Part shown: positions 1-64,000 of the stretch, one piece after another | Layout of the letters: each line of letters opens with the position of its first letter | Position numbering within the stretch: position 1 is the stretch's first letter | Assembly (NCBI GenBank): GCA_963717365.1 | Contig: OY970327.1 | Location: 991,752 to 1,055,751 of the forward strand | Length of the DNA stretch: 64,000 nucleotides | Reading direction: 5' to 3' | Origin: Candidatus Saccharimonadia bacterium | GTDB lineage: Bacteria > Patescibacteriota > Saccharimonadia > Saccharimonadales > 2-12-FULL-41-12 | Notes under the pieces: generated by a model | Told to the model about the DNA's origin: nothing | Seen by the model: only the letters and a program-made list of their open reading frames with translations | Database searches by the model: none | Made by a program: the position numbers and the translations under genes

Positions 1-1502
1 TGGCAAATAAAGACAGCATCCGGGTTCAGATCTTCGATCAACTTAACTAGAAATAGATTAGTCGGATTGTCATTAATGGTAGAAACAATCAGTTTTGACT
101 TATCAATACCGGCTTCTTGCAATAATTCCAAATCAGTAGCGTCTCCATATAAGTAATCTATTTTTTGGTGATCCAGCGCATCGATAACCTCCGGGTCGTA
201 GTCAATGACCAAGAAGCGTTTATGCATTTCCTGGAAGGTCCGGATAAACTCGTGGCCGCCGTGGTGATAGCCAAATAAGACCAGTTGGTAAGGTGTTTGG
301 CTGCGCTTCTCACGAAAGACGGCTTCCTTCTCGAACATATGCAGTTTAATGCGGTTAAAACGTTTAAATAAGGCTTCATCATAATGTGTTAGGTAGGTAG
401 ATACAGTAATAGTGATAATTGCTACTAAAGTAATAATGCCAGCAATTTCCGGCCTGACCATCCTCTCGCTGACAGCCAGTACCACAAGAATAATTGAGAA
501 CTCACTAATTTGGGTGAGATTAATACCAGTCTTAAAACTGACTCGCTTAGTATAGCCGAGCAACCCCATAATAGTGGTGACAATAAACGGTTTGGCAATG
601 ATTACAATGGCCGAGAGTATGAGTGCCGGGATAATACTGGACGAAATATTGCTGACGTCCATATTCTGCCCGAGGGTAATAAAAAACAGCACAATAAAGA
701 AGTCCCGCAGCGGCCGGAGACGAGCGGCAATCTCCTGAACATACGGAGATGAGGCCAAAGCAACACCGCCGAATAGTGCCCCTACCTCAATTGAGAATCC
801 GGCTAATTCAAATAAGGTAGCAATGCCAAAACCCCAGGCGATCGCCGCTAAGAACAATAATTCCTGAGTTTTTGCCATATATTTGGAAACACGCGGCAGA
901 ATTTGGGTACTGCATAAAATCAGAAAACCAATCAGAACGCTGCCTTTAGCAAGCAGTATTGCCATCTGTTGTACATCCAGGGAACCGTCCTTGCCGGCCA
1001 CAATAAACAACAGTGCTAAGGTAGCGATAATATCTTCAACCAGAATAATGCCAATTGCTATCTGGCCGTGCAGCCGGTTTTGTTCTTTCTTGTCAGACAG
1101 TACCTTGATGATGATAATCGTACTGCTGAAAAAGAGCGCCAAGCCGATAATAAAGGCCTCGCTGGTGGTAAATCCAAGTGCTGCGCCGCTGGCAAATCCC
1201 AGCAAAGTCAGGCCAAACAAGGACGTGAATGCAATAATTAGGGCAGTTTTACCCATTTTCCTGAGCTCACCGACGTTCATGCCAAGCCCAATGATGAACA
1301 ACAACAACGTGATTCCAATACTGGAGAAAGCTTCGAATAATTCGGTGGAATGGATCAAATTTAGGAGAGAAGGCCCGGCAATCAGGCCGGCCAGAATATA
1401 ACCTAAAATGAGCGGCTGACGGATTATTTTCATCAGAATCGAAACAGCAGCCGTCACTACAATGACTAAACTGAGTTCGCTAAAAATTGATTCGCCGTGC
1501 AT
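1..1502 (-). CDS. Cation:proton antiporter (CPA2/Kef-type) with C-terminal RCK/TrkA-N domain; partial, 3' end runs off the left edge
   Basis: Absent from the ORF track because no stop lies inside the window. Hand translation of the minus strand from ATG 1502..1500 gives MHGESIFSELSLVIVVTAAVSILMKIIRQPLILGYILAGLIAGPSLLNL..., a Na+/H+-exchanger-type TM core. The same frame near 380..1 reads LVLFGYHHGGHEFIRTFQEMHKRFLVIDYDPEVIDALD...GDATDLELLQEAGIDKSKL, a Rossmann-type RCK domain. Confidence 0.8.
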   Translation of the reverse strand, partial: MHGESIFSELSLVIVVTAAVSILMKIIRQPLILGYILAGLIAGPSLLNLIHSTELFEAFSSIGITLLLFIIGLGMNVGELRKMGKTALIIAFTSLFGLTLLGFASGAALGFTTSEAFIIGLALFFSSTIIIIKVLSDKKEQNRLHGQIAIGIILVEDIIATLALLFIVAGKDGSLDVQQMAILLAKGSVLIGFLILCSTQILPRVSKYMAKTQELLFLAAIAWGFGIATLFELAGFSIEVGALFGGVALASSPYVQEIAARLRPLRDFFIVLFFITLGQNMDVSNISSSIIPALILSAIVIIAKPFIVTTIMGLLGYTKRVSFKTGINLTQISEFSIILVVLAVSERMVRPEIAGIITLVAIITITVSTYLTHYDEALFKRFNRIKLHMFEKEAVFREKRSQTPYQLVLFGYHHGGHEFIRTFQEMHKRFLVIDYDPEVIDALDHQKIDYLYGDATDLELLQEAGIDKSKLIVSTINDNPTNLFLVKLIEDLNPDAVFIC

Positions 1503-1541
1503 TTTACTTTATTTTTACTGTTTTTATGGTTAGGTTTGTGA

Positions 1542-2603
1542 ATGAATTATAGCATAAACATAGGCTTTATGGAGTACTATATTAAACATATGCTTGTATT
1601 GTTAGCTTGCGCCGCTCTGGCATTATTATCCTTGCTGGCTGCTTCTCTCCGGCCAATTTATGGCACCGTACCGCTTAAGGAGTTAAAGCGCCAGTCACAT
1701 AAAGGCGACCAGGTAGCCGCTGCCCTGTATCAGGTTTCTCGGCACGGGCTGACGGCTGACCTGTTGCTGCTGGCAATTTCTGTGGCAGCCAGTGCCGGTT
1801 TTTTTGTAATAATTACCAACGCTTTGCCGTCCGGTTTGGCCTTGCTGTTAATTGCCGTGTTTCTTCCTCTAGTTTTTATTGTGTTGCCAAAACGAAGCAG
1901 TAAATCAGCCCGCAAGATCGCCCTTAAAATCAGTCCCTTCCTGGCTAAATTGCTCATAAAAATTCGGCCTGTTTCAAATTGGGTAGCCAGCCATATTAGG
2001 CGCCGCCGGCCAATTACCATCCATACCGGTCTTTATGAAAAAGACGATCTGCTTGATCTTTTGGAGCGCCAAAAGGTAGTACCGCAAAACCGTATTGAGG
2101 CGACTGAACTTGACCTGGCGTTCCATGCCCTGACTTTTGGGGATAAAAAAGTTGGTGACCATATGGTCCCGCGCCGCGCTGCTCATTTTGTTTACAGCGA
2201 AGATCCTATCGGACCAATTTTACTGAGCGAACTATACGAGACCGGCTTTTCGCGTTTCCCGGCCCGGAATCATGAAGATAAGGTTGTCGGTACCTTATTT
2301 TTGAAAGATCTGGTAGATAAGCGCAGCGGCGGTATCGTTAGTAATGTCATGAGTCCGGCGGTCTTTTACGTTAATCACGACGCCCCCTTGGAGCAGGTGC
2401 TCGCCGCCTTCATAAAGACCAAACACCATCTGTTCATTGTCGTGAATTCATTTGAGGAAGTTGTCGGCATAATTACTATAGAGGATGTTCTGGAGCAGAT
2501 GATCGGCCGTAAAATCGTTGACGAGTTCGACCGCTTTGATGACATGCGCGCCGTAGCGGCCCGCCAAGCTGCCAAAGACGAAAAAGAGCACATCAAGCCC
2601 TAA
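1542..2603 (+). CDS. DUF21/CNNM transmembrane + CBS-pair protein (TlyC/CorC-like hemolysin family)
   Basis: 353 aa. The N-terminal half has several hydrophobic helices. The C-terminal half has tandem CBS-like units (GDHMVPR, VVGTLFLKDL, VVGIITIEDVLEQMIG). No CorC_HlyC tail is present. The start could also be ATG 1569 or 1590. Confidence 0.75.
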   Translation: MNYSINIGFMEYYIKHMLVLLACAALALLSLLAASLRPIYGTVPLKELKRQSHKGDQVAAALYQVSRHGLTADLLLLAISVAASAGFFVIITNALPSGLALLLIAVFLPLVFIVLPKRSSKSARKIALKISPFLAKLLIKIRPVSNWVASHIRRRRPITIHTGLYEKDDLLDLLERQKVVPQNRIEATELDLAFHALTFGDKKVGDHMVPRRAAHFVYSEDPIGPILLSELYETGFSRFPARNHEDKVVGTLFLKDLVDKRSGGIVSNVMSPAVFYVNHDAPLEQVLAAFIKTKHHLFIVVNSFEEVVGIITIEDVLEQMIGRKIVDEFDRFDDMRAVAARQAAKDEKEHIKP

Positions 2604-2622
2604 GGTGTTATAATTCTGTTAA

Positions 2623-4032
2623 ATGAAGAGAAATATGCGAACCCTTAGTTCACAGTTGAAAGATATGGTTGGCGAAACAGTTACCGTTAAGGGCTGGGTG
2701 CACGTTCGGCGCGACCATGGCAAGTTAATTTTTATTGACCTGCGCGATATGGCCGGTATTGTCCAGGTAGTTTTTTGGGGCGGCGGTAATGCCGAATTAT
2801 TCTCCCAGGCCGAGCAGCTGCGCTCCGAGTACGTCGTAAGTATTACCGGCAAAGTCCAGAAGCGCGGCGAAAAACAAATTAACCCGGACATTCCATCTGG
2901 CACGGTTGAATTGGCCGCCGAAACACTAGAAGTAATATCAGAGGCCGAGACTCCGCCATTTCCGATAGATTCTGAACGCGATGAAGTTGGGGAAAGTACG
3001 CGTTTGCAGTACCGGTACCTTGATTTACGCAGTGAACGTATGCAGAAAAACATTCGCATGCGACACAAATTTATCCGCGAGACCCGTAATTTCTTAGACG
3101 ACGAGGGTTTCGTTGAAATTGAAACGCCTATTCTTGCAAAGTCTAGCCCGGAAGGCGCTCGTGACTTTTTAGTGCCTTCCCGATTGCAACCCGGTAATTT
3201 TTACGCCTTACCACAAGCACCGCAGCAGTTTAAGCAGATTGCCATGATTGCTGGTTTTGAGAAATATTACCAGATCGCGCACTGCTTCCGAGACGAAGAT
3301 TTACGCGGCGACCGGCAACCTGAGTTTACCCAGCTTGATATGGAGATGAGCTTTGTTGACCAAGAAGATATTCTTGAAGTAAATGAGCGCATGTTTAAAC
3401 AGGTTGTTGCCAAGCTATTTCCCCATAAGCGGATGCCAGAAACATTCCCGCGCATGACATATGACGAAGTAATGGAAAAATATAACAGCGATAAGCCTGA
3501 TATTCGCGACAATAAGGAAGATAATGACGAACTAGCTTTCCTATGGGTGACGGATTTTCCAGTCTTTGAAAAAGGTGATGACGGCACGCTTACTTTTGCG
3601 CATAACCCATTTGCGATGCCAAAAGACGAAGACCTTGAAAAACTGTATGCCAAAGACGAAGCCACGTTGTTATCTATGCGTGCCAAGTGTTACGACCTTG
3701 TCTTGAACGGTTACGAACTGTCCAGCGGTTCAATCCGTATCCACGACCAGAAAATTCAGAAACGTATTTTTGAAATGATGGGGCTCAGCGAAGAGCAGGT
3801 TCAGGAACGGTTCGGCAGGTTCCTGGAAGCGTTTAAATATGGTACTCCTCCGCATGGCGGCATGGCACCTGGTCTGGATCGAGTGCTGATGGTTCTTATG
3901 GAAGAGCCAACTATCCGAGAAGTGATCGCTTTTCCAAAAAACGGTGAAATGCGCGACCTTATGTTCGACGGACCAAGCAGCGCTAGTCCGCGGCAGCTTA
4001 AAGAACTCGGTATTTTAGTTACTAAAAGTTAG
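2623..4032 (+). CDS. aspS: Aspartate--tRNA ligase, bacterial type but lacking the GAD insertion domain
   Basis: 469 aa. OB-fold N-terminus (VTVKGWVHVRRDHGKLIFIDLRD), motif 2 FRDEDLRGDRQPEFTQLDMEMSF and motif 3 region GTPPHGGMAPGLDRVLMVL. The stretch YNSDKPDIRDNKEDNDELAFLWVTDFPVFE joins directly where bacterial AspRS carries an insertion of roughly 130 aa. Confidence 0.9.
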   Translation: MKRNMRTLSSQLKDMVGETVTVKGWVHVRRDHGKLIFIDLRDMAGIVQVVFWGGGNAELFSQAEQLRSEYVVSITGKVQKRGEKQINPDIPSGTVELAAETLEVISEAETPPFPIDSERDEVGESTRLQYRYLDLRSERMQKNIRMRHKFIRETRNFLDDEGFVEIETPILAKSSPEGARDFLVPSRLQPGNFYALPQAPQQFKQIAMIAGFEKYYQIAHCFRDEDLRGDRQPEFTQLDMEMSFVDQEDILEVNERMFKQVVAKLFPHKRMPETFPRMTYDEVMEKYNSDKPDIRDNKEDNDELAFLWVTDFPVFEKGDDGTLTFAHNPFAMPKDEDLEKLYAKDEATLLSMRAKCYDLVLNGYELSSGSIRIHDQKIQKRIFEMMGLSEEQVQERFGRFLEAFKYGTPPHGGMAPGLDRVLMVLMEEPTIREVIAFPKNGEMRDLMFDGPSSASPRQLKELGILVTKS

Positions 4033-4071
4033 GCGTATAATGCCTGCAGATTGTAACGGAGGAGACTTAGG

Positions 4072-4650
4072 GTGAAGAAAATAATACCATTGATTATTGT
4101 ATTGGTTGTAGCTGCTGGCACCTTTTTGTTATTTAGCATGGACAACAGTAAAGATAGCAGTACGTCAGGCACCGAAAGCCAGGAAACAAGTAATGCGGGC
4201 AAGTCATTTAACCCACCGGCTGCCTGTGATGTATTTACGCTTGAAGAGGCTAAAAAAGTATTAGGTGAAACAGCTGAAGTACCGGATACGGTGGTCCCTC
4301 CAACTGCTTCCAGCGACGATATTTCAGTTTCACAGTGTATTTATCAGACTCCGGCTGACACACTTGCAGCTATCAGGGCTCAGAAACAGGCAAGTGTATT
4401 GGTACGCGGCGCTAAAACCGAGACTGGCGCAGACAGCAACAAAGATTACTTTAGCGGTTCTACTCGTCCAGCCGAAGCTGAGGATGTAAGCGGATATGGT
4501 GACGCCGCAACCTGGAACGCTCAATTTGGGCAACTTAATATTTTGAAAAACAATAATTGGTATATTCTTCAAACAGGTAGCTCAACTCCAGCCGAGCGTA
4601 CACTTGAACAAGCTAAGTCAATGGCTGACGCCATTATTAGTAAGCTTTAG
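4072..4650 (+). CDS. Hypothetical secreted or membrane-anchored protein
   Basis: 192 aa. N-terminal hydrophobic anchor (IIPLIIVLVVAAGTFLLF) followed by a Ser/Thr-rich linker. GTG start preceded by GGAGGAG (4058-4064). TATAAT at 4036-4041. Confidence 0.5.
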   Translation: MKKIIPLIIVLVVAAGTFLLFSMDNSKDSSTSGTESQETSNAGKSFNPPAACDVFTLEEAKKVLGETAEVPDTVVPPTASSDDISVSQCIYQTPADTLAAIRAQKQASVLVRGAKTETGADSNKDYFSGSTRPAEAEDVSGYGDAATWNAQFGQLNILKNNNWYILQTGSSTPAERTLEQAKSMADAIISKL

Positions 4651-4720
4651 TTGACTACGTTGCCGCTATATTCAGAGTCTTGTTTCTGATATGCTTATGC
4701 TAAAGGAAACCAGATAAAAA

Positions 4721-6874
4721 ATGGCAGCTAAACCAAAAGAATCAAAAGAACATGAAACATCTGATCCATACCTAGAATCTACAAAAGATCCGGAGATTGA
4801 GAAAAAAGTTGATGCCATGATGAGTATGGATTCGCCAAAAGAGCCAAAACCTGGCGGACCACCGGTCTTACCTACAAAAAAACGCTCAATTGCCGTGAAA
4901 GATGAGAGCAAGGCTGAGACGGAAGAAACGCCCGAGACAATAACTGAAACAAGTACCGAAAGCGACGCTGACGCCGAGACACCATTGGTACCCGATGACC
5001 TACTCGCCAAAACACTCGGTACAGCACTGGAATCAGATGATGTAAATGACCCGTCAGATGAGCCGGAATCGGACGAAACAATAGCAGAGTCCGAGCCTGA
5101 AAAGCCCTCCGACTCAGATGAGGAAACTGTGCCTGCCGCCGAGCCGACTAAAGATGAGCTTGGTCTGGAAGATATAGGTACTAGTAAGGCGGTTGATGAA
5201 ATCATTGCTTCTGAGGCCGATGAATTACTGGCAGCTCGTGACCACGACCCAGCTACGCTAACCGACGAAGATGAAAAAAGTAACTCCAAGGGCAAGAAGA
5301 AAAGTAGTCTGCTTAGTCGCTGGTGGCACTCAAAACGGGCTCGCAACACTACGCTAGTCCTCATGCTGATTGCAATTATCGTAGCCGGGATCGTGCCTGC
5401 TTCGCGTTATTTTGTACTAAATAATGCCGGCGTCCGGTCTGCCGCATCTATCAACGTGCTTGACGAAACTACTGGCCAACCGTTAAAAAATGTAGAATTT
5501 TCCCTTGGCGGAACCTCTGGCAAGACAGACAAAGAAGGTACCGTTAAGCTTACTGGCTTACGGCTTGGCACACAGACTATGAGTGTTAAGAAAGCTGCTT
5601 TCGCCGAAGTTTCGCAGCCAGTCACGCTTGGTTGGGGCAGTAATCCCTTGGGCGAGTTCAGGTTAAAACCAGTCGGTACACAGTATCGTATTACCGTAAA
5701 TGATTTTGTTTCTAAAAAACCGATTGCAAAAATCGAAGCCAGTAGCGGCCAGGCAAACGCGCGGGCAAATGAAGCAGGCGAAATTGTCATAACCATACCG
5801 GTTGCTGACATAGACCAGGAAAAGATCGAAATTGAGCTTACAGGTGAAGGTTTGCGCACAGAAAAAATAGCAATGCCGCTTGGCAAACAAGATGTCCAGC
5901 TTGTGCAAATGGTTCCCGCTAGGAAGCAAGTTTTTATTTCTAAGCGGTCTGGTACGTTTGATGTCTATAAAGTTGATGTTGATGGTAAGAATGAAGAGAA
6001 AGTTCTGAGCGGCAGCGGCAGCGAACGCCCTGAAGCAATTGCTTTATCAATTCATCCTACTAAGAATATAGCGGCACTTGTCTCTGCCCGGGACAACTCA
6101 AAAAACAAAGACGGTTATACGCTCAGCAATCTCACCATAATTGATCTGAATGATAACGCTGCAACCACAGCCGCGCAGTCTGAGCGCATACAAATGGTAG
6201 GCTGGATTGATAACAAGCTGACGTATGTAAAAATTGCTTCAGGAGCCAGTGCCGCCAGTGCCGACCGCCACCGTCTGATCAGTTATGACTTGGATAGCCG
6301 CACTGAAAAAGAACTTGCTAGCACCAATTATTTTAATGACATCTTAATGGTTGATAAATCAATTTACTACACGCCTGCTTCGTACAACGTCAATGGTTCG
6401 GTTGGGCTGTTTAAAACTAACGCTGACGGCAGCAATAAAAAGACAATTTACGACAAAGAAGTCTGGAATTTATTCCGAACTTCATACGACAAGTTGAGTG
6501 TATCTATGGGGCTCGAGTGGTTTGATCTTGCTATTGGTACGGATGTCCTGACGCGTGCCAGTAGCGCACCGCCTATTTTAAAGAGCCGGGTATATGTTAA
6601 TAATACCGACGACAGCGTTAGCTTGTGGGTTGATGAACGGGACGGCAAGGGCGTTTTACTAAGCTACGACACGGCTACGAAGGCCGATAAAATCTTGCAG
6701 TCGCAGAGTGGGCTGAAAAATCCAGTCCGGTGGCTGACCAACAAACACATAATTTATCGGGTAAACAATAACCAGGAAACGGCCGATTATATTCTGAACA
6801 CCGATGGCGGGCAGCCGCAAAAAATTCGTGACGTAACCGATACTGCTGGCATTGACCGCTGGTACTATTACTAA
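4721..6874 (+). CDS. Large membrane-anchored protein: acidic low-complexity N-terminus, one TM helix, CarboxypepD_reg-like segment and TolB/PD40-like beta-propeller region
   Basis: 717 aa. D/E/S/T-rich first ~200 aa, TM helix TTLVLMLIAIIVAGIVPA, INVLDETTGQPLKNVEFSLGGTSGKTDKEGTVKL (beta-sandwich type), and FDVYKVDVDGKNEEKVLSGSG plus later repeats (propeller type). Confidence 0.6.
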   Translation: MAAKPKESKEHETSDPYLESTKDPEIEKKVDAMMSMDSPKEPKPGGPPVLPTKKRSIAVKDESKAETEETPETITETSTESDADAETPLVPDDLLAKTLGTALESDDVNDPSDEPESDETIAESEPEKPSDSDEETVPAAEPTKDELGLEDIGTSKAVDEIIASEADELLAARDHDPATLTDEDEKSNSKGKKKSSLLSRWWHSKRARNTTLVLMLIAIIVAGIVPASRYFVLNNAGVRSAASINVLDETTGQPLKNVEFSLGGTSGKTDKEGTVKLTGLRLGTQTMSVKKAAFAEVSQPVTLGWGSNPLGEFRLKPVGTQYRITVNDFVSKKPIAKIEASSGQANARANEAGEIVITIPVADIDQEKIEIELTGEGLRTEKIAMPLGKQDVQLVQMVPARKQVFISKRSGTFDVYKVDVDGKNEEKVLSGSGSERPEAIALSIHPTKNIAALVSARDNSKNKDGYTLSNLTIIDLNDNAATTAAQSERIQMVGWIDNKLTYVKIASGASAASADRHRLISYDLDSRTEKELASTNYFNDILMVDKSIYYTPASYNVNGSVGLFKTNADGSNKKTIYDKEVWNLFRTSYDKLSVSMGLEWFDLAIGTDVLTRASSAPPILKSRVYVNNTDDSVSLWVDERDGKGVLLSYDTATKADKILQSQSGLKNPVRWLTNKHIIYRVNNNQETADYILNTDGGQPQKIRDVTDTAGIDRWYYY

Positions 6875-6939
6875 AAACGGTAATCCTAATTTGCGAAGAC
6901 AGCACACGTTAACCCGCTCATGCTATAATGAGTTTAATA

Positions 6940-7557
6940 ATGAAACGACTCACTTTAGCAGTGTTATTGCTTGGATTAGGATTGGTAATAGGCGCTGTTC
7001 TGCCATCACAGACTAGAGCTCAAAATGCTCCGGTAACTTCAACGCAGGCAGTGCCTACTGACTCCAAGACCGAACTAAACGCCAGGCTGGAAGAACGTAA
7101 GGCAAAACAGACAGCCAAGCCTAGTGCTGCGGAGTCTACTCGCCTTGCGGCTCGCTGCCAGGCAGCTCAGCAAAAAATTGACGCTCTTTCTAAGAAGGCT
7201 TCGGCTGGCCAACAGCCATTCAAGGAAAAATACGAAGGCCAGCAGGCCCGGCTGCAATCTGTTCAGCAACAGCTAAAGACACTCGGTGCCGATACAACCA
7301 AACTGGACGCAGCAATAAACGAAGTTAATCAAAAGTACCAGGCGTGGGTTGATGCAACAACTGCCTATAATCTCAGTATCAGTGACCTTAAAGCTGTAGA
7401 CTGCAAAGCTGATCCGGTTGCGTTTAAAGCAACACTGCAGTCAGCTCGTGGGGAAACAAAAGCCCTGCATGATCTCCGCGTTGCGCTTCATGCATATATC
7501 AAAGGTCCACTGCACGATGCCCTTAAAGAAGCCAAAGCTTCACTACAAACTAATTAG
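6940..7557 (+). CDS. Secreted coiled-coil protein, unknown function
   Basis: Signal-like MKRLTLAVLLLGLGLVIGAVLP followed by a Q/A/K-rich helical sequence. The track start 6928 overlaps an extended -10 (tgcTATAAT, 6921-6929), so ATG 6940 is more likely. Confidence 0.5.
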   Translation: MKRLTLAVLLLGLGLVIGAVLPSQTRAQNAPVTSTQAVPTDSKTELNARLEERKAKQTAKPSAAESTRLAARCQAAQQKIDALSKKASAGQQPFKEKYEGQQARLQSVQQQLKTLGADTTKLDAAINEVNQKYQAWVDATTAYNLSISDLKAVDCKADPVAFKATLQSARGETKALHDLRVALHAYIKGPLHDALKEAKASLQTN

Positions 7558-7569
7558 GAGCTATCTTCC

Positions 7570-8061
7570 GTGCAAAACGATATTGTCAGACAACAGCCAA
7601 AACAAGCCGAAGAACCTGTAGCTAAGCCAATTGATGATATCAGGCCGCCCGCTCAGCCTACTGTGGCAACTAACGATACCGAAATCACTTTGGCCATTCC
7701 AGGCAGTAACCATGACGAAAATTCTAAGGATGCAAAGTTACAATCTGAAGAAAAGCCCTCCGGGCTAGATAAAAACCCAGCAGCGCCACATCAAAAATCC
7801 ACAAAGCCGGTCGCGGTTATTGCTGCGGCGGTTATCGTTTGCGCTTTACTCATCGGCGGTACTGTATATGGCACACTAGCTCAAAAGGATGAAGTTGCAA
7901 CGCCTTCAGGAAAATCAAGCACCCAAGCAACTAACGCAAAAACTAATACTACTGGCACTGTGGCCCAGGAACTGGACGTCTCAATTAACGACGCTGCTAA
8001 TTTTACTGATGATAGCACCGATACAACCTCGGAATTGTCTGACGAATCTCTAGGACTTTAG
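7570..8061 (+). CDS. Hypothetical single-pass membrane protein
   Basis: 163 aa. GTG start with AGGAG about 9 nt upstream. One TM helix (VAVIAAAVIVCALLIGGTVYG) and low-complexity flanks. Confidence 0.45.
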   Translation: MQNDIVRQQPKQAEEPVAKPIDDIRPPAQPTVATNDTEITLAIPGSNHDENSKDAKLQSEEKPSGLDKNPAAPHQKSTKPVAVIAAAVIVCALLIGGTVYGTLAQKDEVATPSGKSSTQATNAKTNTTGTVAQELDVSINDAANFTDDSTDTTSELSDESLGL

Positions 8062-8966
8062 CTTTTAGCTTTTTTCGGTTTGGCTGCTTTTTCAGCTTGA
8101 TGGACAGTAATTTGTGCGGTTGGTAACTGGATATCTGATTTACGCAAATCAACCACCAGACGTTTATAAAACTCACCACGTACTTCCCATGAATCATTAG
8201 GAGTGGTGGTACCAAGAATTTTAACTTTTATACCATCAGGCGTGAAGCCGACAATTCGTTCAAAACGAGGTGGTTCAAGCACTTTTTTAGTAAAATCAGG
8301 ATCAAGCGCCAAATTTCTGCCCACACGGTCGATAACCATAGCTAATTTAGAAATGTCTGTGTCGTGGCCAAATACAATATCTTCCTCGATGCCACCATAA
8401 CTCATGGTTAGGTTAGCGGTGGTTTTGATGCTGCCATTTGGCACGTGGTACAGAGTACCGCTCAAGCCGCGCAGAACTGTTGTACGAATAGTTATCGCCT
8501 CAACCCGGCCGGCAATATCGTCAAGTTTCACAATATCGCCAACGCGGTATTGGTTGTCGATAATAATAAAAATACCGCTGGTTAAGTCTTTGATCAGGCT
8601 TTGGGCACCGAAACCGAGGGCAATTCCGATAATACCAGCACTCGCAACAATTGGAGTGGTATCGACGCCCAGTTCGCTGACAATCATAATGCTGGCAATA
8701 ATCACTACGCCAACTTTCAGGATGGCGTTGGTGATGCTATCAATTGTTTCCAGCCGTTTGGTACGGTCGCTTTTTGTCGGATACAGATCAGCTCGGATGG
8801 TACGGTGAAAGATCCGGCTTAAAAACTGTCCGCCAAACTCTTTTACCAGATAAGCAGTAATAATGATGACCGCAACTTCAAAACCATGGTCGCTCAGCCA
8901 GTGGCCAATATTTGACCAAAGTCGCTCATATAACCTGCTGACATACTCAAAGATTACCTGATCCAT
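8058..8966 (-). CDS. Mechanosensitive ion channel (MscS family)
   Basis: 302 aa. TM helices followed by the MscS beta-domain signature IIIDNQYRVGDIVKLDDIAGRVEAITIRTTVLRGLSGTLYHVPNGSI. Confidence 0.85.
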   Translation of the reverse strand: MDQVIFEYVSRLYERLWSNIGHWLSDHGFEVAVIIITAYLVKEFGGQFLSRIFHRTIRADLYPTKSDRTKRLETIDSITNAILKVGVVIIASIMIVSELGVDTTPIVASAGIIGIALGFGAQSLIKDLTSGIFIIIDNQYRVGDIVKLDDIAGRVEAITIRTTVLRGLSGTLYHVPNGSIKTTANLTMSYGGIEEDIVFGHDTDISKLAMVIDRVGRNLALDPDFTKKVLEPPRFERIVGFTPDGIKVKILGTTTPNDSWEVRGEFYKRLVVDLRKSDIQLPTAQITVHQAEKAAKPKKAKS

Positions 8967-9021
8967 ATATACTTAGAAGTATACGGCGGCTAAGCATAAA
9001 CAGTAAAGGATAATTACTACC

Positions 9022-9354
9022 ATGAATTTTGACGAATACCAGAAAAGCGCTCAACAGAGTGTCATCACCCATAAAGACCCGCTCATGAACAAAACTATCT
9101 GGGTGCTTGGTATCAGCGGCGAAGCCAGCGAAATAGCTGAAAAATGGAAAAAAATTGTCGCCTATCATGACGGCGAAATTACGGCTGGGGGTAAAGCAGA
9201 ACTTGCCAAAGAAATGGGCGACGTACTGTGGTACCTGGCTGCCTTCGCCGAGAGCTTGGATTTGTCGCTCCAAGATATTGCTGAAAACAATATTGAAAAA
9301 GTCTTAAGTCGCAAAGCCCGCGGCGTAACTAAGGGAAAGGGGGACAACCGATGA
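9022..9354 (+). CDS. MazG-like nucleotide pyrophosphohydrolase (small all-alpha NTP-PPase)
   Basis: 110 aa. ISGEASEIAEKWKK...ELAKEMGDVLWYLAAFAESLDLSLQDI has the EExxE/D MazG-type pattern. GATAAT at 9009-9014 lies 7 nt before the ATG. Confidence 0.75.
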   Translation: MNFDEYQKSAQQSVITHKDPLMNKTIWVLGISGEASEIAEKWKKIVAYHDGEITAGGKAELAKEMGDVLWYLAAFAESLDLSLQDIAENNIEKVLSRKARGVTKGKGDNR

Positions 9355-9788
9355 CTTACGATACCGCAACGCCGCGGGTGGCGAGCTACCTGGTAGTACG
9401 AAAAGAGGGCAAAATAGCGTTTGTTCTCCGTAGTGGTACAAACTGGATGAATGACTATTATGGTTTACCGTCAGGCAAAGTTGAAAAAGAAGAAAGTTTC
9501 TCAGCCGGGGCACAACGGGAAGGCCTAGAAGAAGTAGGCATAACAATCGCTAGAGATAAGCTTCACTTTATCCATACGATGCATAGAATGGAAGGCGACG
9601 ACTGGGTAGATGTTTACTTCGAAGTATCCGACTATGAAGGGGATATTTATAACGCCGAACCGCACATGCACTCTGAATTAGCTTGGCTTGATCCTAAAAA
9701 TCTGCCGAAGAACGTTATCCCGTCAGTTCGTTACGCAATTGAGCAAATAGAAGCCGGTAACATGTACAGCGAATATGGCTGGGCCTAG
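9351..9788 (+). CDS. NUDIX hydrolase
   Basis: 145 aa. Nudix box GLPSGKVEKEESFSAGAQREGLEEVGI. ATGA overlap with the upstream MazG-like gene (9351-9354). Confidence 0.8.
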   Translation: MTYDTATPRVASYLVVRKEGKIAFVLRSGTNWMNDYYGLPSGKVEKEESFSAGAQREGLEEVGITIARDKLHFIHTMHRMEGDDWVDVYFEVSDYEGDIYNAEPHMHSELAWLDPKNLPKNVIPSVRYAIEQIEAGNMYSEYGWA

Positions 9789-9822
9789 GGTTTTTATATC
9801 TTACAATCTTGCAGTAGCAGTT

Positions 9823-11118
9823 TCAAGTGACAAACTCCTTTCTGAGCCATTCATCAAGGCCGCCACCGCCGCCGCCTGACATACAAATTACCAGATCACC
9901 GCGATCTATATGTTTTTGAATCTGCACTTTAAGGTCGGGGTTCAACCCGGACGGTTCGGCGATTTCCGGGTTATCCATCTTCATAATTAATTCGGCGGGC
10001 GTAAGAACTGTCTGGGCAGAATCTTCGCGGGCCAGGTAGCTGGGAACCCAGTAGAGCTTCTTAACACCTTCAAATAATGTCGCGTATTCATCCTGGATAT
10101 AGTGTTGTCGACGGTCAGTCAGCGGTTCGTATACCACCACTATATTGTCTGATAACTCCCGGGCAGTTTGCAGGCAGCCTCGGATCTTGGGGATAGTGTG
10201 GGCATAGTCGGTGTACAGGTTATCAGCCAGCTTTTCAAAACGCCGACTCAGGCCGGGAAATGCATTTATTTTTTCAATCAGTAACTCTATTGGGTGGTTA
10301 GTTAACGCGTGTACGCCTTGGATAACCTGCCAAGCGTTGCGCCGGTTAACCTCGCCAATAAGAGTAACTTGACTCATAGAAGGGTCACTGTCGTCCAAAA
10401 TGGAGTAGTTTGGGGCGGTTTTCAGGTGGTTGCCCTCTACATCACTCTTCCATACTATATTCCACTCAGATTGGCTTAGAAATTGCTTAAATGCCGAACG
10501 GTAGTCATCACGCGTTGGAAATATCTCCTGGTGGTCGTAGTCTATACCGGTAACTAGGTTCATGTAGGGGTAAAATGCTAAGAAATTACGATCAAATTCA
10601 TCACACTCAAGTACAAAATACTCGCTGTGAGCGTCAAAATTACCCATTTCACCAAATGGTATTTTGGCACCGACTGAATAGCTGAGAGGCATAGCCAGCT
10701 GCTTAAACAGCCATATGGCCATAGCGGTAGTAGTTGTCTTGCCGTGCGTACCGGCAATTGCTACCAGTTTTTTATTGGTATCCTCGATAATTTTGTTAAG
10801 CAGCTCGTCGCGTTTGCTTTGTCTAATATTATTTGCCTGTGCAAAGACTAGCTCTGGGTGTTCCGGATTTTCAATAGCGACTGCCGAGGAATACACCAGC
10901 CAGTCAATCGACGCACGACCGTGCACTTCTTGGATTTGCTGCGTAGTCTGACCAATGCTTATTTCCTGGATGCCGTGCTTACGTAAATAATCGATGTACT
11001 GTGACTCTTGCTTATCAGACCCTGAGACAGTAAAGCCCGCCTGGTGGGCGATCATTGCCAGCGGTCCGATAGCGGTGCCGCCAATACCTGAAAAGAAGAT
11101 ATGCATAGGCTTAAGCAT
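9823..11118 (-). CDS. Mur ligase family protein (MurC/Mpl-like)
   Basis: 431 aa. N-terminal Rossmann FFSGIGGTAIGPLAMIAHQAGFTVSGSD and P-loop AIAGTHGKTTTTAMAIW. Unusual C-terminal MSGGGGGGLDEW. It is not in a dcw cluster in this window, so the substrate is unassigned. Confidence 0.7.
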   Translation of the reverse strand: MLKPMHIFFSGIGGTAIGPLAMIAHQAGFTVSGSDKQESQYIDYLRKHGIQEISIGQTTQQIQEVHGRASIDWLVYSSAVAIENPEHPELVFAQANNIRQSKRDELLNKIIEDTNKKLVAIAGTHGKTTTTAMAIWLFKQLAMPLSYSVGAKIPFGEMGNFDAHSEYFVLECDEFDRNFLAFYPYMNLVTGIDYDHQEIFPTRDDYRSAFKQFLSQSEWNIVWKSDVEGNHLKTAPNYSILDDSDPSMSQVTLIGEVNRRNAWQVIQGVHALTNHPIELLIEKINAFPGLSRRFEKLADNLYTDYAHTIPKIRGCLQTARELSDNIVVVYEPLTDRRQHYIQDEYATLFEGVKKLYWVPSYLAREDSAQTVLTPAELIMKMDNPEIAEPSGLNPDLKVQIQKHIDRGDLVICMSGGGGGGLDEWLRKEFVT

Positions 11119-11173
11119 ACCTAAAAGAAGTGCTATACTGCAATTACGCTAAGGCAAACAAAAAACTAATACT

Positions 11174-12382
11174 ATGCTTCAAAAATTCTTCAGACGATTT
11201 GTCCAGCCGCGCCATTATTGGCGTGACGTTAATTTTGACGAGTTAACCGAACTGTATACCAGTATGATGTTCCGCAGTCTGGCTATCGGACTGGTGGGTA
11301 TTTTTATACCAATTTATTTGTACCAGAATGGCAGTCCTGTCTGGCAGATTTTATTCTTTTACATGATTCTGTTTACGACACACATGTTTGCCAGTATTAT
11401 GGCGGCATTTGTCATTGCCAGAATTGGTCCTAAACACACCATATTAGTCAGTTATGTATTTCAAGCAATCAGTATGATAGGGCTGATATCGCTTTATGAG
11501 CAAAACATACCCATATACTTGATTGCCGTTACTACCGGTATTGCCAACGTACTGTTCTTTGTTGCTTTCCATACCGGGTTTTCTAAGGTTAAACACAGCG
11601 AGCATGGCGGCAAAGAGGTGGGCTGGATGTATATTATGAACAAAATAGGCCTGACCCTCGGCCCAATTATAGGGGGTGTTGTGGCATACTACTTTGGCTC
11701 GCAATACATCTTTATGGTAGCCCTAGGCATGCTTTGCATTGGGGTACTGCCCCTATTCTTCACCGGCGAAGCGGTAAAAATTAAACAAAAACTGGACTTT
11801 AGGCACTTAAAAGTCTCTGACATTAAGTATGATTTGATTTCACATAGCGCCTTAGCTTTGGAACTCAGTATTTCTTTAATGGTCTGGCCACTATTCCTAG
11901 GGGTAATGGTATTCCAGGAAAACCCTTACCTTCAACTTGGAAGCGTTGCTTCACTCTCTATCATTGCTTCATTGCTGACGGCTCACGCAATAGGTCGGTT
12001 AATCGATAAGAAAAAAGGAAGAAGCTTACTCCGGTACGGGCTTGTCTTAAATGCAATTCTACATTTGTTTAGGCCGTTTACTAATAGTTATAGTTCTGTA
12101 CTTGCCACGAACCTTGTGAATGAAGGAGTAACCATCGCTTATACAATGCCTTTCACGAAAGGAATGTATGATGCTGCGGATCAGCTGTCTGGCCATCGGA
12201 TTGTCTACTTCTGCACCCTGGAATCAGCAGGGTCGTTTGTCAGATTGATATTCTTCGGTTGTGCTAGCATGATAGCTTTCTCTCATGGCAACTCCCGCCT
12301 GTTCTTCCTGGGTTTATTCGCTGTAGGTTCCATCGCTTCGTTAGTTATTATGAAAGAGCGTTTCCGGGCGTTGAATCCATAG
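11174..12382 (+). CDS. MFS-type transporter
   Basis: 402 aa with roughly 12 hydrophobic segments in two halves separated by a charged loop (KIKQKLDFRHLK). Confidence 0.65.
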   Translation: MLQKFFRRFVQPRHYWRDVNFDELTELYTSMMFRSLAIGLVGIFIPIYLYQNGSPVWQILFFYMILFTTHMFASIMAAFVIARIGPKHTILVSYVFQAISMIGLISLYEQNIPIYLIAVTTGIANVLFFVAFHTGFSKVKHSEHGGKEVGWMYIMNKIGLTLGPIIGGVVAYYFGSQYIFMVALGMLCIGVLPLFFTGEAVKIKQKLDFRHLKVSDIKYDLISHSALALELSISLMVWPLFLGVMVFQENPYLQLGSVASLSIIASLLTAHAIGRLIDKKKGRSLLRYGLVLNAILHLFRPFTNSYSSVLATNLVNEGVTIAYTMPFTKGMYDAADQLSGHRIVYFCTLESAGSFVRLIFFGCASMIAFSHGNSRLFFLGLFAVGSIASLVIMKERFRALNP

Positions 12383-12385
12383 ATT

Positions 12386-12991
12386 ATGCATATTCGTAAA
12401 CTGTATTATTATCACCATAAAGCTGCCATTCTGAAAGCTTGGTACTTCTTGGTCCCAACTATAATTTTTGCTTTTTTGGCTGTCCAAGGGCTGCGCAGTA
12501 ACTATGCGACCATGGTCAATCTTCGCGAAGCAGTTTATGTTGCTGACCAGCAGAATGGTGACACCGAAGCCGCACTAGCGCGCTTGCGCGCTCATGTTCA
12601 TGGCCACATGAATACTAATCTCGCCAGTGGCAGCAATGCAATTAAACCTCCAATTCAGCTAAAAGCTCGATACGAACGTCTGATGGCAACAGAAGCTGAA
12701 CGAATTAAAGCAACCAACCTTCAGGTAGCCGCAACAGGGGAACAGGTGTGTGGCCAACAGTTCCCAGGTGCGGGGTTTAACGCGCCGCGCGTAGCCTGTG
12801 TCCAGAGTTATGTATCTACTCACGCCGTCACAGAGAGTAAAATCCCTGAACAGCTATACAAGTTTGACTTCGTATCACCTAAATGGTCATTCGACCAAGC
12901 GGGCATTAGCATACTGCTAAGTATTGTCTTCTTCCTCCTGTTTCTTTCACGGTTGGTGCTCGAGTATTTTATGCGTCGCCGAATTAGATAA
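12386..12991 (+). CDS. Hypothetical membrane protein (TM helices at both termini)
   Basis: 201 aa. N-terminal helix WYFLVPTIIFAFLAVQGL and C-terminal helix ISILLSIVFFLLFLSRLVL. No family recognised. Confidence 0.45.
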   Translation: MHIRKLYYYHHKAAILKAWYFLVPTIIFAFLAVQGLRSNYATMVNLREAVYVADQQNGDTEAALARLRAHVHGHMNTNLASGSNAIKPPIQLKARYERLMATEAERIKATNLQVAATGEQVCGQQFPGAGFNAPRVACVQSYVSTHAVTESKIPEQLYKFDFVSPKWSFDQAGISILLSIVFFLLFLSRLVLEYFMRRRIR

Positions 12992-13018
12992 TAACAATCG
13001 TAATTTATTAGAATTTAA

Positions 13019-13048
13019 GAAGCCCCGTTTTTCCGGGGCTTCTATTCT
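13019..13048. terminator. Bidirectional rho-independent terminator between convergent genes
   Basis: GAAGCCCCG-tttttc-CGGGGCTTC, a 9-bp GC-rich stem (13019-13042) followed by tattctt. An A-rich run sits on the other side. Confidence 0.7.
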
Positions 13049-13067
13049 TACGATTTGGACGAAGGAT

Positions 13068-13757
13068 TTATCGTGTTTTGGTGGTAGCAGGCGTAGTTGC
13101 TGCAGGAGTTTTGGTGGTAGCAGGCGTAGTTGCTGCAGGTGTCGTACTTTCGGTGTTAGTAGCACCATTTTGTTGGTTACAATCCTGGCCATTTGGATTA
13201 GCCTTAACGTACTCATCAACTGCTTTGGCTACTTGTCCATCGGTCTTTAGGTTTTCCCAGAAGATAACTTGATCTCGGTATATAACCATTGAATCTTCAG
13301 GACCATGGAGCTCACAACCCAGTTTTACTAATGATATATCGTTAGCTGCGTTGGCAGAATTTGCTTGATCTGGTTGAACTTGTTGATTCACCCGTAAGTA
13401 ATAGATGTTGTTCATATTCAAATAGCGTGAATTGATGTCGTTGATTTTACCAAAGTAAACCTGTCCGCCATTCAAGAAAACTGCCTGGAACTGGTTGCCT
13501 TTTACGGCGTCTAGTTCACTTGAAGCAACGTTTTTAGTAGAGCTCATTAACAATACTACTGCGATAAGCAATACGGTAACTACGCCTAGGAACCCGACAA
13601 AAAAGATTCTAGTCATTTTATCGTTACCATTATATTTTGAGGATTTTGGCCCGGAATTTTTCCCAGCAGCGACATGCGTATTAACCACACCGTCCTCTTG
13701 TGTTTGAGTTTGTGTATTTTGTTGAACTGGGCGTCCGCCTCGATTCATAAAATCCAT
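13068..13757 (-). CDS. Hypothetical membrane-anchored protein with Thr/Pro/Ala-rich repeat tail
   Basis: 229 aa. TM helix IFFVGFLGVVTVLLIAVVLLM. The C-terminus ends TTPAATTPATTKTPAATTPATTKTR. Confidence 0.5.
   Translation of the reverse strand: MDFMNRGGRPVQQNTQTQTQEDGVVNTHVAAGKNSGPKSSKYNGNDKMTRIFFVGFLGVVTVLLIAVVLLMSSTKNVASSELDAVKGNQFQAVFLNGGQVYFGKINDINSRYLNMNNIYYLRVNQQVQPDQANSANAANDISLVKLGCELHGPEDSMVIYRDQVIFWENLKTDGQVAKAVDEYVKANPNGQDCNQQNGATNTESTTPAATTPATTKTPAATTPATTKTR
13077..13139 (-). repeat. Perfect 30-nt unit repeated at 33-bp period inside the 3' end of CDS 13068..13757
   Basis: tttggtggtagcaggcgtagttgctgcagg occurs at 13077-13106 and again at 13110-13139. It is in frame, one 11-aa unit per copy. 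Confidence 0.85.
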
Positions 13758-13852
13758 TTATGTTTCCACCTTCGTTATTTTAGATACTGGATATCAGTGT
13801 AGCATAACCGTAATGATGTGCAAATATGAATGCCTAAAAATCATGACAGGGG

Positions 13853-13882
13853 TTGACAACTAAAAACGCTTGAGAGTATGGT
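13853..13882 (+). promoter_or_regulatory. Sigma70-like promoter for the small ORF at 13924
   Basis: TTGACA (13853-13858), an 18-nt spacer, then TATGGT (13877-13882). Confidence 0.45.
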
Positions 13883-13923
13883 AGGGGTACCATCAGTTAA
13901 CAACAGAGGGAGATGTAAACATA

Positions 13924-14127
13924 ATGGCAACATACAAGCACACTAACAGTAAAGGTGTAACGTACTACCTAAATTCGAAGAACGTTATACTTCGCGGCGG
14001 TAAAGAACAGACTATCTATTACTTCAGCAAAGATGATCGCAAAGACACCGGCGTTGATCTGCCATCAGGTAAAGTAGTCAACGAAAATCCACGCAACGGA
14101 TTTTTGACACTTAAAACCAAAGTTTAG
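13924..14127 (+). CDS. Small hypothetical protein (67 aa)
   Basis: It has its own promoter-like element upstream, GAGGGAG before the ATG, and a strong terminator downstream. Confidence 0.55.
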   Translation: MATYKHTNSKGVTYYLNSKNVILRGGKEQTIYYFSKDDRKDTGVDLPSGKVVNENPRNGFLTLKTKV

Positions 14128-14147
14128 AATTTCACTACATAATTTAT

Positions 14148-14186
14148 GCGCCCTAGGTATACTACCTGCGGGCGCTTAATTATTTT
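14148..14186 (+). terminator. Rho-independent terminator
   Basis: GCGCCCtAGGTAtacTACCTgcGGGCGC hairpin (14148-14175) followed by ttaattatttt. Confidence 0.65.
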
Positions 14187-14342
14187 ATAATTAAAAACAG
14201 TCACTATACACCTGAATCTTTGAATCCTCCAAAACTTTTGATAGATAGATCTGATTAACAATTAATGAAGATTGGCTAGCAAGTAAAGCGGGCTGTATTC
14301 AGGTGGGTTCAAGACTCAGGGGTTAAGAGGTAGAGGGTAGTA

Positions 14343-15140
14343 ATGGATAAGACTAAAGTAAAGGCATTCAAAAACAGAATGGCACAGCAGCCGATCGTTG
14401 AAGTCGTTGGTCTTACTAAGCAATATGGATCTAAAAAAGTAGTTAAAGATATCAGTTTTTCAGTTGAAGAAGGTGAGATTTTTGGTATTTTAGGGCCTAA
14501 TGGTGCTGGGAAAACTACAACACTTGAAATGATCGAAGCGTTGCGGCCAATTGACGGCGGCACCGCCATACTGGCCGGCTATGACGTGGCAACCTACCCT
14601 AATGAAGTAAAAGCCCTGATTGGGGTTCAGCCTCAAACACCGTCATTCGAAGAAAAAACTAAACTGACCGAGCTAATTGAATTTTTTTCATCCACCTATG
14701 GTGAAAAAGTTGACCCAAAGAAGTTTTTGGCCGAGGTACAACTCTTGGATAAAGCCGACAGCTACCCCGAACAATTATCGGGCGGCCAACGGCAACGATT
14801 TAGTATTGCTGCCGCGCTAGTACATGGGCCGAAGGTGTTCTTTCTTGACGAACCAACCACTGGACTTGACCCGCAAGCCAGGCGCAATTTATGGGACTTA
14901 ATTCGGGATGTCCGCGACAGGGGCGTAACAGTAATTATGACAACGCACTACATGGATGAGGCCGAGCTGCTCTGCGACCGGGTGGCAGTAATGGACAATG
15001 GCAGAATTATCGCGCTCGATACGCCAAAGAACCTGATTACGGCACTGCTTAAAAAAGGCTTTAAAAAAGACACTACCGTCCAGCAGGCTGACTTGGAAGA
15101 TGTGTTTATCGATTTAACCGGTAAAGAGCTAAGGGACTAG
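14343..15140 (+). CDS. ABC transporter ATP-binding protein (ABC-2/DrrA-like exporter)
   Basis: Walker A GPNGAGKTT, signature LSGGQRQR and Walker B VFFLDEPTTGLD. Confidence 0.9.
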   Translation: MDKTKVKAFKNRMAQQPIVEVVGLTKQYGSKKVVKDISFSVEEGEIFGILGPNGAGKTTTLEMIEALRPIDGGTAILAGYDVATYPNEVKALIGVQPQTPSFEEKTKLTELIEFFSSTYGEKVDPKKFLAEVQLLDKADSYPEQLSGGQRQRFSIAAALVHGPKVFFLDEPTTGLDPQARRNLWDLIRDVRDRGVTVIMTTHYMDEAELLCDRVAVMDNGRIIALDTPKNLITALLKKGFKKDTTVQQADLEDVFIDLTGKELRD

Positions 15141-15142
15141 CT

Positions 15143-16258
15143 ATGGGTAAGATCCGAAAACAGTTATTACCAGTATTTACCTTCGCGAAGATTGATATTC
15201 GCCGCCTGTTCCGAGATAAAGTGGGTATTTTCTTTGTCTTCGCATTTCCCTTGATATTCCTGTTTATCTTCGGCGGTTTATTTGGCAGCGATAATGATAT
15301 TTCTTTTAAAGTTGGCGTGCTAAACCAGTCGGAAACCCAATTCTCTAAAGATTTTAGCGGCCAACTGCAGCAAAATAAGGTATTTGAAATTGATAAAGAA
15401 GTTACTAGCCTTGATAAAGCCCGCGAAAAAATGAACCGTAGCGAGATAGACGCGACAATTATATTGCCGCCCGACTTTGGAGAAACAAAGGACAAGCCAT
15501 ATCCAAACGGAGAAGCAAAGGTGTTATACGACCAAAATAACGAGCAGGCTGGGCAAACACTTGCTTCCATATTAGAAGGAGTATTTAAAGAAATAAACGG
15601 CGGGCTGGTGCCAAGCGAAACGCCATTTGTCGTTGCTACGGAGTCTACGGCTACAGCCGGGTTAACTCCTTTTGATTACACCTTTTCTGGCTTGCTTGGC
15701 TTTGCAGTGTTGTCTCTGGGTATTTTTGGTCCGGCCAACGTTTTTCCTCGTCTTAAGTCCCGCGGCGTACTGCGCCGTTATCACACGACCACGCTCAAAG
15801 TCTGGCAATATTTCCTGGGCAATGTATTATCAACCGCGACAGCCGGTCTACTGTCGATTGGGCTGATGTTTATCGTGGCTCTCACTGTCTTTGATCTAAA
15901 CATGAAAGGCGATTACCTCAGTTTCACACTGCTCATTGTGCTAGGAACGGTCGTATTATTTGGTATCGGCTTAGCTGTCGGCGGCTGGGCAAAAAACGAG
16001 AACCAGGCAGCACCACTGGCAAACTTAATATCATTTCCGATGATGTTTTTGAGCGGTACCTTCTTCCCTCGGTTCTTAATGCCCGACTGGTTACAGAATG
16101 TATCTGCATTGCTTCCACTAACGCCGGTAGTAGATGGCGCTCGCCTGATTGCTACCGAAGGCAGAACAATCTTTGAAATTGGTCCGCAAGTAGGACTTTT
16201 GGTCGCGTGGGCTGTTATTATTTACGCGATTGCGTTCCGTGTGTTTAGATGGGAGTAA
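15143..16258 (+). CDS. ABC-2 type transporter permease
   Basis: 371 aa. N-terminal TM helix, a large extracytoplasmic loop, then 5 C-terminal TM helices. Starts 3 nt after the ATPase stop. Confidence 0.8.
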   Translation: MGKIRKQLLPVFTFAKIDIRRLFRDKVGIFFVFAFPLIFLFIFGGLFGSDNDISFKVGVLNQSETQFSKDFSGQLQQNKVFEIDKEVTSLDKAREKMNRSEIDATIILPPDFGETKDKPYPNGEAKVLYDQNNEQAGQTLASILEGVFKEINGGLVPSETPFVVATESTATAGLTPFDYTFSGLLGFAVLSLGIFGPANVFPRLKSRGVLRRYHTTTLKVWQYFLGNVLSTATAGLLSIGLMFIVALTVFDLNMKGDYLSFTLLIVLGTVVLFGIGLAVGGWAKNENQAAPLANLISFPMMFLSGTFFPRFLMPDWLQNVSALLPLTPVVDGARLIATEGRTIFEIGPQVGLLVAWAVIIYAIAFRVFRWE

Positions 16259-16261
16259 GCT

Positions 16262-16660
16262 ATGGAAGATTCAGTTTTTACCAAAATTATTAAGGGCGAG
16301 ATCCCGGTTCACAAGCTTTACGAAGATGAGCAGACGCTGGCGTTTCTTGATATCCATCCTGTGCAGCCAGGCCATACCTTGGTTATCCCAAAAACACAGA
16401 TTGAGTTTATCTGGGATCTGCCTGATGATTTGTACCAGGCAGTCATGATGACTTCAAAAAAAGTAGCCTTACACATCAGAGAAGTATTCGGCGTGCGGTA
16501 TGTGCATGAACGAATTGTAGGGGTTGATGTGCCTCATGCTCACGTTCAACTTATTCCTTTCAATAATTCTTCTGAATTAAAATATGAGCCCGATAAGAGT
16601 GCTCCTGCCGACCATGATGCCTTAGCCGTAATTGCTAAGAAATTACGGCTTTTCGATTAA
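16262..16660 (+). CDS. HIT family (histidine triad) protein, HxHxQ variant
   Basis: 132 aa. FTKIIKGEIPVHKLYEDEQTLAFLDIHPVQPGHTLVIPK and VPHAHVQLIP. The third histidine of the triad reads Gln (caa). Confidence 0.8.
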   Translation: MEDSVFTKIIKGEIPVHKLYEDEQTLAFLDIHPVQPGHTLVIPKTQIEFIWDLPDDLYQAVMMTSKKVALHIREVFGVRYVHERIVGVDVPHAHVQLIPFNNSSELKYEPDKSAPADHDALAVIAKKLRLFD

Positions 16661-18157
16661 TGTTAATCTTTGACTATCTTTATTGCCGATAAGACGCTTA
16701 TAAACAAGTTGGGCACTGATAAGACACATCGGTAGACCAATGCCCGGCGCTGTGCCTGCACCGACGTAATAGAGATTGCTAACTTTCTTTGACTGGTTTG
16801 AGGGACGGAAAGCAGCGGTTTGCCGTAAGGTGTGGGCAAAACCCAGTGCCGAGCCACAATAGCTGTTGAATTGCTGTTGAAAGTCTTTGCAACAAACAAT
16901 TTTTTTGTAAACAATGGCATCTCTTAAACCGTCCAGATGCATGACGCGTTCCATAGTGGCCAATATCCAGCTAGTATAATTTTCTAGATCTTTGTCACTG
17001 TAACTGGTGCTGGCCGGAAGTGGTACTAGCACAAACAGATTTTCATGTTTCTTAGGTGCAACCGTTTTATCAGTTTTATTAGGGTTGCAGACATAAAAAG
17101 ATGGGTCGGCCGGCCATTTTTTAGTTTTGAAAATAGCGTTGAAATTAGCACTCCAATCCTGGCTAAACACGAGATTATGGTGCCGGAGATTTGGGTATTC
17201 TTTTTCTACGCCCAGATATAGCAGCAAGGCTCCCGGAGCCATAACTCGTTTGCTAAAATAGCGATCAGAGTAGCTGCGATCCTGGCTCTTCAAAAGTTTT
17301 TGCTCGGTATGGACAATGTCGGCGTTGCTAATAACGATGTCGGCGGCAATACTTGCGCCGTCTTCAAGTCTTACTCCTTTCGCCTGGCCGTTTTTAACGG
17401 TAATCGTATCTACTGGGGCATTATAGACTATGGTAGTTCCACGGTCTTTGGCTAAGTCCACCAGCGTTTCCACAAGTCGATAGATACCACCTTCTGGGTA
17501 GGAGACGCCTTGATTAAAATCGATATGACTCATAAGGCTGTACAGCGCCGGTGCTTTACTAGGACTGGCACCTAAAAACACCAGTGGATATTGCATTATT
17601 TTTTGGACTTCAACACTTGAGAAGTGTTTTGATACGTATTTTTGCATAGTACTAAAAATATTCATGCGCAGACCTTGTAGTAACATGTGCGGGGTAAGGA
17701 AATCAGTTACAGAGTCGTAGTTTTTATAAAGAAATTGGTCAAGCGCTAAGTTGTATTGATAGGTTGATTTTTCTAGGTAATTTCGTAGTTTATTGCGGGC
17801 TCCTGGTTCAAGTGCCTCGAGTGTATCACCGTCGCGGGTAGTGTCACCAACAATATCGACAGCACCAAATAACTTATCTTTAAAAAATACTCGGTAACTA
17901 GGATCAAGGCGGCTAAGTTTTAATAATTTACTAACATCTTCACCTAAGAGTTCAAAGAAATGTTCAAAAACATCCGGCATTAAATACCAGCTAGGCCCAG
18001 TATCAAAGGTAAAGCCTTCGTCAGTAAATTTACCCGCCCTGCCCCCAGGCTGTCCATTTTTTTCATAAATAGTTACGTTGTAACCGGCTTGTCCCAAAAT
18101 ACACGCAGTTGCCAGACCACCCACCCCGGCGCCAATAATAACTACTTTTTTAGACAT
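16643..18157 (-). CDS. Phytoene desaturase (CrtI)-family FAD-dependent oxidoreductase
   Basis: 504 aa. Dinucleotide fold VVIIGAGVGGLATACILGQAGYNVTIYEKNGQPGGRAG and C-terminal YYVGAGTAPGIGLPMCLISAQ. Confidence 0.75.
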   Translation of the reverse strand: MSKKVVIIGAGVGGLATACILGQAGYNVTIYEKNGQPGGRAGKFTDEGFTFDTGPSWYLMPDVFEHFFELLGEDVSKLLKLSRLDPSYRVFFKDKLFGAVDIVGDTTRDGDTLEALEPGARNKLRNYLEKSTYQYNLALDQFLYKNYDSVTDFLTPHMLLQGLRMNIFSTMQKYVSKHFSSVEVQKIMQYPLVFLGASPSKAPALYSLMSHIDFNQGVSYPEGGIYRLVETLVDLAKDRGTTIVYNAPVDTITVKNGQAKGVRLEDGASIAADIVISNADIVHTEQKLLKSQDRSYSDRYFSKRVMAPGALLLYLGVEKEYPNLRHHNLVFSQDWSANFNAIFKTKKWPADPSFYVCNPNKTDKTVAPKKHENLFVLVPLPASTSYSDKDLENYTSWILATMERVMHLDGLRDAIVYKKIVCCKDFQQQFNSYCGSALGFAHTLRQTAAFRPSNQSKKVSNLYYVGAGTAPGIGLPMCLISAQLVYKRLIGNKDSQRLTLIEKP

Positions 18158-18225
18158 TGTAGACGTATAGTAACAGAGACAGGGGGTTTTTAGATAGCAT
18201 TTATTTGTGTCATAATACTCTACTT

Positions 18226-19179
18226 ATGAATTACCTCAATTTACCGCGCCCTATTTTGATTCTAGCGCCAATGGAAGACGTTACCGACACTGTTTTTCGA
18301 CGAATAATTCAACGTGTCTCGCCGTTTGACCTCTACATGACAGAGTTTACTAATGTGGACGGCCTGCAATCACCCGGCCGCCCCTCGGTAAGCAAGCGTC
18401 TGCAGTTTACTTCTGAAGAACAGCCGCTGATCGCACAGATATGGGGCTCAAAACCAGAAAACTACCACAAAACAGCACTTGAGCTCATTGATATGGGTTT
18501 CGTGGGTATTGATATCAATATGGGCTGTCCAGTTAAAGCGGCAGTCAAAAGCGGCTGTGGCGCCGGTATGATTGAACGCCCTGACCTTGCAGTTGAAGTT
18601 ATCCAAACCGTTCAGTCGGCTGCCGGGGATCGGGTTCCAGTAAGTGTAAAAACTCGTATTGGCACGCGGGAATTTACGCCGAAATGGATTGAAACGCTGC
18701 TCAAACAGAACCTGGCAATGCTCACCATACACCTACGCACTACTAAGGAGCAGTCATTAGTGCCAGCTCATTGGGAGCTGATGCCGCAAATTAAGCAGCT
18801 ACGAGATTTAATTGCGCCCAATACACTTTTAATTGGTAATGGTGATGTGGAAAATCGGACTCAAGCAGAGGAGCTCGCTTCGCAGTACGGTATTGACGGC
18901 GTTATGATTGGCCGCGGCGTATTTCATGACCCGTATGCTTCAGCGGCTGTAAGCCCTTGGGCAGCTACTTCTAAGAATGAAAAGCTTGATCTATACCGTC
19001 AGCATGTAGAGTTGTTTAAAGATACTTGGGGAGATGACGGCCGACCGGTTGCTCCCCTTAATAAATTCTGTAAAACCTATGTCAGTGGCTTTGATGGTGC
19101 CAAAGAGATTCGGGAAACACTGATGCACTGTGGGAATCTCGCTGAACTACACGCCGCAATCATAGCTGCACAAAAGTAA
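18226..19179 (+). CDS. dus: tRNA-dihydrouridine synthase
   Basis: LAPMEDVTDTVFRRI, GIDINMGCPVKAAVKSGCGAGM and HLRT motifs. The track start 18205 is TTG. ATG 18226 follows tgtCATAAT (18208-18216). Confidence 0.85.
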   Translation: MNYLNLPRPILILAPMEDVTDTVFRRIIQRVSPFDLYMTEFTNVDGLQSPGRPSVSKRLQFTSEEQPLIAQIWGSKPENYHKTALELIDMGFVGIDINMGCPVKAAVKSGCGAGMIERPDLAVEVIQTVQSAAGDRVPVSVKTRIGTREFTPKWIETLLKQNLAMLTIHLRTTKEQSLVPAHWELMPQIKQLRDLIAPNTLLIGNGDVENRTQAEELASQYGIDGVMIGRGVFHDPYASAAVSPWAATSKNEKLDLYRQHVELFKDTWGDDGRPVAPLNKFCKTYVSGFDGAKEIRETLMHCGNLAELHAAIIAAQK

Positions 19180-19279
19180 TACTGTTAAATAACAAACAGC
19201 AATTCAGATCAAACTATTGTTTACTAAGCTGTATTGACATAGTCAGTATATGGTACAACATAATCAAAGGAGATTACAC

Positions 19280-19693
19280 ATGGTTGAAAAAGTACGTGAA
19301 GTAGAAGAAACAGTAGTTAGAGACGAAGCGCCAGTAGCAGGTGCCACTAGAAGAGTAAGAACTACAACTACCAATGACGACGACGTGGCTGTAGTCGCAA
19401 CTGGACAAAGTACCACCGAACGAGTCGTATATTTTATTACCGGCATATTGTTAACAATTTTAGCTTTTCGTTTTGTATTATCGTTACTTGGCGCTAACCG
19501 CGAGAATGGCTTTGCAGATTTTATTTATAGTTTTAGTTACCCGTTTGTGGCACCATTTTTTGGGTTGTTTGGGTATGACGTTCAGTATGGCATTTCCCGA
19601 TTTGAAATAGAGACTTTAGTAGCTATGGCGGTTTATGCTCTCATTGCCTACGGTATAGTCAGAATGATCAGAATTGGGCGTAAGGAAACTTAG
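19280..19693 (+). CDS. YggT-like membrane protein (tentative)
   Basis: AFRFVLSLLGANRENGFADFIYSFSYPFVAPFFGLFG resembles the YggT repeat. AAAGGAG lies 7-8 nt upstream of ATG 19280, whereas the track start 19250 lacks an SD. Confidence 0.5.
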   Translation: MVEKVREVEETVVRDEAPVAGATRRVRTTTTNDDDVAVVATGQSTTERVVYFITGILLTILAFRFVLSLLGANRENGFADFIYSFSYPFVAPFFGLFGYDVQYGISRFEIETLVAMAVYALIAYGIVRMIRIGRKET

Positions 19694-19782
19694 AAGCAAT
19701 TTGGTTAGCTAACCTAGAGACATTATGAAGGTGATGCTACGAAGTTTCATCTATATAAAACATTATAAACAATTTGTTAATT

Positions 19783-20178
19783 TTAAGAATTATCAACGTC
19801 TGTTACATGTAGCTCGCTGACTGTTTCCGGCGGAGTGACAATTTTTTCAACTATGCTATATCCAGACTCTTTACAAATGACATTTTCAACTTCAGTTACC
19901 TCATGCCCCGGAATTACCGTAAAGTGGTCGCGCTGCTTGTGAATCCGAGTATATTCATAATGATTGATTAAAAGGCGCTCTGCACAGTTTTCATCTGAAC
20001 ATTCGCAGTAAAAATAAAGCGGCGGATCTTCTGGTTTAGGTGTAATTATATATTGCGGCTGGTTATCCTCGGTGGCTACTTGATTAGTTTCATCAATGCC
20101 TTTTTGCAGTTGTTCGTTCAGTTGCCGAAAGACAACCTCATTCTCTGCCAAGCGCCGCTCTGATGGCTTTTGTGTCAT
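19783..20178 (-). CDS. Hypothetical protein with CxC...C cluster
   Basis: 131 aa. YFYCECSDENCAERL. No family recognised. Confidence 0.45.
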   Translation of the reverse strand: MTQKPSERRLAENEVVFRQLNEQLQKGIDETNQVATEDNQPQYIITPKPEDPPLYFYCECSDENCAERLLINHYEYTRIHKQRDHFTVIPGHEVTEVENVICKESGYSIVEKIVTPPETVSELHVTDVDNS

Positions 20179-20239
20179 GGCTATATAGTAGCATTATTAC
20201 AAGTTCACTGGCTCTCCTGTGACTCAAGGACTAGAAAAT

Positions 20240-21349
20240 TCACCTGGCAATTTGCAGAAGGGCAGAAAGGGCAGCCCCGTCTAAGCAGGCATTTGGACTG
20301 TAATCTTTAGTCATGAGCAGACGCGACTTTTGTCCTAAGGTATGTTCTAGTATCTGTTGGATTCTTTCCCCGTATTCTGGAAACTTAAAGGCGCCGCCGT
20401 GGCCAACTACAACTGTCGCCCGAGATTTCAAATCAAAGTTAAATGAATTGGCAACGCCCTGCGCAGTGTGTGCTACTAGTACAGCCGAATCGTTGTATAG
20501 GTGCGTCACTCGATCGTCGCCCGTTTTGTACAGGTCTTCAAGTTGCTTTCCTGTAAGTGCTTCGCCGGTATTACGTAACCATATATCTTCAATCCCGGCT
20601 TTACTCCCAGCAATATTCTCGATACAGGTATACTCATTACCTAAAAATCCACAGACTTTCTGCTGCTCTTCAGGATTGAGCTTAGGAATTACCGCTATAT
20701 GACCTGGTTCGGCGGCATACAGTTCATTACCATATCCAGCAAGAGCAGCCCCGCCTAGTCCGCTACCGTTAATAATATAGATCACATTGGTAGTTCGCGG
20801 TTCTTCTCTTTTTGCCTGGATCGTGCCGCTGATCAATCCTGATACGGCATCATTTCTGACAACTGCAAGAGTTGGAAATAAATTAGCAAAGTCATTATCG
20901 TAAATAGCATTAAGTTCGGACAAAAAGATTTGTACATTTTGGCCAGCCACAGGAGATGAGTCTACGATCGGCCCGGCATAAGAAATACCTACCGGGAAGC
21001 CGTGCCCAGTTGCGTAGTGAGAGATTTCCTCAAGCATAGACAAATAGCCTACCCCGTCTGTACTTTTTAGTTCATTTTTTTCTTGCTCATCAAAAACTAG
21101 TCTATCGCCAGATAGCCAGGCAAGCCCGGAAACTACTGTATCTCCACCAATATCCACACAAACTATCGGTTCTTCCTGCAGTTTTTTAAGTGCTAACATC
21201 ACGAGGGCTTCTTCTGGATCAAAATTCATGACAGGTGTCGCTCGTATGCTTTCCATCGTAAACTTGGCTAGTTGCGCGGAATATAAAGGCGGCACATCAA
21301 ATCGTGTAAGGGGAATAATTAACTCGGGTTCACGCTCGTAACTATGCAT
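20240..21349 (-). CDS. ROK-family / glucokinase-like sugar kinase (ASKHA fold)
   Basis: VCVDIGGDTVVSG, RNDAVSG, INGSGLGGAAL and EPGHIAV...VCGFLGNEYTCIEN (ROK Zn-motif-like). Confidence 0.6.
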   Translation of the reverse strand: MHSYEREPELIIPLTRFDVPPLYSAQLAKFTMESIRATPVMNFDPEEALVMLALKKLQEEPIVCVDIGGDTVVSGLAWLSGDRLVFDEQEKNELKSTDGVGYLSMLEEISHYATGHGFPVGISYAGPIVDSSPVAGQNVQIFLSELNAIYDNDFANLFPTLAVVRNDAVSGLISGTIQAKREEPRTTNVIYIINGSGLGGAALAGYGNELYAAEPGHIAVIPKLNPEEQQKVCGFLGNEYTCIENIAGSKAGIEDIWLRNTGEALTGKQLEDLYKTGDDRVTHLYNDSAVLVAHTAQGVANSFNFDLKSRATVVVGHGGAFKFPEYGERIQQILEHTLGQKSRLLMTKDYSPNACLDGAALSALLQIAR

Positions 21350-21445
21350 GCTATTAATTACAGATCAAGGTGGACAAAAAGTCAAATCGTCGGTAGAAAC
21401 GGTTAAACAAATATATTGATGCACAAGTAAGCTATACTACAAACA

Positions 21446-22360
21446 ATGATTAAGGCCGAACACCTCAAGAAACAATATAAGAAAAAAGTAGCTGTCGACA
21501 ATATTTCATTTGAAGTTGCCACCGGTAAAGTAACTGGCTTTCTGGGACCTAACGGCGCCGGTAAATCTACTACCATGCGACTGATGCTAGGCTTAGATAA
21601 CGGCAGCGGTAACACAACTTTTGACGGCAAACCGCTGCATGACTATGCCCGGCTGTCTGGGGTAGTCGGCATTCTACTTGAAGCAAAAGCATTTCATCCA
21701 ACTCGTTCGGCCCGCAATCACTTGCGTATTTTAGCGGCGGCTGGCGGCGTACCAAATTCTCGGGTAGACGAAGTACTTAGCATCGTTGGCCTGTCAGAGG
21801 TTGCCAAGAAAAAACCTGGGAAATTCTCATTGGGGATGAGCCAGCGACTAGGGATAGCAGCTGCCATACTGGGACAGCCAAAATATTTGATCCTAGATGA
21901 ACCAGCCAATGGGCTTGATCCTGAAGGTATAGCCTGGCTCAGGCAATTCCTTGAGCATTATGCCGACCAAGGCAATACGGTATTCGTATCAAGTCACTTA
22001 CTGAGTGAAATGGCATTGATGGCTGATAACGTGGTGGTAATAGGCAAGGGCAAACTCATAGCTGATACCTCTATAAGCGCTCTGGTATCGGGCAGTGCGC
22101 ATTCTGGTGTTTTTGTGCGCAGCGGCAAATTATCCCAATTGGAACGACTTATTAAGCAGCATGACCTGGTGTATCAAAAAGTAAACGACGGCCTAAAAAT
22201 AAGTGGTGCTAGTACCGACAAAGTTGGTAAATGGGCCTTCGAAAGTGGTATTCCAATTCTTGAACTAACTAATCAAAGTGCCTCACTGGAAGATGTTTTC
22301 TTAGAAATCACCGAAGGTGAAGAAGAATACCGTGCTCAAACTACAAAAGGAAAGAAATAA
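21446..22360 (+). CDS. ABC transporter ATP-binding protein
   Basis: GPNGAGKST, FSLGMSQRL and LILDEPANGLD. TATACT at 21433-21438 lies 7 nt before the ATG. Confidence 0.9.
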   Translation: MIKAEHLKKQYKKKVAVDNISFEVATGKVTGFLGPNGAGKSTTMRLMLGLDNGSGNTTFDGKPLHDYARLSGVVGILLEAKAFHPTRSARNHLRILAAAGGVPNSRVDEVLSIVGLSEVAKKKPGKFSLGMSQRLGIAAAILGQPKYLILDEPANGLDPEGIAWLRQFLEHYADQGNTVFVSSHLLSEMALMADNVVVIGKGKLIADTSISALVSGSAHSGVFVRSGKLSQLERLIKQHDLVYQKVNDGLKISGASTDKVGKWAFESGIPILELTNQSASLEDVFLEITEGEEEYRAQTTKGKK

Positions 22361-22362
22361 TC

Positions 22363-23115
22363 ATGGGCGCCACTATTAAAGCTGAATTCCTCAAACTTTT
22401 CACCATCCGTTCAACCTATATCATGATTATTTTATCGATTATTTTAATCACCGTATTCGCGTTTTACTTTGAAGGCTACAAAGGCAATACCGGCTCGCCT
22501 GCTTCGACACTAGCCCCAGAGGCGTTGCAAGAAATAGTTTCAAATTCTGCCGGACTAACGGTAACATTCGCCAGTATTATATCCATATTATTCATGGCTC
22601 ACGAGTATCGTTATAACACCATTATGTATACCTTAACTTCCAATGTCAGACGGGGTAGGGTGTTGTTTGCTAAAGTTGCTACCATCATTCTTTTTAGCAT
22701 CGGCTACGGACTGCTGGCTGTAGGACTAGCAATCGGCTGTTATATGGCCGGCTTATCATTACGTGATGCCACCTTGCCACCTCAGAGTTTTGAAGTGTTG
22801 GAGCATGTTGGAAAAGTAGTCTTTTACTTCATGGGTTACGCCTTGATTGGCTTGCTGCTAGCAATGCTGACCCGAAGCGTGGTAATGGCAATTGGAACGC
22901 TGTTAATCTTTCCAATTACCTTCGAGCCACTACTCAGCATAATCCTTAAAGAAGATGCTAAATACTTGCCGTTTACTGCGCTGGATAGCACCGTAGGGGC
23001 GTCAATGATGCCCAATGTACTACCGCCAGGCGATGCCATAACGGTTACTTGCGCCTACCTGGCGGCAATCATGTTAGTTACTTGGCTGCTTTTTGTCCGC
23101 CGCGACGCAAACTAA
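22363..23115 (+). CDS. ABC-2 family permease
   Basis: 250 aa with 6 hydrophobic segments. Starts 3 nt after the ATPase stop. Confidence 0.7.
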   Translation: MGATIKAEFLKLFTIRSTYIMIILSIILITVFAFYFEGYKGNTGSPASTLAPEALQEIVSNSAGLTVTFASIISILFMAHEYRYNTIMYTLTSNVRRGRVLFAKVATIILFSIGYGLLAVGLAIGCYMAGLSLRDATLPPQSFEVLEHVGKVVFYFMGYALIGLLLAMLTRSVVMAIGTLLIFPITFEPLLSIILKEDAKYLPFTALDSTVGASMMPNVLPPGDAITVTCAYLAAIMLVTWLLFVRRDAN

Positions 23116-23162
23116 AATTTATTACGCATTAAATACATAACTCATATGCTTAAATAATAGGC

Positions 23163-23669
23163 ATGGCAAATTATCGTGGGCATATCGTAGGAGGACTAGC
23201 TGCCGGTGCTGTCTATGCCACGCTGCTGGCTAAAGTGCCGATTGAGCGTTTCGCGGAAAGCGCCGGCTTGCTGGAAGACTGGCAGCCATTGGCCGCATTG
23301 TTTGTACTTAGCATGTTGTTCGCGCTGTTTCCCGATGTTGATACCAACAGCAAAGGTCAGGATATATTCATCGGTTTGGCTTTCACGGTTGATGTGCTGC
23401 TAATTGTCGGCGGCAGTTATCAGGCCGCTGCCTATTTGGGGCTTATCGCTATGCTGCCAATTATCACCCATCACCGCGGCTGGACCCACAGTAAATTCGC
23501 CATGATTCTAGTGCCACTACCACTGTTACTGATACCTTATACTCATAATGACAAAGTACTGCCAATATCGATTGTCTTGTACGGCGCGGCGGTCGCCGGC
23601 TACTTTAGCCATTTACTGTTGGATGGGCTGATCTGGAAGCGGATCCGTGTGAAGGGCGGCCGCAGATAG
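23163..23669 (+). CDS. Membrane-bound metal-dependent hydrolase (YdjM/DUF457-like)
   Basis: MANYRGH..., LFPDVDT and HHRGWTHS motifs in a polytopic membrane protein. Confidence 0.65.
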   Translation: MANYRGHIVGGLAAGAVYATLLAKVPIERFAESAGLLEDWQPLAALFVLSMLFALFPDVDTNSKGQDIFIGLAFTVDVLLIVGGSYQAAAYLGLIAMLPIITHHRGWTHSKFAMILVPLPLLLIPYTHNDKVLPISIVLYGAAVAGYFSHLLLDGLIWKRIRVKGGRR

Positions 23670-23683
23670 GCCTACTGCCAACT

Positions 23684-24649
23684 TTAGCGGTGAAGTATTT
23701 CGTTAACCGTCGCTGCAACACGGTACGGGTTGAACTGCTCGTCGTTGTGAGTGGCATGAGGTTTGGCGGAACTAGGATCGAAACGCTGCCCATTCTTCTG
23801 CTTAATAGGGATCTCCCAAGATGCACCCGCTTGAGTTACCTTATTTACGGTTGATTCGAGAACTTTGTCGCTATAAAGCTTATCCTCGGCGTAACTTACA
23901 ATAGCTAAGCTAGCAATTTTACTTTTTAGCAAGCGCTTATAATCAACTTGGTTTTTAGCCAGGTGGCGAACTTCACGCAGTGTTCGTGGGATATTGGCAG
24001 TAAAGTTCTTGACGCCTGCCTTTAACATTTCAGGTGAATCAGGGAAATCTTTCGGATTGTCTTTTCCTTCGGATTTAGCGACAGCCAAGAAGCGTTTGCC
24101 AATAGTACGAATTTTTTCTTTACTAAATCCGGCTGGAGCTAGCATTATAACGTTGGCATCGTCAAAATAGGTCTTACCTTGATCGGCGGCAATCTCCTGC
24201 ATTTTATCAAAAATAAGGCTGCCATAACTGTGGGTAACGATGTCTACGTTTTCTATGCCCTCGGCTTCTATAACAGCGAGGTAATTCATAGCCTGCGAAT
24301 ATGTCGCATCCTTTTTATTCGTGCTATCTTTGAGAATTTTTTTACGATTCTGGTCAGGCATAATTACATCGTTGCCCAACCCAGCGAGTTCTGCCGCAAA
24401 TGGTGCTTTTGAAACAATTCCTTCGGTAAAACCAGGGATATACAAAACTGGCTTTTCGCCGGCGCCTTCATTCAGGCGTACGTAAGGCAGTTGCTCTCCT
24501 GATGAATCGGGGATTTCAGCGTATCGCCAGTTGTGGGCTATTTCATCAGCGATTATATCGCCATGACGATCACGAAGCTGAGTTTCATATTCAGCACTAA
24601 TAAAAGTGGGTTCTTGTTGGTGAGTTAATTGTTCTTTTGTTTTTGACAT
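23684..24649 (-). CDS. Alpha/beta-hydrolase-like protein (module copy 1)
   Basis: PVLYIPGFTEG... and nucleophile elbow VTHSYGS. The track start 24688 overlaps a consensus promoter, so ATG 24649 (MSKTKEQL) is preferred. Confidence 0.6.
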   Translation of the reverse strand: MSKTKEQLTHQQEPTFISAEYETQLRDRHGDIIADEIAHNWRYAEIPDSSGEQLPYVRLNEGAGEKPVLYIPGFTEGIVSKAPFAAELAGLGNDVIMPDQNRKKILKDSTNKKDATYSQAMNYLAVIEAEGIENVDIVTHSYGSLIFDKMQEIAADQGKTYFDDANVIMLAPAGFSKEKIRTIGKRFLAVAKSEGKDNPKDFPDSPEMLKAGVKNFTANIPRTLREVRHLAKNQVDYKRLLKSKIASLAIVSYAEDKLYSDKVLESTVNKVTQAGASWEIPIKQKNGQRFDPSSAKPHATHNDEQFNPYRVAATVNEILHR

Positions 24650-24659
24650 TTCAGTACAC

Positions 24660-24688
24660 ATATTATCATGTATATGATAAAAAGTCAA
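24660..24688 (-). promoter_or_regulatory. Sigma70-like promoter for the hydrolase gene
   Basis: On the minus strand: TTGACT (24688-24683), a 17-nt spacer, then TAATAT (24665-24660). The ATG lies 10 nt downstream. Confidence 0.5.
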
Positions 24689-24812
24689 GTATATTGATTT
24701 AAATCTATAAACTATTACACGGTCAAGGTAGTGCCCATACTTGTGTATTGTTGATAAATAATGTATTATGTCATCAAATTATTTATATGCAACTCACGTT
24801 GTAGGAGTATAC

Positions 24813-25577
24813 GTGTTACAACCGGTTATTCGGATTGAAAATGAGCGACTTGAAACGCCTTTGGTTGAGTTCCATAACCCTTTAACAGGGAGCAATATTG
24901 GAGTGGTGGGCATGATTCACGTGGCAAAACGACCCTACTATAAGTTTATTAGTGACTATACTGCTATTCAGCAAGAGCGGGGGGCTACCGTACATTTCGA
25001 AAGAGTCCGTTTATCTAACGCTGAGGAGCTAGGGTTAGTAGAGCCTGAAATCTCCCAAAGTGTTAGACGGTTTCGCGCCGCCATTACCCGAGTACCTGAA
25101 GTTATGGCAGTATCGTTAAATTTAACGAGTCAACGTGAAGGCATAGATTATCAACCAGAATGGCAAAATCATGACAGTAGTGACTTGGAACTAGTCAGTA
25201 TGCTAGGCCATTCAGCAGTTAACCGCGTCGCTGCAATTAACCGTGTTGTAAGTATGCTAGATTGTGTCGTCCCGCTGCAATACAAGCGCCGGGCGCTTAA
25301 CCTTGGGTTTCAACTATTGTCACAGATTGATCTAGAACAGGCAAAAAAGACCAAAGCTAAACAACATTTTGACTCTGTAGTGATTGATCATAGAAATAAT
25401 ATTGCGCTTGCCGCGGTGGAGAAACTGTTAACAGACCAGCCTGATAGTAATATTGTTATGCTGTGGGGCTCGGCGCATCTCCCCGGTATTGGGGCGGGTT
25501 TACAGAAACTGGGTTACGCGGCTACCCGCAGATTTTGGCTGCCGGCATTTTCTACTGCTAATGTAATTAAAAGCTAA
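24813..25577 (+). CDS. TIKI/TraB/GumN-superfamily-like protein (module copy 1)
   Basis: Two GxxH motifs (VVGMIHV, WGSAHLPGIG) plus DHRNN. Clear paralog of 27228..27986. GTG 24813 has AGGAG 6 nt upstream and matches the paralog's N-terminus; the track start is ATG 24768. Confidence 0.5.
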   Translation: MLQPVIRIENERLETPLVEFHNPLTGSNIGVVGMIHVAKRPYYKFISDYTAIQQERGATVHFERVRLSNAEELGLVEPEISQSVRRFRAAITRVPEVMAVSLNLTSQREGIDYQPEWQNHDSSDLELVSMLGHSAVNRVAAINRVVSMLDCVVPLQYKRRALNLGFQLLSQIDLEQAKKTKAKQHFDSVVIDHRNNIALAAVEKLLTDQPDSNIVMLWGSAHLPGIGAGLQKLGYAATRRFWLPAFSTANVIKS

Positions 25578-25817
25578 CAGTTAAGAAATAATATTCAAAC
25601 TATCTATTGCTTTATTAGCAAATTAATTATAATATATGACTAATCGTTGAGATAAGATGATTCTTAACTCCGAGGTACTTTGACAAGCAAACACAAGGTG
25701 AGGGTTAAGGGCATACGTAATTATGCTTTTGTTCTTCATCTTGTGTGACTCCAATGAGAAACATAGCCAAGCCATGCTTGGGCGACATTAGTCTAGTCGC
25801 GTGGAGGGAAAGCAGTC

Positions 25818-26132
25818 ATGTTCTCACGTATTCGTTCGAAGGTCGCCGATGAGTCGGGTTTTCTGCTGGTCGGTGGCTTCCTGGGCCTGGTGCTCTACGT
25901 CGTGGTCTTCCTGGTGTTCATCAACAACTGGGCGGCAAGTCCTGTGCCGGGCGGCAACGACAACTTCATCTACGGGCTACTCCAGGGCATCTTCGCCGCA
26001 CCTGCCTTCATCGTCAGTCTCTTTGACCCCAAGATCGCGATCTACCAAGTCGGCAACATCGGCGGCTGGTACGACTTCGGCTTCCTCGTCGGCATCGGCG
26101 CGATCTTCGGCGGCGCAAGCAACGCAAGCTGA
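25818..26132 (+). CDS. Small polytopic membrane protein encoded by anomalously GC-rich DNA
   Basis: 104 aa with 3 hydrophobic segments. GGAGGG (25803-25808) lies 9 nt upstream. About four of five codons end in G/C by hand count. Overlapping alternative frames are judged artefacts of the GC content. Confidence 0.65.
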   Translation: MFSRIRSKVADESGFLLVGGFLGLVLYVVVFLVFINNWAASPVPGGNDNFIYGLLQGIFAAPAFIVSLFDPKIAIYQVGNIGGWYDFGFLVGIGAIFGGASNAS

Positions 26133-26367
26133 GCGGCGCAAGCCACGGCCTGAATTAGCAGAGTGAAAAGTGATAAGTGGATTGCCAGCCAAATAGATGG
26201 TAACTACGTGTTACTGCTCTACCCCCTATTTCTCTTGTAGCCTGCTTGTCATTTTTCACTTCATAAATGCGTGTTTATGCTGATGAGTCCAAAAGGACGA
26301 AAGTGGAACAGTCAGTTTCTCCTTTTTATGCATAAAATATGCTGTGCCAAGAAACTGCAATTTAGAA

Positions 26368-27105
26368 CTACACATTGTCGTACAACCAGGCTTTGCCGAC
26401 GGTTGCGTAGTGGCCGAGTCTAGTATATCTAATGGTAGGATTGATATCGGCTGCGCGGGTGACGTCTACGAGTTCTCTTTGGTATCGTGACGGGATTAGC
26501 TCATCTGTCAATGACGCAATCATAGTAACTTCTTTTCCAACGAGCGCATCTAGATGATTTATTGGAGCCATATCATACCAAGCAGCTTCGACATCGGCTA
26601 AATCATAACCTTTTTGCTCGATACCGGTTCTAATATGTTGGGTTCTTGACCCATGCCACATGCTTTTAGCAAGACTACTGCCTGAAACAAATATGGTAGC
26701 ACTATCAAAGTCTGTAAATCTGCCGCTTACAGCCGCGAAGGCGGCGTTCCCCAGACTAGTTGCGATAAGGTTTATTCTTAAGTAGTCATTAGACTTCCTA
26801 ATGGTCTCAAGGTCATCTGCGATAGTTTCTTTGGCGTAGGCATAAGACTCTGCCACCAGATCGACATCAGGTTTGAGTATTTCATCATGGAAATAGTAGG
26901 CGAGTACAGCATTTCCTTTATTGGTCAGTCTCTTTATTAATTTTTCATATGGAACGCCACCCCCATGCCACGGTGGGAACAATACGGATAAATTTTGTCC
27001 CTCGGAATTTACCAACTTACGATCGGTGATGGCTTGGTCTGGAGTATATTCCTGAGAGAAAATATCTCCCTGTAGTCTATTTCTGACCATAAATTTGTCG
27101 AGCAT
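26368..27105 (-). CDS. Alpha/beta-hydrolase-like protein (module copy 2)
   Basis: 245 aa. LFPPWHGGG, nucleophile-elbow-like IATSLGN, and a late LGHY. Confidence 0.5.
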   Translation of the reverse strand: MLDKFMVRNRLQGDIFSQEYTPDQAITDRKLVNSEGQNLSVLFPPWHGGGVPYEKLIKRLTNKGNAVLAYYFHDEILKPDVDLVAESYAYAKETIADDLETIRKSNDYLRINLIATSLGNAAFAAVSGRFTDFDSATIFVSGSSLAKSMWHGSRTQHIRTGIEQKGYDLADVEAAWYDMAPINHLDALVGKEVTMIASLTDELIPSRYQRELVDVTRAADINPTIRYTRLGHYATVGKAWLYDNV

Positions 27106-27227
27106 AAGTAAAGGAAATTATATCATATTATCTTATATAATGCTAGTAACGTCAATTGCGGTACTTACTCTGGTCGTATCATTTTGTATATTTTGTAACA
27201 GCGTCAAATATCTGCTATATTAACAAA

Positions 27228-27986
27228 ATGAGAAATACAATTAATCGTGTGGTTGACGGGGTATTTCAGACGCCGTTATGTGAATTTGATCATCCGGCAA
27301 CAGGCAGTAGTATTGGTTTTGCGGGGATGGTTCACATCGGTGATCCACAATATTTTGATGTAGTTGAGGATTATGTAACACGAAGAGAAGTAGCCGGATC
27401 TTTAGTGCATTATGAAAGAATGATGCCGCCTACGGCTGAAGAGTTAGTAGAATCAGGTTTAGATCCAGCACTGGTCGAACGTTTTGGGACGGGGGTTGAG
27501 GGGACTTTTAACTTCTTGGGAAAAAGACTTGGATTACGTTTTCAGCTTGACAGTATGCAATACGGTGAAGCTTGGGAAAATCATGATATTCCAAGATTAG
27601 AGTTGATGCGACTCCTCGGCGCTAAAGGTGTAGAACGGTTTACCGAAAAAGGCGAAAAACTCGTAGACCTAGAAGATAAGATCGGCTCTGATCTGACTCT
27701 AAAGATTATGTCAGGTACTTTACGCCATATATCTCTTGTAAGTATGTTGAGCAAACTATCTCCTAAAAATCGGCGTGAAGATCGGATAGTAACCGACCGA
27801 CGTAACGAGGTCGCCCTTTTGGCTATTGATGAAGCCCTGCGACGAGAGCCAGAACGTGACATCACATTACTATGGGGCGCAATGCATCTTCCGGGCATTG
27901 GCAAAGGCCTACGTCAACGGGGTTACAAACTGAATAGTACTCAGTGGCTAAATGCCTTTACCCTGCCTGCTAAGGTTCGTAAGTAA
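27228..27986 (+). CDS. TIKI/TraB/GumN-superfamily-like protein (module copy 2)
   Basis: FAGMVHIG, TDRRNE and LWGAMHLPGIG. The track start 27156 is TTG; ATG 27228 aligns with the paralog. Confidence 0.5.
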   Translation: MRNTINRVVDGVFQTPLCEFDHPATGSSIGFAGMVHIGDPQYFDVVEDYVTRREVAGSLVHYERMMPPTAEELVESGLDPALVERFGTGVEGTFNFLGKRLGLRFQLDSMQYGEAWENHDIPRLELMRLLGAKGVERFTEKGEKLVDLEDKIGSDLTLKIMSGTLRHISLVSMLSKLSPKNRREDRIVTDRRNEVALLAIDEALRREPERDITLLWGAMHLPGIGKGLRQRGYKLNSTQWLNAFTLPAKVRK

Positions 27987-28182
27987 CTAAGCTGTTGAGG
28001 ATTTTGGAGTTATGTAAATAGTAACGTATGAAATCCAGAATTGTAGGAGCAAGTTTGATGGAGTGGAATCGCATCAAGGCTGAATTTATAGGTATCTGGG
28101 AGATTTTCAGAGAGATAAGCACCGCGTCTGGCGTACAGCTAGGTGAGTTGCATTGAACCGTGGGTTATAATTCTCTTTGATC

Positions 28183-28752
28183 ATGGCAAAAGCTAACTTA
28201 AGAGATTTTGATTACCAAAAAGTAGGCAAGCTAGATGCTGACATGTGGCGAGCCTATTACAACCACAAGTTTCTTAGTCTATTCAAGCTATTATTTTTGC
28301 TGATAAAGCAGCAACTAGGTCTGAATTGGTTGACTACGCTCCGGCTAGCTTATTATTCGGCATGGGCAGCTGCCGATTATCGCATCAACAGAAAAAATGT
28401 TAATCGTACTCGGGTGCTCAAAAACATAACAAAATTTTATAAATTGATTTCTGACAATGCTACCGAAGCGTTTAATTTCAACAAAACTGCTGAACTGGAA
28501 TTGGAGTGGTGGGATATACATCGGGGTTCTAAAGAAAATAACGAAGAACTTGAACTGTCTATTGCTGCTGCGGCAGCTGTAATATACAATCTAAACCCGG
28601 CCCTTCTCAAGGAATATGCAAATTATCGAGCTGAAGCAATGATTCTGCCAAGGCATCAAGCCAACAGTGACCATAATAGAACCGACTGGGTAAAAATCCA
28701 AGAAATGACAATTAAGTCATGGGGTGCCTTACACGCGGCTGTACAGAAATAG
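28183..28752 (+). CDS. Hypothetical helical protein
   Basis: 189 aa from ATG 28183 (the track start 28177 is TTG). No family recognised. Confidence 0.5.
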   Translation: MAKANLRDFDYQKVGKLDADMWRAYYNHKFLSLFKLLFLLIKQQLGLNWLTTLRLAYYSAWAAADYRINRKNVNRTRVLKNITKFYKLISDNATEAFNFNKTAELELEWWDIHRGSKENNEELELSIAAAAAVIYNLNPALLKEYANYRAEAMILPRHQANSDHNRTDWVKIQEMTIKSWGALHAAVQK

Positions 28753-28991
28753 AAACGGTTCTAAAGAATTCAATGCGGTTAAGTTATTGGTGGACTTGAG
28801 TGGAATGTTTTGGAACCAAGTTTACGGCACACTATCCGAATGGTATAAACTCTTTGGTAATTCAATGTCAGAACGGGCGATAGAAGTACCACAATAAGTT
28901 AGAACCAACAATTTTATTTAACAATAGCGGTAGCTATTATCTTACAGTTAGAGGATACTGAGATTAAATAATTGTTAATAGGAGAAAATCA

Positions 28992-29567
28992 ATGCTAGGA
29001 ACCTTAGTAACTTGGTTTAAAGCTCTTTCAATTGCAGGTAAAACAGGCGTAGTTGCTGCTACTACAGTAGTCGGGGGAACTGGGCTTGCCGCTGTAAGTC
29101 CTGAACCCCCAGCCCAAAGTACTCAGAGTGCCCAATGTAGTTCTGCTACAAGTCAAACAGAGGAGATTAAAGTAGTTGATTATCCAATTAACGAATTCGA
29201 GGATTCGAAGTTAGACAAAGGTAAATCTGAAATTCGTACAGCTGGAGTAAGTGGCGAGAACAAACTTACATATACTGTAACTGAGTACACCCCTACAAAC
29301 TGCCAGCCGAACACTAAGTTATTAGACAAAGAGGAAGTTATTAAAAAGACTACAACTCAAGTAACCGCCATCGGTACATATGTCGCTCCGCCACCCCCAC
29401 CTGCTCCAAAACCTATTACTAATTGTGCTCCTGGATATAGTCCATGCGTACCTAATGTATCTTATGATTTAAATTGTCCAGATATTGGATTCTCGGTAAC
29501 AGTTACAGGCTCTGACCCCCACGGTTTCGATAGGGACGGCGATGGATACGGGTGTGAATCTTACTAA
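28992..29567 (+). CDS. Secreted G5-domain protein with C-terminal Excalibur-like Ca-binding motif
   Basis: N-terminal anchor; G5-like segment KGKSEIRTAGVSGENKLTYTVTEY...TQVTAIGT; PPPPPAP linker; C-terminal DPHGFDRDGDGYGCE. Confidence 0.65.
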   Translation: MLGTLVTWFKALSIAGKTGVVAATTVVGGTGLAAVSPEPPAQSTQSAQCSSATSQTEEIKVVDYPINEFEDSKLDKGKSEIRTAGVSGENKLTYTVTEYTPTNCQPNTKLLDKEEVIKKTTTQVTAIGTYVAPPPPPAPKPITNCAPGYSPCVPNVSYDLNCPDIGFSVTVTGSDPHGFDRDGDGYGCESY

Positions 29568-29722
29568 ATAGCATAAGCGTTTTCACTTAATATGAAAGGT
29601 TGTTATTATATGTATATGGCGATGAAAATATTTACAGGTACAGCTCCAACTCAAAAGCCTATTACTGTAAAAACAAATATAAATAAAATTAAAAACGCAA
29701 TTAAATCAGGCAAGACTAAGTC

Positions 29723-30724
29723 TTAGTCCATAACATCTGCGAACGATAAACCATGCTTATCCTTAAGCTGCTGGTAGTTTACTGCCGCAAAACCAATTGA
29801 ATAAGTTGTAGTAAGAGGTACAATCACAGCCGCAGGTCGTTCTAATGGGTCTTGCGAGGGTAAGGTCATAGGCAAAGTACCTATCGGATAAGTACGGTAC
29901 CCGTGCACCATCCCTATTACAAGTCCACTTTCGATGTCAAAAATTGGCCCACCGCTATTACCAGGGTTAAATGCCATAGTAAATTCATACTGAAAAACAT
30001 CTGTATGATGCCGTGTATTAACAACTCCATAATCGCCACGTAAATAAATTTGTGAGACTGTGGGGGTGCCATCGGGCATTATCACTAACCCTTGAAGGGG
30101 ATATCCGAGTACTCCTGCTTTTGAACCTATGTCTAGGGGTATCGCCTTAAATGATAGATGTTGTGCGGGATTCATAATCCAATCGCCGTTATGCTTGTAA
30201 AAACCATCTGGTAGATAGAAAATTGCACCGTCAATATTAGGAAATGTAAATAAATTTTCATTTATTTTAGGTTCTAAGTAAGCAGTATGGCAGTAACCAT
30301 TCTCATCTCGATTTACAAATAAATATACGTCTCCATCTTGATGATGAGCTCCTGGATTATCCGGAGTTTGAGTGTTAAATATGCAATGCGAGCAAGTCAT
30401 CATACGGTTTTTACCTATTAGATAACCGGTTCCCAGTGGATATTGTTCTATATTATTTGCACCGGCCTGTCTAATGCGAGTTATATGGTATACGCAAGAT
30501 TTCGCATAGGATACCACTTCTTTAAATGATAAAAATGAATCAGGTTTAGGCACCACAGGAGGAAGTGGGCTCTTCTTTAGCTCCTTAGTTACAGACGGCG
30601 TTGCACGGTTTGTGACACTTTTTTTAGATAATTTCTTAGACTTTTGAGCTTTCCGTATTCCTGCTTTTTGTTTCCGCGCTTTTCTGTCTTTCTTCTGTAC
30701 CATATGTTTATAATTATAGTCCAT
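29723..30724 (-). CDS. Trypsin-like (S1) serine protease with ~60-aa Lys/Arg-rich N-terminal tail
   Basis: TCSHCIF (His), GNSGGPIF (Ser). N-terminus KKDRKARKQKAGIRKAQKSKKLSKK. No signal peptide or TM helix seen. Confidence 0.75.
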   Translation of the reverse strand: MDYNYKHMVQKKDRKARKQKAGIRKAQKSKKLSKKSVTNRATPSVTKELKKSPLPPVVPKPDSFLSFKEVVSYAKSCVYHITRIRQAGANNIEQYPLGTGYLIGKNRMMTCSHCIFNTQTPDNPGAHHQDGDVYLFVNRDENGYCHTAYLEPKINENLFTFPNIDGAIFYLPDGFYKHNGDWIMNPAQHLSFKAIPLDIGSKAGVLGYPLQGLVIMPDGTPTVSQIYLRGDYGVVNTRHHTDVFQYEFTMAFNPGNSGGPIFDIESGLVIGMVHGYRTYPIGTLPMTLPSQDPLERPAAVIVPLTTTYSIGFAAVNYQQLKDKHGLSFADVMD

Positions 30725-30798
30725 CCACTAAATTCGATATGTTGTAAAAGATAAATTATAAAAATATAGTTGAGCGGTATAAATTTTTGGATTAATAA

Positions 30799-32037
30799 TT
30801 ATAACTCCCTAATACTCCCAAAAGCCACGCGTTTCAGGATAATATCCTGCATATTTGCCATAGAAGCCGGTACCAGGGTAAATTCGCCGTATCTATCATT
30901 TATGTTATCGGCGGCGTAAGCCAGGGAGCGCGTATCAAGCCTAGTATCGTCGAATAGGCCTAATTGCCGCGGAGTAGCCGGCTGTAGGTAGTATACCGTG
31001 ACTCCTATATTGGTAACTCTAGCTGGTGGCGTAACCTGGTTCATAAGCTTTTGGGCGTGGATGTATATGTCTTGCGTGGAATAAATTGGGGACTTAGTTT
31101 TTTTGCCCTGCGACCAATACTGCCGATTTTCAAAACTTAACCATAAATGAATGCCCCACGCCGTGGAATCATGCTTCCTAAGCCTGCGTCCTGTTTTTTC
31201 GCATAACTTCATAAGTAGCCTGGAAAGCTTCTCTGGGTCGCTGGTTTTATCCCCTAATGCGTACTGTTGCCCGAAACTCTTTCGTCCAAAGTCTACGGCG
31301 TCTATTTCGTGGCCCCGCAGGCGCAAATACCAATAGTAGCCAACAATACTTTTAAAAACCTGTTTTCGGAGTACGTCCACATTAGCATCTAAAAACTGGA
31401 GGGGCGTATATATCCCCGCCATGTTTAGCCTAGCTTTATATCTGACATTTATACCTGGCAAATCAAGCAAGGTAAGGCTCTCATAAGTTTCCCGGATTGT
31501 TTTGCCGGTAATTATGTCCAAGCCATCCGGCTTATTAAGGCCAGCGGCTACTTTTGCTAGGAACCGGTTAGGGGCGATACCTATATTAACCGTAACGTAA
31601 TCACCTAACGCATTTTTTACATCTTGTTTTATCTCTTTTGCCACTTCCAATAGACTTTTACCCCGCTTAATTGCTAGAGAGTGGCTGAAGTCGATAACGA
31701 ATTCGTCTACTGATTTAGGTGTTACGGTATCCGTGTAGTTAAGAAGGAGTTTTTTAAATCGCCTGTGGGCATCAAAGTACTTTTCTGGGTCGGGAACCAT
31801 AATAATAGCTTCCCTGGAGAGCAGCCGGGCCTCTCTGACGTTTACACCTAATTTAATGCCCAATGCCTTGGCTTCATAAGAAGACGCGATTACCATGCCT
31901 CTAGGACTGTCATACGCGGCAATCGCTACCGGTTTATTGCGTATAAGCGGATTCGCCTGCTGTTCGATAATGGCAAAACAGCTGTTGAGGTCAATATGCA
32001 GTATCAAGGGGTCATTATAGTTAAGTGGCAAGTCCAT
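30799..32037 (-). CDS. Y-family DNA polymerase (DinB/UmuC-like)
   Basis: ILHIDLNSCFAIIEQQANPLIRNKPVAIAA...MVIASSYEAKALGIKLG, and later the little-finger region. Confidence 0.85.
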   Translation of the reverse strand: MDLPLNYNDPLILHIDLNSCFAIIEQQANPLIRNKPVAIAAYDSPRGMVIASSYEAKALGIKLGVNVREARLLSREAIIMVPDPEKYFDAHRRFKKLLLNYTDTVTPKSVDEFVIDFSHSLAIKRGKSLLEVAKEIKQDVKNALGDYVTVNIGIAPNRFLAKVAAGLNKPDGLDIITGKTIRETYESLTLLDLPGINVRYKARLNMAGIYTPLQFLDANVDVLRKQVFKSIVGYYWYLRLRGHEIDAVDFGRKSFGQQYALGDKTSDPEKLSRLLMKLCEKTGRRLRKHDSTAWGIHLWLSFENRQYWSQGKKTKSPIYSTQDIYIHAQKLMNQVTPPARVTNIGVTVYYLQPATPRQLGLFDDTRLDTRSLAYAADNINDRYGEFTLVPASMANMQDIILKRVAFGSIREL

Positions 32038-32287
32038 CGCTTACTGCCTCCAATGTCCAATGTAGATTACTGGTATTGAGGTTTAAACGAAACCATATAG
32101 TATTCTCCTTATCTACTAATTCATAAATATGGTGCAATACCCGCCCCTCATTAACTGTGTGATGATAGCCAATTTTACCTACGGTATAATCTTTATTTTG
32201 CCAGTATATTAGATGAGGTAGTGCTTTCCGTTTTTTCACTGAGTAGTACATTACTACTGATACTTCTTCGTTAATTTTCTCTCTCAT
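32021..32287 (-). CDS. Small protein translationally coupled to the Y-family polymerase (candidate accessory subunit)
   Basis: 88 aa from ATG 32287 (MREKINEE; AAGGGG 8 nt upstream), or 102 aa from 32329. Its 3' end overlaps the polymerase start by 17 nt. Confidence 0.45.
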   Translation of the reverse strand: MREKINEEVSVVMYYSVKKRKALPHLIYWQNKDYTVGKIGYHHTVNEGRVLHHIYELVDKENTIWFRLNLNTSNLHWTLEAVSDGLAT

Positions 32288-32312
32288 AGGAAGACCCCTT
32301 ATAATTATTAAT

Positions 32313-33005
32313 ATGTGCGGCAGATACACCCTCCATAAAAAGGCTGATAATATAGCAAAACGTTATAAGGTTGCTTCAATCCCTAAGGATATACATGAGA
32401 ATTACAACGTAGCGCCCGGACAGCGAATGCCGGTGATTACCGAAGACGAAGACGGGAAGCGAAAAATTGAAGTTATGAAATGGGGCTTAATCCCTGTATG
32501 GGCAAAGGACCCGAAAATAGGCTACAAACTCATTAACGCCCGGGATGACACCATCTTCGAAAAACCAATGTGGCGCAGTGTAATACTTAAAAAGCGGTGC
32601 CTTATTCCCGCTGATGGCTTTTTCGAATGGAAGAAGCTACCAGGAGGTACAAAAGTGCGAAAACAGCCGTTTTATATTCGCCCCAAACAACAAGACTTAT
32701 TTAGCTTTGCAGGCGTCTGGGAAACCTGGAAAGATGCTGAGGGCTTAGAATGGAAGACATATTCAATTATTACCACTGACCCCAATAAAGAAATGAAGCA
32801 GGTGCATAACCGCATGCCCGTAATTTTGCACCAAGATGATGAGTCCTCTTGGCTTTCGCCTTCTCATAATAATGACCGAGGTGCCATAGAGGCCCTACTG
32901 CGTCCCTGGGAAGACAATGGACTTGAACTTTTCGAGGTAAGCAGTGACGTGAACGCTTCCCGGAATAATGAGGCAAAGCTCATCTATCCGATTAACTCTC
33001 AGTGA
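32313..33005 (+). CDS. SOS-response-associated peptidase (SRAP/YedK-like abasic-site sensor)
   Basis: Begins MCGRYTL (Cys2), then NVAPGQ, MKWGLIP, INARDDT and NRMPVIL. TATAAT at 32300-32305 lies 7 nt before the ATG. Confidence 0.9.
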   Translation: MCGRYTLHKKADNIAKRYKVASIPKDIHENYNVAPGQRMPVITEDEDGKRKIEVMKWGLIPVWAKDPKIGYKLINARDDTIFEKPMWRSVILKKRCLIPADGFFEWKKLPGGTKVRKQPFYIRPKQQDLFSFAGVWETWKDAEGLEWKTYSIITTDPNKEMKQVHNRMPVILHQDDESSWLSPSHNNDRGAIEALLRPWEDNGLELFEVSSDVNASRNNEAKLIYPINSQ

Positions 33006-33330
33006 GTATGCTGTACGATGTAAATAAGCCTGTACGGAGGAAGGTATAACCAGCCCATACATTGCTGGGTCTGATTATAGGACTATGTGTTCAAGTAAAC
33101 AATTGCGTGTAATAGTTACTTACTCACCTAACCCACTTACAGCAGTACACTTAACTAGCCACATATTATTATTTTACCCCTGTAAACTATGTTAAGTAAG
33201 TGCCACTAAGAATCGCGTAAGGTGGCAGTCCTTCCTTCCCGTGCGATATACAGAGGTAGCGGAGAATTATACAGCGGGTACTCCCCAGCTTTTAACGAAT
33301 ACCTACTTACCACCAGACCGAAGGTTGTCA

Positions 33331-33858
33331 CTAGCACTCACGGGCGTAGCAAGTATCCGGCCGGTTTTCAGTTAAAGGGTCTGATGGCATAAACATGACG
33401 TAAATAAAAATAAAAATTAATATTAGTACAAGTAAACCTCCTGCAAAAGACTTAACACCCTGTACGGTAAGTGGTGAGGACGTGTTCGTAGCCTCTCTGT
33501 AGCTTCTTCCTAGCCCCGATACAGGATAACTATCATCTTTAATGTGTTGAATTGCTATTTGGATATACTCCCTAGCCTTTAACGGGTCATCTTCGGCAAA
33601 TGCTATAACGCCTTTAAGTTCGAATATCCGCGCCCTAAATAAGCTAACTTTCTGTGATTCCTGAAAGCTTAGAGCGGTTGCACGTTGCGAGGAATAATCT
33701 AAATAATTCTCCTTATGTCGAACATGCACCAAATCCTGCTCATAATGACGGACTAATTGTTTAAATGTCGTAATATCTTTCTTTCTTAAGTTTGCTGAGT
33801 CGTACTGCCGCTCTAGTAATTGGATACTAGAAGTAATTTTATCCAGTTTTTCGTCCAT
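33331..33858 (-). CDS. Hypothetical protein, helical N-domain + C-terminal TM helix
   Basis: 175 aa. C-terminal GGLLVLILIFIFIYVMFM. No family recognised. Confidence 0.45.
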   Translation of the reverse strand: MDEKLDKITSSIQLLERQYDSANLRKKDITTFKQLVRHYEQDLVHVRHKENYLDYSSQRATALSFQESQKVSLFRARIFELKGVIAFAEDDPLKAREYIQIAIQHIKDDSYPVSGLGRSYREATNTSSPLTVQGVKSFAGGLLVLILIFIFIYVMFMPSDPLTENRPDTCYAREC

Positions 33859-33944
33859 AAATACTCCATTTAAGTAAGCGGGTAATTAAAAAGCCCGCCG
33901 CTGGGCGATAGCCGGAGCTACCAATAACCGTTTCCAGTTACTAC

Positions 33945-33988
33945 AATCGCGAAAAAGTACCCGAACGACGAGCTGTTCTTTCGCGATT
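33945..33988. repeat. Perfect 10-bp inverted repeat in the recombinase upstream region
   Basis: AATCGCGAAA (33945-33954), 24 nt, then TTTCGCGATT (33979-33988). Confidence 0.8.
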
Positions 33989-34271
33989 GATTTGTTGACC
34001 ATGCCAATGCTTTCACAATGGTTTAGGCCTGAGCTGTTTAACAGCTTGGTTTGAATTATAAAGCACTTGAATTAAAATAAGGTAATACGGAGAAACGTAA
34101 AGACACTCTACTCGGGGAGAACAACTGTTTAGTAGCGGTTAAAGTACCCTAGCCATAGGAGAAAGGCTTAATCTCCCAAACGGAAGAACAGGCAATGCGT
34201 TTAGCACCTAAAGTATCCAACTAATCGCAAAAAGTTGTAGTTTAGGTACTTTTTGTTTTCCGGGGGCTTAG

Positions 34272-34472
34272 GTGTATACGAAATCACCCATTTCAGTTAA
34301 AGAGGCAAGACGGATTCTTGGAATCACTGGTAAGGGGTTATCAGACGATGCAATTAGGCAACTCATAGCACATATTGATGTATTAACAGATGTAGTAATT
34401 ACTCAATATAATGATTCCAAAAACCAGAGTTCTATTGATATTTTAAATGACGAAGCTCATACTAAAGAATAA
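34272..34472 (+). CDS. Small HTH-like protein (possible excisionase/RDF or regulator)
   Basis: 66 aa with a GTG start. SVKEARRILGITGKGLSDDAIRQLI resembles a helix-turn-helix. The stop lies 1 nt before the recombinase ATG. Confidence 0.4.
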   Translation: MYTKSPISVKEARRILGITGKGLSDDAIRQLIAHIDVLTDVVITQYNDSKNQSSIDILNDEAHTKE

Positions 34473-34473
34473 T

Positions 34474-36018
34474 ATGTTTAAAGCTGTAATATATACCCGC
34501 GTATCTACTGACGAACAAGCTAGGAATGGTCTAAGTCTAAAGGGTCAAGAGGACGCCACACGGGATTATTGTCTACGTGAAGGTATAGAGGTTGCTATGG
34601 TATTTTGTGATGCTGGAGAATCTGCAAAGACTGCTAATAGGCCACAATTAATAGCCTCAATGGCGTACTGTACCGAACATTACAAGGAAATTGACTTCTA
34701 TTTGGTGTGGAAGATGGATAGACTCGCTCGTATGGCCTACGACACAGCAGTAATTGATGCTAATTTACAAAAGCTTGGGATTCAGCTTCGTTCAGCTACG
34801 GAGCCAATTACAGATTCTCCTATCGGTTCTCTAACTAAAACCATGTTGGCAGGTTTCGCCCAGTTTGATAATGATGTACGCGCAGAACGTAGTAGTAGTG
34901 GGGTAAAACGGAGAATTGAAGAGGGTGGATGGCCTCATATGGCTCCGTTAGGCTACAGTAATTATACGGATAGTCTTAAGCGGCCAACACTTGTGCAGTC
35001 TAGCCAGGCACCACTTATTACAAGGTGGCTAAAGGAATACTTAAAAGGCGGCTATACGCAAAAGGCTTCAAATCAACTAGCTTGGGATATGGGGATACGC
35101 TCCAAACAGGGCACTCGATTGTCTAATCAGCAAACAATTAATATGCTTCGTAACCCAGTTTATGCAGGTCTGGTAAAATCTAAAATGATTGAATTTCCGG
35201 TTACAGGCCTACACACAGGGTTAATTAGTTACAAAGAACATGAAGCAATAATTAACAAATTGAATAAAAGAAAAAAACAGTTAACTGGGGTCAGTTCTTC
35301 GCAAGATTGGCCATTACGAGGAGGGTTTATAAAATGTGCGGAATGTAAAGAAAATATTACGGGAAGTTCGCCAAAGGGCCGAACAAAACACTACTCTATG
35401 TACCATTGCCCTAAATGCCGCACTAAAACGGTAGGCCATCGCGTGAGCGTATCAAAAGCAACCTTACATAACGAATTTGAAGCTTTATTAGCCTCTGTTA
35501 CGCCATCTGAGGCTGCATTAAAGCTATTTAAATCGCAAGTAATAAAGAAATGGCAGCTTTTAAATAGCGAGAAAAGATTACAGCAGCAGCAAATGCAACT
35601 TACGCTCGAAAAATTAAACCTTAGGAAACAAAAAGTAATTACACTTTTTGTTGATGGTAGCTTATCTTCGGAAGAAAAGGTGGAGCAATCAAATATTATC
35701 CAGTCAGAAATACTTAGAACCGAATTAAAATTAAATGAGGCAAAAGAAGCTGTAATAAGTTCAGATATTCTAATTGACTTCGGTATTAACATGATTCAAA
35801 ACGCTTCAAAACTATGGCGTATATCTAATGCATTAGAACGACAACGCCTACAATTAGCTATTTTTCCCGATGGACTTACATATAACTTTGTATCTGGGTT
35901 TGGAACCATTAAAACTAGTGAAATATATCAGTTAATTAGTCAATCGATATCAATAGATAATCAAAATTCAAGTATGGTGGGGGTGGCTGGAGTTGAACCA
36001 GCTACCAAGTGGTTATGA
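34474..36018 (+). CDS. Large serine recombinase (integrase type)
   Basis: AVIYTRVSTDEQARNGLSLKGQ (catalytic Ser), recombinase domain, Zn ribbon CAECKEN...YHCPKC and a coiled-coil tail. The last 44 nt overlap the tRNA-Met gene. Confidence 0.9.
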   Translation: MFKAVIYTRVSTDEQARNGLSLKGQEDATRDYCLREGIEVAMVFCDAGESAKTANRPQLIASMAYCTEHYKEIDFYLVWKMDRLARMAYDTAVIDANLQKLGIQLRSATEPITDSPIGSLTKTMLAGFAQFDNDVRAERSSSGVKRRIEEGGWPHMAPLGYSNYTDSLKRPTLVQSSQAPLITRWLKEYLKGGYTQKASNQLAWDMGIRSKQGTRLSNQQTINMLRNPVYAGLVKSKMIEFPVTGLHTGLISYKEHEAIINKLNKRKKQLTGVSSSQDWPLRGGFIKCAECKENITGSSPKGRTKHYSMYHCPKCRTKTVGHRVSVSKATLHNEFEALLASVTPSEAALKLFKSQVIKKWQLLNSEKRLQQQQMQLTLEKLNLRKQKVITLFVDGSLSSEEKVEQSNIIQSEILRTELKLNEAKEAVISSDILIDFGINMIQNASKLWRISNALERQRLQLAIFPDGLTYNFVSGFGTIKTSEIYQLISQSISIDNQNSSMVGVAGVEPATKWL

Positions 36019-36050
36019 GCCACCTGCTCTGACCGATGAGCTACACCCCC
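35975..36050 (-). tRNA. tRNA-Met (anticodon CAT; elongator Met versus Ile2 not distinguishable here), CCA encoded
   Basis: Hand-folded cloverleaf: acceptor GGGGGTG/CACCCCC, D arm GCTC-ATCGGTCA-GAGC, anticodon arm GGTGG-CTCATAA-CCACT, variable loop TGGTA, T arm GCTGG-TTCAACT-CCAGC, then A-CCA. Confidence 0.9.
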
Positions 36051-36126
36051 GCGGGCTATGGGTTAACAGATTGAGTATATCAGAAATCACGACACAGTTG
36101 GTATACTAGTGAGTGAGTATTCTGTT

Positions 36127-36558
36127 ATGTTACAAAATAAAAAAATTATTGTTGAAAAAATACGCCTATTTACTGATACGAGAGTATTAAGTTTACTGGC
36201 GTTTGGCGTGGTGGCACTGCTGGTGACCTGGAGCAGTATAGAGGTGGTCCAAACAAATTATGAACTAGAGAAAAAGATTTCGGTTGCACGCCAGGAAAAC
36301 GCCATCGCCCAACTTGAAAATGAGAATCTGAAGCTGAGGAATAAATATTATGAAAGCGCGCAGTACCTAGAGTTGACGACGCGGCGGCAGTTTGGCAAAG
36401 CCGGACCTGGCGAGAAGCTTTACACAGTTCCAGAGAGTGTAGCATTGGCAAAAACTATACCAAGCCAAGCTACTGAACAGGAGGCCGTAGAACAGGCAAA
36501 TACGCAGCCAAAGTATCAGCAGAACTTTGATGAATGGATGGACTTTCTATTTCAGTAA
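36127..36558 (+). CDS. Septum formation initiator (FtsB/DivIC-like)
   Basis: TM helix VLSLLAFGVVALLV followed by the coiled coil NAIAQLENENLKLRNKYYESAQYLELTTRRQFG. The track start is GTG 36109, which lies 1 nt after tggTATACT (36099-36107). Confidence 0.65.
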   Translation: MLQNKKIIVEKIRLFTDTRVLSLLAFGVVALLVTWSSIEVVQTNYELEKKISVARQENAIAQLENENLKLRNKYYESAQYLELTTRRQFGKAGPGEKLYTVPESVALAKTIPSQATEQEAVEQANTQPKYQQNFDEWMDFLFQ

Positions 36559-36597
36559 ATCGCCCGTTTAATAAATTCATAATATTTGATAGGTACA

Positions 36598-37329
36598 ATG
36601 AGTGTTATGAGTATGCGTAAACGACGGCTTGCTATTCTGCTAATTATGGCACTTATTGCTGCCGGGGGAGCATTATATGAAGACTTTCAATCCCGGCAAT
36701 TGGGCAGAAACCCAGTAATTCTACCAGCCATTGAAGTAGGTCAGGGCAGTGTTATCAGTTCTCCGGCAATTGATGTCCTAGCAGCGCTGCCAATAAAGGG
36801 CAAAGCGCCCAAAACTGGTTATACACGGGCCCAGTTTTCGGACGGTTGGGGCAATGCCGGCGGCTGTGACGTGCGCAATTTTATATTAAAGCGTGACATG
36901 ACGGAGGTAATCACCCAGTCGGGAACAGACTGTACGGTGGTGCAGGGGACATTATATGATCCATATACCAACAAAACAATTAGCTTTGTGCGTGGAACCG
37001 ATAGCAGTGACGACGTACAGATTGATCATGTGGTAGCTCTGTCAGATGCTTGGCAAACGGGAGCGCAGCAAATTTCATCAGAACAACGATATCTACTGGC
37101 GAATGACCAGCTTAATTTATTGGCGGTTGACGGGCCAACCAACCAAAAAAAGAGTGACGCTGATGCGGCTAGCTGGTTGCCCCCGGTCAAAGATTATCGT
37201 TGCCAGTATATTGCCCGGCGTCTGGCTGTAAAACAAAAATACCAACTATGGGTTACACAAGCCGAATTTGATGCCATGAAACGAGTACTATCAAATTGCC
37301 CGGACCAGGTTTTACCAATCGTTAATTAA
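36598..37329 (+). CDS. Secreted or anchored HNH-type nuclease (DUF1524 family)
   Basis: Signal/anchor LAILLIMALIAAGGALY; GYTRAQFSDGWGNAGGCDVRN; VQIDHVVALSDAWQTGA...GPTNQKKSDADAASWLP. Confidence 0.7.
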   Translation: MSVMSMRKRRLAILLIMALIAAGGALYEDFQSRQLGRNPVILPAIEVGQGSVISSPAIDVLAALPIKGKAPKTGYTRAQFSDGWGNAGGCDVRNFILKRDMTEVITQSGTDCTVVQGTLYDPYTNKTISFVRGTDSSDDVQIDHVVALSDAWQTGAQQISSEQRYLLANDQLNLLAVDGPTNQKKSDADAASWLPPVKDYRCQYIARRLAVKQKYQLWVTQAEFDAMKRVLSNCPDQVLPIVN

Positions 37330-37365
37330 TATATAGATAATCTATCGTCTGTATAGTCGGTCGGC

Positions 37366-38811
37366 ATGAAGGTGCATATCTCTTGGCTGATTGGCTGGGG
37401 CTGCTTGGGTTTTTTGGGCGGAGTAGGTCTGTGCGCCCTGATTAATGCATCATCATTTACAAACCCTATCTGGCTTATCGGCTCAATTATATTCATTGCC
37501 CTGACCATGGTATTTAGGTATCGCTGGTTAATTATACTGGTAGTCTCCGCCGGATGTGTGGCTGGCCTGTGGCGCGGCAGCATACTGCAGTCCGATCTTA
37601 GCGCCTACCAGCCATATTATGGAGCAGTTGTTAAGTTGAGTGGCCGGGTAGCACAAGACGCTTCGCTGGGCTCACAGGGCGATCTCCGGGTGAGTCTTAA
37701 GAATGTATCCATAGCCGGCTCGCCGCTAAAAGGACAAGCCTGGGTAAGTCTGCCAAAGGTAGATGTTAAACGCGGCGACATAATTACCGTTTCTGGCAAG
37801 CTTGGAGAAGGTTTTGGCAGTACCTCGGCTACTATCTACCGAGCAGAGATTATTGAAATTGTGCGTCCAAACCCAGGCGATGTTGCTCGCCGGGTCCGAG
37901 ACTGGTTTGGGGCTGGAGTACGGGCTACGGTGCCGGATCCGCAGGCTAGTTTAGGCCTAGGTTACTTGGTGGGTCAGAAAACTGCCTTGCCAAAGGATTT
38001 AGAAGAAGATATTAAAGCGGTGGGGCTGACACATGTGGTCGTTGCCAGTGGCTACAACCTAACGATACTGGTAGTCTTTTGTCGCCGGCTATTTTTAATG
38101 ATATCTAAGTATATCGCCACAGTTATGAGTACCTTGATGGTATTAGCGTTTATGTTGGTGACAGGCTTTAGCCCATCAATGTCTCGCGCCGGGCTGGTAG
38201 CACTGCTAGGCTTGTTGGTTTGGTACTACGGCCGAACGATACATCCGTTTGTTCTATTGTCATTCGCGGCCGCCCTGACAGTTGGTCTACAGCCATCCTA
38301 TATCTGGGGCGACCTTGGCTGGTATCTCTCATTCACGGCTTTTATTGGAGTTATTGTGTTATCACCGCTAATTCACCACTATTTTTGGGGTACCGCTAAG
38401 CGTCCTGGCATGCTCCGAGAGTTATTCATTAGTACGCTGGCCGCTCAAATTGTGACCACACCGCTAATATTAATGTCCTTTGGCCTATTTTCGGTCTATG
38501 CGCTGTTGGCTAATATCTTAGTTTTGCCACTCGTACCATTAGCCATGCTCTGTACATTTTTTGCCGGAATAGCCGGTCTCATCGCGCCGGGCTTTATTGG
38601 ATTTCTGGCATTTCCGGCTACAGTAATCCTGACTTATTCCACAACAGTCATTCAGTACGTTGCAAATCTGCCGAACGCACAAACCGAGCTCATATTTAAT
38701 CCTCCGTTAATGATCGCCAGTTACATTGGGTTAGGCGTAGCAATTACATATTTAAAAAGGAGAACCAACCATGACTTTCGCGACCCTAATTCTACAAATG
38801 AGACGTACTAG
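37366..38811 (+). CDS. comEC: ComEC/Rec2 DNA-uptake channel, no C-terminal metallo-beta-lactamase domain
   Basis: 481 aa. DUF4131-like N-terminus (VVKLSGRVAQD...GDIITVSGKL) and competence domain (LGLGYLVGQKTALPKDLEEDIKAVGLTHVVVASGYNL). The protein ends after the last TM helices. Confidence 0.85.
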   Translation: MKVHISWLIGWGCLGFLGGVGLCALINASSFTNPIWLIGSIIFIALTMVFRYRWLIILVVSAGCVAGLWRGSILQSDLSAYQPYYGAVVKLSGRVAQDASLGSQGDLRVSLKNVSIAGSPLKGQAWVSLPKVDVKRGDIITVSGKLGEGFGSTSATIYRAEIIEIVRPNPGDVARRVRDWFGAGVRATVPDPQASLGLGYLVGQKTALPKDLEEDIKAVGLTHVVVASGYNLTILVVFCRRLFLMISKYIATVMSTLMVLAFMLVTGFSPSMSRAGLVALLGLLVWYYGRTIHPFVLLSFAAALTVGLQPSYIWGDLGWYLSFTAFIGVIVLSPLIHHYFWGTAKRPGMLRELFISTLAAQIVTTPLILMSFGLFSVYALLANILVLPLVPLAMLCTFFAGIAGLIAPGFIGFLAFPATVILTYSTTVIQYVANLPNAQTELIFNPPLMIASYIGLGVAITYLKRRTNHDFRDPNSTNETY

Positions 38812-40318
38812 TTTAGTAATACTCGCAAGTCTATTACTAATGCCGGGGTCCAGCCAAGCCCTATCAGCGCTAGGTGATACTCTTTCTGCTGCCGTAGTTA
38901 TATACCAGATGCAAACTGGTGCTCCTGCGTCAGCATCTCAGGAATATATAGCCCTTTACAACAATACCGATGCTCCAGTTGATATAACCAACTGGTGTGT
39001 AGTCTATGCTAGCTCCAGTGATATTACCCAGACTCAGCTTAGCTGCGCGAAGCCGTCATCTGATCCGGCCGCACGGATATTCTTAAAACCATACAGTGCG
39101 TGGCTGCTGGCTACGTCGGAGTTTGCCTTGACCCATCCGGCATTTACGCCAGACAGTACGTTTAATGGTGGGTTGGCATCGACGTCAGGGCACATTAAGC
39201 TGCTCGATGCCGGTCAAAAACTTGTTGATTCAGTTGGCTGGGGTTCGGCCATACACCCAGAAGGTTCAGTCGCTATTGCTCCGGCCAGTGGCAAGTTACT
39301 GCAACGGCACGGGCAAATCCCAGAAACGCTCCAGGATTTAAACAATAACGCCGTCGATTTTTATCAAACTGAATTAGTGTTTCCAGTTGGCGGGAATACC
39401 TACGAAGAGATACTATTGCCAGAAACGTGTTCCGCAAATGATAGTACTTGTGCGAGCAATTTGAATTCAAGATTAGTACTGTCAGAACTCCTGCCAGATG
39501 CAACCGGTGCGGATGCTGGCCAGGAGTTCATTGAGCTCTATAACCCCACTGATTCAGCAGTATCGTCGTCAGGTTATTCGCTGCAATTGGGTCCTAGTTT
39601 TGCAAAAAACTATCCTCTACCAGATAGTCTAATTGAAGCTAAGAGCTACCGAGCATTTAGTGATGTTGAAACTGGTCTGACGCTCCCAAATACCAGCGCA
39701 TCTCTCAGACTGGTGGCTCCGGACGGCATTACGTCGAGCGAGACTACCTATAGCGAACTTGAGGAAGCCACCAGCATTGCATACGTTAATGGCAGCTGGC
39801 AGCAAACCTATCAACCAACGCCAGGTACTGAAAATACTTTGGTTGCCGTAAAACCATGTCCAGAAAATCAGACTCGTAATCCAGACAGTGGTCAATGTAA
39901 ACAGAATACCCTCACAGCTAGTCTAGCCGCGTGTAATGAAGGTCAGGTTCGTAATATTGAAACGGGTCGCTGTCGCAATATCGTAAGTACTGTTGCCGCC
40001 ACAGCATGCAAAGCAGGTCAGCAAAAGAACCCGGCCACGAATCGATGCATCAATATTCCGACCGTCGCGGAGACAAAAGCCTGTCCAGCCGGGCAAGAAC
40101 GCAACCCAGAAACTGGCCGCTGCAAAAAGATTTCGGCTATTACCGCATCAGGCAGTAACAGCGTTAAAGATGTCCCCGGTTCACTTATTGGCAGTAGCAA
40201 AACTTGGCTATTGGTTGGCGTAGCAGCGGCAGGAACCATTGGCTACGCGCTATATGAATGGCGTCAGGAGATATTTGGTTTTACGATCTCTCTAAAAAAC
40301 AAACTGGTTCCTAGCTAA
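38771..40318 (+). CDS. Surface protein with two lamin-tail domains, four Cys-loop repeats and a C-terminal TM anchor
   Basis: LTD signatures QEYIALYNNTDAPVDITNW and QEFIELYNPTDSAVSSSGY. The C-terminal helix is WLLVGVAAAGTIGYALY. Overlaps comEC by 41 nt. Confidence 0.75.
   Translation: MTFATLILQMRRTSLVILASLLLMPGSSQALSALGDTLSAAVVIYQMQTGAPASASQEYIALYNNTDAPVDITNWCVVYASSSDITQTQLSCAKPSSDPAARIFLKPYSAWLLATSEFALTHPAFTPDSTFNGGLASTSGHIKLLDAGQKLVDSVGWGSAIHPEGSVAIAPASGKLLQRHGQIPETLQDLNNNAVDFYQTELVFPVGGNTYEEILLPETCSANDSTCASNLNSRLVLSELLPDATGADAGQEFIELYNPTDSAVSSSGYSLQLGPSFAKNYPLPDSLIEAKSYRAFSDVETGLTLPNTSASLRLVAPDGITSSETTYSELEEATSIAYVNGSWQQTYQPTPGTENTLVAVKPCPENQTRNPDSGQCKQNTLTASLAACNEGQVRNIETGRCRNIVSTVAATACKAGQQKNPATNRCINIPTVAETKACPAGQERNPETGRCKKISAITASGSNSVKDVPGSLIGSSKTWLLVGVAAAGTIGYALYEWRQEIFGFTISLKNKLVPS
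39857..40126 (+). repeat. Four tandem 25-aa coding repeats (15-aa Cys loop + 10-aa linker)
   Basis: CPENQTRNPDSGQCK, CNEGQVRNIETGRCR, CKAGQQKNPATNRCI and CPAGQERNPETGRCK, each followed by a linker of about 10 aa. Confidence 0.85.
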
Positions 40319-40333
40319 TTGGTTCTTAATGCT

Positions 40334-40363
40334 TTAGACATATATTTTGCTAACGGTTATAAT
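40334..40363 (+). promoter_or_regulatory. Sigma70-like promoter, leaderless-type spacing to ATG 40373
   Basis: TTAGAC (40334-40339), an 18-nt spacer, then TATAAT (40358-40363). The ATG lies 9 nt downstream. Confidence 0.45.
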
Positions 40364-40372
40364 ATAAACGAA

Positions 40373-40744
40373 ATGAGAAAGGGAAAACAAACAGCTCAAA
40401 TGGATGCCGCACCCCCGGATACTGCTCCGGTCACTGAATCGTATGATGGCGCAGAAGGCATCCGCCAACAACAAGTTGAAAGAGCAGCAGAAGGCATAGC
40501 CGCAATATCACTATTTGCACGTCACGGAGATACGGTTGTGAATATGAGAGGAGTAAGCGGCAAGTTGAAAGATATAGCCAAGTTTTGCCCTAGGGATCTG
40601 AGTGAGGAGCCACCAGAAAAAGTACATAACTGGACCGTAAATATTTTAACGGAATCAGGACACGAATTAAGTGAGGAAGAAAAAATTTTTACTGCACAGC
40701 CAAAGCCTATGGATAATTCCGAAAACGACGAAAAAAAAAATTAG
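40373..40744 (+). CDS. Hypothetical protein; upstream segment of a probable frameshift-joined gene
   Basis: 123 aa from ATG 40373 (the track start 40319 is TTG and overlaps the promoter). It ends ENDEKKN* immediately after the A10 run at 40731-40740. Confidence 0.45.
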   Translation: MRKGKQTAQMDAAPPDTAPVTESYDGAEGIRQQQVERAAEGIAAISLFARHGDTVVNMRGVSGKLKDIAKFCPRDLSEEPPEKVHNWTVNILTESGHELSEEEKIFTAQPKPMDNSENDEKKN

Positions 40745-40917
40745 AAAAACCACCAGAAACTCAAAATTTACAGCAATCTAAAAAACCTGCAAAGACTGAA
40801 ACCAAAGCTTTAATCGCAGAAAAAGCAGCCCAGACTTCTAAAGAAAATCGCTCTAAGCCAATTGCCATAAATCAAGATAGATTAAAACAGGAGCAGCCAC
40901 CTAAGCCCATCAAAGAA

Positions 40918-41838
40918 TTGCGTCATGTTGAGCCAGCAGCCTACTTTGTAAAAGAACAGGCTAAATCGTCGCTGTCTAAAAATACAATAGTGTCAAAAAA
41001 AGAGACTCCGAAAGAAATTAAAAAAAGTCCTGGCTTAGTTATCGAGTACAAGCAAACAGTTGTTCTTAAACCGTACATGACCAATATTCATGAGAATACA
41101 CTACACAGTACCTCAGCTAATTTGATCGCAGAGCCTGTGATAATCGAGTTACCACGCGCGCAGGAGACAACAATAGTGACAGTTCTAAACACACCGGCGA
41201 TAGAAGTAGAACAATCCGAGCGTGAACCTACGATCCCAGAGGATGAAATTATTACTGAAGCCACTGAGACTGATATTCGAACGATGATCCATACAGTACA
41301 AGATAAAATTGCAGAGCTTGATCCGATAGCAACAGAATTAATAGAGCGATTGATAGAAGAGATAGCGACGATATTAGCAGGATATGATGCAACTAATCTA
41401 CTTGCTGAAACTGACAAAAATGATGTAGATACTGTGGAGAACGAAATAGTAACTATAAATGAGCTTGCCAAAGAAGTAGGCGTTATCGCCCCAAAAGATC
41501 CAATAGAAGTATTGGTAGGAGTCCTAATAATGCATACGACTACCGCTGAAGATTTAGAAGAACTCGGATCAAGTGATACGGAACAGAAATTAATAGTAGC
41601 CATCACCCAGATAGCTGAATTGTTAGATATGAAGATAGACTCGCCACAGATAAGAAGGCTGGCGTCCAAATTGATTGAGTCCAAAGAAGTCCGGGGTATG
41701 CTTATTCAAGAATCTCAAGAAGATCGTGGCACGCATGAGGTACTGCAGCATTTTGGCACTGTCCTGAGGGGCGTAGAGGATATTTTAGAGCCCGTGCACG
41801 CGTTATTAGGCCGAATAGTTTTAGCCACGCACATGTAA
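40918..41838 (+). CDS. Acidic hypothetical protein; downstream segment (frame open from 40717, no convincing own start)
   Basis: The track start is TTG 40918 without an SD. The same frame is open back to 40717 and overlaps the A10 run, so a -1 shift from the upstream ORF would read through. Confidence 0.45.
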   Translation: MRHVEPAAYFVKEQAKSSLSKNTIVSKKETPKEIKKSPGLVIEYKQTVVLKPYMTNIHENTLHSTSANLIAEPVIIELPRAQETTIVTVLNTPAIEVEQSEREPTIPEDEIITEATETDIRTMIHTVQDKIAELDPIATELIERLIEEIATILAGYDATNLLAETDKNDVDTVENEIVTINELAKEVGVIAPKDPIEVLVGVLIMHTTTAEDLEELGSSDTEQKLIVAITQIAELLDMKIDSPQIRRLASKLIESKEVRGMLIQESQEDRGTHEVLQHFGTVLRGVEDILEPVHALLGRIVLATHM

Positions 41839-41867
41839 CAGTCGTCGCTTCCAAGAGCGGCGTAGGG

Positions 41868-42242
41868 CTATTCCTTTGTTTTTAGTAATTCCTTGACGGC
41901 TTTTACTAGTTGGGCGGGAGCAGCACCGGCTTTGAGCATGTATTTGCTAGCGCCCAGCTTTTTAATTCGATCACGGGTTTTTGCGTCGGATAAATTACTC
42001 AGTACCAACACTTTCACGTTCGGATAATTTTTCTTCATATCAACAGTCTCTAGGAATTCAATACCTCCCATAACTGGCATAAGTACATCTAATAGAATTA
42101 GGTCTGGCTTAATGACACCCAACTGTTTAATAGCTGCTTTGCCGTTAGCAGCTTGATAGACGGTAAATTTCTCTAGAGTGAACAGCATAACATATACATC
42201 CCGCAGGGCTGTTTCATCTTCAACAATTAATATTTTTTTCAT
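41868..42242 (-). CDS. Single-domain response regulator (CheY-like receiver only)
   Basis: 124 aa. KILIVEDE, phospho-acceptor context DLILLDVLMPVMGG, and a late K in KYMLKAG. No output domain. Confidence 0.85.
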   Translation of the reverse strand: MKKILIVEDETALRDVYVMLFTLEKFTVYQAANGKAAIKQLGVIKPDLILLDVLMPVMGGIEFLETVDMKKNYPNVKVLVLSNLSDAKTRDRIKKLGASKYMLKAGAAPAQLVKAVKELLKTKE

Positions 42243-42259
42243 AACAGGTAATTATTCCC

Positions 42260-43384
42260 TTATGGATTGTTCATAGGGATTGTAACAGTAAATGTGGTGC
42301 CCTTGTTTAATTTTGAGCTAATTGTAATAGTGCCACCATGTAAATCTAGTAGTTTTTTTGCCCAGTATAAACCCAAGCCAGTACCACTGGCGGAAGATTG
42401 CGGGTTATGGATACGCGAAAACTTTTGGAATAAACGGGGAATATCCCGCTCGGCAATACCAATTCCCTGATCTGCAACGGTGATAATTAAATGATCAGTA
42501 GCGCCGCTTACAGAGACAGTTACTTTACTCTTGTCTGGACTATACTTAAGAGCATTGCTGAGTAAGTTCTCAAAGACCATGCGCATGTGCAACGGATCAA
42601 CTGTACAGAGCACCGAAGACTCCTCTGAATTACATGAAAGTGTTAAGCCCCGCTCTTTATATTTTGCTGTATGACTAGCAACAATATCACTGAGAAGTTC
42701 TACGAAATCAATTTCTTTGCGGACCGCGATAATTTTATTGGCATCGGCTTGGGCTACCTTGAGTAGATCATTAATAATATGTAATTGCGTGTCGTTATAG
42801 GTGTAGGCTTTCTGTAGCATTTCAGACTGCTCTTTAGTTAATCTTCCAACATAGCCTTCTATTAGCATGCCCATATACTGTTTAACGACTGTAGCTGGTG
42901 TACGCAACTGATGGGACGCGATTGAAATAAATTCGTCCTTAGCATTTTCTAGCTCAACTTCTTTGGTAATATCACGGAAGACCTCAATAGTACCGAAGGG
43001 CTCACCGTTAAGAATTAAGGGGGAAACAGTCAACGCTACTGGAATTCTATCGCCGTCTTTTTTTCGGTAATAAAGTCGTTCAAATACTGGCTTACCACTC
43101 AGAATTGCCTCGGTAATAGGTCGGTCAATATTTGATATTACACGGCCAGTTTCATCCTCTGCCACAATAGTTTCCGGATACCATTTTCCGACTACCTCTT
43201 TTGCCTTAAAGCCGAGGATGTCGAGTGCAACCGTGTTGATTCGGGCTATATTACCTCGTTCGTCGGTTGTTATAGCACCCTCACCGATGCTAAAAAAAAG
43301 TGCGTCTGCCTCAGCATTTCTAAGTCTTAATGATTGAGAGTCAACATCAGCCGGCAATTTCTGTGAAGTTCTTGCCCGGGCCAT
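42260..43384 (-). CDS. Soluble PAS-domain sensor histidine kinase
   Basis: PAS (FFSIGEGAITTDERGNI...), H-box FISIASHQLRTP, N-box NALKYS, G-boxes DQGIGI and GTGLGL. No TM segment. Confidence 0.85.
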   Translation of the reverse strand: MARARTSQKLPADVDSQSLRLRNAEADALFFSIGEGAITTDERGNIARINTVALDILGFKAKEVVGKWYPETIVAEDETGRVISNIDRPITEAILSGKPVFERLYYRKKDGDRIPVALTVSPLILNGEPFGTIEVFRDITKEVELENAKDEFISIASHQLRTPATVVKQYMGMLIEGYVGRLTKEQSEMLQKAYTYNDTQLHIINDLLKVAQADANKIIAVRKEIDFVELLSDIVASHTAKYKERGLTLSCNSEESSVLCTVDPLHMRMVFENLLSNALKYSPDKSKVTVSVSGATDHLIITVADQGIGIAERDIPRLFQKFSRIHNPQSSASGTGLGLYWAKKLLDLHGGTITISSKLNKGTTFTVTIPMNNP

Positions 43385-43387
43385 GAG

Positions 43388-43651
43388 TTACTTAATCTTT
43401 GTGGATGATAATGATAGTAAATCATTCGTAAAAGCTTCAACGTCCCGTGAATCACTAGTGAGCATAGCAAACGCCAAACTTGACCAGTTGACTAGTTTGG
43501 GTAGGTTGCTTTTGGTCAGGGATTCAGGATCAATTCCAAGATGCATTGTAATTTGCCGCCGCATGAAACGCTCTCCTGCCGGGCCCAGATAATCTTCGCA
43601 TACTCGCACGGCTTCGTCATAGAAAGTAGCAGGCTTAATCTGAGCGGACAT
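43388..43651 (-). CDS. Small hypothetical protein within the two-component operon
   Basis: 87 aa from ATG 43651 (MSAQIKPATFYDEAV), which starts 5 nt after the upstream stop. The track start 43708 would overlap the upstream gene. Confidence 0.45.
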   Translation of the reverse strand: MSAQIKPATFYDEAVRVCEDYLGPAGERFMRRQITMHLGIDPESLTKSNLPKLVNWSSLAFAMLTSDSRDVEAFTNDLLSLSSTKIK

Positions 43652-43655
43652 CCGA

Positions 43656-44639
43656 CTAAGCCTCTTCAATCTGTTTAAGTTTTTTCGCGCCACGAGCGAC
43701 CAGACCATAGCCTAAAGCAAACAGTGCGACTAAGAGGTACAGAATCAGCAAGAGTGGTCCCAGGTCGAGCCGGTTAAGCTGGGCAGATAGTGTAGTAATG
43801 AGCTGCACGAGAATGGACAAACCTATAATGACGCAAATGCCCTTTGCTAAATAATCGATTGCTCGTTTGTAGAGCAATCCCTTAACGGTACCTTTATACA
43901 TATTAAGCTTATAGGCAGCCTGGATTCCTCGACACCAGATATAAACGTAAGGGACAGCCAGTGTTAGAATAACGAGCCAATTTGGTAAATGGTAGCTTAT
44001 TTGGGAAGCTGTTTCATGCGGCTGTGACGTAATAAGCCAAGTGAATACACTTGCTAAGATAATTGGTCCCAATAAGCTGAGTATTGGCCGGTGGAACACT
44101 GATTGCCGTTTGAGTGTATCTACCAAGCCCTGCGCACCAAGCGATATGTAGGTAAACGCTATTAAGGGAAACAGCAGGCTAATGTAACTGCGGAAGATGC
44201 TAGCAGTGGACATCCATTGACTTTGATCAAATTGAATATAGTTCGTCAGAGAACCTATTATTGAGCTAATTGGTAAACCAAATGCCAATACTGCCAGGCC
44301 GATTGAGAGCTGTTTTAAGGGCCGTCCTTCTTTGCTATCTTCTACGCTTTTAGCATACGTTCGAAATCTCAAGAATCCATAGAGGGCGGTAAAGTAAACA
44401 ACTACAATCGGAGCAATAATGGTTAGGTTAAGTAGCCTTGCCTGATTTTGGGATATTTCATAGCGCTTTAATATTTCTGGATCGCTTGGCAGGCCAAATG
44501 CTAGCCCAATATAAATCACTATTAGTGACGTGAATGCCCAAAAGTATCTGTTTTTCATATCCTGCCTTTTACTGTTAGTTCTGAGGAATTTATATTTAAA
44601 ATTATATACTTCTTTTACTGCGGGCCAAATGCTGAGCAT
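43656..44639 (-). CDS. Polytopic membrane protein (about 8 TM helices), first gene of the two-component operon
   Basis: 327 aa with repeated hydrophobic segments. No family recognised. Alternative start at ATG 44558. Confidence 0.55.
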   Translation of the reverse strand: MLSIWPAVKEVYNFKYKFLRTNSKRQDMKNRYFWAFTSLIVIYIGLAFGLPSDPEILKRYEISQNQARLLNLTIIAPIVVVYFTALYGFLRFRTYAKSVEDSKEGRPLKQLSIGLAVLAFGLPISSIIGSLTNYIQFDQSQWMSTASIFRSYISLLFPLIAFTYISLGAQGLVDTLKRQSVFHRPILSLLGPIILASVFTWLITSQPHETASQISYHLPNWLVILTLAVPYVYIWCRGIQAAYKLNMYKGTVKGLLYKRAIDYLAKGICVIIGLSILVQLITTLSAQLNRLDLGPLLLILYLLVALFALGYGLVARGAKKLKQIEEA

Positions 44640-44780
44640 TGTTATATTTTTAACAGATATAAATAATGTCGAAAGTGAAATTTAATACAGAGTATTTTCA
44701 AAAATTCTTATTGCAAACATTAATATTAAAACTTACAACAAAATAAACAGATTAATAATTCTAGATTCTGTGGCATATAC

Positions 44781-44808
44781 TTGACATATTTATTGAGTTT
44801 AGTATGAT
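44781..44808 (+). promoter_or_regulatory. Sigma70-like promoter upstream of the rpf-like gene
   Basis: TTGACA (44781-44786), a 16-nt spacer, then TATGAT (44803-44808). This leaves a leader of about 130 nt containing the hairpin TTGTGTTT/AAACACAA (44815-44848). Confidence 0.5.
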
Positions 44809-44943
44809 TAAAGCTTGTGTTTTTTCTATGTGAGGTGGAGAAACACAAATAAACCCAGCATTTGTATCCAAAAACAATTCAGAAATTTAATCCCAGTTTA
44901 ATTATTGGAGGATACTGTTATTGCTTGGGGTAGGAGGTACTAA

Positions 44944-45564
44944 ATGCGGTTACACGCACTCATAGCGGCGCTTTCAGTCGTGACAATTTTTGTTGCACTT
45001 GATAGTCAGTCAGCGCACGCGCAAACACAAAATGAAACACCAAAACCCGCCACAATGGTGGCGGTGAATCCAGGCGACAGCCTAACTAAAATTGCGGCGG
45101 CTCACGGCACGACGTATGTACGTCTGTACGATGCTAACGTGCAAATTGAGCATCCGGATATTATTCATCCGGGGACTAATCTGCGCGTACCAACCGCCGA
45201 GGAAGTTCTGCCGAGTAGGCCGTTGCCATCCCCGCCTGTTGCTGCACAACCAGCCCAGCGTAACGCAACTGCTCAACCAAAGGCTCAGCGTCAGGCAGCA
45301 GCTCCAACATCAACCGGAAGCGTAGATGGCGGAGTTTGGGATCGGCTCGCCCAGTGTGAGTCTGGGGGGAACTGGTCTATCAATACTGGTAATGGCTACT
45401 CGGGCGGATTACAGTTTTCTCAATCTAGTTGGCGTGGAGTTGGCGGCAGCGGCTTAGCTAGTCAGGCTAGTAAAGCTGAGCAAATTGCTCGTGCTGAAAT
45501 GCTCAAAGCCCGACAAGGCTGGGGTGCATGGCCAGCTTGTACGGCCAAACTTGGGATTCGCTAA
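44944..45564 (+). CDS. rpf: Secreted LysM + resuscitation-promoting-factor (Rpf) transglycosylase-like protein
   Basis: Signal peptide ending AHAQ. LysM VAVNPGDSLTKIAAAHGTTYVRLYDAN...GTNLRVP. Rpf core WDRLAQCESGGNWSINTGNGYSGGLQFSQSSW...GWGAWPAC. Confidence 0.85.
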   Translation: MRLHALIAALSVVTIFVALDSQSAHAQTQNETPKPATMVAVNPGDSLTKIAAAHGTTYVRLYDANVQIEHPDIIHPGTNLRVPTAEEVLPSRPLPSPPVAAQPAQRNATAQPKAQRQAAAPTSTGSVDGGVWDRLAQCESGGNWSINTGNGYSGGLQFSQSSWRGVGGSGLASQASKAEQIARAEMLKARQGWGAWPACTAKLGIR

Positions 45565-45587
45565 CAGCAAGGGTAATTGCCAAAAAT

Positions 45588-45621
45588 GGGGTCCAGTTTA
45601 AAGCTGCTGGCCCCGTTGTTT
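45588..45621 (+). terminator. Probable terminator after rpf
   Basis: GGGG(t)CCAG-tttaaagctg-CTGGCCCC followed by gttgttt. Confidence 0.45.
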
Positions 45622-45657
45622 GGCCTGTGACCCCTTAATTATGTTAATATTATACCT

Positions 45658-46314
45658 ATGGCAAGAGTCGCAGTAGCAGAGACACATCCAGATTTTGACT
45701 GGTCAGAAGAAGGTTTATCTATCTCTAGGAAAGTCGTGAGTGAAGACCTGGATGTTATTTTTGGCCGCCTAGCTCTTCTAAGTGCAGGCGCGGAAGGTAT
45801 TGTCTTACCGATCAACCCGCTTAGAGAAGTGTCGCCGGTGACTAATTTAGTTAAGACTAAAGAAATCCAGGCACATAACTCTCTTCTCCGGATTAACAAA
45901 CATAACATTGATATGATCCGCGCGGAGCTCGTTGAGGAATTACCAGCACTGAATATTCCCAGAACTGCCTTAATCAAGAATTTTGACATCCATAGAGAAA
46001 GTAAAACCGGAACGCACTACCTCGCGTTTATTTTTAGCGAAGATAGCGGTTTTGAACTGAGTGAGGAACGTGCCGACGTGTGGGATGTATTGCAAGATAT
46101 GCGAGTGAAGGGCAGAAAAACTTTAGATAGACGAGCGTATTGCCCCGATATCCGGGTTGCTCGGATCAGTCCCAATGTATCGGCCGTTGCGGTGGGTCAC
46201 ATCGGCAGTTTTATCGTCAAGAAGCTTAAAAAGCGGCCACTAGAAGTCACTCTTGCGTCAGTTCTTGAGTCTTCTCCATCATTAGCTTTGCAGTCTCAGC
46301 ACATTGCGGCCTAA
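45658..46314 (+). CDS. Hypothetical protein
   Basis: 218 aa, no family recognised. TAATAT at 45645-45650 lies 7 nt before the ATG. Confidence 0.5.
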   Translation: MARVAVAETHPDFDWSEEGLSISRKVVSEDLDVIFGRLALLSAGAEGIVLPINPLREVSPVTNLVKTKEIQAHNSLLRINKHNIDMIRAELVEELPALNIPRTALIKNFDIHRESKTGTHYLAFIFSEDSGFELSEERADVWDVLQDMRVKGRKTLDRRAYCPDIRVARISPNVSAVAVGHIGSFIVKKLKKRPLEVTLASVLESSPSLALQSQHIAA

Positions 46315-46402
46315 CTCTAGTTGCCAACCGTAGTATTACGGCGTATATTGTTAATTACATAAGCGTTATGCTTAGTAAAGTAAACAACATAAAGGAGACA
46401 AT

Positions 46403-46795
46403 ATGTTAACAAAAGCTGCATTAGCCTTTGGAGTCGTATTAACAATCATTGGTTTAGGTGGTTTTATACCAGCCCTCGCCCCTGAAAATAGCGCGGGTGT
46501 ACCGTTATTGCTTGGTATTTTTGCGGTTAGCGCACTGCATAATATTATTCACCTTGCTTCAGGCGTAGCAGCGCTTATAGCGAGTAAAAGTAATGAGTAT
46601 GCTCGTCTGTACTTCCAGGTATTTGGCGTGGTCTACGCGATAGTAACGGTGGTTGGATTTATTCAGGGAGACAAAGTTCTTGTTGATCAAATTCCAGTCA
46701 ACTTAGCCGACAATCTCTTGCACATTGCAATTGCTGGCGTTTCATTGACGCTTGGTTTTGGCCCTTACGGCAAAGCTACAACAAAAACTGTCTAA
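46403..46795 (+). CDS. DUF4383-like small membrane protein
   Basis: 130 aa with 4 TM helices. LLLGIFAVSALHNIIHLASGVAALIA pattern. AAAGGAGA SD. Confidence 0.6.
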   Translation: MLTKAALAFGVVLTIIGLGGFIPALAPENSAGVPLLLGIFAVSALHNIIHLASGVAALIASKSNEYARLYFQVFGVVYAIVTVVGFIQGDKVLVDQIPVNLADNLLHIAIAGVSLTLGFGPYGKATTKTV

Positions 46796-46814
46796 GTACA
46801 GTTCCGAAAATATT

Positions 46815-46842
46815 AAAAGAGACTCCACCGCGAGTCTCTTTT
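46815..46842. terminator. Bidirectional rho-independent terminator
   Basis: AAAAGAGACTC-caccgc-GAGTCTCTTTT, a perfect 11-bp stem that includes the A and T tracts. Confidence 0.75.
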
Positions 46843-46863
46843 AATATTTATAAAATGCCGGTT

Positions 46864-47019
46864 TTAATGAGAAGAAGTATTGGGGTGCCCGTGATGCTGG
46901 CTTTGCCCGTGGTGACCTTGGCCAGTAAGCGGTAAGTATACCCCGGAGTACAGCGTCATAATTGCTACGATGGCAAGCAAAGTATAAAAGGCGTAATCCT
47001 GCTTAGTTTTATGTTTCAT
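46864..47019 (-). CDS. Candidate 51-aa membrane peptide with His-rich tail (below ORF-track cutoff)
   Basis: Hand translation gives MKHKTKQDYAFYTLLAIVAIMTLYSGVYLPLTGQGHHGQSQHHGHPNTSSH*. It lies between the GNAT stop and the terminator. No clear SD. Confidence 0.3.
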   Translation of the reverse strand: MKHKTKQDYAFYTLLAIVAIMTLYSGVYLPLTGQGHHGQSQHHGHPNTSSH

Positions 47020-47070
47020 AGTCTATATTATAAACAAGTTTTAACGTAATAGGTATAAGTGCAGGAGTAT

Positions 47071-47613
47071 TTAGGCAGCCTGGTTTGCCGCGGAGTCGTG
47101 GTGTAGATATATTGAGTGACCCGCTTTTTGTCGTGACAAGGAAGATGACAATTCAAAGCCGAGGTTTTCAAACATATTACAGCTAGCCACATTTTTAGAA
47201 AGTACGTCGGCGACAATTGTCTCGTAGCCCAATGTTACGTGACCATATTTCATGATGGCGTTAATTGCTAAGCTGGCGTAACCATGACGTTGCAGCTTAG
47301 GAGCAATTTGGCAGCCAACTTCCGCTGCACGTTCGTCATTAAGGTTGTACGGCTTCAGGGTGACATAGCCGGCAAAGAGATGAGTTCGTGCTCGTCGCTC
47401 ATCCCAGATACCCATATTTAGCTGGTCTTCGTCTGTTCTGTCCCATTGTTTTTTCAGATTTTGAAGAGCAAAGTAATCCGGAGCACCCTTTTGACATGGC
47501 TGCAATGGGTGGCCAAAACCACGATTTATTAATAGCCAAGCATTATGTTCATGATCAGTAACGCTGCTTAAGATGATACCTCTTCGGCTGGTCGGAATTT
47601 GTATGGTGGCCAT
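47071..47613 (-). CDS. GNAT family N-acetyltransferase
   Basis: QRHGYASLAINAIMKYGH... and NVASCNMFENLGFEL, an acetyl-CoA-binding core pattern. Confidence 0.75.
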   Translation of the reverse strand: MATIQIPTSRRGIILSSVTDHEHNAWLLINRGFGHPLQPCQKGAPDYFALQNLKKQWDRTDEDQLNMGIWDERRARTHLFAGYVTLKPYNLNDERAAEVGCQIAPKLQRHGYASLAINAIMKYGHVTLGYETIVADVLSKNVASCNMFENLGFELSSSLSRQKAGHSIYLHHDSAANQAA

Positions 47614-47655
47614 TGAGTATATAGTACAATAAAAAACTTAATACGCAACCACTTC

Positions 47656-48156
47656 TTATATTGAATCGTCAGCTACTGGATGTTCTCGCAATATCTTTTT
47701 ATTACCTGTCTTGAGTTCAGCTAATAGATCGGATACATCAATATTTTGTTTCTTGGATATTCTCTCAAGAATACTAATAACAATGGCTATTTCGGCGCTT
47801 GATTGCAGATCGGTAATATAGTCTAATTCAGCCTGAATTTCTGATTGCTTAGATTGTCGATTTTGAGTTATTAGGACAAATACTGCTAATATAATAGCTT
47901 CAAGGGAGACGGCCATAGTGAGCAGGCCAAATGGGTAGGCGTCAAAAACTAATTTTTCGCCGAACTGCCCTGTATTAACTAATATCCAGCCGATAAAAAT
48001 AATACTATTTAGTACCAGGAATGGAGTTGATCCAGCCGCAGATGTGACTTTTGCCGATAGACTATCACCGAGTGCACTCAGTGTGTGAAGTAGTTCGTTT
48101 TGACGCAGCGCTTTAAAGTTTTCAGATACGTTGGTTATGTTGGTTTTGTCAGACAT
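47656..48156 (-). CDS. DUF1003 membrane protein
   Basis: GSTPFLVLNSIIFIGWILVN...YPFGLLTMAVSLEAIILAVFVLITQNRQ. Confidence 0.7.
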   Translation of the reverse strand: MSDKTNITNVSENFKALRQNELLHTLSALGDSLSAKVTSAAGSTPFLVLNSIIFIGWILVNTGQFGEKLVFDAYPFGLLTMAVSLEAIILAVFVLITQNRQSKQSEIQAELDYITDLQSSAEIAIVISILERISKKQNIDVSDLLAELKTGNKKILREHPVADDSI

Positions 48157-48187
48157 CGTAAGCTGATTATACCAGAAACAGTAATGG

Positions 48188-48847
48188 TTAACTTGTAGAG
48201 AATTTTTTTACTACACGCTCTTTTAGCATATTTTGCATAACATCAATTTCTGCCTGTTGACTGTCAACAATTGATTGGGCCAGCTGACGGACGGATTCAT
48301 CTTTTGCAAGACTTAACGCTGATTCGGCCATAGTAATGCCACCCTCATGATGTTTAATCATAAGTTCCAAATACAGTACCTCGGCATCGTTGTCTGACAG
48401 TTGTTGTAAACGGTCTATGTCTTCTCGACTGGCCATACCTGGCATTTTTCCAGTTGATGAATTGGGATGTTCCTCGGCATGTTCAGTGTTGTGTACGGCC
48501 CATTCCATAGCCGGACGTGAGCTGGTTTGCGGTAGCCCCCACTGATGTAGCCAGCCACTCATCATACCCATTTGCACTGACTGCGTGTTAATAATGTCAA
48601 AAGCAAACTGACGAATAGCTGTACTATCTGTTTTGTCGCGCACTATAAACGACAGGTCAACTGCCTGATTGTGGTGAACTGTCATATCCCGGGAAAAACC
48701 AGCATCTGCTGACGTGTCAGAAGGTATGTATTGTCTATTTGTAGAGAATAAAGTACCGGCTAGAAACGCGATTCCCATAAGTAACACACCACACAGAATA
48801 CCTGTCTGAATTTTGCTGAGCCCACCGAAAAATAATGCACGCTTCAT
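48188..48847 (-). CDS. DUF305 protein (four-helix, His-rich; metal-homeostasis associated)
   Basis: Duplicated motif DMTVHHNQAVDL and LMIKHHEGGITMAE; AQSIVDSQQAEIDVMQNML; N-terminal anchor. Confidence 0.75.
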   Translation of the reverse strand: MKRALFFGGLSKIQTGILCGVLLMGIAFLAGTLFSTNRQYIPSDTSADAGFSRDMTVHHNQAVDLSFIVRDKTDSTAIRQFAFDIINTQSVQMGMMSGWLHQWGLPQTSSRPAMEWAVHNTEHAEEHPNSSTGKMPGMASREDIDRLQQLSDNDAEVLYLELMIKHHEGGITMAESALSLAKDESVRQLAQSIVDSQQAEIDVMQNMLKERVVKKFSTS

Positions 48848-48865
48848 AAAATCAAAATGTAATTG

Positions 48866-49423
48866 CTACATGCCAATGTCTGGGGCGGTACAAGTTGCTC
48901 CTGGTTCGGGGACACCGCCGCTTTTACGGTATTTCACTAGGAATTGGTCAATCCGTGAGTCATCGGCTGAAGTTACCTCTAATTGAACTCCCCAGGCGCT
49001 GAGTGTAATAGGCGAAGGCTGATCTGGATATGGGCTCATAAATGTAGCCGCCGAGGTTTTGACTTTGCCGCTTAATTTTTCTATAGCGCTTGGGTCTACA
49101 TCGGACTTGTAGGTAATCCATACTCCGCCATGCTCAAGCGAATGGACAGCTTTCTCGTTTTGTAGGGGTTGAGTATAAACTTGTTGATCACATCCTGCCC
49201 AAATGGCATTATGTTGGCCACCAACTGGAGGGGTAGTAGGGTAGTTTACGGTTCCTTCTACATGGTCACGTTCTTTAATTTCATACTCTTTAACGCCTTC
49301 AATAGTTGTACTGCGCGGTGAAGGTGGTGCTTTAGCGCTTTTATAAATTATAAGCCCTCCAAATCCAGCTAGTAAAAGGGTTAGAAGAACGACAAACGGT
49401 AAGTTATTTCTGATAGTTTCCAT
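48866..49423 (-). CDS. DUF3105 protein
   Basis: N-terminal anchor; YPTTPPVGGQHNAIWAGC and HSLEHGGVWITY. Confidence 0.7.
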   Translation of the reverse strand: METIRNNLPFVVLLTLLLAGFGGLIIYKSAKAPPSPRSTTIEGVKEYEIKERDHVEGTVNYPTTPPVGGQHNAIWAGCDQQVYTQPLQNEKAVHSLEHGGVWITYKSDVDPSAIEKLSGKVKTSAATFMSPYPDQPSPITLSAWGVQLEVTSADDSRIDQFLVKYRKSGGVPEPGATCTAPDIGM

Positions 49424-49479
49424 GAACGATATTATACTACGGTCTTTAACTACTTGTCGTATTCTTAAAAATAAAAAAG

Positions 49480-49728
49480 TTAGCGGACTTTAAGCATCAA
49501 GCGTAAGTTGGAAAGGTAATGCTTAGGGTCAACTTGTGGGTGGCGGCGCAGGTAACTAACATGACTTTCTATAAAAGGCACGCTGCCATCTGGGTAAGCG
49601 GCTGTATCGATGCTATAGCCGGGAATTGTATGGTAAGAGCCGTCTTTGGTCAGTGCCTGAAGTTCTTCAATGATCTCAGCTTCCGGCATATAGCTTTTCA
49701 TTTTGGACTTTATGTAAGCGGATGGCAT
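49480..49728 (-). CDS. Hypothetical protein (82 aa)
   Basis: AAGGAG SD immediately upstream. Preceded by an 18-aa basic mini-ORF (49731..49787). Confidence 0.45.
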   Translation of the reverse strand: MPSAYIKSKMKSYMPEAEIIEELQALTKDGSYHTIPGYSIDTAAYPDGSVPFIESHVSYLRRHPQVDPKHYLSNLRLMLKVR

Positions 49729-49849
49729 AGTTACTCCTTAGCTTTCTTAGGCTTTTTAACTTCTTTGCGCCCTCTGTCTTTTGACATAAAATCTTCTTTC
49801 TTAGGTATTATTATACTCTAATTTACCCAGGAAAGCCAGGGTCAGTTTG

Positions 49850-50560
49850 TTAACGGTATTCTGGATTTTCAAAATCAAACCGACTACCGGCGTCCCACAG
49901 GCTGCGTTGGTTGCCATGAGCTGGGATCCCACCTTGTTGTTTAAGAATTTTAGCTATATGCATCAGGTTCCAAGTCATAAAGGTAGTATTACGGTTAGTA
50001 AAGTCGTTTTCAGGACCGCCAGAGCCTTTATCTAAGTAACTTGGACCCGGGCCCGCCTCGCCGATCCAGCCGGCATCAGCTTGCGGGGGGATGGTATAGC
50101 CAAGGTGCTGCAAACTATAGAGTACATTCATTGCACAGTGCTTAATACCATCCTCGTTGCCAGTAATAATACAGCCGCCAACTTTACCGTAAAAAGCATA
50201 CTGTCCTCTATGATTCAGGATACTAGAGCAGGCATAGAGTCGTTCGATAACCTTTTTCATTTGGGAACTGTTATCACCGAGCCAAATAGGTCCACAGAGC
50301 ACTAAAATATCGGCTTCCACCACCTTTTTATACAACTCAGGCCATTTATCGGTTTTCCAACCTTGTTCAGTCATATCTGGATAAACTCCAGTAGCAATAT
50401 CGTGATCAATGGCCCTGATAAGCTCGGTCTGTACGCCATGTTTTTCCATTATTTTCTTACTAACGCCGATTAATCCGTCTGTGTTGCTGACTTCGGGTGA
50501 TTTTTTAAGAGTATTATTAAAGAAAAGCGCTTTCAAATTATTAAAGTTATTGTCCTGCAT
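49850..50560 (-). CDS. Flavodoxin-like fold NAD(P)H-dependent FMN reductase family protein
   Basis: KALFFNNTLKKSPEVSNT...ADILVLCGPIWLGDNSSQMKKVIERL. Confidence 0.7.
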   Translation of the reverse strand: MQDNNFNNLKALFFNNTLKKSPEVSNTDGLIGVSKKIMEKHGVQTELIRAIDHDIATGVYPDMTEQGWKTDKWPELYKKVVEADILVLCGPIWLGDNSSQMKKVIERLYACSSILNHRGQYAFYGKVGGCIITGNEDGIKHCAMNVLYSLQHLGYTIPPQADAGWIGEAGPGPSYLDKGSGGPENDFTNRNTTFMTWNLMHIAKILKQQGGIPAHGNQRSLWDAGSRFDFENPEYR

Positions 50561-50626
50561 TGCTATCCTCCGTATATTTAAGTCCGTCCAGTCATCATAT
50601 CAAAAAGCCAGTGTATAATAAGGGGT

Positions 50627-51103
50627 ATGAACAAACGTACACTTATTATCATTGTCGTAATAGTAATCGCCATAGCGGGCGGAGTCATATATTTGCTTGC
50701 TCGCCCCGAACGCCAGGCGTCACTAGAAACCACAAGCGACAGTGCTGCACCGCTGGCTAGTAAATCTTCTGACTCGGCTACTGCCCAGTCTGGTAAAGGC
50801 GTCTATATTGACTATGAAGAAGATATTGTTGCTAAAACCGCTGGTACCAAACTGTTATTTTTCCACGCGCCGTGGTGTCCACAGTGCCGCGATCTGGAAA
50901 CTGATATAAAAAAACAAGGCGTCCCAGACGGAGTGGCAATTATTAAAGTTGATTATGATACGAATCAAGCTTTACGAAAAAAATATGGTGTCACGCTACA
51001 AACGACATTTGTAAAAGTTAATGACAACGGAGATTTAGAGAAAAAATTTGTAGCTTACGATGATCCTGTATTCCGTTCAGTTTCACAAAATCTCTTACAA
51101 TAA
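50627..51103 (+). CDS. Membrane-anchored thioredoxin-family protein
   Basis: N-terminal helix LIIIVVIVIAIAGGVIYLL and redox motif FHAPWCPQCR. TATAAT at 50614-50619 lies 7 nt before the ATG. Confidence 0.75.
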   Translation: MNKRTLIIIVVIVIAIAGGVIYLLARPERQASLETTSDSAAPLASKSSDSATAQSGKGVYIDYEEDIVAKTAGTKLLFFHAPWCPQCRDLETDIKKQGVPDGVAIIKVDYDTNQALRKKYGVTLQTTFVKVNDNGDLEKKFVAYDDPVFRSVSQNLLQ

Positions 51104-51843
51104 TGACGCTCTTAATTTTATCGTTTATTGCAGGTGTCCTAACGGTAGCGGCTCCATGTATTTTGCCGTTGTTGCCGGTCATTATCGGCGGCTCTCTTAT
51201 TGGAAACGAAAAAGAAAAACAGGATTCACAGGGCCTTAGGCCATTGATAATAGTAGGAAGCTTGGTTGTTTCGATAGTTATTTTCACCCTACTTATCAAG
51301 GCATCAACTGCTTTGCTGGGAGTACCACAAACTGTCTGGCAAGTTATTTCAGGCGGCATTGTGGTATTGCTTGGCTTGCATTTTGTATTTCTGGGTTTTT
51401 GGGAAAAACTTTCTGTTAAATCTGGTCTTTTTACAAACTCTAATTTATTACTAGGCAAAGCATATAAACAATCAGGGACATGGGGCGCAGTACTTATTGG
51501 CGCCGCCCTTGGACCAGTATTTAGTAGTTGCAGCCCAACATACGCGCTGATTGTTGCCACTGTCTTGCCGGCTTCGTTCGCATATGGATTTCTATATCTG
51601 ATGGCTTACGCCATTGGTATGGGTGCTACGCTTTTGCTGGTGGCATATTTTGGACAAGTAGTCCTGGCCCGATTACGTTGGTTAAGTAATCCAAACGGAT
51701 GGTTTAAGCGTATTGTTGGAGTTCTATTTATAATCGTTGGTTTTATGGTGATCATTGGACTAGATAAAAAATTGCAGGCGTATGTGTTAGAGCAAGGCTT
51801 ATATGATCCTGTTAGCAATCTAGAAAATCGTCTTAAACGGTAA
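51103..51843 (+). CDS. ccdA: CcdA/DsbD-type thiol:disulfide electron-transfer membrane protein
   Basis: Cys-containing helices AAPCILPLLPVIIG and FSSCSPTYALI. The start overlaps the thioredoxin stop (TAATG). Confidence 0.8.
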   Translation: MTLLILSFIAGVLTVAAPCILPLLPVIIGGSLIGNEKEKQDSQGLRPLIIVGSLVVSIVIFTLLIKASTALLGVPQTVWQVISGGIVVLLGLHFVFLGFWEKLSVKSGLFTNSNLLLGKAYKQSGTWGAVLIGAALGPVFSSCSPTYALIVATVLPASFAYGFLYLMAYAIGMGATLLLVAYFGQVVLARLRWLSNPNGWFKRIVGVLFIIVGFMVIIGLDKKLQAYVLEQGLYDPVSNLENRLKR

Positions 51844-51882
51844 TATCCAGGAAAGTTTTGATACTGGAGCTACCCTAAACTA

Positions 51883-53235
51883 TTAATTCGTAAGGTTTTC
51901 TATGTAATTTTTGTCGGCAATATTCTGACGGCATTGAAGTGGATGAATAGAACCGGGCGCAATAGCGTCATGAATTTTCTGCCGGGCATCCCAAGGACTA
52001 TCCCCCAGCGCAGATAGTCCAAGTGTTCGTGACGATCCAATGCTGCGGTAGTAGTTTTTGCTAATTTTCTCTGCTGCGGCAAAACGGGTACGGCAACCGT
52101 ACGTGCTGGCTACTTTAGGATCAAAATTAAAGGCATATGCCGGGCCTTCCCGGTAACCGTAATCCGGTGATACAAAATAGATCATTGCCGAAGCCATTTT
52201 TTGATAGCGCACACTATCCGCCGATAACTCCCCTTGGGCAATTCTCGTTAAAACGTCCGCAAAATCTACGCCGTCTTCAATTAGATCCATAATGTTTATA
52301 AGTTCCGGATCACCGCCACGGGCATTTATTTCTACAATTTTAAGGCCTTGCGGGGTTTTGAAGAAAGTCGGGTACAGAATACCTTTGTAATCCAATTCTC
52401 TTTCTTTTAGCTTGACTAGTATTTTGTCCATAAGGTCCACAGCCTCGTCATAATCAACTTCGTTTATAAAAGGGAGTTGCTCCCCAGCCGGCATTGTAAA
52501 AGCCCCCATGCCGCCGGTGCCAGGACCGGTATCACCATCTTCACGGTAGGGGTAGTCATAGGTAGCTGGTGGTTTCACCAAGGTTTTGCCGTCAGTAAAC
52601 AACTGCAGCGTAAATTCATGACCCTCAAGTTTTTCTTGGATTTCGATGCCCGATTGAACAGGGTTGTCCAACACTTGCAAGGCGTAGTTACGGGCTTCAT
52701 CAAAACTGTCAAAATGCTTTCCCATGACCTTAACGCCTTTACCTCCGGATAAATTTCGTGGCTTTAAAACGAGTTCTTTGTTATCTGCTTCAAAAGAATC
52801 GATAGCTTTATTAGCCGCTTCAGCTGTTTTTACCATAAAGTTAAGTGGATTATAGTCAGCGTTGATTTCATCTACTAATTCTCTGAGAAAAAATTTATCC
52901 CATTCTATCCTTGCCGCCGCTTTGTCAGGACAAGGAATTAGTAGGTCTGGCATTTGTTTTTCGTTTACACGTTGTTTGATTACATTTACTACACCAGCTG
53001 CCAGCGAGTCGTCAAAATTCGTAAAGAACATATCAGGCTCAACAGCCTGCACAATATCGGCGACCAAATTAACGTTTGTTATGCTGCCTACCGTATGGAA
53101 CTGGCCGCCACTAGCCGCCGCTTTTTCGGCTAAACCGGGATTTTGCCACTGACCAAGAATATGTAGGGTATGACCCTCAAGCCGTTCAGCAACAGCTTCG
53201 TCCCGACCCATGTGTCCGAGGAGTGCTACCTTCAG
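51883..53235 (-). CDS. purD: Phosphoribosylamine--glycine ligase (ATP-grasp); probable non-AUG (CTG) start
   Basis: DYPYREDGDTGPGTGGMGAFT, ELVLKPRNLSGGKGV and EINARGGDPE. The first ATG (53211) omits a conserved N-terminus. The upstream in-frame sequence LKVALLGHMGRDEA aligns with canonical MKVLVIGSGGREHA. Confidence 0.8.
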   Translation of the reverse strand: MKVALLGHMGRDEAVAERLEGHTLHILGQWQNPGLAEKAAASGGQFHTVGSITNVNLVADIVQAVEPDMFFTNFDDSLAAGVVNVIKQRVNEKQMPDLLIPCPDKAAARIEWDKFFLRELVDEINADYNPLNFMVKTAEAANKAIDSFEADNKELVLKPRNLSGGKGVKVMGKHFDSFDEARNYALQVLDNPVQSGIEIQEKLEGHEFTLQLFTDGKTLVKPPATYDYPYREDGDTGPGTGGMGAFTMPAGEQLPFINEVDYDEAVDLMDKILVKLKERELDYKGILYPTFFKTPQGLKIVEINARGGDPELINIMDLIEDGVDFADVLTRIAQGELSADSVRYQKMASAMIYFVSPDYGYREGPAYAFNFDPKVASTYGCRTRFAAAEKISKNYYRSIGSSRTLGLSALGDSPWDARQKIHDAIAPGSIHPLQCRQNIADKNYIENLTN

Positions 53236-53236
53236 C

Positions 53237-53656
53237 TTATACGCCGATCAGGCCAATAATCAAACCCATTAACATTATTGTGACGAATTCATTGCCAATA
53301 TTGATAGCAGTTAATTTAACTGGCCGGCCTTCAAACGCATCATGCGTGATAAAGCGGGCAGCAGTGAAACCGAGCCACATCCAGAAAGCTGTGGTCAAAG
53401 CATCTTGTAAGAAGCTGTTACCAAAGAATTGATTTGAAAGAAACGCGGTATGCGCCAATACGTATGCTGTAATCAGGCTAACTATCATGGTAGCAATGAT
53501 AGGTTTAGCCACGCTGCCGCGATCTTTAGACATATCTACTTTGGCTAGCTTAGCCCATACATTACCAAACACCGGTCGTGCATACCAAGTACTGCCGACT
53601 ACCATTGAGCTTGCCATAGCCAATAGTACGGCCAGAAAGTTTACATCTACATCCAT
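53237..53656 (-). CDS. DUF1761 membrane protein
   Basis: 139 aa. FLAVLLAMASSMVVGSTWYARPVFGNVWAKL pattern and 4 TM helices. Confidence 0.6.
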   Translation of the reverse strand: MDVDVNFLAVLLAMASSMVVGSTWYARPVFGNVWAKLAKVDMSKDRGSVAKPIIATMIVSLITAYVLAHTAFLSNQFFGNSFLQDALTTAFWMWLGFTAARFITHDAFEGRPVKLTAINIGNEFVTIMLMGLIIGLIGV

Positions 53657-53749
53657 AGTCTCGAAACTCCTTTATTGTTGCTTGAATTGTACTCCAAGCA
53701 ATTTATACAACACAAGGCTTTTATTGTTGCTATACTCGTCAATACAGTT

Positions 53750-54217
53750 ATGAAGTTCATATTTAAATTTTATTCTTGGCTTGGACGAGTAGCTTATATA
53801 ACACTTTTGCCGCTTATACGCATCTTTGTTAAGCGCTCGCATCGTGCCTACGTCATAGTAGTATGCGAAGGTGAAATATTATTGATTAAAAACTGGCTAG
53901 GAAGACAATACTGGGGACTACCTGGCGGGGGAATTCAAAAAAAAGAAGAACCAATTCAAGCAGTAGCCCGAGAAGTCAAAGAAGAGACAGGTTTGGATAT
54001 TAGAGAACCGCTAGAGTTAGTGGCGCAAGATCGGTGGAAAGCCGACAAGCTTGGTTACGAGTATTATATTTTTATAACTAGTTTGCTCAGTAAGGCTACG
54101 CTACATCCGCGTCAATATGAAATTATTGCTGCGGAATGGGTTCCGCTGAACCGACTTAAGAATTATCGAATATCACCGGATTTACGAAAAATAATTTCAG
54201 ATCATTTTGAGCTATAA
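53750..54217 (+). CDS. NUDIX hydrolase
   Basis: Nudix box GLPGGGIQKKEEPIQAVAREVKEETGL. ATG 53750 follows tgcTATACT (53728-53736). The track start 53675 is TTG. Confidence 0.75.
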   Translation: MKFIFKFYSWLGRVAYITLLPLIRIFVKRSHRAYVIVVCEGEILLIKNWLGRQYWGLPGGGIQKKEEPIQAVAREVKEETGLDIREPLELVAQDRWKADKLGYEYYIFITSLLSKATLHPRQYEIIAAEWVPLNRLKNYRISPDLRKIISDHFEL

Positions 54218-55383
54218 AGAAAATCTCGTGTTAATGGCAGATCGTTGTTTAGTCCTTTTGTAAAAACAATTTGAGAAAGGCTTAGGTCCCAGTACTCAAA
54301 ACTAGAGATTGAATTAGAAAGATATAGTCTCCACATTCTATAAAAACGCTCATCATACATTTTTATTACTGCGTCTTTGTTTGTTTCAAACCGCCGTAAC
54401 CACTCACGTAGTGTCAGCACATAATGCATACGTAGATTTTCGTAATCAACTAAACGGAAATTATACGCTGGGAAGTCTTTAATTATTTCACGGTATGAAG
54501 GTGCGTAACCGCCAGGAAAGATGTACTTATCAATCCATGGATCAACTCGAATTTCCCGTTCTTGAGTGATGGTATGAAGTACCGACACGCCGCCCGGCAC
54601 AAGCAACTTCTTGATAACCTTGTAATAGGTATGCAAGTTATTGCGGCCAACAGCCTCAAACATTCCGACGCTTACTATTCGATCAAACCTCATATCGCGT
54701 TTTAATAAGTCCTGATAATTACAATATTCAAAAGTAACCTTATCAGATACCTGCGCTTTTTGCGCCGCTGTTACAGAAAAATCATACTGTTCTTTACTTA
54801 ACGTTACGCCATGTCCAATCGCACCATAATCTTTAGCAGCTTTTATGAGTAAACCTCCCCAGCCAGAACCAATATCTAAAAGCGTGTGGCCTTTTGAGAG
54901 CTGTAATTTTTGCAGTACATGATCAATTTTTTGGGTTTGTGCATTTTCTAAGCTATCCGTCTTCGCATGATAGTAGCCGCACGTATACGTCATAGACTTG
55001 TCGAGCCATAACTTATAGAAATCGTTACCAATATCGTAGTGGCGTTCAATTTGACTTGCCTGCTTGGTGCGGGTATTGCGCTCAGCAAGCTGGGTGACAT
55101 TAGTTAATCCAAATTTACTAAACAAATGACTGTTTTGCGCCATGAGTTTGACGATTCCTGTGAGTGGGCCTTCGATTTCTATCAGACCATCCATATAGGC
55201 TTCGCCAAAACCCAGGCTCATATTACGAAGCATCGCTCGTAACGCTTTGGGTGTTTTAATCGTTATCCGGTTACATGGTTGTCCGCTACCATAAATTTCG
55301 GTCTGCCCGTCCCAGTAGGTAACTTGTAGGGCACCATGCTCAATGTTACTAAGTATCTTATGAAAGATTTGTTTAGTAACCAT
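54202..55383 (-). CDS. Cyclopropane-fatty-acyl-phospholipid synthase family SAM methyltransferase
   Basis: 393 aa. YDIGNDFYKLWLDKSMTYTCGYY, LLDIGSGWGG and MFEAVG motifs. Confidence 0.8.
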   Translation of the reverse strand: MVTKQIFHKILSNIEHGALQVTYWDGQTEIYGSGQPCNRITIKTPKALRAMLRNMSLGFGEAYMDGLIEIEGPLTGIVKLMAQNSHLFSKFGLTNVTQLAERNTRTKQASQIERHYDIGNDFYKLWLDKSMTYTCGYYHAKTDSLENAQTQKIDHVLQKLQLSKGHTLLDIGSGWGGLLIKAAKDYGAIGHGVTLSKEQYDFSVTAAQKAQVSDKVTFEYCNYQDLLKRDMRFDRIVSVGMFEAVGRNNLHTYYKVIKKLLVPGGVSVLHTITQEREIRVDPWIDKYIFPGGYAPSYREIIKDFPAYNFRLVDYENLRMHYVLTLREWLRRFETNKDAVIKMYDERFYRMWRLYLSNSISSFEYWDLSLSQIVFTKGLNNDLPLTRDFLYSSK

Positions 55384-55386
55384 TTA

Positions 55387-56082
55387 TTAAGGACACTCAA
55401 CTTCCATCAACTGCCGATTAGCACCCATAATAGTACGCCTTCTTGGAGCAGGACGTCTGCGTGCAATCAAGCTATCGCAGGAAGAAAACTGAAAGGTACC
55501 GTCCTGACTGCATCCAAAAATCCCTTTTCGGCTAGCTTGGTCAATAACTTCCCATCCATCTTCTTTGTAGATACGGAACAGCTCATTTGGCGAAAAAAGA
55601 GTCCGATGCGGCACTAAAGCTTGCTGATCAGCTGAAGCTACATACGACTCAATAATATTTAGACCATTTGGCTTAACACTGTTCTTGATTCCTGCCACAG
55701 TTCTTAAGCTCGCTGATCTGGCAATCATGTGCAGCGAGCTAGTTGCGATAGTCGCGTCAAAATTATTAAAGCCACTTACAAGTTCGGCCATATTCCCCTG
55801 TATAAATGAGTTTCGGAGTCCAGCAGCGCCTAGACTTGCGGCGATTCTTTGGCCTGTTTCAATGTATTCAGACTCAAGTTCAACTGACGTAACAGTATGC
55901 CCTTCTTGGGCTAAATAAAATCCATTGCGACCGTTATAAGCACCCAGGTCTAGGACTTGGGAGCAACGGGGAAGTAACGTCTCGGCAGTAATAACCAACG
56001 GCGTTGGCCGGATAAGCTCCGCTACAGCGGCGTATGGCGGACTTTCCCGCTCAAATGTTACCTCTTGACTGTCAATGCTCAT
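55387..56082 (-). CDS. Class I SAM-dependent methyltransferase
   Basis: VLDLGAYNGRNGFYLAQEGHTVTSVE (motif I) and ATIATSSLHM. Ends 3 nt upstream of the CFA-synthase-like start. Confidence 0.7.
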   Translation of the reverse strand: MSIDSQEVTFERESPPYAAVAELIRPTPLVITAETLLPRCSQVLDLGAYNGRNGFYLAQEGHTVTSVELESEYIETGQRIAASLGAAGLRNSFIQGNMAELVSGFNNFDATIATSSLHMIARSASLRTVAGIKNSVKPNGLNIIESYVASADQQALVPHRTLFSPNELFRIYKEDGWEVIDQASRKGIFGCSQDGTFQFSSCDSLIARRRPAPRRRTIMGANRQLMEVECP

Positions 56083-56178
56083 AGCTAAATTATTATACCG
56101 ACTATGTTTTTATGCAACAGACGACACCCTTTCCAGTATGAGTAAATTAAACAATAAATAATATTTTATATCAACTTG

Positions 56179-56187
56179 TGCCATAAT
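56179..56187 (+). promoter_or_regulatory. Extended -10 element (TGcCATAAT)
   Basis: tg-c-cataat at 56179-56187. No good -35. It would place a TSS about 30 nt upstream of the leader ORF. Confidence 0.4.
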
Positions 56188-56224
56188 GAACAATATAAAT
56201 CATGTAACGAAGGAGGATACAGCA

Positions 56225-56284
56225 ATGTTACATAATAAACGCGTTTGCACTTGGTCCGGCTTCGTTCAGCCGTTCTCAATCTAG
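56225..56284 (+). CDS. 19-aa leader ORF (MLHNKRVCTWSGFVQPFSI)
   Basis: Strong SD GAAGGAGGA (56209-56217) 7 nt upstream of the ATG. The stop abuts the terminator hairpin. Below the ORF-track cutoff. Confidence 0.4.
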   Translation: MLHNKRVCTWSGFVQPFSI

Positions 56285-56338
56285 CACCTGACACCAGATA
56301 GCTCGTAATGCTTTCTTGTTTGTCTCAGGTGTTTTTTT
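56285..56338 (+). terminator. Intrinsic-terminator-like hairpin + U7 between the leader ORF and the operon (candidate attenuator)
   Basis: CACCTGA (56285-56291) pairs with TCAGGTG (56325-56331), with extra flanking pairs, and is followed by TTTTTTT (56332-56338). Confidence 0.6.
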
Positions 56339-56372
56339 ATGTTCCAAAAAAACTTGATTGAGGAGAAAAGAC

Positions 56373-56981
56373 ATGACAATTGAAGAAAAATATACCCCGG
56401 ACATAACGTCGAGGGAATGCTTAGTAACCGTGCAAAAAGAGGGTGCTTTGCTGCTCAGGGAATTTGTTTCGGAAACCGAGCAGGTAAAGTTAACAACTGA
56501 AGTTCTGTCGCATCAACTAACACCTGTTGATCGGTCAAATCACACGATACCGGAACAATTCGAAGATATTGGTTGGGAGTTTCCTGACTGTCCACCCAGG
56601 GTACTAGCGCTTGGTAAACGAATAAGTTGTCTGGTCTGCCCAGAACTGCCGTTATGGGAAGCAAATCATGTGCGGGCGCAGTTATATTCCCCGGGAGAAG
56701 TAGGGATTGACTGGCACCGCGATTATAAGCGGGATTTAAGGCTGGTTGCCGTTGCATCATTCATCGGTGCTGCCCAGTTTGATATTGAACTGCGACAAGG
56801 TGAAGTGTCGTGGCAACTGAATCCGGGTGACTTAGTGTTGATGCGCGGAGCATTACTTACGGGTAAAAAAGACGACCGGCCACGGCACCGGGTATTTGCG
56901 CCGGAACAAGGTCAGCGACTTTCGGTTGCATACCGTCACGTAACAAGCGAAGTACCAGAATTGGAGCCCCAACATGGATAA
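56373..56981 (+). CDS. AlkB-like Fe(II)/2-oxoglutarate dioxygenase
   Basis: HxD in IDWHRDY, distal His in RPRHRV, and RLSVAYR resembling the RxSxTxR 2OG-binding motif. GAGGAG SD before ATG 56373 (the track start 56358 is TTG). Confidence 0.65.
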   Translation: MTIEEKYTPDITSRECLVTVQKEGALLLREFVSETEQVKLTTEVLSHQLTPVDRSNHTIPEQFEDIGWEFPDCPPRVLALGKRISCLVCPELPLWEANHVRAQLYSPGEVGIDWHRDYKRDLRLVAVASFIGAAQFDIELRQGEVSWQLNPGDLVLMRGALLTGKKDDRPRHRVFAPEQGQRLSVAYRHVTSEVPELEPQHG

Positions 56982-57519
56982 GATTAAAAAAAACGTTGCT
57001 GCGATTTTGTCTGGAATCGATCCAGAGCCAACCCGGGAAGGCTTACAAAGAACTCCGGAACGGTATGCCCAATTCCTGAAAGATTTTACGTCACCACCCG
57101 AATTTTCACCGACGCTGTTTGCAGGCGAAGGCTACGACGAAATGGTGGTACAGGACAATATAACGTTTTACAGTTTGTGCGAACACCATCTATTGCCATT
57201 TTTTGGTACCGGCACAATTGCATATATTCCAGACCAAGAGATTATTGGTCTGTCAAAACTTGCCCGGATGTTGGAGCATTTTAGCCGCCGTCTGCAGAAC
57301 CAAGAACGTATTACTTCCCAAGTAGCTGATTGTTTGAACGAAGTTGCTTCTCCAAAAGGTGTCGGCGTAATTTTAACGGCCCGGCATCTATGCATGGAAA
57401 TGCGCGGTGTAACTAAGCCGGGCGCATGCACGACAACTTCAACGGTGCGCGGCATATTTAAAACCAACCCCCAAACCCGGGGCGAATTTCTAAATCTTAC
57501 ACAAGGGAGATCAAGATGA
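56974..57519 (+). CDS. folE: GTP cyclohydrolase I (type 1)
   Basis: LQRTPERYAQ, YSLCEHHLLPFFG, IGLSKLARMLEHFSRRLQNQERIT and HLCMEMRGV. Overlaps the upstream gene by 8 nt. Confidence 0.9.
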   Translation: MDKIKKNVAAILSGIDPEPTREGLQRTPERYAQFLKDFTSPPEFSPTLFAGEGYDEMVVQDNITFYSLCEHHLLPFFGTGTIAYIPDQEIIGLSKLARMLEHFSRRLQNQERITSQVADCLNEVASPKGVGVILTARHLCMEMRGVTKPGACTTTSTVRGIFKTNPQTRGEFLNLTQGRSR

Positions 57520-58271
57520 CAAAACTAGTCGGCATTCTCAATATCACGCCGGATAGTTTTTCCGATGGCGGTGACTGGAATAATCCAGAACAGGCTGCAG
57601 CTCGGGTTGATCAGTTGTTCTTAGAAGGCGCCGATATAGTAGATATTGGCGCCGAATCAACTCGCCCAGGCGCCCAGGAAGTTTCTATAGAGGATGAATG
57701 GGCAAGACTTAATCCATTACTGAAGAAGCTTAGAAAGACACATGATCCAGCTCGTTTTTCAATTGATACCCGGCACGGCGAAATTGCTCAGCGCGTTGTA
57801 CATACCTGGTCATCTAATATTTTGATTAATGATGTTACGGGGCTCAGTGATCGGCGCATGATAGAGGTCGTGTCACTAAACGGTCTCCGAGTTGTGCTTA
57901 GTCATTTGCCGTTTGTCGCAAGTGGTAGCCTGGCTCGGGCGCACCAAGAAAAAATGACAAGCCAGGAAGCAGTCTATAACGAACTAATGTTGCAGTACGA
58001 GAAATTGCATAAATGGGGAGTTGATCAAGATAAACTCATTCTGGACCCCGGTATCGGTTTTGGAAAGTCGCCAGAACTTAATCAAGAGTTAATACATTTT
58101 GGCTCCATGACTGAATTGCCAGTAATGATTGGCTATTCTAGAAAACGATTTTTAGGCGAGCGCCGGTTTGATCCGGATTTTAATGTTAGCCTTGGACGGC
58201 TAGCTATAGCTTCTGGAGCTAGTTATTTACGAGTACATGACGTGGCAGCGCATCATGAATTACTTAATTGA
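57516..58271 (+). CDS. folP: Dihydropteroate synthase
   Basis: GILNITPDSFSDGG, DIGAESTRPG, SIDT, INDV, DPGIGFGK and RVHDV. ATGA overlap with folE. Confidence 0.9.
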   Translation: MTKLVGILNITPDSFSDGGDWNNPEQAAARVDQLFLEGADIVDIGAESTRPGAQEVSIEDEWARLNPLLKKLRKTHDPARFSIDTRHGEIAQRVVHTWSSNILINDVTGLSDRRMIEVVSLNGLRVVLSHLPFVASGSLARAHQEKMTSQEAVYNELMLQYEKLHKWGVDQDKLILDPGIGFGKSPELNQELIHFGSMTELPVMIGYSRKRFLGERRFDPDFNVSLGRLAIASGASYLRVHDVAAHHELLN

Positions 58272-58311
58272 ATAATGTATTAAAGCGCCGCCACATATTG
58301 GATTACCTGTA

Positions 58312-58707
58312 ATGAACAATTACGAAAATTTATTTATCGTACAAACCTCAACAATACCGGATGCAGGAGTCGGTTGTTTCGCCATGTCTCATATTGATGA
58401 TAGTGTAAGACTGAATAGCCAACCAGCCGAAGGCACCACCAGGGTACTGGCTGAAGAGGAAATTCCTGATGCCTACCTCAAATACTGCCCACTGCTCGAA
58501 TCGGGTCTCTATCTAGCTCCTGCAAATTTTACGGTGATGGCAGTATTTTGGTATATTAATCATGCCAAGCGTCCCAATACCAAAGTCATAGAAGGAAAAA
58601 TTTACGCGGCGCGCGACCTAGAGCCTGAAGAAGAACTCACTATGTACTACCCAGATTTGTTAACACATCCAAAAAATAAACTGTGGCTTCGGCCGGAACA
58701 TGTATAG
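58312..58707 (+). CDS. SET-domain protein (putative lysine methyltransferase)
   Basis: 131 aa. IPDAGVGCFA (GxG-FA), YINHAKRPN (NHSxxPN-like) and EEELTMYY (ELxxDY-like). Confidence 0.65.
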   Translation: MNNYENLFIVQTSTIPDAGVGCFAMSHIDDSVRLNSQPAEGTTRVLAEEEIPDAYLKYCPLLESGLYLAPANFTVMAVFWYINHAKRPNTKVIEGKIYAARDLEPEEELTMYYPDLLTHPKNKLWLRPEHV

Positions 58708-58731
58708 ACGGTGCTATTGTAGCCGATGAGC

Positions 58732-59508
58732 TTATTCAGCACGTTGGAAAACGTCATAGGTCCAACTGCCCTCAACCGGAATAACTCGCAGTACAAAGTC
58801 GGCACTTTCAATAGCCGGGATCGTATACGGGATATGCTGTCTATGTTGTCTAAAATTGAAACTGCCGGTTATTTTCTCTGGATCGTCCCCACCCCTCAGT
58901 TCAAGGTCGCGGCTTATACGATTTTGCAGGCGCACAACATCCGGTACATGAAGATAAATGACTAAATCCGGTGCTTCTACTGGGTGAAAGTCTCCTTCAA
59001 CAAATAAGACATTAACTTTGCCTACTTTATGCGTGTAGTTTTCCTTACCAGCATCAATTGCCAGCCCAGTTGTCTGGTCATAAGTTGGAACTACTACGGG
59101 TTTATCACTTATATTTTGTTTAATTAATTCAATATTGCGGTTCAGGAGGTCAAAGTCATACTTACCAATAGGATCTTCTGGATCATCGCCTTCAAAATGC
59201 TCCCACCGCCAGGCGCGGTCACCGCGGTTGTAATCATCTGTACCAATTGAATCGGCAGCAATGCCGGCTTTTGCTAATTCTCCAATAACTGAACGTGTAA
59301 AGGTAGATTTTCCGCTAGCCGCGCCACCAATTAATGAAATAACCTTCACTGTTTCCGCAGGTAATTCTTCAATCCTTTTTGCGAGAAATGTAATAACCTG
59401 TGTGTCTGAGAATTTGTTTTGCTTAATTTCAAAATTGTCAGCTAAGACTGATTCTACAAATGCTTCACTATCCTGAGTCGTGTCACTAGGCTCGTGATTA
59501 GCTGTCAT
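58732..59508 (-). CDS. Uridine kinase/phosphoribulokinase-family P-loop kinase
   Basis: P-loop LIGGAASGKST, IGTDDYNRGDR, VLFVEGDF and RISRDLELRG. Confidence 0.65.
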   Translation of the reverse strand: MTANHEPSDTTQDSEAFVESVLADNFEIKQNKFSDTQVITFLAKRIEELPAETVKVISLIGGAASGKSTFTRSVIGELAKAGIAADSIGTDDYNRGDRAWRWEHFEGDDPEDPIGKYDFDLLNRNIELIKQNISDKPVVVPTYDQTTGLAIDAGKENYTHKVGKVNVLFVEGDFHPVEAPDLVIYLHVPDVVRLQNRISRDLELRGGDDPEKITGSFNFRQHRQHIPYTIPAIESADFVLRVIPVEGSWTYDVFQRAE

Positions 59509-59537
59509 CGCTATATCATAGCAGACAGTTTAGGGCA

Positions 59538-60314
59538 TCAATCATCGTACGTTAAAGTTTTTCGATTATCGACACCGTTGCTCATCAAGTGCATATCCAT
59601 GAAAGCACGTGCTGTGGCACTGTCGAAACCAAATTGATCAAGTGCGTAATCTCCTAAAGCGACTACCAGGGCGCTGATTACTTCGACGCGCTCACTTTCT
59701 TCGCACCATCTGTCCCACGCTAAGTCCGCAAGTTTACTGATAAAGAATGCGCTGTTTGTATCATCATTTTGCATTCTGTATGATGGCGTTACCAAAGGAT
59801 CAACATCTGTTAGAAGGGCTATCGGCTCACTATTACGTTGCACAACTAGAAACATGTCTTCTCTGATCATTTCTGGTGCTGGGATATAGTCTCCACTCGT
59901 AGTAAGAAGTCTGCCCAAGCTATTTGCTACTGCTTTTTTAGTGTCGGTAGGTGCTGTCGCAAATGGTTGCCCATCTTCCAGATATTCGCTAACTATAATA
60001 AAGGGGTATTCGCCATCTGCTTCCACTAAACCGCTTGGGACAATATCGAGTGCAACATCTGAAAATGCACGATGCATTCCTTCCCATGCTGTTCTGAAAC
60101 CTATGCCATAGCAGAACCTTATGTCATCAATAGCTAAAGATGTAAAATTTCTGGTGACAAATCGCTCACCATCTGATGACTCAACAATCTGTAGCAACTT
60201 ATCATTATGCGTACTCAGCACTTCAATAGGACTTGCAGCAGCAGCACGTTCATATAGTAGTTGATTCATATTGCTAGCAAGTGATTCGTATTGTTCAAAA
60301 CTCGGCGTGTTCAT
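59538..60314 (-). CDS. Hypothetical protein, possibly protein-kinase-like/phosphotransferase fold
   Basis: 258 aa. FIIVSEYLEDG is hinge-like and LLTDVDPL is Asp-rich loop-like. The fold assignment is weak and motif-only. Confidence 0.35.
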   Translation of the reverse strand: MNTPSFEQYESLASNMNQLLYERAAAASPIEVLSTHNDKLLQIVESSDGERFVTRNFTSLAIDDIRFCYGIGFRTAWEGMHRAFSDVALDIVPSGLVEADGEYPFIIVSEYLEDGQPFATAPTDTKKAVANSLGRLLTTSGDYIPAPEMIREDMFLVVQRNSEPIALLTDVDPLVTPSYRMQNDDTNSAFFISKLADLAWDRWCEESERVEVISALVVALGDYALDQFGFDSATARAFMDMHLMSNGVDNRKTLTYDD

Positions 60315-60364
60315 CTATATAGCAATATTACTATATTTTTATCAAATCGCAAGCACTAGCAAAA

Positions 60365-60835
60365 TCAACTAGCTGTATCGGTCTCAGGAACCGGCGGGGG
60401 TACCTCACCAGTAACAACTTCAAGCAGACGTTCATGAAAATTGCTGCGCTCAATAACTGATATGACACTCTCTGGTATTGCCAAAACTTCAGCTAGGGTT
60501 AGCGGTGGCCGAGGTTGTCTTACGAAATAGACCAAACCCTCAACCAGAGCATCTTCTCCCATAGGAGTAATGCATCCATAATAAGGAGTTTGGCCACGGT
60601 GTGTGGCTTTTGTTAAACGATCATACTCTAAGTACTGCAGGGCTGCCAAGCCACCCATTCTTCTGGTTAGTCCATTCCTGTCGAAGGGTTTTGGCGATAG
60701 TGGGCTTACTTCCATAGCAGTAATCAGTTCACGAGTGGTGAACCAAGGATCATCTGTAGTTGATCGGTAAAGTCCATAACCGAGAATAACGGCTTCCATT
60801 GGGACAAGCTTACCGGGTACTTCTTTTGAGGGCAT
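60365..60835 (-). CDS. Hypothetical protein (possibly winged-helix-like)
   Basis: 156 aa, first gene of a three-gene minus-strand cluster. No motif recognised with confidence. Confidence 0.4.
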   Translation of the reverse strand: MPSKEVPGKLVPMEAVILGYGLYRSTTDDPWFTTRELITAMEVSPLSPKPFDRNGLTRRMGGLAALQYLEYDRLTKATHRGQTPYYGCITPMGEDALVEGLVYFVRQPRPPLTLAEVLAIPESVISVIERSNFHERLLEVVTGEVPPPVPETDTAS

Positions 60836-60932
60836 ACTTATATTGTATCATAAAATACATATTTATGCAAGTAATTACAAAAGAATGGGGGGAGTAATTA
60901 TTTCGTTTATTTAGGGCTCAAACAACAGTTTA

Positions 60933-61937
60933 CTAAGGGGTTGTAGCGAGTTGGTCGTGGCTCTTGTTGCCTGCTTTTAAGATAATCTGAGCATCTTTGG
61001 CAGCAATCTTAAGACTTTCGGCACCAAGTACGACGGCAATTGATAATTCTTCACTACCGCTCTCAGATTTTCTAATATTCGCTACCATAAAGCATTTGCC
61101 AGCCTCATCAGTATCGCCTACCTTAATGCCAACAACGCCTTCTTCATTCATAAAAGCATTATAATTTTTTATCTTTCCAGTAAAGGGAAGCGTTGCATCC
61201 GGCTGGTAAGCTATTTCGCGTAACACAGGGTTTTGCATATATATGTAACCGAGTTTTGCCATGTTTTCCGCCGTGCTGAACGTCTTTGGCGAGTAGCCAC
61301 TAGCATCTGCAACGATTGTGTTATCTAAGCCTAAATTTTTTAGCATCTGGTTAGCGTAGACAACGTATGCTTCCATAGATCCAAAGATTTGTATGACTAA
61401 GCTGTCGGACATGTTGTTCGCAGAAACCATAAGTATTGCCTGTAAAGCTTGGTACTGACTAATTTGCTCACCCACCTCTATAGGAATTACGGTTCCATTT
61501 TTACGTACATAGTCGGTGTATATTGCAATATCTTGCTCTTTTAGCGTAATCATTGGTCCCTGTTCACCCGATTTTAGGGGTTGTTTTTGTAGTATCGCCA
61601 AGGCAGTTATTACTTTTGCTAAACTTGCCACGGGAACCGTTTGCGCATTGGTGTCTGAAGTCGCAAAAAGGCCATCCTTAGGTACAAAATACGCAGAGTG
61701 CCCATAGCCTGGCCAAGGTATAGCAGTAGTGAAACGGGGCTGGGCTGCGGCAGCAGGTGGTTGCGAAACTTGATTAAGGGCAGGTTTATTTTCTTCAATA
61801 GTCTGTGCTTTTGCTGGATTAAGAATAAATGAATAAGCGCCAAAGGCAAGTGCGCTGAGGGATAACGTAGCAATTATAAAACGCCGGAACGGATGGGTTC
61901 TGCTAATGCCGGTATCAATATAGTAATGCTTAATCAC
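60933..61937 (-). CDS. D-alanyl-D-alanine carboxypeptidase (S11/PBP5-like)
   Basis: SxxK in VASLAKVITAL, SxN in VSANNMSD, KTG-like IKVGDT. N-terminal anchor. Confidence 0.75.
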   Translation of the reverse strand: MIKHYYIDTGISRTHPFRRFIIATLSLSALAFGAYSFILNPAKAQTIEENKPALNQVSQPPAAAAQPRFTTAIPWPGYGHSAYFVPKDGLFATSDTNAQTVPVASLAKVITALAILQKQPLKSGEQGPMITLKEQDIAIYTDYVRKNGTVIPIEVGEQISQYQALQAILMVSANNMSDSLVIQIFGSMEAYVVYANQMLKNLGLDNTIVADASGYSPKTFSTAENMAKLGYIYMQNPVLREIAYQPDATLPFTGKIKNYNAFMNEEGVVGIKVGDTDEAGKCFMVANIRKSESGSEELSIAVVLGAESLKIAAKDAQIILKAGNKSHDQLATTP

Positions 61938-62006
61938 AAGTTATTAATTATAACCCTAAATTTTAATTTTGTAGAGATGCCCGTCGCCTGACATAGAGGG
62001 CGTTAT

Positions 62007-62618
62007 TTATAAATATTGCTTGCTTCGTTTGCAAAAAGCAAAGGTCAGGCCCATTGCAAACACAACCAGTACGGTTGCGACTTGGTTATACGCTAAGTAC
62101 TGACTAGCTTGTTCGGAGTACTGCAGGAAGTAAAGAAGCCCAGATAAAGCCACAAACATAAACGTAATAACGTGCTTTAGCGTAGTGCTCTTTAATTCTT
62201 TATGTAGCATTGAAAAATTTGAAGACGAATACAAGATTAGGCCACCAAGCGCCACAATAATTGCTGAGATCCGTAAAAAATTATCGTGTGTAACGGCGCC
62301 TAAAACAAGCGGCGTTGCAATAATTAACAGATAAAGTCCTAAAAATTCAAATATGTTATTGGCGTAAATTAAATATTTCTTAACATTGCCGACATGGTCT
62401 AGAGTTATTTCTTCGCTGGCATTGCTATAAATAGATGCGGCAAATATATAACTGAAAGTTGAAATAATTAAGAACAACAAGGGAACGCGTATTGTGTCAT
62501 CGAAGGAGTTGTATTGAGCAATTAGAATACCGGTAAAAAATAATGCAATCGCGGCCATAAGCGAAGCAAACGTAACTCCAACCGAAACCTCCCAGTTATA
62601 ACTGCTTCTGTCTTTCAT
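62007..62618 (-). CDS. Hypothetical polytopic membrane protein
   Basis: 203 aa with about 6 hydrophobic segments. Confidence 0.5.
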   Translation of the reverse strand: MKDRSSYNWEVSVGVTFASLMAAIALFFTGILIAQYNSFDDTIRVPLLFLIISTFSYIFAASIYSNASEEITLDHVGNVKKYLIYANNIFEFLGLYLLIIATPLVLGAVTHDNFLRISAIIVALGGLILYSSSNFSMLHKELKSTTLKHVITFMFVALSGLLYFLQYSEQASQYLAYNQVATVLVVFAMGLTFAFCKRSKQYL

Positions 62619-62693
62619 TTACTTAGAGTATACGACAAAATTTTTATTGTTCCCAAATATAACTTATTTTGAGCTGTTGAGCAAAAGATGGAA

Positions 62694-63341
62694 CTATATT
62701 CTTAGTAACAGTTTTTCGTTGCGCTCTAAGAACTCTTTGGCGTCTTGAATCATAGTAGTATCATCGTTAAAATCTTTGGCATCGGCTGACTGCGAGATAT
62801 ATAAATTATTATTAAATAATTCAAAATTATACGCTCGGCAGAAATCTACAAAATACGCCATATCTGCCGGGTCAAACAGCTGTAGTAACTCCAACTCATG
62901 GTCTTTAGTGCAATACATTGTTATGTGTTTAGAATAATTACCCTCAAGAGTTACGCGTGTTAAGTCCTTTCGTCCTTTGAGCTTGTCCAGACCTAGTATG
63001 TTTCCGCTCTTATCGCCAACAGCTACGACGTGTAAAGTTACCGGCTGGTTTAATAATATTAATACCATCGCTTTGCCGTAGGAGTTATTGCTAAGCAAAT
63101 ACGTATAGCCCGCGATTTGGGCAGCTTGACTAATGGCAATAGGTGAATCTGACAGTTCTGCACTAGATAAAACCGGCCCATCATTTCGAGTGGTCGTTAT
63201 TCGTCTGACTAATAATGTAAGCGGGTAAAATATTCGAAGCGGGCTCATAATTGTGTCATGGAGTACTGCGGTTACCATAATCCAAAACATTATGGCAATA
63301 GTTCCCATCCCAATCAGGACAATAAGTAAGTCAGGCGTCAT
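62694..63341 (-). CDS. Hypothetical membrane-anchored protein
   Basis: 215 aa. N-terminal helices LLIVLIGMGTIAIMFWIMVTAVL followed by a soluble domain. Confidence 0.5.
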   Translation of the reverse strand: MTPDLLIVLIGMGTIAIMFWIMVTAVLHDTIMSPLRIFYPLTLLVRRITTTRNDGPVLSSAELSDSPIAISQAAQIAGYTYLLSNNSYGKAMVLILLNQPVTLHVVAVGDKSGNILGLDKLKGRKDLTRVTLEGNYSKHITMYCTKDHELELLQLFDPADMAYFVDFCRAYNFELFNNNLYISQSADAKDFNDDTTMIQDAKEFLERNEKLLLRI

Positions 63342-63385
63342 TTAACTTAAGCATAACAAATTAAGAGTCTACTGCGATCTCTTAT

Positions 63386-63763
63386 CTAAGATTTGAGCCG
63401 GGATTTTACAGTCCTTGCAGCCCGGCGTTGAGCCAGGAAAGTTCTTAAGCCGGAAAGAGGTGTATCTGTTGTAACTGTTTTACTGTACACGGCGTTTTCA
63501 CCCACAAAACCTTTTACGGCATTGCATTGAGAATATTCTCCGGTAGGCTTCCCGCTAAACTCTCCAAGCCAAAGCACTCGGGTCGTTTTTGTAGAGACAA
63601 AACCCACTGGTGTCCGCAAGCCGTCACTGATGGGCATTGCATTAACGGCAAATACTTTTAAGGCCGCTTCATCATGATAAATAACAATTGGCTTGTCTAA
63701 GATTTCTGGACTGAAAGATCCGAGTGGATGCGTAAAGGGTGCTGCTAATGTTTCGTTGGTCAT
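63386..63763 (-). CDS. Hypothetical protein
   Basis: 125 aa, no family recognised. Confidence 0.45.
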   Translation of the reverse strand: MTNETLAAPFTHPLGSFSPEILDKPIVIYHDEAALKVFAVNAMPISDGLRTPVGFVSTKTTRVLWLGEFSGKPTGEYSQCNAVKGFVGENAVYSKTVTTDTPLSGLRTFLAQRRAARTVKSRLKS

Positions 63764-63835
63764 ATTGTATTCTTTCTATACATTATTAGTTGATGCGAAT
63801 TACTCGTAATAAAATACTTACTTTGTTATGTCTCT

Positions 63836-64000
63836 TTACATTCTGGAACCGATATCTTCAAACGTAATACTTTCCGGTAAGTAGGCAACCGGGCTAAGCT
63901 CTAAGTGAAAACCTCTTCTAGGGCCGGGAACACCACTTAATAGTTTTGCTTTATAGAGAGCGTTCAGGATATCAGCTGGTGTTATTGGTCTATGTAGACC
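63836..64000 (-). CDS. Hypothetical protein, partial (5' end beyond the right edge)
   Basis: Absent from the ORF track. The minus-strand frame reads ...GLHRPITPADILNALYKAKLLSGVPGPRRGFHLELSPVAYLPESITFEDIGSRM* with stop TAA at 63838..63836. Confidence 0.4.
   Translation of the reverse strand, partial: GLHRPITPADILNALYKAKLLSGVPGPRRGFHLELSPVAYLPESITFEDIGSRM

Follow-up and report, generated by a model that had tools for sequence, protein, structure and literature searches.

A GC-rich membrane-protein gene in a Saccharimonadia genome as the probable cargo of a hammerhead-capped expression cassette

How did a small gene with codons ending mostly in G or C come to lie among the genes of a Saccharimonadia genome that favor A or T at the third position? 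The gene is ORF 25818..26132 (+ strand, 104 aa), and the window in which it lies is the whole 64-kb stretch of DNA analyzed here. The first-pass annotation regarded it as an unameliorated transfer from a high-GC actinobacterial host to its epibiont. Our analysis points to another answer, that is, the gene is probably the cargo of a self-contained cassette ending in a hammerhead ribozyme.

The GC content of the ORF was 0.594 (GC1 0.57, GC2 0.40, GC3 0.81). This agrees with the earlier hand count of about four in five codons ending in G or C, and the codons named as dominant were correct (GGC 13, TTC 10, ATC 9, GTC 7, AAC 6, CTG 5). The window has 75 non-overlapping ORFs with a length of 100 aa or more, and their GC3 had a mean of 0.41, a standard deviation of 0.061 and a maximum of 0.574. 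The ORF thus lies about 6.5 standard deviations from the mean and, as far as the genome spread can be judged from the window ORFs, outside its range. The neighboring genes, described as A/T-rich at third positions, gave GC3 values of 0.389 (24768..25577) and 0.419 (26368..27105). The abrupt change in composition placed at 25.80-26.16 kb was also seen in a 200-bp sliding window, in which the GC content passed from 0.34-0.37 to 0.59 and then to 0.41. The most GC-rich 315-bp stretch of the 64 kb was 25837-26151 (0.619; runner-up 0.578), and the two additional long frames reported across this DNA, 25801..26166 (+) and 25977..26192 (-), are indeed there. RNA structure was ruled out as the source of the GC richness, the folding z-score of the ORF RNA being +0.11. 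Translational selection was ruled out as well, since no other window ORF exceeded 0.574 and the C3 of eight long host genes was 0.25.

The elements that we recognized around the ORF are as follows.

25607-25612 and 25628-25633, + strand: promoter-like site inferred by reading the sequence, TTGCTT and a perfect TATAAT (-10) with a 15-nt spacer
25644..25673, + strand: P1, hairpin predicted at the 5' end of the transcript, UCG[UU]GAG-loop-CUCCGA, conserved in cassettes
25681..25689, + strand: 5' arm, TGACAAGCA, complementary to the 3' arm
25691..25746, + strand: long 5'UTR hairpin, ACACAAGGUGAGG...CUUCAUCUUGUGU, from folding, conserved in L004, L095 and L122
25747..25817, + strand: multi-hairpin leader domain, from folding, with a predicted closing stem of CUCC (25749-25752) and the Shine-Dalgarno GGAG (25803-25806)
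25803-25808, + strand: Shine-Dalgarno sequence (SD) GGAGGG, 9 nt upstream of the ATG
25818..26132, + strand: cargo ORF, 104 aa, three-helix membrane protein, GC3 0.81, from the ORF, its composition and a structure model
26162..26260, + strand: 3'UTR hairpin of about 100 nt, from folding and a repeat search, its 3' strand ending 1 nt before the cleavage site
26243..26251, + strand: 3' arm, TGCTTGTCA, complementary to the 5' arm
26254-26308, + strand: type III hammerhead ribozyme, from model R1 and covariation over 49 hammerheads
26254-26260 with 26302-26308, + strand: hammerhead stem III, 7 bp
between U26261 and C26262, + strand: cleavage site predicted from the sequence
26262-26267 with 26274-26279, + strand: hammerhead stem I, 6 bp, loop UGCGUG
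26280-26286 and 26299-26302, + strand: hammerhead core, CUGAUGA and GAAA
26287-26298, + strand: hammerhead stem II, GUCC-AAAA-GGAC, 4 bp

The three hydrophobic segments noticed in the protein correspond to three helices (residues 10-38, 50-67 and 83-97) of a confident structure model (pLDDT 86.5). A full HMMER scan of 1.84 billion representatives found 590 family members at E <=1e-3, of which the top non-self match was 45% identical along the alignment and the second 50%. Matches to the family numbered 141 in viral contigs, and the profile of PHROG 30702 matched residues 49-104 (E 3.8e-11). The protein carries the C-terminal motif of the family, G..HG..P.F..SLF...(A/G)(I/V)Y...N.GGWY(D/N)FGF, and the invariant residues of the family are G53, G57, W84, Y85 and G92. 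Judging from these matches, the protein belongs to PHROG 30702, a family of three-helix membrane proteins that is widespread and associated with phages. There was no significant match in Pfam and none in NCBIfam, and a fold search of the PDB and BFVD with the confident model found no significant match. In a word-indexed search of 5.8 billion clusters the protein matched itself alone, and a scan of a genome collection returned a single Saprospiraceae MAG, with 53% identity over only 55 residues. As a guess, the protein may serve in membrane-level exclusion or immunity or as a toxin, because such cassettes and phage morons carry cargo of that kind.

The inverted repeat noted just downstream of the ORF is real, and it is part of a longer one (26162-26202/26220-26260) with 41-nt arms that are 71% complementary. 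The region 26133-26261 folded at -42.3 kcal/mol (z -3.9), and a counterpart of the hairpin lies at 1111-1206 of L004. At its 3' terminus the cassette has a complete type III hammerhead, for which self-cleavage is predicted. A26302 is the partner of U26260, and U26261 occupies position 17, so that U16.1 is followed by an H17 other than G, as is required; most relatives have C at position 17. Stems I and II are closed by loops and stem III is open, which is the type III topology.

Model R1, which was built from 48 other bacterial and metagenomic hammerheads with the window sequence excluded, matched the site over its full length with 71.8 bits (E 2.8e-19) and gave no other significant match, leaving one hammerhead in the whole 64 kb. 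Over the 49 hammerheads stem I was 100% paired, with 6/6 pairs changed on both sides, and the inner pairs of stem III covaried; 0/500 shuffles reached the covariation score. The invariance of stem II is a consequence of how the set was collected. The Rfam model Hammerhead_3 (RF00008) reached 22.1 bits on the window (E 0.086, model positions 9-47), below its gathering score of 48.5. It gave 31-43 bits for the hammerheads of relatives, and at the loci of the closest homologs 34.6 bits for L004 (full model) and 39-41 bits for L005 and L242. The hammerhead of L243 scored 68.5 bits with model R1. From these scores the Rfam model appears to be poorly suited to the present subgroup. A second ribozyme was sought at the 5' end of the cassette, and no Rfam family matched the leader.

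At the 5' side, a simple promoter scan of the window gave no match at 25607..25633 because the spacer is short. All related cassettes have a pair of TTGAC(A/T/G) and TA(T/G/A)AAT at the same distance upstream of P1. An equivalent of P1 (UUUUG[UU]GAG...CUCCAAAA) was predicted 7-16 nt downstream of the -10 box in 12/14 cassettes. Its UU bulge is conserved in the family and present in the window, and its lower stem shows compensatory changes (UUUUG/CAAAA, UCG/CGA, CUUCG/CGAAG and CUUG/CAAG). The SD reported 9 nt ahead of the ATG was found as described. The minimum free energy fold of 25645-25820 had a z-score of -4.07, and 0/200 shuffles folded as well.

The two arms are complementary at 9/9 positions and are predicted to pair. 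The 3' arm ends at 26251 and stem III begins at 26254, a spacing within the 2-4 nt that we took as a mark of the cassette. In the 10 cassettes first examined the arms paired over 9-13 bp without exception, and over 14 cassettes the helix was 89% paired, 8/13 pairs were changed on both sides and 0/500 shuffles equaled the observed value, although part of this statistic comes from the set itself, since the location of the 5' arms relied in part on a search with the 3' arm's complement. Compensatory changes were seen in L129 (GAGTAG/CTACTC), L243 (AAGAAG/CTTCTT) and L095 (AACAGATG/CATCTGTT). The G.U wobble pairs in the arms of L062 and L122 favor pairing as RNA rather than a DNA repeat. A pyrimidine-rich tract lies upstream of the 3' arm in all cassettes, and the 3' arm could also pair locally within the 3'UTR hairpin, sequestering the 5' strand of stem III and perhaps attenuating the ribozyme. 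The TTGACA of the 5' arm was ruled out as a -35 box, as it is followed by no conserved -10 box and covaries with the 3' arm. The arms are also unlikely to be the terminal inverted repeats of a DNA transposon, because promoter/P1 and ribozyme lie outside them, they covary and they contain G.U pairs.

The same frame, that is, a 5' arm, a 3' arm and a type III hammerhead, was found in at least 15 metagenome contigs. In the present analysis we defined the class as the hammerhead-capped cassette with TGACAAGCAG arms. In the window the TATAAT (25628-25633) is followed by P1 with its UU bulge (25644-25673) and the arm (25681-25689), and this order and spacing, by which we recognized the class, are repeated in L004, L243, L054, L147, L081, L095, L141, L062, L122 and L129. 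We looked up 7 of the 12 closest protein matches and could read the DNA for five (P0005, P0006, P0007, P0009 and P0011); all five share the non-coding frame of the window gene. The more distant homolog P0041 also lies inside a hammerhead/arm frame. The cassette-borne closest homologs are 43-50% identical to the window protein, and the flanks of their contigs have GC contents of 0.30-0.62.

The frame also holds unrelated genes. They encode a 112-aa protein (L054, L147, L153 and L156), a 105-aa protein (L071), a 201-aa protein with a weak Xre/MbcA/ParS_C match (L081), a 236-aa protein (L095, with a homolog in L122) and a 250-aa Rce1/CPBP-like protein (L141). A tmRNA gene lies directly upstream of the cassette in L004 and L062, the cassette of L244 adjoins an ATP synthase operon, and L160 has three cassettes in a tandem array. 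Sequence conservation among cassettes ends directly after stem III. Decayed ribozymes were seen in L243 (1579-1634) and downstream of the L129 copy. On the other hand, no hammerhead was present near the protein homologs at 80/80 viral-contig loci or at L001-L003, and thus the ribozyme is tied to the cassette and not to the protein family. The exact hammerhead core occurs at 36 loci in viral contigs, with arms or protein at none of them.

The cargo is usually richer in GC than its flanks. In cassette contigs its GC3 was 0.67-0.83 with a flank GC content of 0.38-0.51, and at 111 hammerhead loci the 500 nt upstream were on average 0.043 richer in GC than the 500 nt downstream (standard deviation 0.066). 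L243 is an intact AT-rich copy (GC3 0.38), and the cargo of L095 has a GC3 of 0.48.

The window cassette stands alone, with ordinary chromosomal genes on both sides, and no recognizable prophage surrounds it. The first-pass annotation placed the gene between two copies of a duplicated divergent gene pair. The + strand genes are paralogous (32% identity, E 3e-45); the - strand genes have no significant similarity, and so only half of the proposed duplication stands. For the cassette we detected neither mobility machinery nor a target-site duplication nor an empty site, no att-like or direct repeats flank it, and a Pfam scan of 15 flanking ORFs, which reach about 7.6 kb to the upstream side and 4.6 kb to the downstream side, showed no integrase. 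Separately, L004 has an 11-nt direct repeat at 486 and 585, of borderline significance.

The segment is compositionally foreign and was very probably acquired horizontally, and in this respect the first-pass reading holds. Its further claim of a direct, unameliorated capture from an actinobacterial host found no support, given the cassette frame and the lack of a close relative. Since the frame is common to homologous and unrelated cargo, we think that the moved unit is a ribozyme-capped cassette that circulates among genomes. That is, the 104-aa gene is likely (with a probability of roughly 0.7) carried as cargo by an expression cassette of about 700 bp (approximately 25607-26308) that is self-contained and circulates horizontally. 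The GC3 anomaly would then be a signature of foreign origin, the cargo having come with circulating cassettes from a GC-richer gene pool and its composition having not yet drifted. Seen as a relic of import, the consistent direction of the difference, with the cargo richer, calls for a hypothetical GC-rich reservoir.

The high GC3 might instead be maintained rather than recent, through frequent recombination in the conserved flanks together with GC-biased gene conversion or with synonymous selection, such as selection against AU-rich sites for RNases. Although the window and L004 proteins share only 44-45% identity, both genes have a GC3 of about 0.81-0.82 in hosts of about 0.39-0.42 GC, which fits such maintenance, as does the same sign of the excess in most cassettes and, averaged, over the 111 loci. 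Replacement of alleles by recombination would also fit L147 and L156, in which the cassettes are 83% identical and the downstream flanks 94%. We nevertheless consider maintenance unlikely, because the cargo of L243 and L095 has a host-like composition, possible source cassettes exist in GC-rich contexts (L242, L005, L105 and L101) and a shift of +0.40 in GC3 far exceeds the effects attributed to biased gene conversion in bacteria.

Recent transfer of a chromosomal gene directly from a high-GC actinobacterial host was the original proposal. Saccharibacteria live on Actinobacteria, a GC3 of 0.81 with GGC, CTG, GTC, ATC and TTC as chosen codons is typical of genomes with 60-65% GC, and the distant lipoprotein-type family members P0015, P0018 and P0030 have Arg/Ala-rich N-termini like those of high-GC bacteria. 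These actinobacterial-looking homologs, however, are only 33-36% identical to the 104-aa protein and differ from it in their N-terminal architecture. The search for a donor returned no relative more than 50% identical among about 15 billion proteins. Moreover, all of the closest relatives with readable DNA are in the hammerhead frame, with flanks that are not confined to high GC (0.30-0.62), and the promoter, leader, arms and ribozyme that accompany the gene are common to cassettes with unrelated cargo. By sequence comparison we found no link of the cassette to Actinomycetota specifically. Direct transfer from such a host is thus quite improbable.

It is still conceivable, with very little probability in our opinion, that the cassette is a DNA copy or template of a viroid-like or retrozyme-like circular RNA, in which the hammerhead and the pairing of the ends serve processing and circularization. 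Type III hammerheads are a hallmark of plant viroid-like RNAs and retrozymes (PMC6155905), and one is present here. As in those RNAs, the termini are complementary and could give an RNA that is closed or rod-like, with the two arms joining its ends. Read-through of an array such as that of L160 could be cut into units with ligatable 5'-OH and 2',3'-cyclic phosphate ends, and an RNA stage could account for a composition independent of the host. Against this, the units differ from retrozymes in having one hammerhead each, a protein-coding cargo with an SD and a bacterial sigma-70-type promoter, and the window unit does not have hammerheads at both ends (one in 64 kb, and no flanking direct repeats). 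With its one hammerhead, the primary transcript of the window unit would carry a 5' triphosphate and would therefore not be ligatable. Each unit has a DNA promoter outside the arm-bounded part, the stem III strands of successive L160 hammerheads are incompatible, and no reverse transcriptase turned up in the vicinity of any copy. For prophage hammerhead arrays, a search for circular products found none (PMC3088659).

An assembly chimera, with a high-GC read or contig of another organism spliced in, would suit the abrupt shift and a protein that is a database singleton, but it is hardly credible, because the independent Logan assembly ERR12037361 (an 8.7-kb contig that ends inside the ribozyme and covers the left junction, not the right) has the identical gene order over the left junction, where the chimera named in the first pass as a refutation is thus not borne out, together with a gene call at the position of a 71-aa antisense ORF within the GC-rich segment, and because in other contigs the ORF and its AT-rich surroundings of promoter, leader and ribozyme are conserved as one unit.

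Returning to the circulating cassette, we can propose how it might work; cleavage, transcription start site and arm pairing are all predictions made from sequence. Transcription would begin at the cassette promoter, a few nucleotides upstream of P1. The hammerhead would cut after U26261, leaving an mRNA that ends at a fixed position in a 2',3'-cyclic phosphate and needs no host terminator, and the cut would block read-through into the neighboring gene. The freed mRNA may be closed and protected at the 5' end by P1 and at the 3' end by the hairpin of about 100 nt and/or the arm helix. The arm helix may also pack the variable cargo in a separate domain, so that leader and ribozyme fold independently of it. 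The leader may occlude the SD and would probably gate translation.

A bolder idea, which we hold only tentatively and regard as rather doubtful, is that units of promoter, P1, arm, cargo, arm and hammerhead are an unrecognized class of mobile cassette, found solo or head-to-tail and sometimes anchored at tmRNA, in which the ribozyme and the closing helix serve to define, insulate and exchange cassettes. Exchange could proceed via an RNA intermediate, or the conserved ends could act as recombination handles.

The occurrence of hammerheads beside variable small genes is already known, and the window unit is a variant of it. Hammerheads of bacteria and prophages flank single genes or small groups of them (Perreault et al. 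2011, PMC3088659; review PMC6155905), and those of prophages, which flank variable genes, self-cleave in vitro and in E. coli (PMC3088659). In both settings a canonical core with covarying stems adjoins small non-conserved ORFs as variable cargo, tandem arrangements occur (L160 among the present cassettes) and the proposed role is the cutting of transcripts into single-gene mRNAs. The present units have, in addition, a promoter of their own, a conserved hairpin at the 5' end, a covarying helix that closes 5' on 3' and, in the 3'UTR, a hairpin ending at the cleavage site. Furthermore, the window copy stands alone among chromosomal genes and not in a recognizable prophage, and its cargo is a compositional island. 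A literature search, which several key papers lay beyond, turned up no account of any of these features.

RAGATH RNAs are RNAs associated with genes associated with twister and hammerhead ribozymes. One of them, RAGATH-10 (Rfam RF03147), comes from Weinberg et al. 2017 (PMC5737381). Its model matched the 5'UTR of L095 with 42.7 bits, above the gathering score of 41.2, and the leader of L004 weakly (19.4 bits, full model). The window leader agrees with RAGATH-10 in position and topology, having an anti-SD/SD closing stem around internal hairpins; searched with the model, it gave no match at E values as high as 10. Of the cassette unit of about 700 nt, RAGATH-10 accounts for about 80 nt only.

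Phage morons are likewise autonomous transcription units with one small accessory gene and a composition unlike that of the surroundings, and the cargo family, with its 141 viral-contig matches and PHROG 30702, is common in phages. Morons, however, have an intrinsic terminator and lie in prophages, whereas the window unit has a ribozyme end and lies between host genes. The promoter/stem-loop (PeSL) cassettes of T4-type phages are modular units to which, together with integron cassettes, the hammerhead cassette can be likened. All are modular, with conserved boundary elements, variable cargo, head-to-tail arrays (L160) and a recurrent anchor (tmRNA in L004 and L062), and at their structured nucleic-acid boundaries the pairing is conserved rather than the sequence. 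Integron cassettes are mostly promoterless, whereas a promoter-like site belongs to the hammerhead cassette itself, and neither an integrase nor attI or attC was noticed. In addition, the conserved pairing spans the whole cargo and includes G.U pairs, which looks like RNA and unlike folded single-stranded DNA.

To our knowledge, hundreds of bacterial and phage hammerheads have no established function, and the biological role of bacterial hammerheads has been an open question since 2010-2011. The window locus offers a very clean setting for that question, with a single small gene, its own promoter, a helix tying the ends and a ribozyme at the edge of a compositional island. Because the same frame holds different genes in many genomes, a portable, 'plug-and-play' unit of expression suggests itself, with a 3' end independent of host terminators. 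For annotation, a GC3 outlier in a small genome may be traced to a kind of cassette instead of a guessed donor, and such cassettes can be detected through their RNA parts even when the cargo gene is an orphan. If the reading as a mobile cassette class is true, it would account for the position of hammerheads at the 3' edge of GC-rich islands, and bacterial hammerheads would gain a concrete, testable function.

The composition of the ORF at 25818..26132 (+) was found to be as the first-pass annotation had described it. Its GC content is 0.594 (GC1 0.57, GC2 0.40, GC3 0.81), and the GC3 value lies about 6.5 sd from the mean of 0.41 (sd 0.061) of the 75 non-overlapping window ORFs of at least 100 aa. 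It is thus outside the gene-to-gene spread, since the maximum elsewhere among window ORFs in a real coding frame is 0.574. The GC-richest 315 bp in the 64 kb, 25837-26151 (0.619), overlap this ORF. The excess is located at third codon positions and consists chiefly of C (C3 0.59, against 0.25 in eight long host genes). The SD GGAGGG at 25803-25808, the two further frames open over the same DNA and the inverted repeat downstream were also confirmed. RNA structure was ruled out as the source of the GC richness, because shuffled controls folded as well as the ORF RNA did (z +0.11). The second GC-richest stretch of the window (45061-45375, 0.578, within 44944-45564 (+)) has GC1 0.64, GC2 0.56 and GC3 0.43; that is, its excess at codon positions 1 and 2 reflects amino-acid composition and not foreign codon usage.

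The 104-aa product gave nothing significant in Pfam or NCBIfam, and a word-indexed search of 5.8 billion clusters found only the protein itself. Scanned in full with HMMER, 1.84 billion representatives yielded 590 relatives at E <= 1e-3, of which the best showed 45-50% identity and which, among the matches listed, were mostly about 80-140 aa long. The conserved region of the family is the C-terminal half, with invariant G53, G57, W84, Y85 and G92, and two architectures occur, one with an N-terminal transmembrane helix, as in the window protein, and the other with a lipoprotein signal. Phages commonly carry the family (141 viral-contig matches and hits in Cellulophaga phages), members of which are also found on Vibrio megaplasmids, and the window protein matches PHROG 30702, a phage family of unknown function. 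The AlphaFold model built with the alignment was confident (pLDDT 86.5; predicted helices 10-38, 50-67 and 83-97), and its fold had no match in PDB or BFVD.

The gene of the closest homolog, P0005 on contig L004, lies in a 0.59-GC island with flanks of 0.38 GC, and its non-coding flanks are similar to those of the window gene. Downstream of both genes is CTGATGAGTCCAAAAGGACGAAA, the core of a hammerhead ribozyme. With Rfam, L004 gave a type III hammerhead over the full length of the model (34.6 bits, E 4.8e-5), and the window gave a partial match (22.1 bits); inspected by eye, the ribozyme of the window is complete. A scan of public collections for the core gave 36 viral loci and at least 120 metagenome loci, from which, among the matches listed, 135 distinct type III hammerheads were taken. 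In an alignment of 49 hammerheads, stem I was 100% paired with 6/6 pairs changed on both sides, and the inner stem III pairs covaried, with a score reached by 0/500 shuffles. A covariance model from 48 hammerheads without the window matched 26254-26309 at 71.8 bits (E 2.8e-19), where the independent evidence lies in stems I and III and loop 1, since the set was collected with the window's own 23-nt core, which predetermines the match of core and stem II. This model gave no second match anywhere in the 64 kb. Above the Rfam gathering score, the window contains only tRNA-Met (35978-36050 (-)) and an adjoining LOOT RNA (RF03000; 33907-34029 (-), 77.8 bits against a gathering score of 46.4).

The ribozyme is the last element of a frame present at 5/5 of the closest homologs with retrievable DNA (L004, L005, L242, L243 and L244); a more distant copy (P0041, on L129) has the same frame with a decayed ribozyme. 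The frame begins with a sigma-70-like promoter. The hairpin P1 starts 7-16 nt past the -10 box (consensus UUUUG[UU]GAG-loop-CUCCAAAA); its UU bulge is conserved, and the lower stem shows compensatory changes. Then follow the 5' arm, (C)TTTGACAAGCAG(AC); an extended hairpin in the 5'UTR and a domain of several hairpins in which the SD is paired with an anti-SD; the cargo ORF; a 3'UTR that folds as one long hairpin; a pyrimidine-rich tract; the 3' arm, reverse-complementary to the 5' arm; and the hammerhead, starting 2-4 nt past the 3' arm. Sequence conservation among cassettes ends directly after stem III.

Predicted features of the window cassette
25607-25633 (+): promoter-like site, TTGCTT-15-TATAAT
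25644-25673 (+): hairpin P1
25681-25689 (+): 5' arm
25691-25746 (+): 5'UTR hairpin
25749-25752 (+): CUCC of the leader domain, predicted to pair with the SD
25818-26132 (+): cargo ORF
26162-26260 (+): 3'UTR hairpin
26243-26251 (+): 3' arm
26254-26308 (+): ribozyme
26254-26260 with 26302-26308 (+): predicted stem III, by eye
after U26261 (+): predicted cleavage site, by eye
within the ribozyme (+): predicted stem I, CAUAAA-UGCGUG-UUUAUG, by eye
within the ribozyme (+): predicted stem II, GUCC-AAAA-GGAC, by eye

The arms can form 9-13 bp in every cassette, with covariation: TGACAAGCA/TGCTTGTCA in the window, TGACAGAGTAG/CTACTCTGTCA in L129, TGACAAGAAG/CTTCTTGTCA in L243 and TGACAAACAGATG/CATCTGTTTGTCA in L095, and 12/12 pairs in both L081 and L141. 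Across 14 cassettes the arm helix was 89% paired with 8/13 pairs changed on both sides, values that are inflated because the 5' arms were partly located by complementarity; no shuffle or slid register came near them. In every case, though, the 5' arm follows P1 and a conserved 'aggtaCTT' context at the same position. In the set of 135 hammerheads, the 30 nt 5' of the ribozyme had 25 complementary matches of at least 10 nt to the 2.4 kb upstream, against 2 and 7 in controls. Such arms might also be read as transposon terminal repeats. We favour an RNA helix for three reasons: the arm helices of L062 and L122 include G.U pairs, the arms do not enclose the conserved promoter/P1 or the ribozyme, and the arm sequence differs from cassette to cassette.

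An assembly chimera is unlikely to explain the GC-rich segment, because an independent assembly has the same left junction and the cassette is conserved as a whole unit in other contigs. The proposal that the ORF is foreign and recently acquired appears reasonable. Its attribution to an actinobacterial host found no support: the closest relatives lie in copies of the cassette, on contigs that vary in GC, family members of actinobacterial appearance are remote (33-36% identity), and no homolog above 50% identity was found among about 15 billion proteins.

Unrelated ORFs occupy the same frame in different contigs.

Cargo proteins in the same frame, by contig
L054, L147, L153, L156: 112-aa protein
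L071: 105-aa protein
L081: 201-aa protein, C-terminus weakly Xre/MbcA/ParS antitoxin-like
L095 (homolog in L122): 236-aa protein
L141: 250-aa Rce1/CPBP-like membrane protein
L075, L105, L062, L160: other cargo

Such a ribozyme is missing at all 80 viral-contig homologs of the 104-aa protein and at the Vibrio, Cellulophaga-phage and Saprospiraceae homologs; the ribozyme thus belongs to the cassette and not to the protein family. In L112 (392-810), a type III hammerhead that lacks the arms comes after a lipoprotein-type homolog. The next gene's SD (AAGGAGAGAG) is complementary to CCUCUCUCU immediately 5' of the cleavage site, so that predicted cleavage might free this SD.

The genomic contexts also differ. 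The window cassette has ordinary chromosomal neighbours (Dus, ROK, ABC transporter, YdjM, hydrolase-like and TraB/GumN-like genes), that of L244 adjoins the ATP synthase operon, and that of L129 a type IV secretion coupling-protein-like gene. Of the duplicated divergent gene pair reported around the window cassette, the plus-strand genes (24768-25577 and 27156-27986) are indeed old paralogs (32% identity, E 3e-45), one with a sub-threshold TraB/PrgY/GumN match, while their minus-strand partners (23684-24688 and 26368-27105) have no detectable mutual similarity. The 3' end of the tmRNA gene is a classical integration site of mobile DNA, and in both L004 (87-483) and L062 (10044-10137 (-)) a cassette lies directly 3' of it, starting less than about 100 nt past the tmRNA end. 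The two carry different cargo, and their tmRNA 3' parts share 75% identity over 67 nt; they may represent either a single conserved locus whose cargo was exchanged or separate insertion events. In related genomes, L147 and L156 (and L153/L054) hold the same cassette at the same locus. Between L147 and L156 the cassette is 83% and the downstream flank 94% identical, with 120-270 nt of non-homologous sequence directly past the ribozyme, a pattern that fits cassette replacement by recombination.

Contig L160 carries three head-to-tail cassettes (array 135-2023), with only about 10-25 nt from ribozyme to next promoter. The first extends from its leader (135) to a hammerhead at 1136-1191 that has a variant core (CUGACGAG) and CCC/GGG as stem II. 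The second has promoter, P1 and arm at ~1215-1297 and its hammerhead at 1784-1839; the third, with the same 5' elements at ~1850-1920, is truncated by the contig end.

The L095 leader matches Rfam RAGATH-10 above threshold and the L004 leader weakly; the window leader gave no match to it. To our knowledge, RAGATH-10 has no assigned function. The L095 match means that part of the cassette was already catalogued in the 2017 structured-RNA survey (PMC5737381). Hammerheads flanking individual variable genes were reported from prophages in 2011; they cleave in vitro and in E. coli, were proposed to cut long transcripts into single-gene mRNAs, and gave no circular or spliced products when these were sought (PMC3088659). 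A 2017 review still left the role of prokaryotic hammerheads open, noting small non-conserved ORFs and a phage link (PMC6155905). The window cassette is thus of a known kind, whereas for P1, the closing arms and the compositional islands we found no published description, and no paper linking hammerheads with Saccharibacteria or CPR, in a literature search thin on the key 2014-2015 ribozyme work. Phage hammerhead loci on five viral contigs (L028, L037, L007, L018 and L020) have in common a 16-18-nt palindrome (TGTGTCTTTAAAGACACA), with one copy just 5' of the ribozyme and another 0.9-2.2 kb further upstream, which may be a different boundary element.

In the window copy, the whole 5'UTR folds with z -4.07 and the 3'UTR with z -3.9. 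We infer a working scheme for this copy. Transcription would start just 5' of P1 and the hammerhead would cut after U26261, leaving an mRNA with a 5'-terminal hairpin and a cyclic phosphate at its 3' end, which would be buried in the long hairpin or in the helix of the two arms. Such an mRNA would resist end-dependent decay, be independent of host terminators, and be insulated from the convergent gene ending at 26368. The 3' arm with the 5' strand of stem III has three predicted partners (the 5' arm, the 3'UTR start and the stem III 3' strand), which suggests that alternative folds could act as a switch to time or restrict cleavage.

Cargo GC3 was 0.67-0.83 with flank GC of 0.38-0.51 in the window, L004, the first L129 copy, L054/L147, L071, L141, L155 and L122. 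Where the flanks of a hammerhead were long enough (111 loci), mean GC in the 500 nt upstream exceeded that in the 500 nt downstream by 0.043 (sd 0.066). Exceptions are L243 (GC3 0.38, host 0.30-0.37) and L095 (GC3 0.48). AT-rich, mutated hammerhead remnants lie in L243 (1579-1634; cores CUGAUAA and CAAAA, 44 bits with the 48-sequence model) and after the first L129 copy (2603-2660; 3' half replaced past CUGAUGAG). The 3' arm is still recognisable in both, which suggests that cassettes decay in place.

Two other GC-rich segments were observed. A second island in L129 (9100-11266; 2.2 kb, 0.57-0.64 GC against a background of 0.41-0.47) ends exactly at a type III hammerhead; it has a promoter of its own, arms of different sequence, and two ORFs (369 and 271 aa) without a Pfam match. 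In L114, a 446-aa ORF (3086-4426) lies 305 nt upstream of a hammerhead within a GC-richer block of ~1.6 kb; with a CxxxCxxC motif near its N-terminus, it appears radical-SAM/SPASM-like.

Cassettes are also found in GC-rich surroundings, in L242, L005, L105 and L101. L242 and L005 are the nearest DNA relatives of the window cassette, with 84-88% identity across arm and ribozyme and 70-77% across portions of the ORF. The difference in GC between cargo and host is consistent in direction, which leaves room for a force that maintains the GC richness of the cargo. The simplest reading of these sequences is that a GC-richer pool supplies the cassettes to AT-rich genomes, where they would then ameliorate and decay.

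Follow-up and report, generated by a model that had tools for sequence, protein, structure and literature searches.

An integrated element at the 3' end of a tRNA(CAT) gene in Candidatus Saccharimonadia, probably moved by a large serine recombinase with attP inside its own reading frame

The window analysed, a stretch of 64,000 nt from a Candidatus Saccharimonadia bacterium (GCA_963717365.1, contig OY970327.1, 991,752 to 1,055,751 of the forward strand), carries a large serine recombinase gene that runs into a tRNA(CAT) gene, together with a group of accessory genes (Table 1). A previous reading of the letters alone, hereafter the sequence-only reading, had proposed an integrated element that is driven by this recombinase and lies on the tRNA's 3' side. 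Its observation was confirmed and its interpretation is supported here. The three-part recombinase that it described was recovered with Pfam: the Resolvase domain (PF00239, E 1.6e-28, residues 13-162 of a 523-aa ORF) and the Recombinase domain (PF07508, 26.4 bits) scored above the cut-offs, while the zinc ribbon (Zn_ribbon_recom, PF13408) stayed with 22.1 bits slightly under its cut-off of 25.3. In the alignment of homologs the zinc-ribbon cysteines C291 and C312 were invariant and C288 and C315 nearly so; R9, S11 and Q15 were invariant in alignments of 40 and 53 sequences, and the other invariant residues were also kept. An AlphaFold model was used for the homolog P0018 (mean pLDDT 86), presenting long helices at 346-425 and a tail helix of low confidence (pLDDT 50-70). 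Among 603 recombinase homologs, the identical protein was recorded from one contig only. The catalytic domain, the Recombinase domain with zinc ribbon and coiled coil, and the short att sites place the protein among the large serine recombinases. ARAGORN and Rfam located the tRNA such that the recombinase ORF indeed ends 44 nt inside it; the stop codon TGA (36016-36018) overlaps the anticodon.

Table 1. Features of the recombinase element and its junctions (window coordinates).
Feature	Position	Strand	Basis or remark
attL host arm, original tRNA 3' flank	28753..28787	.	between 191-aa gene stop and core
attL junction overall	28,788-28,897		holds the recombinase's alternative C-terminal tail, in frame
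attL core TGGTGG, left copy of the 6-bp direct repeat holding the crossover	28788..28793	+	
P' arm of att site and displaced recombinase coding end	28794..28897	+	
G5/Excalibur-like protein, 191 aa, C-terminal DRDGDGYGCE motif	28992..29567	+	Pfam G5 E 1.4e-6
Trypsin-like serine protease, basic N-terminal tail	29723..30724	-	Pfam Trypsin_2 E 1.1e-8
Y-family DNA polymerase	30799..32037	-	Pfam IMS E 1.8e-31, IMS_C
Small ORF coupled to polymerase, 102 aa as listed	32021..32329	-	ORF list
SRAP (SOS-response-associated peptidase)	32313..33005	+	Pfam SRAP E 6.5e-77
175-aa protein, C-terminal transmembrane segment	33331..33858	-	ORF list
LOOT RNA, Rfam RF03000	33907..34029	-	77.8 bits, gathering score 46.4
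Conserved 66-aa ORF directly upstream of recombinase	34272..34472	+	ends 1 nt before ATG
Large serine recombinase, integrated-state form, 514 aa	34474..36018	+	Pfam, conserved catalytic residues
attR core TGGTGG, antisense of tRNA positions 71-76	35975..35980	+	att alignments, pattern search
tRNA(CAT), integration target, attB right arm	35975..36050	-	ARAGORN; Rfam 68.7 bits

The cargo of the element comprises a damage-tolerance cassette of polymerase and SRAP genes, to which a protease, a G5 protein, a conserved small ORF and a LOOT RNA are added. Pfam matches agreed with the SRAP, Y-family polymerase and S1-type protease named before. Counterparts were found on contigs of relatives, among them the circular L174 and L177. 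On contig L174 the order polymerase, small ORF, SRAP, ORF, small ORF, recombinase equals that of the window at 30.8-36.0 kb; its SRAP, at the same position, is 63 % identical, its polymerase gene is 46 % identical and continuous across the circle junction, a 96-aa ORF takes the place of the polymerase-coupled small ORF, and a 208-aa ORF lies in the position and orientation of the 175-aa protein. The small ORF has 79 % identity over 28 aa to a sequence beside the polymerase of L178, and the C-terminal 48 aa of the G5 protein are 73 % identical to an ORF of circular L177. Neither the 102-aa nor the 175-aa protein matched a family in Pfam or in a further family search. Both long non-coding gaps noticed before (33006-33330 and 33859-34271) exist, and the latter contains the LOOT RNA, which ends in a terminator-like hairpin and precedes the 175-aa ORF, encoded on its own strand, by 48 nt. 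LOOT RNAs were also present inside four other elements of this recombinase family and in none of their flanks. The 66-aa ORF, present where the sequence-only reading had placed it, abuts the recombinase start in nine loci with identities of 40-52 %. It had no match in Pfam, PHROG or PDB and no detectable homology to known directionality factors; its position makes it a candidate directionality factor or regulator. Family searches of the window element recognised no replication gene and no packaging-hijack genes (terS, capsid-remodelling) as in PICI-like satellites. Relatives carry a Terminase_2-like ORF (L177) or DUF5681 (L081 and L186). A phage-satellite connection is a lead for the recombinase-element family, not for the window element.

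At each end of the element, which measures 7,187 bp (28,788-35,980), stands a copy of the 6-bp core TGGTGG, which is the CCACCA-3' end of the tRNA read in antisense. A search of the whole 64 kb for the pattern TGGTGGRNKTG hit only 28788 and 35975. All sites compared (7 attL, 5 attP, 6 attR, 2 attB) have the core in common, and in a four-way alignment, for which attP and attB were taken from relatives of 50-79 % identity, that is from other elements and hosts, TGGTGG was the sole shared stretch and the sequences changed over exactly there: attL ..GTTAAGTTAT, TGGTGG, ACTTGAGTGG; attP ..GTCAAACG, TGGTGG, ACTTGAGTAG; attR ..TTCAAGTA, TGGTGG, GGGTGGCTGG; attB ..TTCAGGAT, TGGTGG, GGGTGGCTGG. Strand exchange thus takes place within the core. 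Right of the attL core the sequence is conserved; left of it, where a chromosomal 191-aa gene (28177..28752) ends just before the host arm, it is unrelated in every locus. The attB left arm differs between hosts, which is unusual for serine integrase sites. With an exchange inside the core, the tRNA is rebuilt wholly from host DNA and core and no tRNA fragment is displaced; it is intact, host-derived except for the shared core, and has an orthologous tRNA at the empty sites of L087 and L088. In agreement with the missing repeat reported before, no copy of the tRNA 3' half was found anywhere in the window, because a crossover within the last six tRNA nucleotides duplicates nothing. The earlier attribution of the missing repeat to the very short crossover of serine recombinases holds in that attL and attR share only TGGTGG; the 2-bp site it assumed is placed to within these six base pairs, not to one dinucleotide. 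Of three zones suggested for the left end, that at 28.75-28.99 kb contains the junction, while the start given earlier, 29568, lies about 780 bp inside the element. The impression of an AT-richer left side was substantiated: GC is 0.407 across 28.0-35.97 kb against 0.449 and 0.435 in the flanks, and tetranucleotide deviations (z = 3.2-4.6 in 4-kb windows) are restricted to about 27-36 kb.

Since attP lies inside the recombinase ORF, the 44-nt overlap with the tRNA is the integrated-state and not the native C-terminus. Integration parts the ORF from its native last 34-35 codons or so, which are left at attL, and the integrated ORF reads into the tRNA antisense and terminates at the anticodon. 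Host tRNA DNA right of the core supplies the last 12 aa of this form (GVAGVEPATKWL), and the preceding M-V is encoded across the attR core. At attL, a 36-codon frame from 28787 (LVDLSGMFWNQVYGTLSEWYKLFGNSMSERAIEVPQ*) is in frame with the core and shares 50 % identity (tblastn E 7.8e-9) with the tail that the recombinase of L177 has in its circular form; the left ends of six other integrated copies carry the same tail piece. The first 30 bp or so of the tail are conserved as DNA, and codons 12-26 with a pN/pS of 0.53 indicate moderate constraint only. In circular L177, L182 and L174 the recombinase ORF reads on beyond ...NVV/LV and closes with a tail that has the motif SW(N/K)(Q/R/H), and in silico excision of the window element yields an in-frame recombinase of 536 aa. 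The two C-terminal isoforms may differ in activity, stability or direction, and convergent transcription of the tRNA might in addition damp recombinase expression in the integrated state.

Occupied, empty and circular states were all seen among related elements and hosts. The attL/attR pairing of the window recurs in six other integrated copies, whose elements measure 3.8-7.3 kb. Empty attB sites with an intact tRNA and without recombinase, as looked for by synteny, were present in L087 and L088, both lacking the segment; L087 is collinear with 11.2-20.2 kb and 36.0-44.6 kb of the window. None of the three refuting observations listed in the sequence-only reading was made: the recombinase-free relatives lack the segment, the composition deviates and the att sites are directly oriented. 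Terminal overlaps of 127, 146 and 30 nt close L177, with a recombinase 76 % identical to that of the window, L182 and L174 into circles of 6,573, 5,071 and 6,274 bp; such contigs could in principle reflect tandem copies instead of free circles. On contig L186, attL at the start and attP at the end display both forms together. We consider it highly probable (about 0.85) that 28,788-35,980 is one integrated copy of a small Saccharibacteria mobile element whose recombinase joins attP, inside its own 3' coding end, with attB at the extreme 3' end of tRNA(CAT). Judged from the sequences of relatives, the window copy would still be able to excise.

The element might instead be a fixed, immobile remnant, its recombinase retained for another role or not yet decayed. 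In favour of this, the exact recombinase protein is confined to a single contig, the evidence for excision comes from sister elements and none from this copy, and active elements are rarely seen in the small genomes of Saccharibacteria. Against this, the recombinase ORF is uninterrupted and keeps every invariant catalytic residue, both cores are intact, the P' arm agrees with a circular relative's in 29 of 34 positions, the frame of the displaced tail has stayed open and in phase, and metagenomes contain sister elements as free circles; we regard a remnant as improbable. Even less probable is a larger mobile unit comprising the whole segment of about 15.8 kb (20.2-36.0 kb) missing from L087, in which the recombinase would mark the right edge. 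Nothing in L087 corresponds to window positions 20.2-35.97 kb, its tRNA being preceded by PAS/histidine-kinase genes, but protein identity to L087 is only about 75 %, and differences in gene content are therefore expected. The attL, together with the matching in-frame tail and the P' arm, sits at 28788, neither another tail remnant nor another core junction turned up farther left, the composition from 20 to 27 kb is normal, and the circular relatives measure 5-6.6 kb.

Two further explanations deserve hardly any credence. The stop of the recombinase ORF exactly at the anticodon loop is what a classical tRNA island might present, with a crossover in the anticodon or T-loop, a tRNA 3' half supplied by the element and a native fragment decayed or beyond the window, as is the usual design of tyrosine integrases (PMC4383910). 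The T-loop read TTGAA in the first four occupied sites and TCGAA in the two empty ones, a difference that fails with L184, which is occupied yet has TCGAA. The attP forms contradict an island of this kind, sharing only TGGTGG with the tRNA, and no tRNA fragment lies left of the recombinase, either in 36 kb of the window or in up to 10 kb at each of about 60 related loci. A role as invertase of a segment beside the tRNA, which the sequence-only reading had named as a possible refutation, would suit the opposite orientation of tRNA and element relative to ftsB in L084, L086 and L175; it is contradicted by att sites that are directly oriented in the window as in all relatives, and the 514-aa protein with its C-terminal domains has the full large-serine-recombinase architecture, with circular products existing among relatives. 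In terms of established classes, Islander-type islands, defined by a tyrosine recombinase (PF00589) and a displaced tRNA fragment that marks the far end, were rejected since the integrase is a serine recombinase and no tRNA fragment was found, and the DNA invertases, defined by a small serine recombinase and inverted sites, were rejected as well.

Beyond the integrated element at tRNA(CAT), distant recombinase homologs in many phyla also read into the 3' ends of tRNA or tmRNA genes, the family as a whole using a wide variety of tRNA identities. Tentatively, and with more doubt than confidence, we propose a clade of large serine recombinases across many phyla that targets these 3' ends and in which attP inside the ORF would switch between two C-terminal isoforms, a free form with a conserved amphipathic SWNQ-type tail and an integrated form with a tRNA-antisense peptide. 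The switch might serve as built-in directionality or expression control, the free form integrating and the integrated form excising, possibly with the small upstream ORF, and the orphan LOOT RNA might have its natural place in such elements.

The large serine integrases of phages and ICEs (phiC31, Bxb1, A118, TP901-1, TndX) have the same Resolvase, Recombinase and zinc-ribbon/coiled-coil architecture, and likewise short att sites with very short crossover identity, no long direct repeats and a gene beside attP; the best cultured-phage matches of the window recombinase (22-28 % identity) belong to them. Known members target protein-coding or intergenic sites, often disrupting them (PMC5704250), and tRNA genes are not known as targets in this literature (PMC5704250; PMC10083194, without any mention of tRNA). 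The window element differs in its target, the CCA-3' end of a tRNA, in an attP inside the integrase ORF and in a host-side attB left arm that is not conserved. With the tyrosine islands of the Islander/P4 type at tRNA and tmRNA genes it shares the insertion on the 3' side, an integrase adjoining a regenerated functional tRNA and, across its family, the varied tRNA identities, whereas the enzyme belongs to another superfamily; with an identity block of only 6 bp, where those islands have tens of bp, it has no displaced tRNA fragment. The tycheposons of Prochlorococcus are small cargo elements at tRNA genes of streamlined genomes, where islands grow beside the tRNA; they have mostly tyrosine recombinases and are flanked by partial tRNAs, a large serine recombinase is found in 27 of 937, and some are satellite-like with terS (bioRxiv 10.1101/2020.12.28.424599). 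The window element resembles them as a small cargo element at a tRNA in a streamlined genome, and the host phylum, their mostly tyrosine enzymes and their partial tRNA flanks set it apart. An attP within a coding sequence, so that integration changes the protein, is a property of SSV1-type integrases and of the integration-dependent immunity of mycobacteriophages. These are tyrosine integrase systems in which the int gene is split or the repressor truncated, whereas the serine integrase of the window exchanges only its last 34 aa or so for a tRNA-antisense peptide. SCCmec with its Ccr enzymes is another case of insertion by a large serine recombinase at the very 3' terminus of a conserved housekeeping gene, rlmH, which is not inactivated, and the window element resembles it in keeping such a target. 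SCCmec is much larger and its ccr genes are internal and unaltered by integration, whereas in the window the target is a tRNA instead of a protein gene and the recombinase itself is altered on integration.

A large serine recombinase had been proposed next to the tRNA gene from the sequence alone, and Pfam agrees, with matches above the cut-off to Resolvase (E 1.6e-28) and Recombinase and a Zn_ribbon_recom match slightly below it. ARAGORN and Rfam both placed a tRNA with anticodon CAT on the opposite strand, and the recombinase frame does end 44 nt inside it: its stop codon TGA (36016-36018), read directly from the sequence, overlaps the anticodon. With a threshold of E <= 1e-10, the homolog search yielded 603 proteins, most of them out of Saccharibacteria and other metagenome bins and one (P0001) identical to the window protein. 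In an alignment of 40 of these recombinases (33-77% identity) nearly all have the C-terminal end xVGxxG(F/I/V/L)EPxTxxL, which is the antisense translation of the tRNA acceptor stem, T-arm and anticodon stem. By this alignment the tRNA overlap is a family trait of the recombinase. Screening a single genome from each species revealed at least 80 distant relatives with 24-39% identity, the matches listed including Acidobacteriota, Bacteroidota, Myxococcota, Planctomycetota, Verrucomicrobiota, Patescibacteria and others. For about 55 of the 80 listed, the recombinase frame converges on and enters the 3' end of a tRNA gene (Glu, Lys, Ala, Arg, Met, Leu, Phe, Ile, Asn, Val, His or Ser, and one tmRNA). 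Four IMG/VR proviruses have the same arrangement. Cultured phage genomes contained no close relative, the best identity being about 28%.

Three self-closing contigs carry close relatives of the recombinase, and these proteins lack the tRNA-antisense end: past ...KKSNVV they continue with DLSSIFWNQVYEQFSTWYKTFS... to their stop. Tails of the integrated, tRNA-antisense kind are the majority in the best 120 of the 603 homologs, the free-form tail with its conserved SW(N/K)(Q/R/H) motif occurs in about ten. A copy of the free-form tail is present in the window far to the left of the recombinase, and the left junction was located solely via this protein-level tail; attP-like or inverted att-arm DNA gave no significant DNA alignment at 27.5-31 kb. 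In the alignment of attL, attP, attR and attB the partners switch exactly at TGGTGG, the antisense of the CCACCA-3' end of the tRNA (positions 71-76). The extended motif TGGTGGRNKTG occurs in the window only at the attL and attR cores, thus the element has a length of 7,187 bp. The integrated element of the sequence-only reading is thereby supported, and its left end, which had been left open, is now closed at 28788. The attL tail remnant is paired with attR also in related loci: L081 (3.8 kb), L084 (6.8 kb), L086 and L175 (7.3 kb), L178, and L184/L185 (7.2 kb).

Coordinates of features in the window and in related loci (L-numbers)
Locus	Feature	Position (strand)	Details
Window	66-aa ORF	34272..34472 (+)	
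Window	Large serine recombinase	34474..36018 (+)	
Window	tRNA(CAT)	35975..36050 (-)	
Window	Free-form tail copy	28787..28897	50% identical; LVDLSGMFWNQVYGTLSEWYKLFGNSMSERAIEVPQ, then stop
Window	attL	28788	..GTTAAGTTAT / TGGTGG / ACTTGAGTGG..
L177	attP		..GTCAAACG / TGGTGG / ACTTGAGTAG..
Window	attR	35975	..TTCAAGTA / TGGTGG / GGGTGGCTGG..
L087	attB		..TTCAGGAT / TGGTGG / GGGTGGCTGG..
L174	Circle, 6,274 bp		recombinase 50% identical; first 30 nt = last 30 nt; polymerase gene unbroken across junction
L177	Circle, 6,573 bp		recombinase 76% identical; 127-nt overlap
L182	Circle, 5,071 bp		146-nt overlap, one mismatch
L186	Contig start (attL)	1..228	111 nt unrelated DNA, then P' arm
L186	Contig end (attP)	6522..6638	identical arm, reached from recombinase
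Window	LOOT RNA (RF03000)	33907..34029 (-)	
L172	LOOT RNA	9349..9487 (-)	
L170	LOOT RNA	3585..3689 (-)	
L186	LOOT RNA	3263..3381 (+)	
L180	LOOT RNA	1456..1568 (-)	
L172	Pycsar pair	6917..8205	PycTM + cyclase
L182	SocA/Panacea-domain module	4284..4820	
L186	SocA/Panacea-domain module	1038..1667	DUF5681 also in this locus
L177	Terminase_2-like small ORF	114..491	
L081	DUF5681		
L084, L086	Protein pair		720 aa and 457 aa
Window	DNA without counterpart in L087	20200..28750	about 8.5 kb
Window	Paralogous 269/276-aa ORFs	24768..25577, 27156..27986	
L084	Initiator tRNA-Met fragment	3541..3570	30 nt; 150 nt from intact gene (3314..3391)
L178	Group I intron (RF00028)	10134..10361 (-)	72 bits
L170 / L171	tRNA-like segment past core	7170..7230 / 1590..1651	

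As read from the aligned sites, the architecture of the sites and the point of exchange are fixed to within 6 bp, with the tRNA preserved and the C-terminus of the recombinase swapped. The exchange falls within the terminal six nucleotides of the tRNA gene, which is therefore rebuilt from host DNA and the shared core with nothing duplicated. This 6-bp core at the tRNA end accounts for the repeat that is missing in the window and in every related locus. The sequence-only reading had found no direct repeat of the tRNA 3' end to the left; across the 64 kb, the tRNA 3' half recurs neither directly nor inverted, whether as many as 8 mismatches are allowed or local alignments are used, and no displaced tRNA fragment was detected left of the recombinase in about 60 loci, searched up to 10 kb each. 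Judged from the two kinds of tail, the 44-nt overlap is the C-terminus of the integrated state and not the native one. The core is read in the same frame at attL and attR, so that restoration of an in-frame 536-aa recombinase, in place of the 514-aa integrated form, would follow directly from excision. Because the recombinase frame and both cores are intact and the tail is open and in frame, we infer that the window copy can still excise; a fixed remnant is accordingly an unlikely description of the element. In the related locus L186, the contig starts with an attL and ends with an attP, thus integrated and circular (or tandem) forms coexist in that metagenome. By sequence comparison, occupied, empty and circular states all exist within the family.

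Over roughly the 30 bp nearest the core, the DNA that encodes the tail is conserved at the nucleotide level (pS = pN = 0.23), the pattern to be expected of a protein-binding arm; beyond that distance pN/pS is 0.53, suggestive of a translated tail under moderate constraint. The AlphaFold model of an attP-form homolog has a confident core (mean pLDDT 86) and a tail helix at a pLDDT of only 50-70, a range from which tail packing cannot be derived. The two isoforms may differ in function, and convergent transcription of the tRNA may influence how much recombinase is made. On the host side, the left arm of attB lacks conservation from one host to another, hence recognition would depend chiefly on the tRNA side, an unusual arrangement for serine integrases. 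The 66-aa frame, whose stop lies 1 nt ahead of the recombinase ATG as had been noted before, is kept beside the recombinase in nine loci and is a candidate directionality factor or regulator; comparison with Pfam, PHROG and PDB revealed no homolog of known function. A promoter and terminator scan gave counts not above chance.

Empty sites were found by the comparison of synteny around tRNA and ftsB that the sequence-only reading had proposed. The relative L087, with an FtsB 79% identical to that of the window, is collinear with window positions 11.2-20.2 kb and 36.0-44.6 kb. Its orthologous tRNA lies immediately upstream of ftsB, and PAS/histidine-kinase genes occupy the place that the recombinase has in the window; L088 likewise lacks the recombinase. 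Compared with both relatives, the segment is thus an insertion. Given the evolutionary distance, this comparison bounds the difference only to 20.2-36.0 kb, and the mobile unit could be sought in this 15.8-kb segment as a whole. That is improbable: the junction lies inside it and the composition is normal from 20 to 27 kb. The AT-rich character claimed for the left side was borne out by the GC content, which is 0.407 for 28.0-35.97 kb while the flanks have 0.449 and 0.435, and the tetranucleotide deviation (z = 3.2-4.6) was limited to windows covering about 27-36 kb. A classical crossover in the anticodon loop or T-loop is contradicted by the attP sequences, and a function of the recombinase as invertase by the direct orientation of the att sites; we give hardly any credence to either. 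An origin of the tRNA 3' half from the element, suggested by a T-loop TTGAA in occupied versus TCGAA in empty sites, was rejected, as the occupied locus L184 has TCGAA and attP lacks a T-arm. We thus retain the 7.2-kb element between the two cores.

Several observations concern the tRNA locus itself. The DNA between the collinear region and attL is outside the element and of normal composition; it encodes a second ABC transporter pair, hydrolases and two paralogous proteins, and may be older flexible DNA at the same tRNA. The position of ftsB varies, beside attL on the tRNA 3' side in some relatives (L084, L086, L175) and beside the tRNA 5' end in others (L081, L172 and the window). With the core genes beyond inverted between these groups, rearrangement breakpoints coincide with the locus of tRNA and element. 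The displaced 3' end in L084 (CCA, acceptor stem and T-arm), the sole fragment detected in the related loci, was rejected as a fragment of the target, since it belongs to a different tRNA, the initiator; located beside ftsB, it looks like the scar of a different, classical fragment-leaving integration. In L178, the tRNA(CAT) associated with the recombinase is interrupted in its anticodon loop by a group I intron, and ARAGORN missed the split gene; in several homologs (P0010, P0012, P0020) the recombinase frame continues into the intron. The independent contigs L170 and L171 are tRNA-like past the core through the T-arm, with compensatory stem changes, then unrelated, and both end at the same base, 33 nt past the recombinase stop. 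A separate subgroup of viral large serine recombinases on IMG/VR contigs (L091, L093, L094, L098-L105) has no adjoining tRNA, and nearly all its proteins terminate in AA or A, reminiscent of degradation tags.

The accessory genes recognized earlier (SRAP protein, Y-family polymerase, trypsin-like protease) are all present. The element comprises, in order, a G5-domain protein, the protease, the polymerase with a coupled small frame, SRAP, a TM-tailed 175-aa frame, the LOOT RNA, the 66-aa frame and the recombinase. The C-terminal 48 aa of the G5-domain protein are 73% identical to a frame of the circle L177. The order from polymerase to recombinase is the same in the circle L174 (identities: polymerase 46%, SRAP 63%, recombinase 50%), which marks the damage-tolerance cassette as genuine mobile cargo. 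Cargo of the sister elements hints at defence and possibly phage-assisted transfer. LOOT, an orphan RNA motif, was located within five elements of the recombinase family and neither in flanking chromosomal DNA nor in the rest of the window. In the four elements checked (window, L172, L170, L186) it lies 20-55 nt upstream of a small same-strand frame, often for a membrane protein; the window copy has a terminator-like hairpin at its 3' end. On these sequence features LOOT may be an sRNA or a leader/attenuator, and the orphan gains a genetic context.

Circles of 4-7 kb carry genes for translesion synthesis and for SRAP proteins, together with Pycsar and toxin-antitoxin-like modules, from one episymbiont with a tiny genome to another. 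For the Saccharibacteria, which have very few genetic tools, a natural panel of attP, attB, attL and attR is now at hand, with att sites known to within 6 bp, and serine integrases aimed at the universal tRNA end could serve as integration tools without landing pads. The exchange of the C-terminus on integration could set the direction of recombination, with or without a separate directionality factor. Island-finding software seeks a displaced tRNA fragment and would miss elements that leave none. The findings challenge the working rule, on which such software is built, that tyrosine integrases use tRNA genes and serine integrases protein genes, which are often broken. Serine integrases are described as inserting within genes (PMC5704250), tRNA genes are not known to be among their targets (PMC4383910), and the largest survey of them nowhere mentions tRNA (PMC10083194); a preprint on tycheposons lists a large serine recombinase for 27 of 937 tRNA-island elements (bioRxiv 10.1101/2020.12.28.424599). 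The element is a serine-recombinase integrative element and thus of an already known type. Within the literature searched, it differs from ordinary members in its target, the CCA end of tRNA genes, in an attP inside the recombinase frame, and in belonging to a family of small circular Saccharibacteria elements that also bear the LOOT RNA.

Follow-up and report, generated by a model that had tools for sequence, protein, structure and literature searches.

ComEC/Rec2 proteins of the 'DC' type, among them SEML1_0777 of Southlakia epibionticum, H. pylori ComEC and the CPR family, combine an OB-fold DUF4131 domain with a Competence transmembrane (TM) domain, without the metallo-beta-lactamase (MBL) domain. 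MBL-less ComEC has been reported as a CPR rule, with MBL fusion essentially absent from CPR, while just 31% of CPR genomes had a detectable ComEA, which was taken to imply another mechanism of DNA binding (PMC6744442); both points are already known and not new here. SEML1_0777 is required for natural transformation, as established by knockout (PMC10633639). What becomes of the second strand when ComEC has no MBL domain is recognised in the literature as a question still to be answered, and EndA of S. pneumoniae and NucA of B. subtilis, both membrane-bound, extracytoplasmic and processing transforming DNA beside ComEC, offer precedents for separate nucleases (PMC8579336).

Lamin-tail domains (LTDs) also occur in DNA-processing proteins of the cell surface. 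ExeM of Shewanella, Xds of V. cholerae, the haloarchaeal MBL+LTD protein 'ComA'/Hlac_1867 and the LTD+thermonuclease protein Hvo_1477 unite an LTD, an OB fold and a nuclease with a membrane anchor, the modules being fused in one polypeptide and the nuclease being of the EEP, MBL or SNase type. The locus described here supplies the same three types of module, but each in a gene of its own; its nuclease is of the His-Me kind, and its OB fold is part of the DNA channel.

The trio was analysed within a 64,000-nucleotide stretch of a Candidatus Saccharimonadia genome (the window). Our preferred reading, held tentatively at a probability of roughly 0.45, is that the three genes form a co-transcribed, maintained operon for the envelope-side natural-transformation machinery of Saccharimonadales, and they represent a real variant of competence machinery, apparently one not described before. 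As such they are testable candidates for DNA import by Saccharibacteria without the usual helper domains.

Organization of the locus

As originally predicted, the three ORFs lie on the same strand (Table 1), except that the nuclease start, placed before at 36598 (ATG), is at a downstream ATG in the public call; a further upstream start is the TTG at 36586. The predicted overlap of the ComEC and LTD ORFs is exactly 41 nt, and an overlap of 38 or 41 nt at the LTD start is kept in the four closest species loci (L001-L004). An AAGGAG Shine-Dalgarno is found 7 nt 5′ of the ATG of the LTD gene. Since this Shine-Dalgarno is inside comEC and the overlap is kept in the closest species, comEC and the LTD gene are, judging from the sequence, translationally coupled. 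Domain searches of the window's proteins found no ComEA/HhH, MBL-fold, pilin, ComFC or DprA domain, in agreement with the earlier claim that comEA is absent from it.

Table 1. Positions of the three genes and their principal features in the window
Feature	Position	Strand	Details
DUF1524/GmrSD_C nuclease gene	36613..37329	+	238 aa; public gene call
Nuclease N-terminal signal-anchor (TM) helix	36622..36687	+	residues 4-25; hydropathy scan
Nuclease Asp138-His139 codons	37024..37029	+	invariant; putative general-base His, end of beta-strand 1
ComEC gene	37366..38811	+	481 aa; Pfam, NCBIfam
Shine-Dalgarno of LTD gene (AAAAAGGAGAA)	38754..38764	+	within comEC 3′ end; read from sequence
LTD protein gene	38771..40318	+	515 aa; Pfam, AF2, Foldseek
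LTD domain 1	38888..39370	+	residues about 40-200; net charge -7
LTD domain 2	39476..39835	+	residues about 236-355; net charge -12
Four Cys-loop repeats of LTD protein	39857..40123	+	C-x2-G-Q-x-R-N-P-x-T-[GN]-x-C; net charge +7; regex, charge calculations
LTD protein C-terminal TM helix	40196..40258	+	residues 476-496; AF2

A ComEC of the DC type

The Pfam search of ComEC returned DUF4131 (PF13567; residues 34-147, DNA 37465..37806) and Competence (PF03772; residues 201-465, DNA 37966..38760) and no domain beyond these two. The protein matches NCBIfam ComEC_N-term; its score against the full-length ComEC_Rec2 equivalog is far too low for the cut-off, and the match takes in no more than positions 124-382 of the 663 in that model. 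The predicted lack of an MBL domain holds. The OB region is basic (+6, pI 9.8). The window ComEC has the Pfam domains of the DC-type proteins, falls in their length class and shares the region of the invariant H-x4-S-G-Y-N motif; it differs in gene neighbourhood only, with a nuclease upstream and an apparently translationally coupled LTD gene downstream. As this is no essential difference, it is a member of the DC type.

A short ComEC might also be an artefact or a pseudogene, in which a frameshift had removed the MBL domain or left it encoded nearby. Nothing was found in favour of this reading, whose probability is negligible and which we regard as already refuted: the best 120 homologues are all 425-530 aa long and carry PF13567 and PF03772 without an MBL domain, the DNA 3′ of comEC is wholly taken up by the LTD ORF, which is intact and conserved and has a Shine-Dalgarno to itself, Lactamase_B has zero matches anywhere in the window, and a ComEC of such architecture functions in transformation. 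Because all 120 closest homologues have the short architecture, ComEC is untruncated rather than a frameshift remnant, and the short form is the norm in the clade.

A membrane-tethered putative nuclease

The first protein of the trio matches GmrSD_C/DUF1524 (PF07510; E=1.6e-20, residues 100-233), with the motif DHVVALSDAW at 37024..37053. In its AF2 model (mean pLDDT 85) a TM helix (2-29) and a disordered linker (30-47) precede a globular part (~50-238); this and the hydropathy scan agree on one N-terminal hydrophobic helix, as had been claimed. Across 39 orthologues, the RRRR plus hydrophobic segment of the N-terminus is conserved, D138, H139, N164, D165 and L167 are invariant, N168 and N177 are kept in at least 90% of the sequences, and four cysteines (C85, C107, C197 and C229) are invariant. 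The TM anchor and the four cysteines indicate an extracytoplasmic location. A strand (135-139), a second strand (169-173) and a helix (174-178) of the model match the beta-beta-alpha-metal topology. We infer from these features that the protein is a His-Me finger enzyme of the DUF1524/GmrSD_C family, tethered to the membrane on its extracytoplasmic side and with putative nuclease activity.

Vvn and endonuclease I, both periplasmic nucleases, account for the five best PDB matches of the model, all of them weak (prob 0.75-0.92, E 0.06-0.15; E about 0.06 and TM about 0.35 for the Foldseek match). Vvn, EndoI and V. cholerae Dns are likewise secreted, disulfide-stabilised and non-specific His-Me nucleases, and lower transformation rather than promote it (PMC5714182); they are, however, soluble members of Pfam Endonuclease_1, whereas the window nuclease belongs to another Pfam family and is TM-anchored. 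EndA is also a His-Me finger enzyme, but of group 5 (DRGH-motif Endonuclease_NS), in contrast to group 3 (DUF1524/GmrSD_C) for the window nuclease (PMC5714182). The type IV restriction or defence nucleases GmrSD, SspE and BrxU, source of the Pfam name GmrSD_C, have the DUF1524 His-Me domain in common with it. Unlike them, the window nuclease is without a DUF262/ParB-like N-terminal domain, carries a TM anchor and four invariant cysteines, and gave no hits in PADLOC. The ComECs of S. pneumoniae and B. subtilis, served by EndA and NucA, keep the MBL domain that the window ComEC lacks. Neither endA nor nucA is known to lie next to comEC. DUF1524 proteins that carry a signal sequence are very common: of 8000 candidates, 7984 were hits.

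An LTD protein with acidic domains

Pfam PF00932 matches two stretches of the third protein (E=1.7e-19). Its C-x12-C repeats start at residues 363, 388, 413 and 438, with a period of 25 aa, and appear in AF2 (mean pLDDT 83) as paired short strands, that is, predicted beta-hairpins; orthologues show a weak match to Pfam TNFR_nem. In Foldseek the modelled LTDs match the Ig-fold of lamin A/C and B (prob 1.00, TMt about 0.7), and Pfam, regex and AF2 agree on the two LTDs, four Cys-loop repeats and C-terminal TM segment noticed earlier. An amphipathic cytoplasmic helix (498-512) follows the TM helix. Among 50 orthologues the juxtamembrane YEWR motif has Y492, E496 and R498 invariant and W497 at least 90% conserved. 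The protein thus has the predicted build of a type-I membrane protein: signal peptide, a pair of acidic Ig-like LTDs, Cys-loop stalk and TM helix.

Both LTDs are net negative in 50/50 orthologues examined (means -8 and -10), and the charge of the stalk is not conserved, from -4 to +18. The acidic LTDs therefore set the protein apart from a ComEA-type DNA binder. The LTD protein would hold the hypothesised pathway position of ComEA (HhH) and H. pylori ComH, that of an extracytoplasmic, membrane-associated partner upstream of ComEC, here in an organism without the usual receptor, but it has acidic globular domains and, in the domain search, no HhH or SLBB domain.

Conservation of the gene order

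Synteny was examined in 80 GTDB species-representative loci. The LTD gene is at most four same-strand genes downstream of comEC in 51/57 informative loci, the nuclease at most two genes upstream of comEC in 25/65 (~40% of the lineages sampled), and the full trio is present in 19/52, forming a deep grade in the ComEC tree. The synteny of the trio is conserved across Saccharimonadia species representatives, and its recurrence in dozens of species-level genomes puts the arrangement well outside what chance would give. Among 18 strictly contiguous trios, the upstream neighbour comes from 14 different families and the downstream neighbour from 17, with internal gaps of -85 to +116 nt. The remaining loci have the order comEC-(type IV pilin)-yebC-LTD-ruvC, and one locus (L045) has the intermediate order Nuc-ComEC-LTD-YebC-RuvC; type IV pilin genes are within the cluster in 9/52 loci. 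The LTD gene thus tracks comEC through two architectures, staying near it after rearrangement. As to the original prediction of a three-gene unit, the link between comEC and the LTD gene stands, but the nuclease is away from comEC in ~60% of the lineages sampled, which counts against an obligatory link. Gene linkage on its own is no proof of a physical complex.

Proposed role and alternatives

Under the operon reading, ComEC would be the ssDNA channel, of DC type and with an N-terminal basic OB fold. The nuclease would sit on the outside of the membrane, tethered through its N-terminal TM helix and ~20-30 residues of flexible linker and stabilised by two disulfides, and would cut incoming duplex DNA and/or degrade the non-transported strand beside the channel. 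In B. subtilis this job falls to the MBL domain of ComEC and to NucA, in S. pneumoniae to EndA. Such action in trans for an MBL-less ComEC is plausible by analogy, since EndA and NucA are precedents for separate nucleases. Four disulfide-locked hairpins would give the LTD protein a stalk that lifts its two acidic Ig-like domains off the membrane, and the protein could act at the uptake site as a partner or scaffold outside the cytoplasm, for instance spanning the wall or docking a pilus, the nuclease or the OB fold. It probably has an additional, ComEC-independent role in the envelope.

The trio had been proposed instead to be a DNA-scavenging machine feeding a nucleotide-auxotrophic episymbiont, with the LTD protein as a surface DNA receptor replacing ComEA. 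The low frequency of ComEA in CPR would suit such a receptor, as would the missing ComEA of the window and of transformable S. epibionticum, where none is detectable in the annotation tables; so would the strong linkage of the LTD gene to comEC, the co-occurrence of LTDs with nucleases and OB folds elsewhere and the precedent of H. pylori, which pairs a non-ComEA receptor, ComH, with an MBL-less ComEC (cited in PMC8579336). Set against this are the net negative LTDs of all 50 orthologues; and of the two LTD nucleases that have been studied by experiment, Xds can do without its LTD for both DNA degradation and localisation, and in ExeM the LTD contributes only modestly. Moreover, in S. epibionticum Tn-seq, comEC, comFC, dprA and the DUF1524 nuclease are all non-essential, which argues against nucleotide scavenging and contradicts that part of the proposal; the Tn-seq authors conclude that cells use the com system to transform and not to obtain nucleotides. 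The LTD orthologue SEML1_0775, in contrast, is class II essential, a misfit for a role confined to a dispensable ComEC pathway. Unless a polar effect on the downstream ruvC, PBP and ruvA is the cause, some function of the LTD protein, one at least, must therefore lie outside DNA uptake. We consider the receptor and scavenging proposal quite improbable, and do not think that the LTD protein is a ComEA-like electrostatic DNA receptor.

Alternatively, the genes may be linked without mechanistic coupling, with shared regulation or operon history only: the nuclease would be a general DNase, secreted or on the surface, of the Dns/Vvn/EndoI type (for eDNA turnover, biofilm, host-DNA degradation or limiting uptake), and the LTD protein an essential envelope or host-interaction protein. 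Consistent with this, most of the sampled lineages have the nuclease away from comEC, as does S. epibionticum, whose homologue SEML1_0519 is at a locus unrelated to comEC; the best structural neighbours of SEML1_0519 (Table S2 of the S. epibionticum paper), outside its own genome, are generic DUF1524-domain or unannotated proteins, and the wide spread of signal-bearing DUF1524 proteins points the same way, as do the closest folds, those of periplasmic nucleases that reduce transformation. The LTD orthologue of S. epibionticum is a member of a Patescibacteria-enriched core family and has a fitness phenotype unlike that of the com genes, and where the order is rearranged the LTD gene has housekeeping neighbours, yebC on one side and ruvC on the other. 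We nevertheless find the absence of coupling doubtful and favour the transformation operon, as the trios are contiguous, with overlapping or near-zero gaps, despite changing neighbours; comEC and the LTD gene appear to be translationally coupled; LTDs recur with DNA-processing modules in unrelated organisms; and the LTD gene follows comEC in both architectures, joined in some loci by type IV pilin genes.

Architecture of the operon

The three consecutive plus-strand ORFs of the locus encode a DUF1524 (GmrSD_C) nuclease, ComEC and a 515-aa protein with lamin-tail domains (LTDs; PF00932). Every detail that the original prediction had given of these ORFs, their domains and the overlap of the last two was borne out by ORF calls, Pfam and AF2 models.

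Features of the operon and its neighbourhood (positions in the window)
Feature	Position	Strand	Remarks
Y-family polymerase and SRAP gene	30799..33005	minus (polymerase)	IMS/IMS_C; SOS-response-associated peptidase
Recombinase region	34272..36050		66-aa ORF before the recombinase
Large serine recombinase	34447..36018		Resolvase, Recombinase, Zn-ribbon
tRNA-Met	35975..36050	minus	
Nuclease	candidate starts 36586 (TTG), 36598 (ATG), 36613 (ATG); end 37329	plus	
comEC	37366..38811	plus	481 aa; DUF4131 34-147 and Competence 201-465, no other domain (Pfam)
LTD gene	38771..40318	plus	41-nt overlap with comEC; two Pfam LTD stretches, E=1.7e-19
LTD protein residues 476-515	40196..40318	plus	C-terminal motif and amphipathic helix
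Two hypothetical proteins	40319..41838		141 and 306 aa
Sigma-70-like site	40335..40363		11/12 matches
Response regulator and histidine kinase	41868..43384	minus	receiver domain; PAS
Thioredoxin and DsbD/CcdA-type protein	50627..51843		

In the public gene call the nuclease starts at 36613 and comprises 238 aa, of which residues 100-233 match PF07510 (GmrSD_C/DUF1524; E=1.6e-20, Pfam scan), and its N-terminus carries a hydrophobic helix preceded by basic residues. The AF2 model (mean pLDDT 85) consists of a TM helix (2-29), a disordered linker (30-47) and a globular domain; there, strand 135-139 ends at H139 and is followed by a long helical omega-loop, strand 169-173 and helix 174-178 with N177; the predicted fold is of the beta-beta-alpha-metal topology. 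In an alignment of 39 orthologues the VQ-x-DH motif (D138, H139), N164, D165, K180, D182, D184 and four cysteines (C85, C107, C197 and C229) are invariant, accompanied by a WLP motif, while N168 and N177 are conserved in at least 90%. Pfam, the alignment and the model agree on a putative catalytic histidine that closes beta-strand 1 and on asparagine metal ligands, as in DUF1524 nucleases of the His-Me type. The best five PDB matches of the model were the periplasmic nuclease Vvn and endonuclease I, all of them weak (prob 0.75-0.92, E 0.06-0.15, TM ~0.35), and a sequence search against PDB returned no meaningful match; for SEML1_0519, the homologue in the transformable relative Southlakia epibionticum, the published ECOD assignment is also His-Me finger (e1oupA1; PMC10633639).

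Because of the N-terminal TM helix with its linker and the four invariant cysteines, the catalytic part of the nuclease is predicted to lie outside the cytoplasm. The predicted arrangement, in which one N-terminal TM helix and a disordered linker tether a globular domain with disulfides, is like the anchoring of EndA and NucA, and with moderate-to-high confidence the protein is predicted to be a membrane-tethered extracytoplasmic DNase. A type IV restriction or defence enzyme of the GmrSD type was also considered and ruled out: such enzymes are cytoplasmic and have an N-terminal DUF262 (ParB/Srx-like) fused to or paired with DUF1524, whereas the nuclease here has GmrSD_C only, an extracytoplasmic topology and no PADLOC match.

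ComEC matches nearly the whole PF03772 Competence profile (E=1.8e-40; profile positions 2-269 of 270) and the OB-fold family PF13567 (E=4.8e-09; 36.6 bits versus a cut-off of 31.6), and its OB region is basic (+6, pI 9.8). It exceeds the cut-off of TIGR00360, the N-terminal ComEC model (59.3 versus 36.5 bits), yet scores only 38 bits against a cut-off of 190 for the full-length ComEC_Rec2 equivalog TIGR00361, of which it covers model positions 124-382 of 663. No Lactamase_B match was found by Pfam, so that the C-terminal metallo-beta-lactamase (MBL) domain is absent, as it is from the 120 closest homologues, and the window holds no separate MBL gene. These 120 proteins (48-100% identity, 425-530 aa) carry PF13567 and PF03772 only, the nearest of them all from Candidatus Saccharimonadales/Saccharibacteria MAGs; since they share length class and domains with the 481-aa protein, its architecture is native, as the original prediction had held in reading it as MBL-less and not frameshifted. 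Truncation or frameshift was ruled out by these uniform lengths and domains and by the intact, conserved downstream ORF, and the chance that the gene is a pseudogene is practically nil. Short ComEC proteins are also not new in CPR bacteria, where the ComEC-MBL fusion is essentially absent, with six genomes having it (Meheust et al. 2019; PMC6744442), and the DUF4131 plus Competence (‘DC’) profile occurs in 14 of 51 known competent strains (Pimentel & Zhang 2018).

The LTD gene has an AAGGAG Shine-Dalgarno sequence inside comEC, 7 nt 5′ of its ATG. The AF2 model of its product (mean pLDDT 83) runs from a signal peptide through two beta-sandwich domains (pLDDT >94), four short beta-hairpins that correspond to Cys-loop repeats, and a low-confidence spacer to a TM helix (476-496) and an amphipathic cytoplasmic helix. 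A sequence search against PDB gave no meaningful match, but Foldseek matched the sandwich domains to the Ig folds of lamins A/C, B1 and B2 (prob 1.00, TMt 0.6-0.72), and Pfam, AF2 and Foldseek thus agree on an Ig-like LTD fold. The four C-x12-C repeats begin at residues 363, 388, 413 and 438; their consensus is C-x2-G-Q-x-R-N-P-x-T-[GN]-R-C, with 3-5 copies per protein, and in orthologues they give weak TNFR-like Pfam matches. Both LTDs are acidic, LTD1 with a net charge of −7 (−2 to −22, mean −8, in 50 orthologues) and LTD2 with −12 (−5 to −18, mean −10). The Cys-repeat stalk, at +7 in this protein, was considered as a DNA-binding element and then dropped; across the 50 orthologues its charge ranges from −4 to +18, and its basicity is therefore not conserved. 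At the end of the TM helix comes a Y-E-W-R motif that is almost invariant (Y492, E496 and R498 invariant, W497 in at least 90% of 50 orthologues). In the same alignment a nearly invariant G-Y-A-x-[YW]-E-W-R stands at the cytoplasmic end of the TM segment, before the amphipathic helix; binding of a partner and sorting are possible functions of this motif, in which no known signal was recognised.

Linkage across Saccharimonadia

For synteny, 80 comEC loci (numbered L001 and so on) from GTDB species-representative genomes of Saccharimonadia were fetched by ComEC alignment, together with flanks of up to 10 kb, and annotated by tblastn, ORF calling and phmmer. Nearly all fall into two arrangements: type A, nuclease-comEC-LTD as in the window, and type B, comEC-(type IV pilin)-yebC-LTD-ruvC, in which a 240-aa protein is YebC/PmpR and a 158-aa protein after the LTD is RuvC. 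An LTD gene lies within four same-strand genes downstream of comEC in 51 of the 57 loci with at least 4.5 kb downstream and adjoins it directly in 17 of them, while the nuclease lies within two genes upstream in 25 of 65 loci with at least 1.5 kb upstream. Where both flanks were informative (52 loci), the full trio was found in 19, the LTD only in 28 (all with yebC), the nuclease only in one and neither in four; pilin genes join the cluster in nine. The predicted synteny is thus conserved, and no second LTD or nuclease paralogue was found elsewhere in the surveyed loci.

In a neighbour-joining tree of ComEC, loci of the yebC type make up one large clade, and those with the trio a deep grade. 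Locus L045 has an intermediate order, Nuc-ComEC-LTD-YebC-RuvC. In the 18 strictly contiguous trios the gaps are small (nuclease-comEC, −85 to +86 nt; comEC-LTD, −58 to +116 nt), while the upstream neighbour of the nuclease comes from 14 unrelated families and the downstream neighbour of the LTD gene from 17; because order and small gaps persist while flanking genes vary, the trio appears to be a maintained operon. The comEC/LTD start overlap, of 38 or 41 nt, is kept in the four closest species. A promoter and terminator scan of 35900..41900 gave counts indistinguishable from those of shuffled sequence and no convincing internal terminator, which is no more than compatible with one transcript. 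Neither yebC nor ruvC is present in the window, and in this genome they are therefore separated from the comEC-LTD pair.

In type B loci, the arrangement of most other Saccharimonadia (L012-L070, for example L019 10001..14568, and SEML1_0774-0777 of S. epibionticum), the LTD gene is inserted into the classical yebC-ruvC pair. In one subclade (L008, L033 and L048) a sugar-phosphate metabolism gene lies between comEC and the LTD gene, its product (317-327 aa) resembling, by eye, class 1 fructose-1,6-bisphosphatase; in L033 a 357-aa aldolase-like protein (by eye) comes next, with no LTD gene within 10 kb.

Evidence from Southlakia epibionticum

S. epibionticum is naturally transformable, and deletion of comEC abolishes transformation (Wang et al. 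2023; PMC10633639); SEML1_0777, the homologue of the ComEC studied here, is thus needed for transformation, and its locus is of type B (Table S1, PMC10633639). The annotation tables of that study hold no entry for ComEA, K02237, PF12836 or SLBB. A transformable Saccharibacterium without recognisable ComEA or MBL exists, and the functional gap raised by the original prediction is therefore real. In the window itself no comEA, MBL, pilin, comFC or dprA gene was found; the absence of comEA noted in the original prediction holds there, but as the window is ~5% of the 1.19-Mb genome it says little.

In the published Tn-seq data (columns P0/P1/P2, equal to T0/T1/T2; PMC10633639), ComEC (SEML1_0777) and YebC (SEML1_0776) are NE/NE/NE, the LTD protein (SEML1_0775) is NE/ES/ES, and both RuvC (SEML1_0774) and a PBP-like transglycosylase-domain protein (SEML1_0773) are NE/GD/ES. 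SEML1_0775 is listed there as a core family enriched in Patescibacteria; across the three columns its insertions number 30, 6 and 1, and its normalised reads 451, 104 and 13 (PMC10633639). The LTD protein thus matters for fitness where ComEC does not, although the phenotype may stem from polarity on ruvC, the PBP gene and ruvA further downstream, since 5 nt separate the LTD stop codon from the start of ruvC. The gene of the DUF1524 nuclease, SEML1_0519, maps to an unrelated locus; with calls of NE/NE/NE it is non-essential for growth (PMC10633639).

Proposed function and alternatives

The operon is best read, at a probability of about 0.45, as the envelope side of a transformation apparatus, the functional coupling within the trio being inferred throughout. 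Type IV pili would probably deliver DNA, which the tethered His-Me nuclease, by analogy with EndA and NucA, would cut or make single-stranded; the basic OB fold of ComEC would engage the strand and its channel would import it. The LTD protein, its synthesis presumably coupled with that of ComEC, would serve at the site of uptake as an extracytoplasmic scaffold or partner and have an additional, ComEC-independent role.

The main alternative is linkage without mechanistic coupling, with a generic surface DNase next to an essential envelope protein. The essential calls of SEML1_0775 and the unrelated locus of SEML1_0519 speak for it and the persistence of the trio amid changing neighbours against it; we consider it rather unlikely. 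Another reading, a doubtful one, is that the trio is a split form of the LTD/OB-fold/nuclease architecture of ExeM and Xds, in which the DUF1524 nuclease would remove the non-transforming strand for an MBL-less ComEC and the LTD protein would be its obligate partner, capturing or guiding DNA or docking a DNA-laden type IV pilus in ComEA-less Patescibacteria; if so, the trio would represent a new set of accessory factors in bacterial transformation. LTDs do recur fused to extracellular DNA-processing modules: with an OB fold and EEP nuclease in ExeM and Xds, with an MBL domain in haloarchaeal ‘ComA’/Hlac_1867, with a thermonuclease in Hvo_1477, and with nucleic-acid-binding and nuclease domains in an Izemoplasma protein. 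ExeM and Xds share the module types LTD, OB fold and nuclease with the trio, which spreads them over three membrane-anchored polypeptides, and the parallel is suggestive, not proof. Deletion of the LTD leaves activity and membrane localisation of Xds intact; ExeM without its LTD is only modestly slower at degradation in vitro, and in vivo the domain is not required.

The original prediction had the LTD protein replace ComEA in a DNA-scavenging machine, which now seems improbable. Both LTDs are acidic in every one of the 50 orthologues, which is unfavourable, if indirect, evidence on dsDNA binding. The ComEA receptor has HhH (PF12836), with or without SLBB, whereas the LTD protein has neither, a Pfam scan at E<=5 giving only LTD and weak TNFR_nem and EGF_4 matches. 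As to scavenging, the com pathway is dispensable for growth of S. epibionticum (PMC10633639) and the LTD orthologue is not; nucleotide scavenging is therefore unlikely, and, at least in co-culture, imported DNA is not a nutrient source that supports growth. The LTD protein probably has functions beyond the ComEC pathway.

Approximately half of all ComEC proteins, including essentially all of those in CPR/Patescibacteria, are without the MBL nuclease domain, and their way of removing the second strand is expressly named as an open question in the literature (PMC8579336). Most CPR genomes also lack ComEA (PMC6744442), a scarcity that was already known. The locus gives two linkage-conserved candidates for the missing second-strand and ComEA functions, and a new genomic context for the recurring association of LTDs with extracellular DNA-processing proteins. 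In a targeted full-text literature search no description was found of the nuclease-comEC-LTD operon, of the wider comEC-LTD linkage or of the acidic two-LTD/Cys-stalk/YEWR architecture. Genetic work in the phylum now relies mainly on natural transformation (PMC10633639), and the candidate roles are therefore directly testable.

Genomic neighbourhood

Immediately left of the operon, the serine recombinase gene runs into the 3′ end of tRNA-Met in a region where GC content falls to 0.39. Four other loci (L003, L007, L054 and L075) keep the order tRNA-Met-DivIC-nuclease-comEC-LTD without the recombinase, and the region looks like a genome-specific element integrated at the tRNA. After the LTD gene come two acidic hypothetical proteins without Pfam or PADLOC matches, whose conservation is limited to the closest relatives (L001, L002 and L004). 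The first of their ORFs contains a strong sigma-70-like site shortly after its start, and the real start of this ORF may therefore be further downstream.

Genes for a response regulator that consists of a receiver domain alone and for a PAS histidine kinase follow shortly after the operon; homologues lie within a few kilobases of the trio in L001, L006, L007, L010, L016 and L045, and the two could be regulators of the cluster. The thioredoxin and DsbD/CcdA-type membrane protein pair is consistent with an extracytoplasmic disulfide system as needed by the nuclease (four invariant Cys) and the LTD stalk (eight Cys). Close to the competence cluster, on its other side, the Y-family polymerase gene adjoins the SRAP gene, a pair of DNA-damage tolerance.
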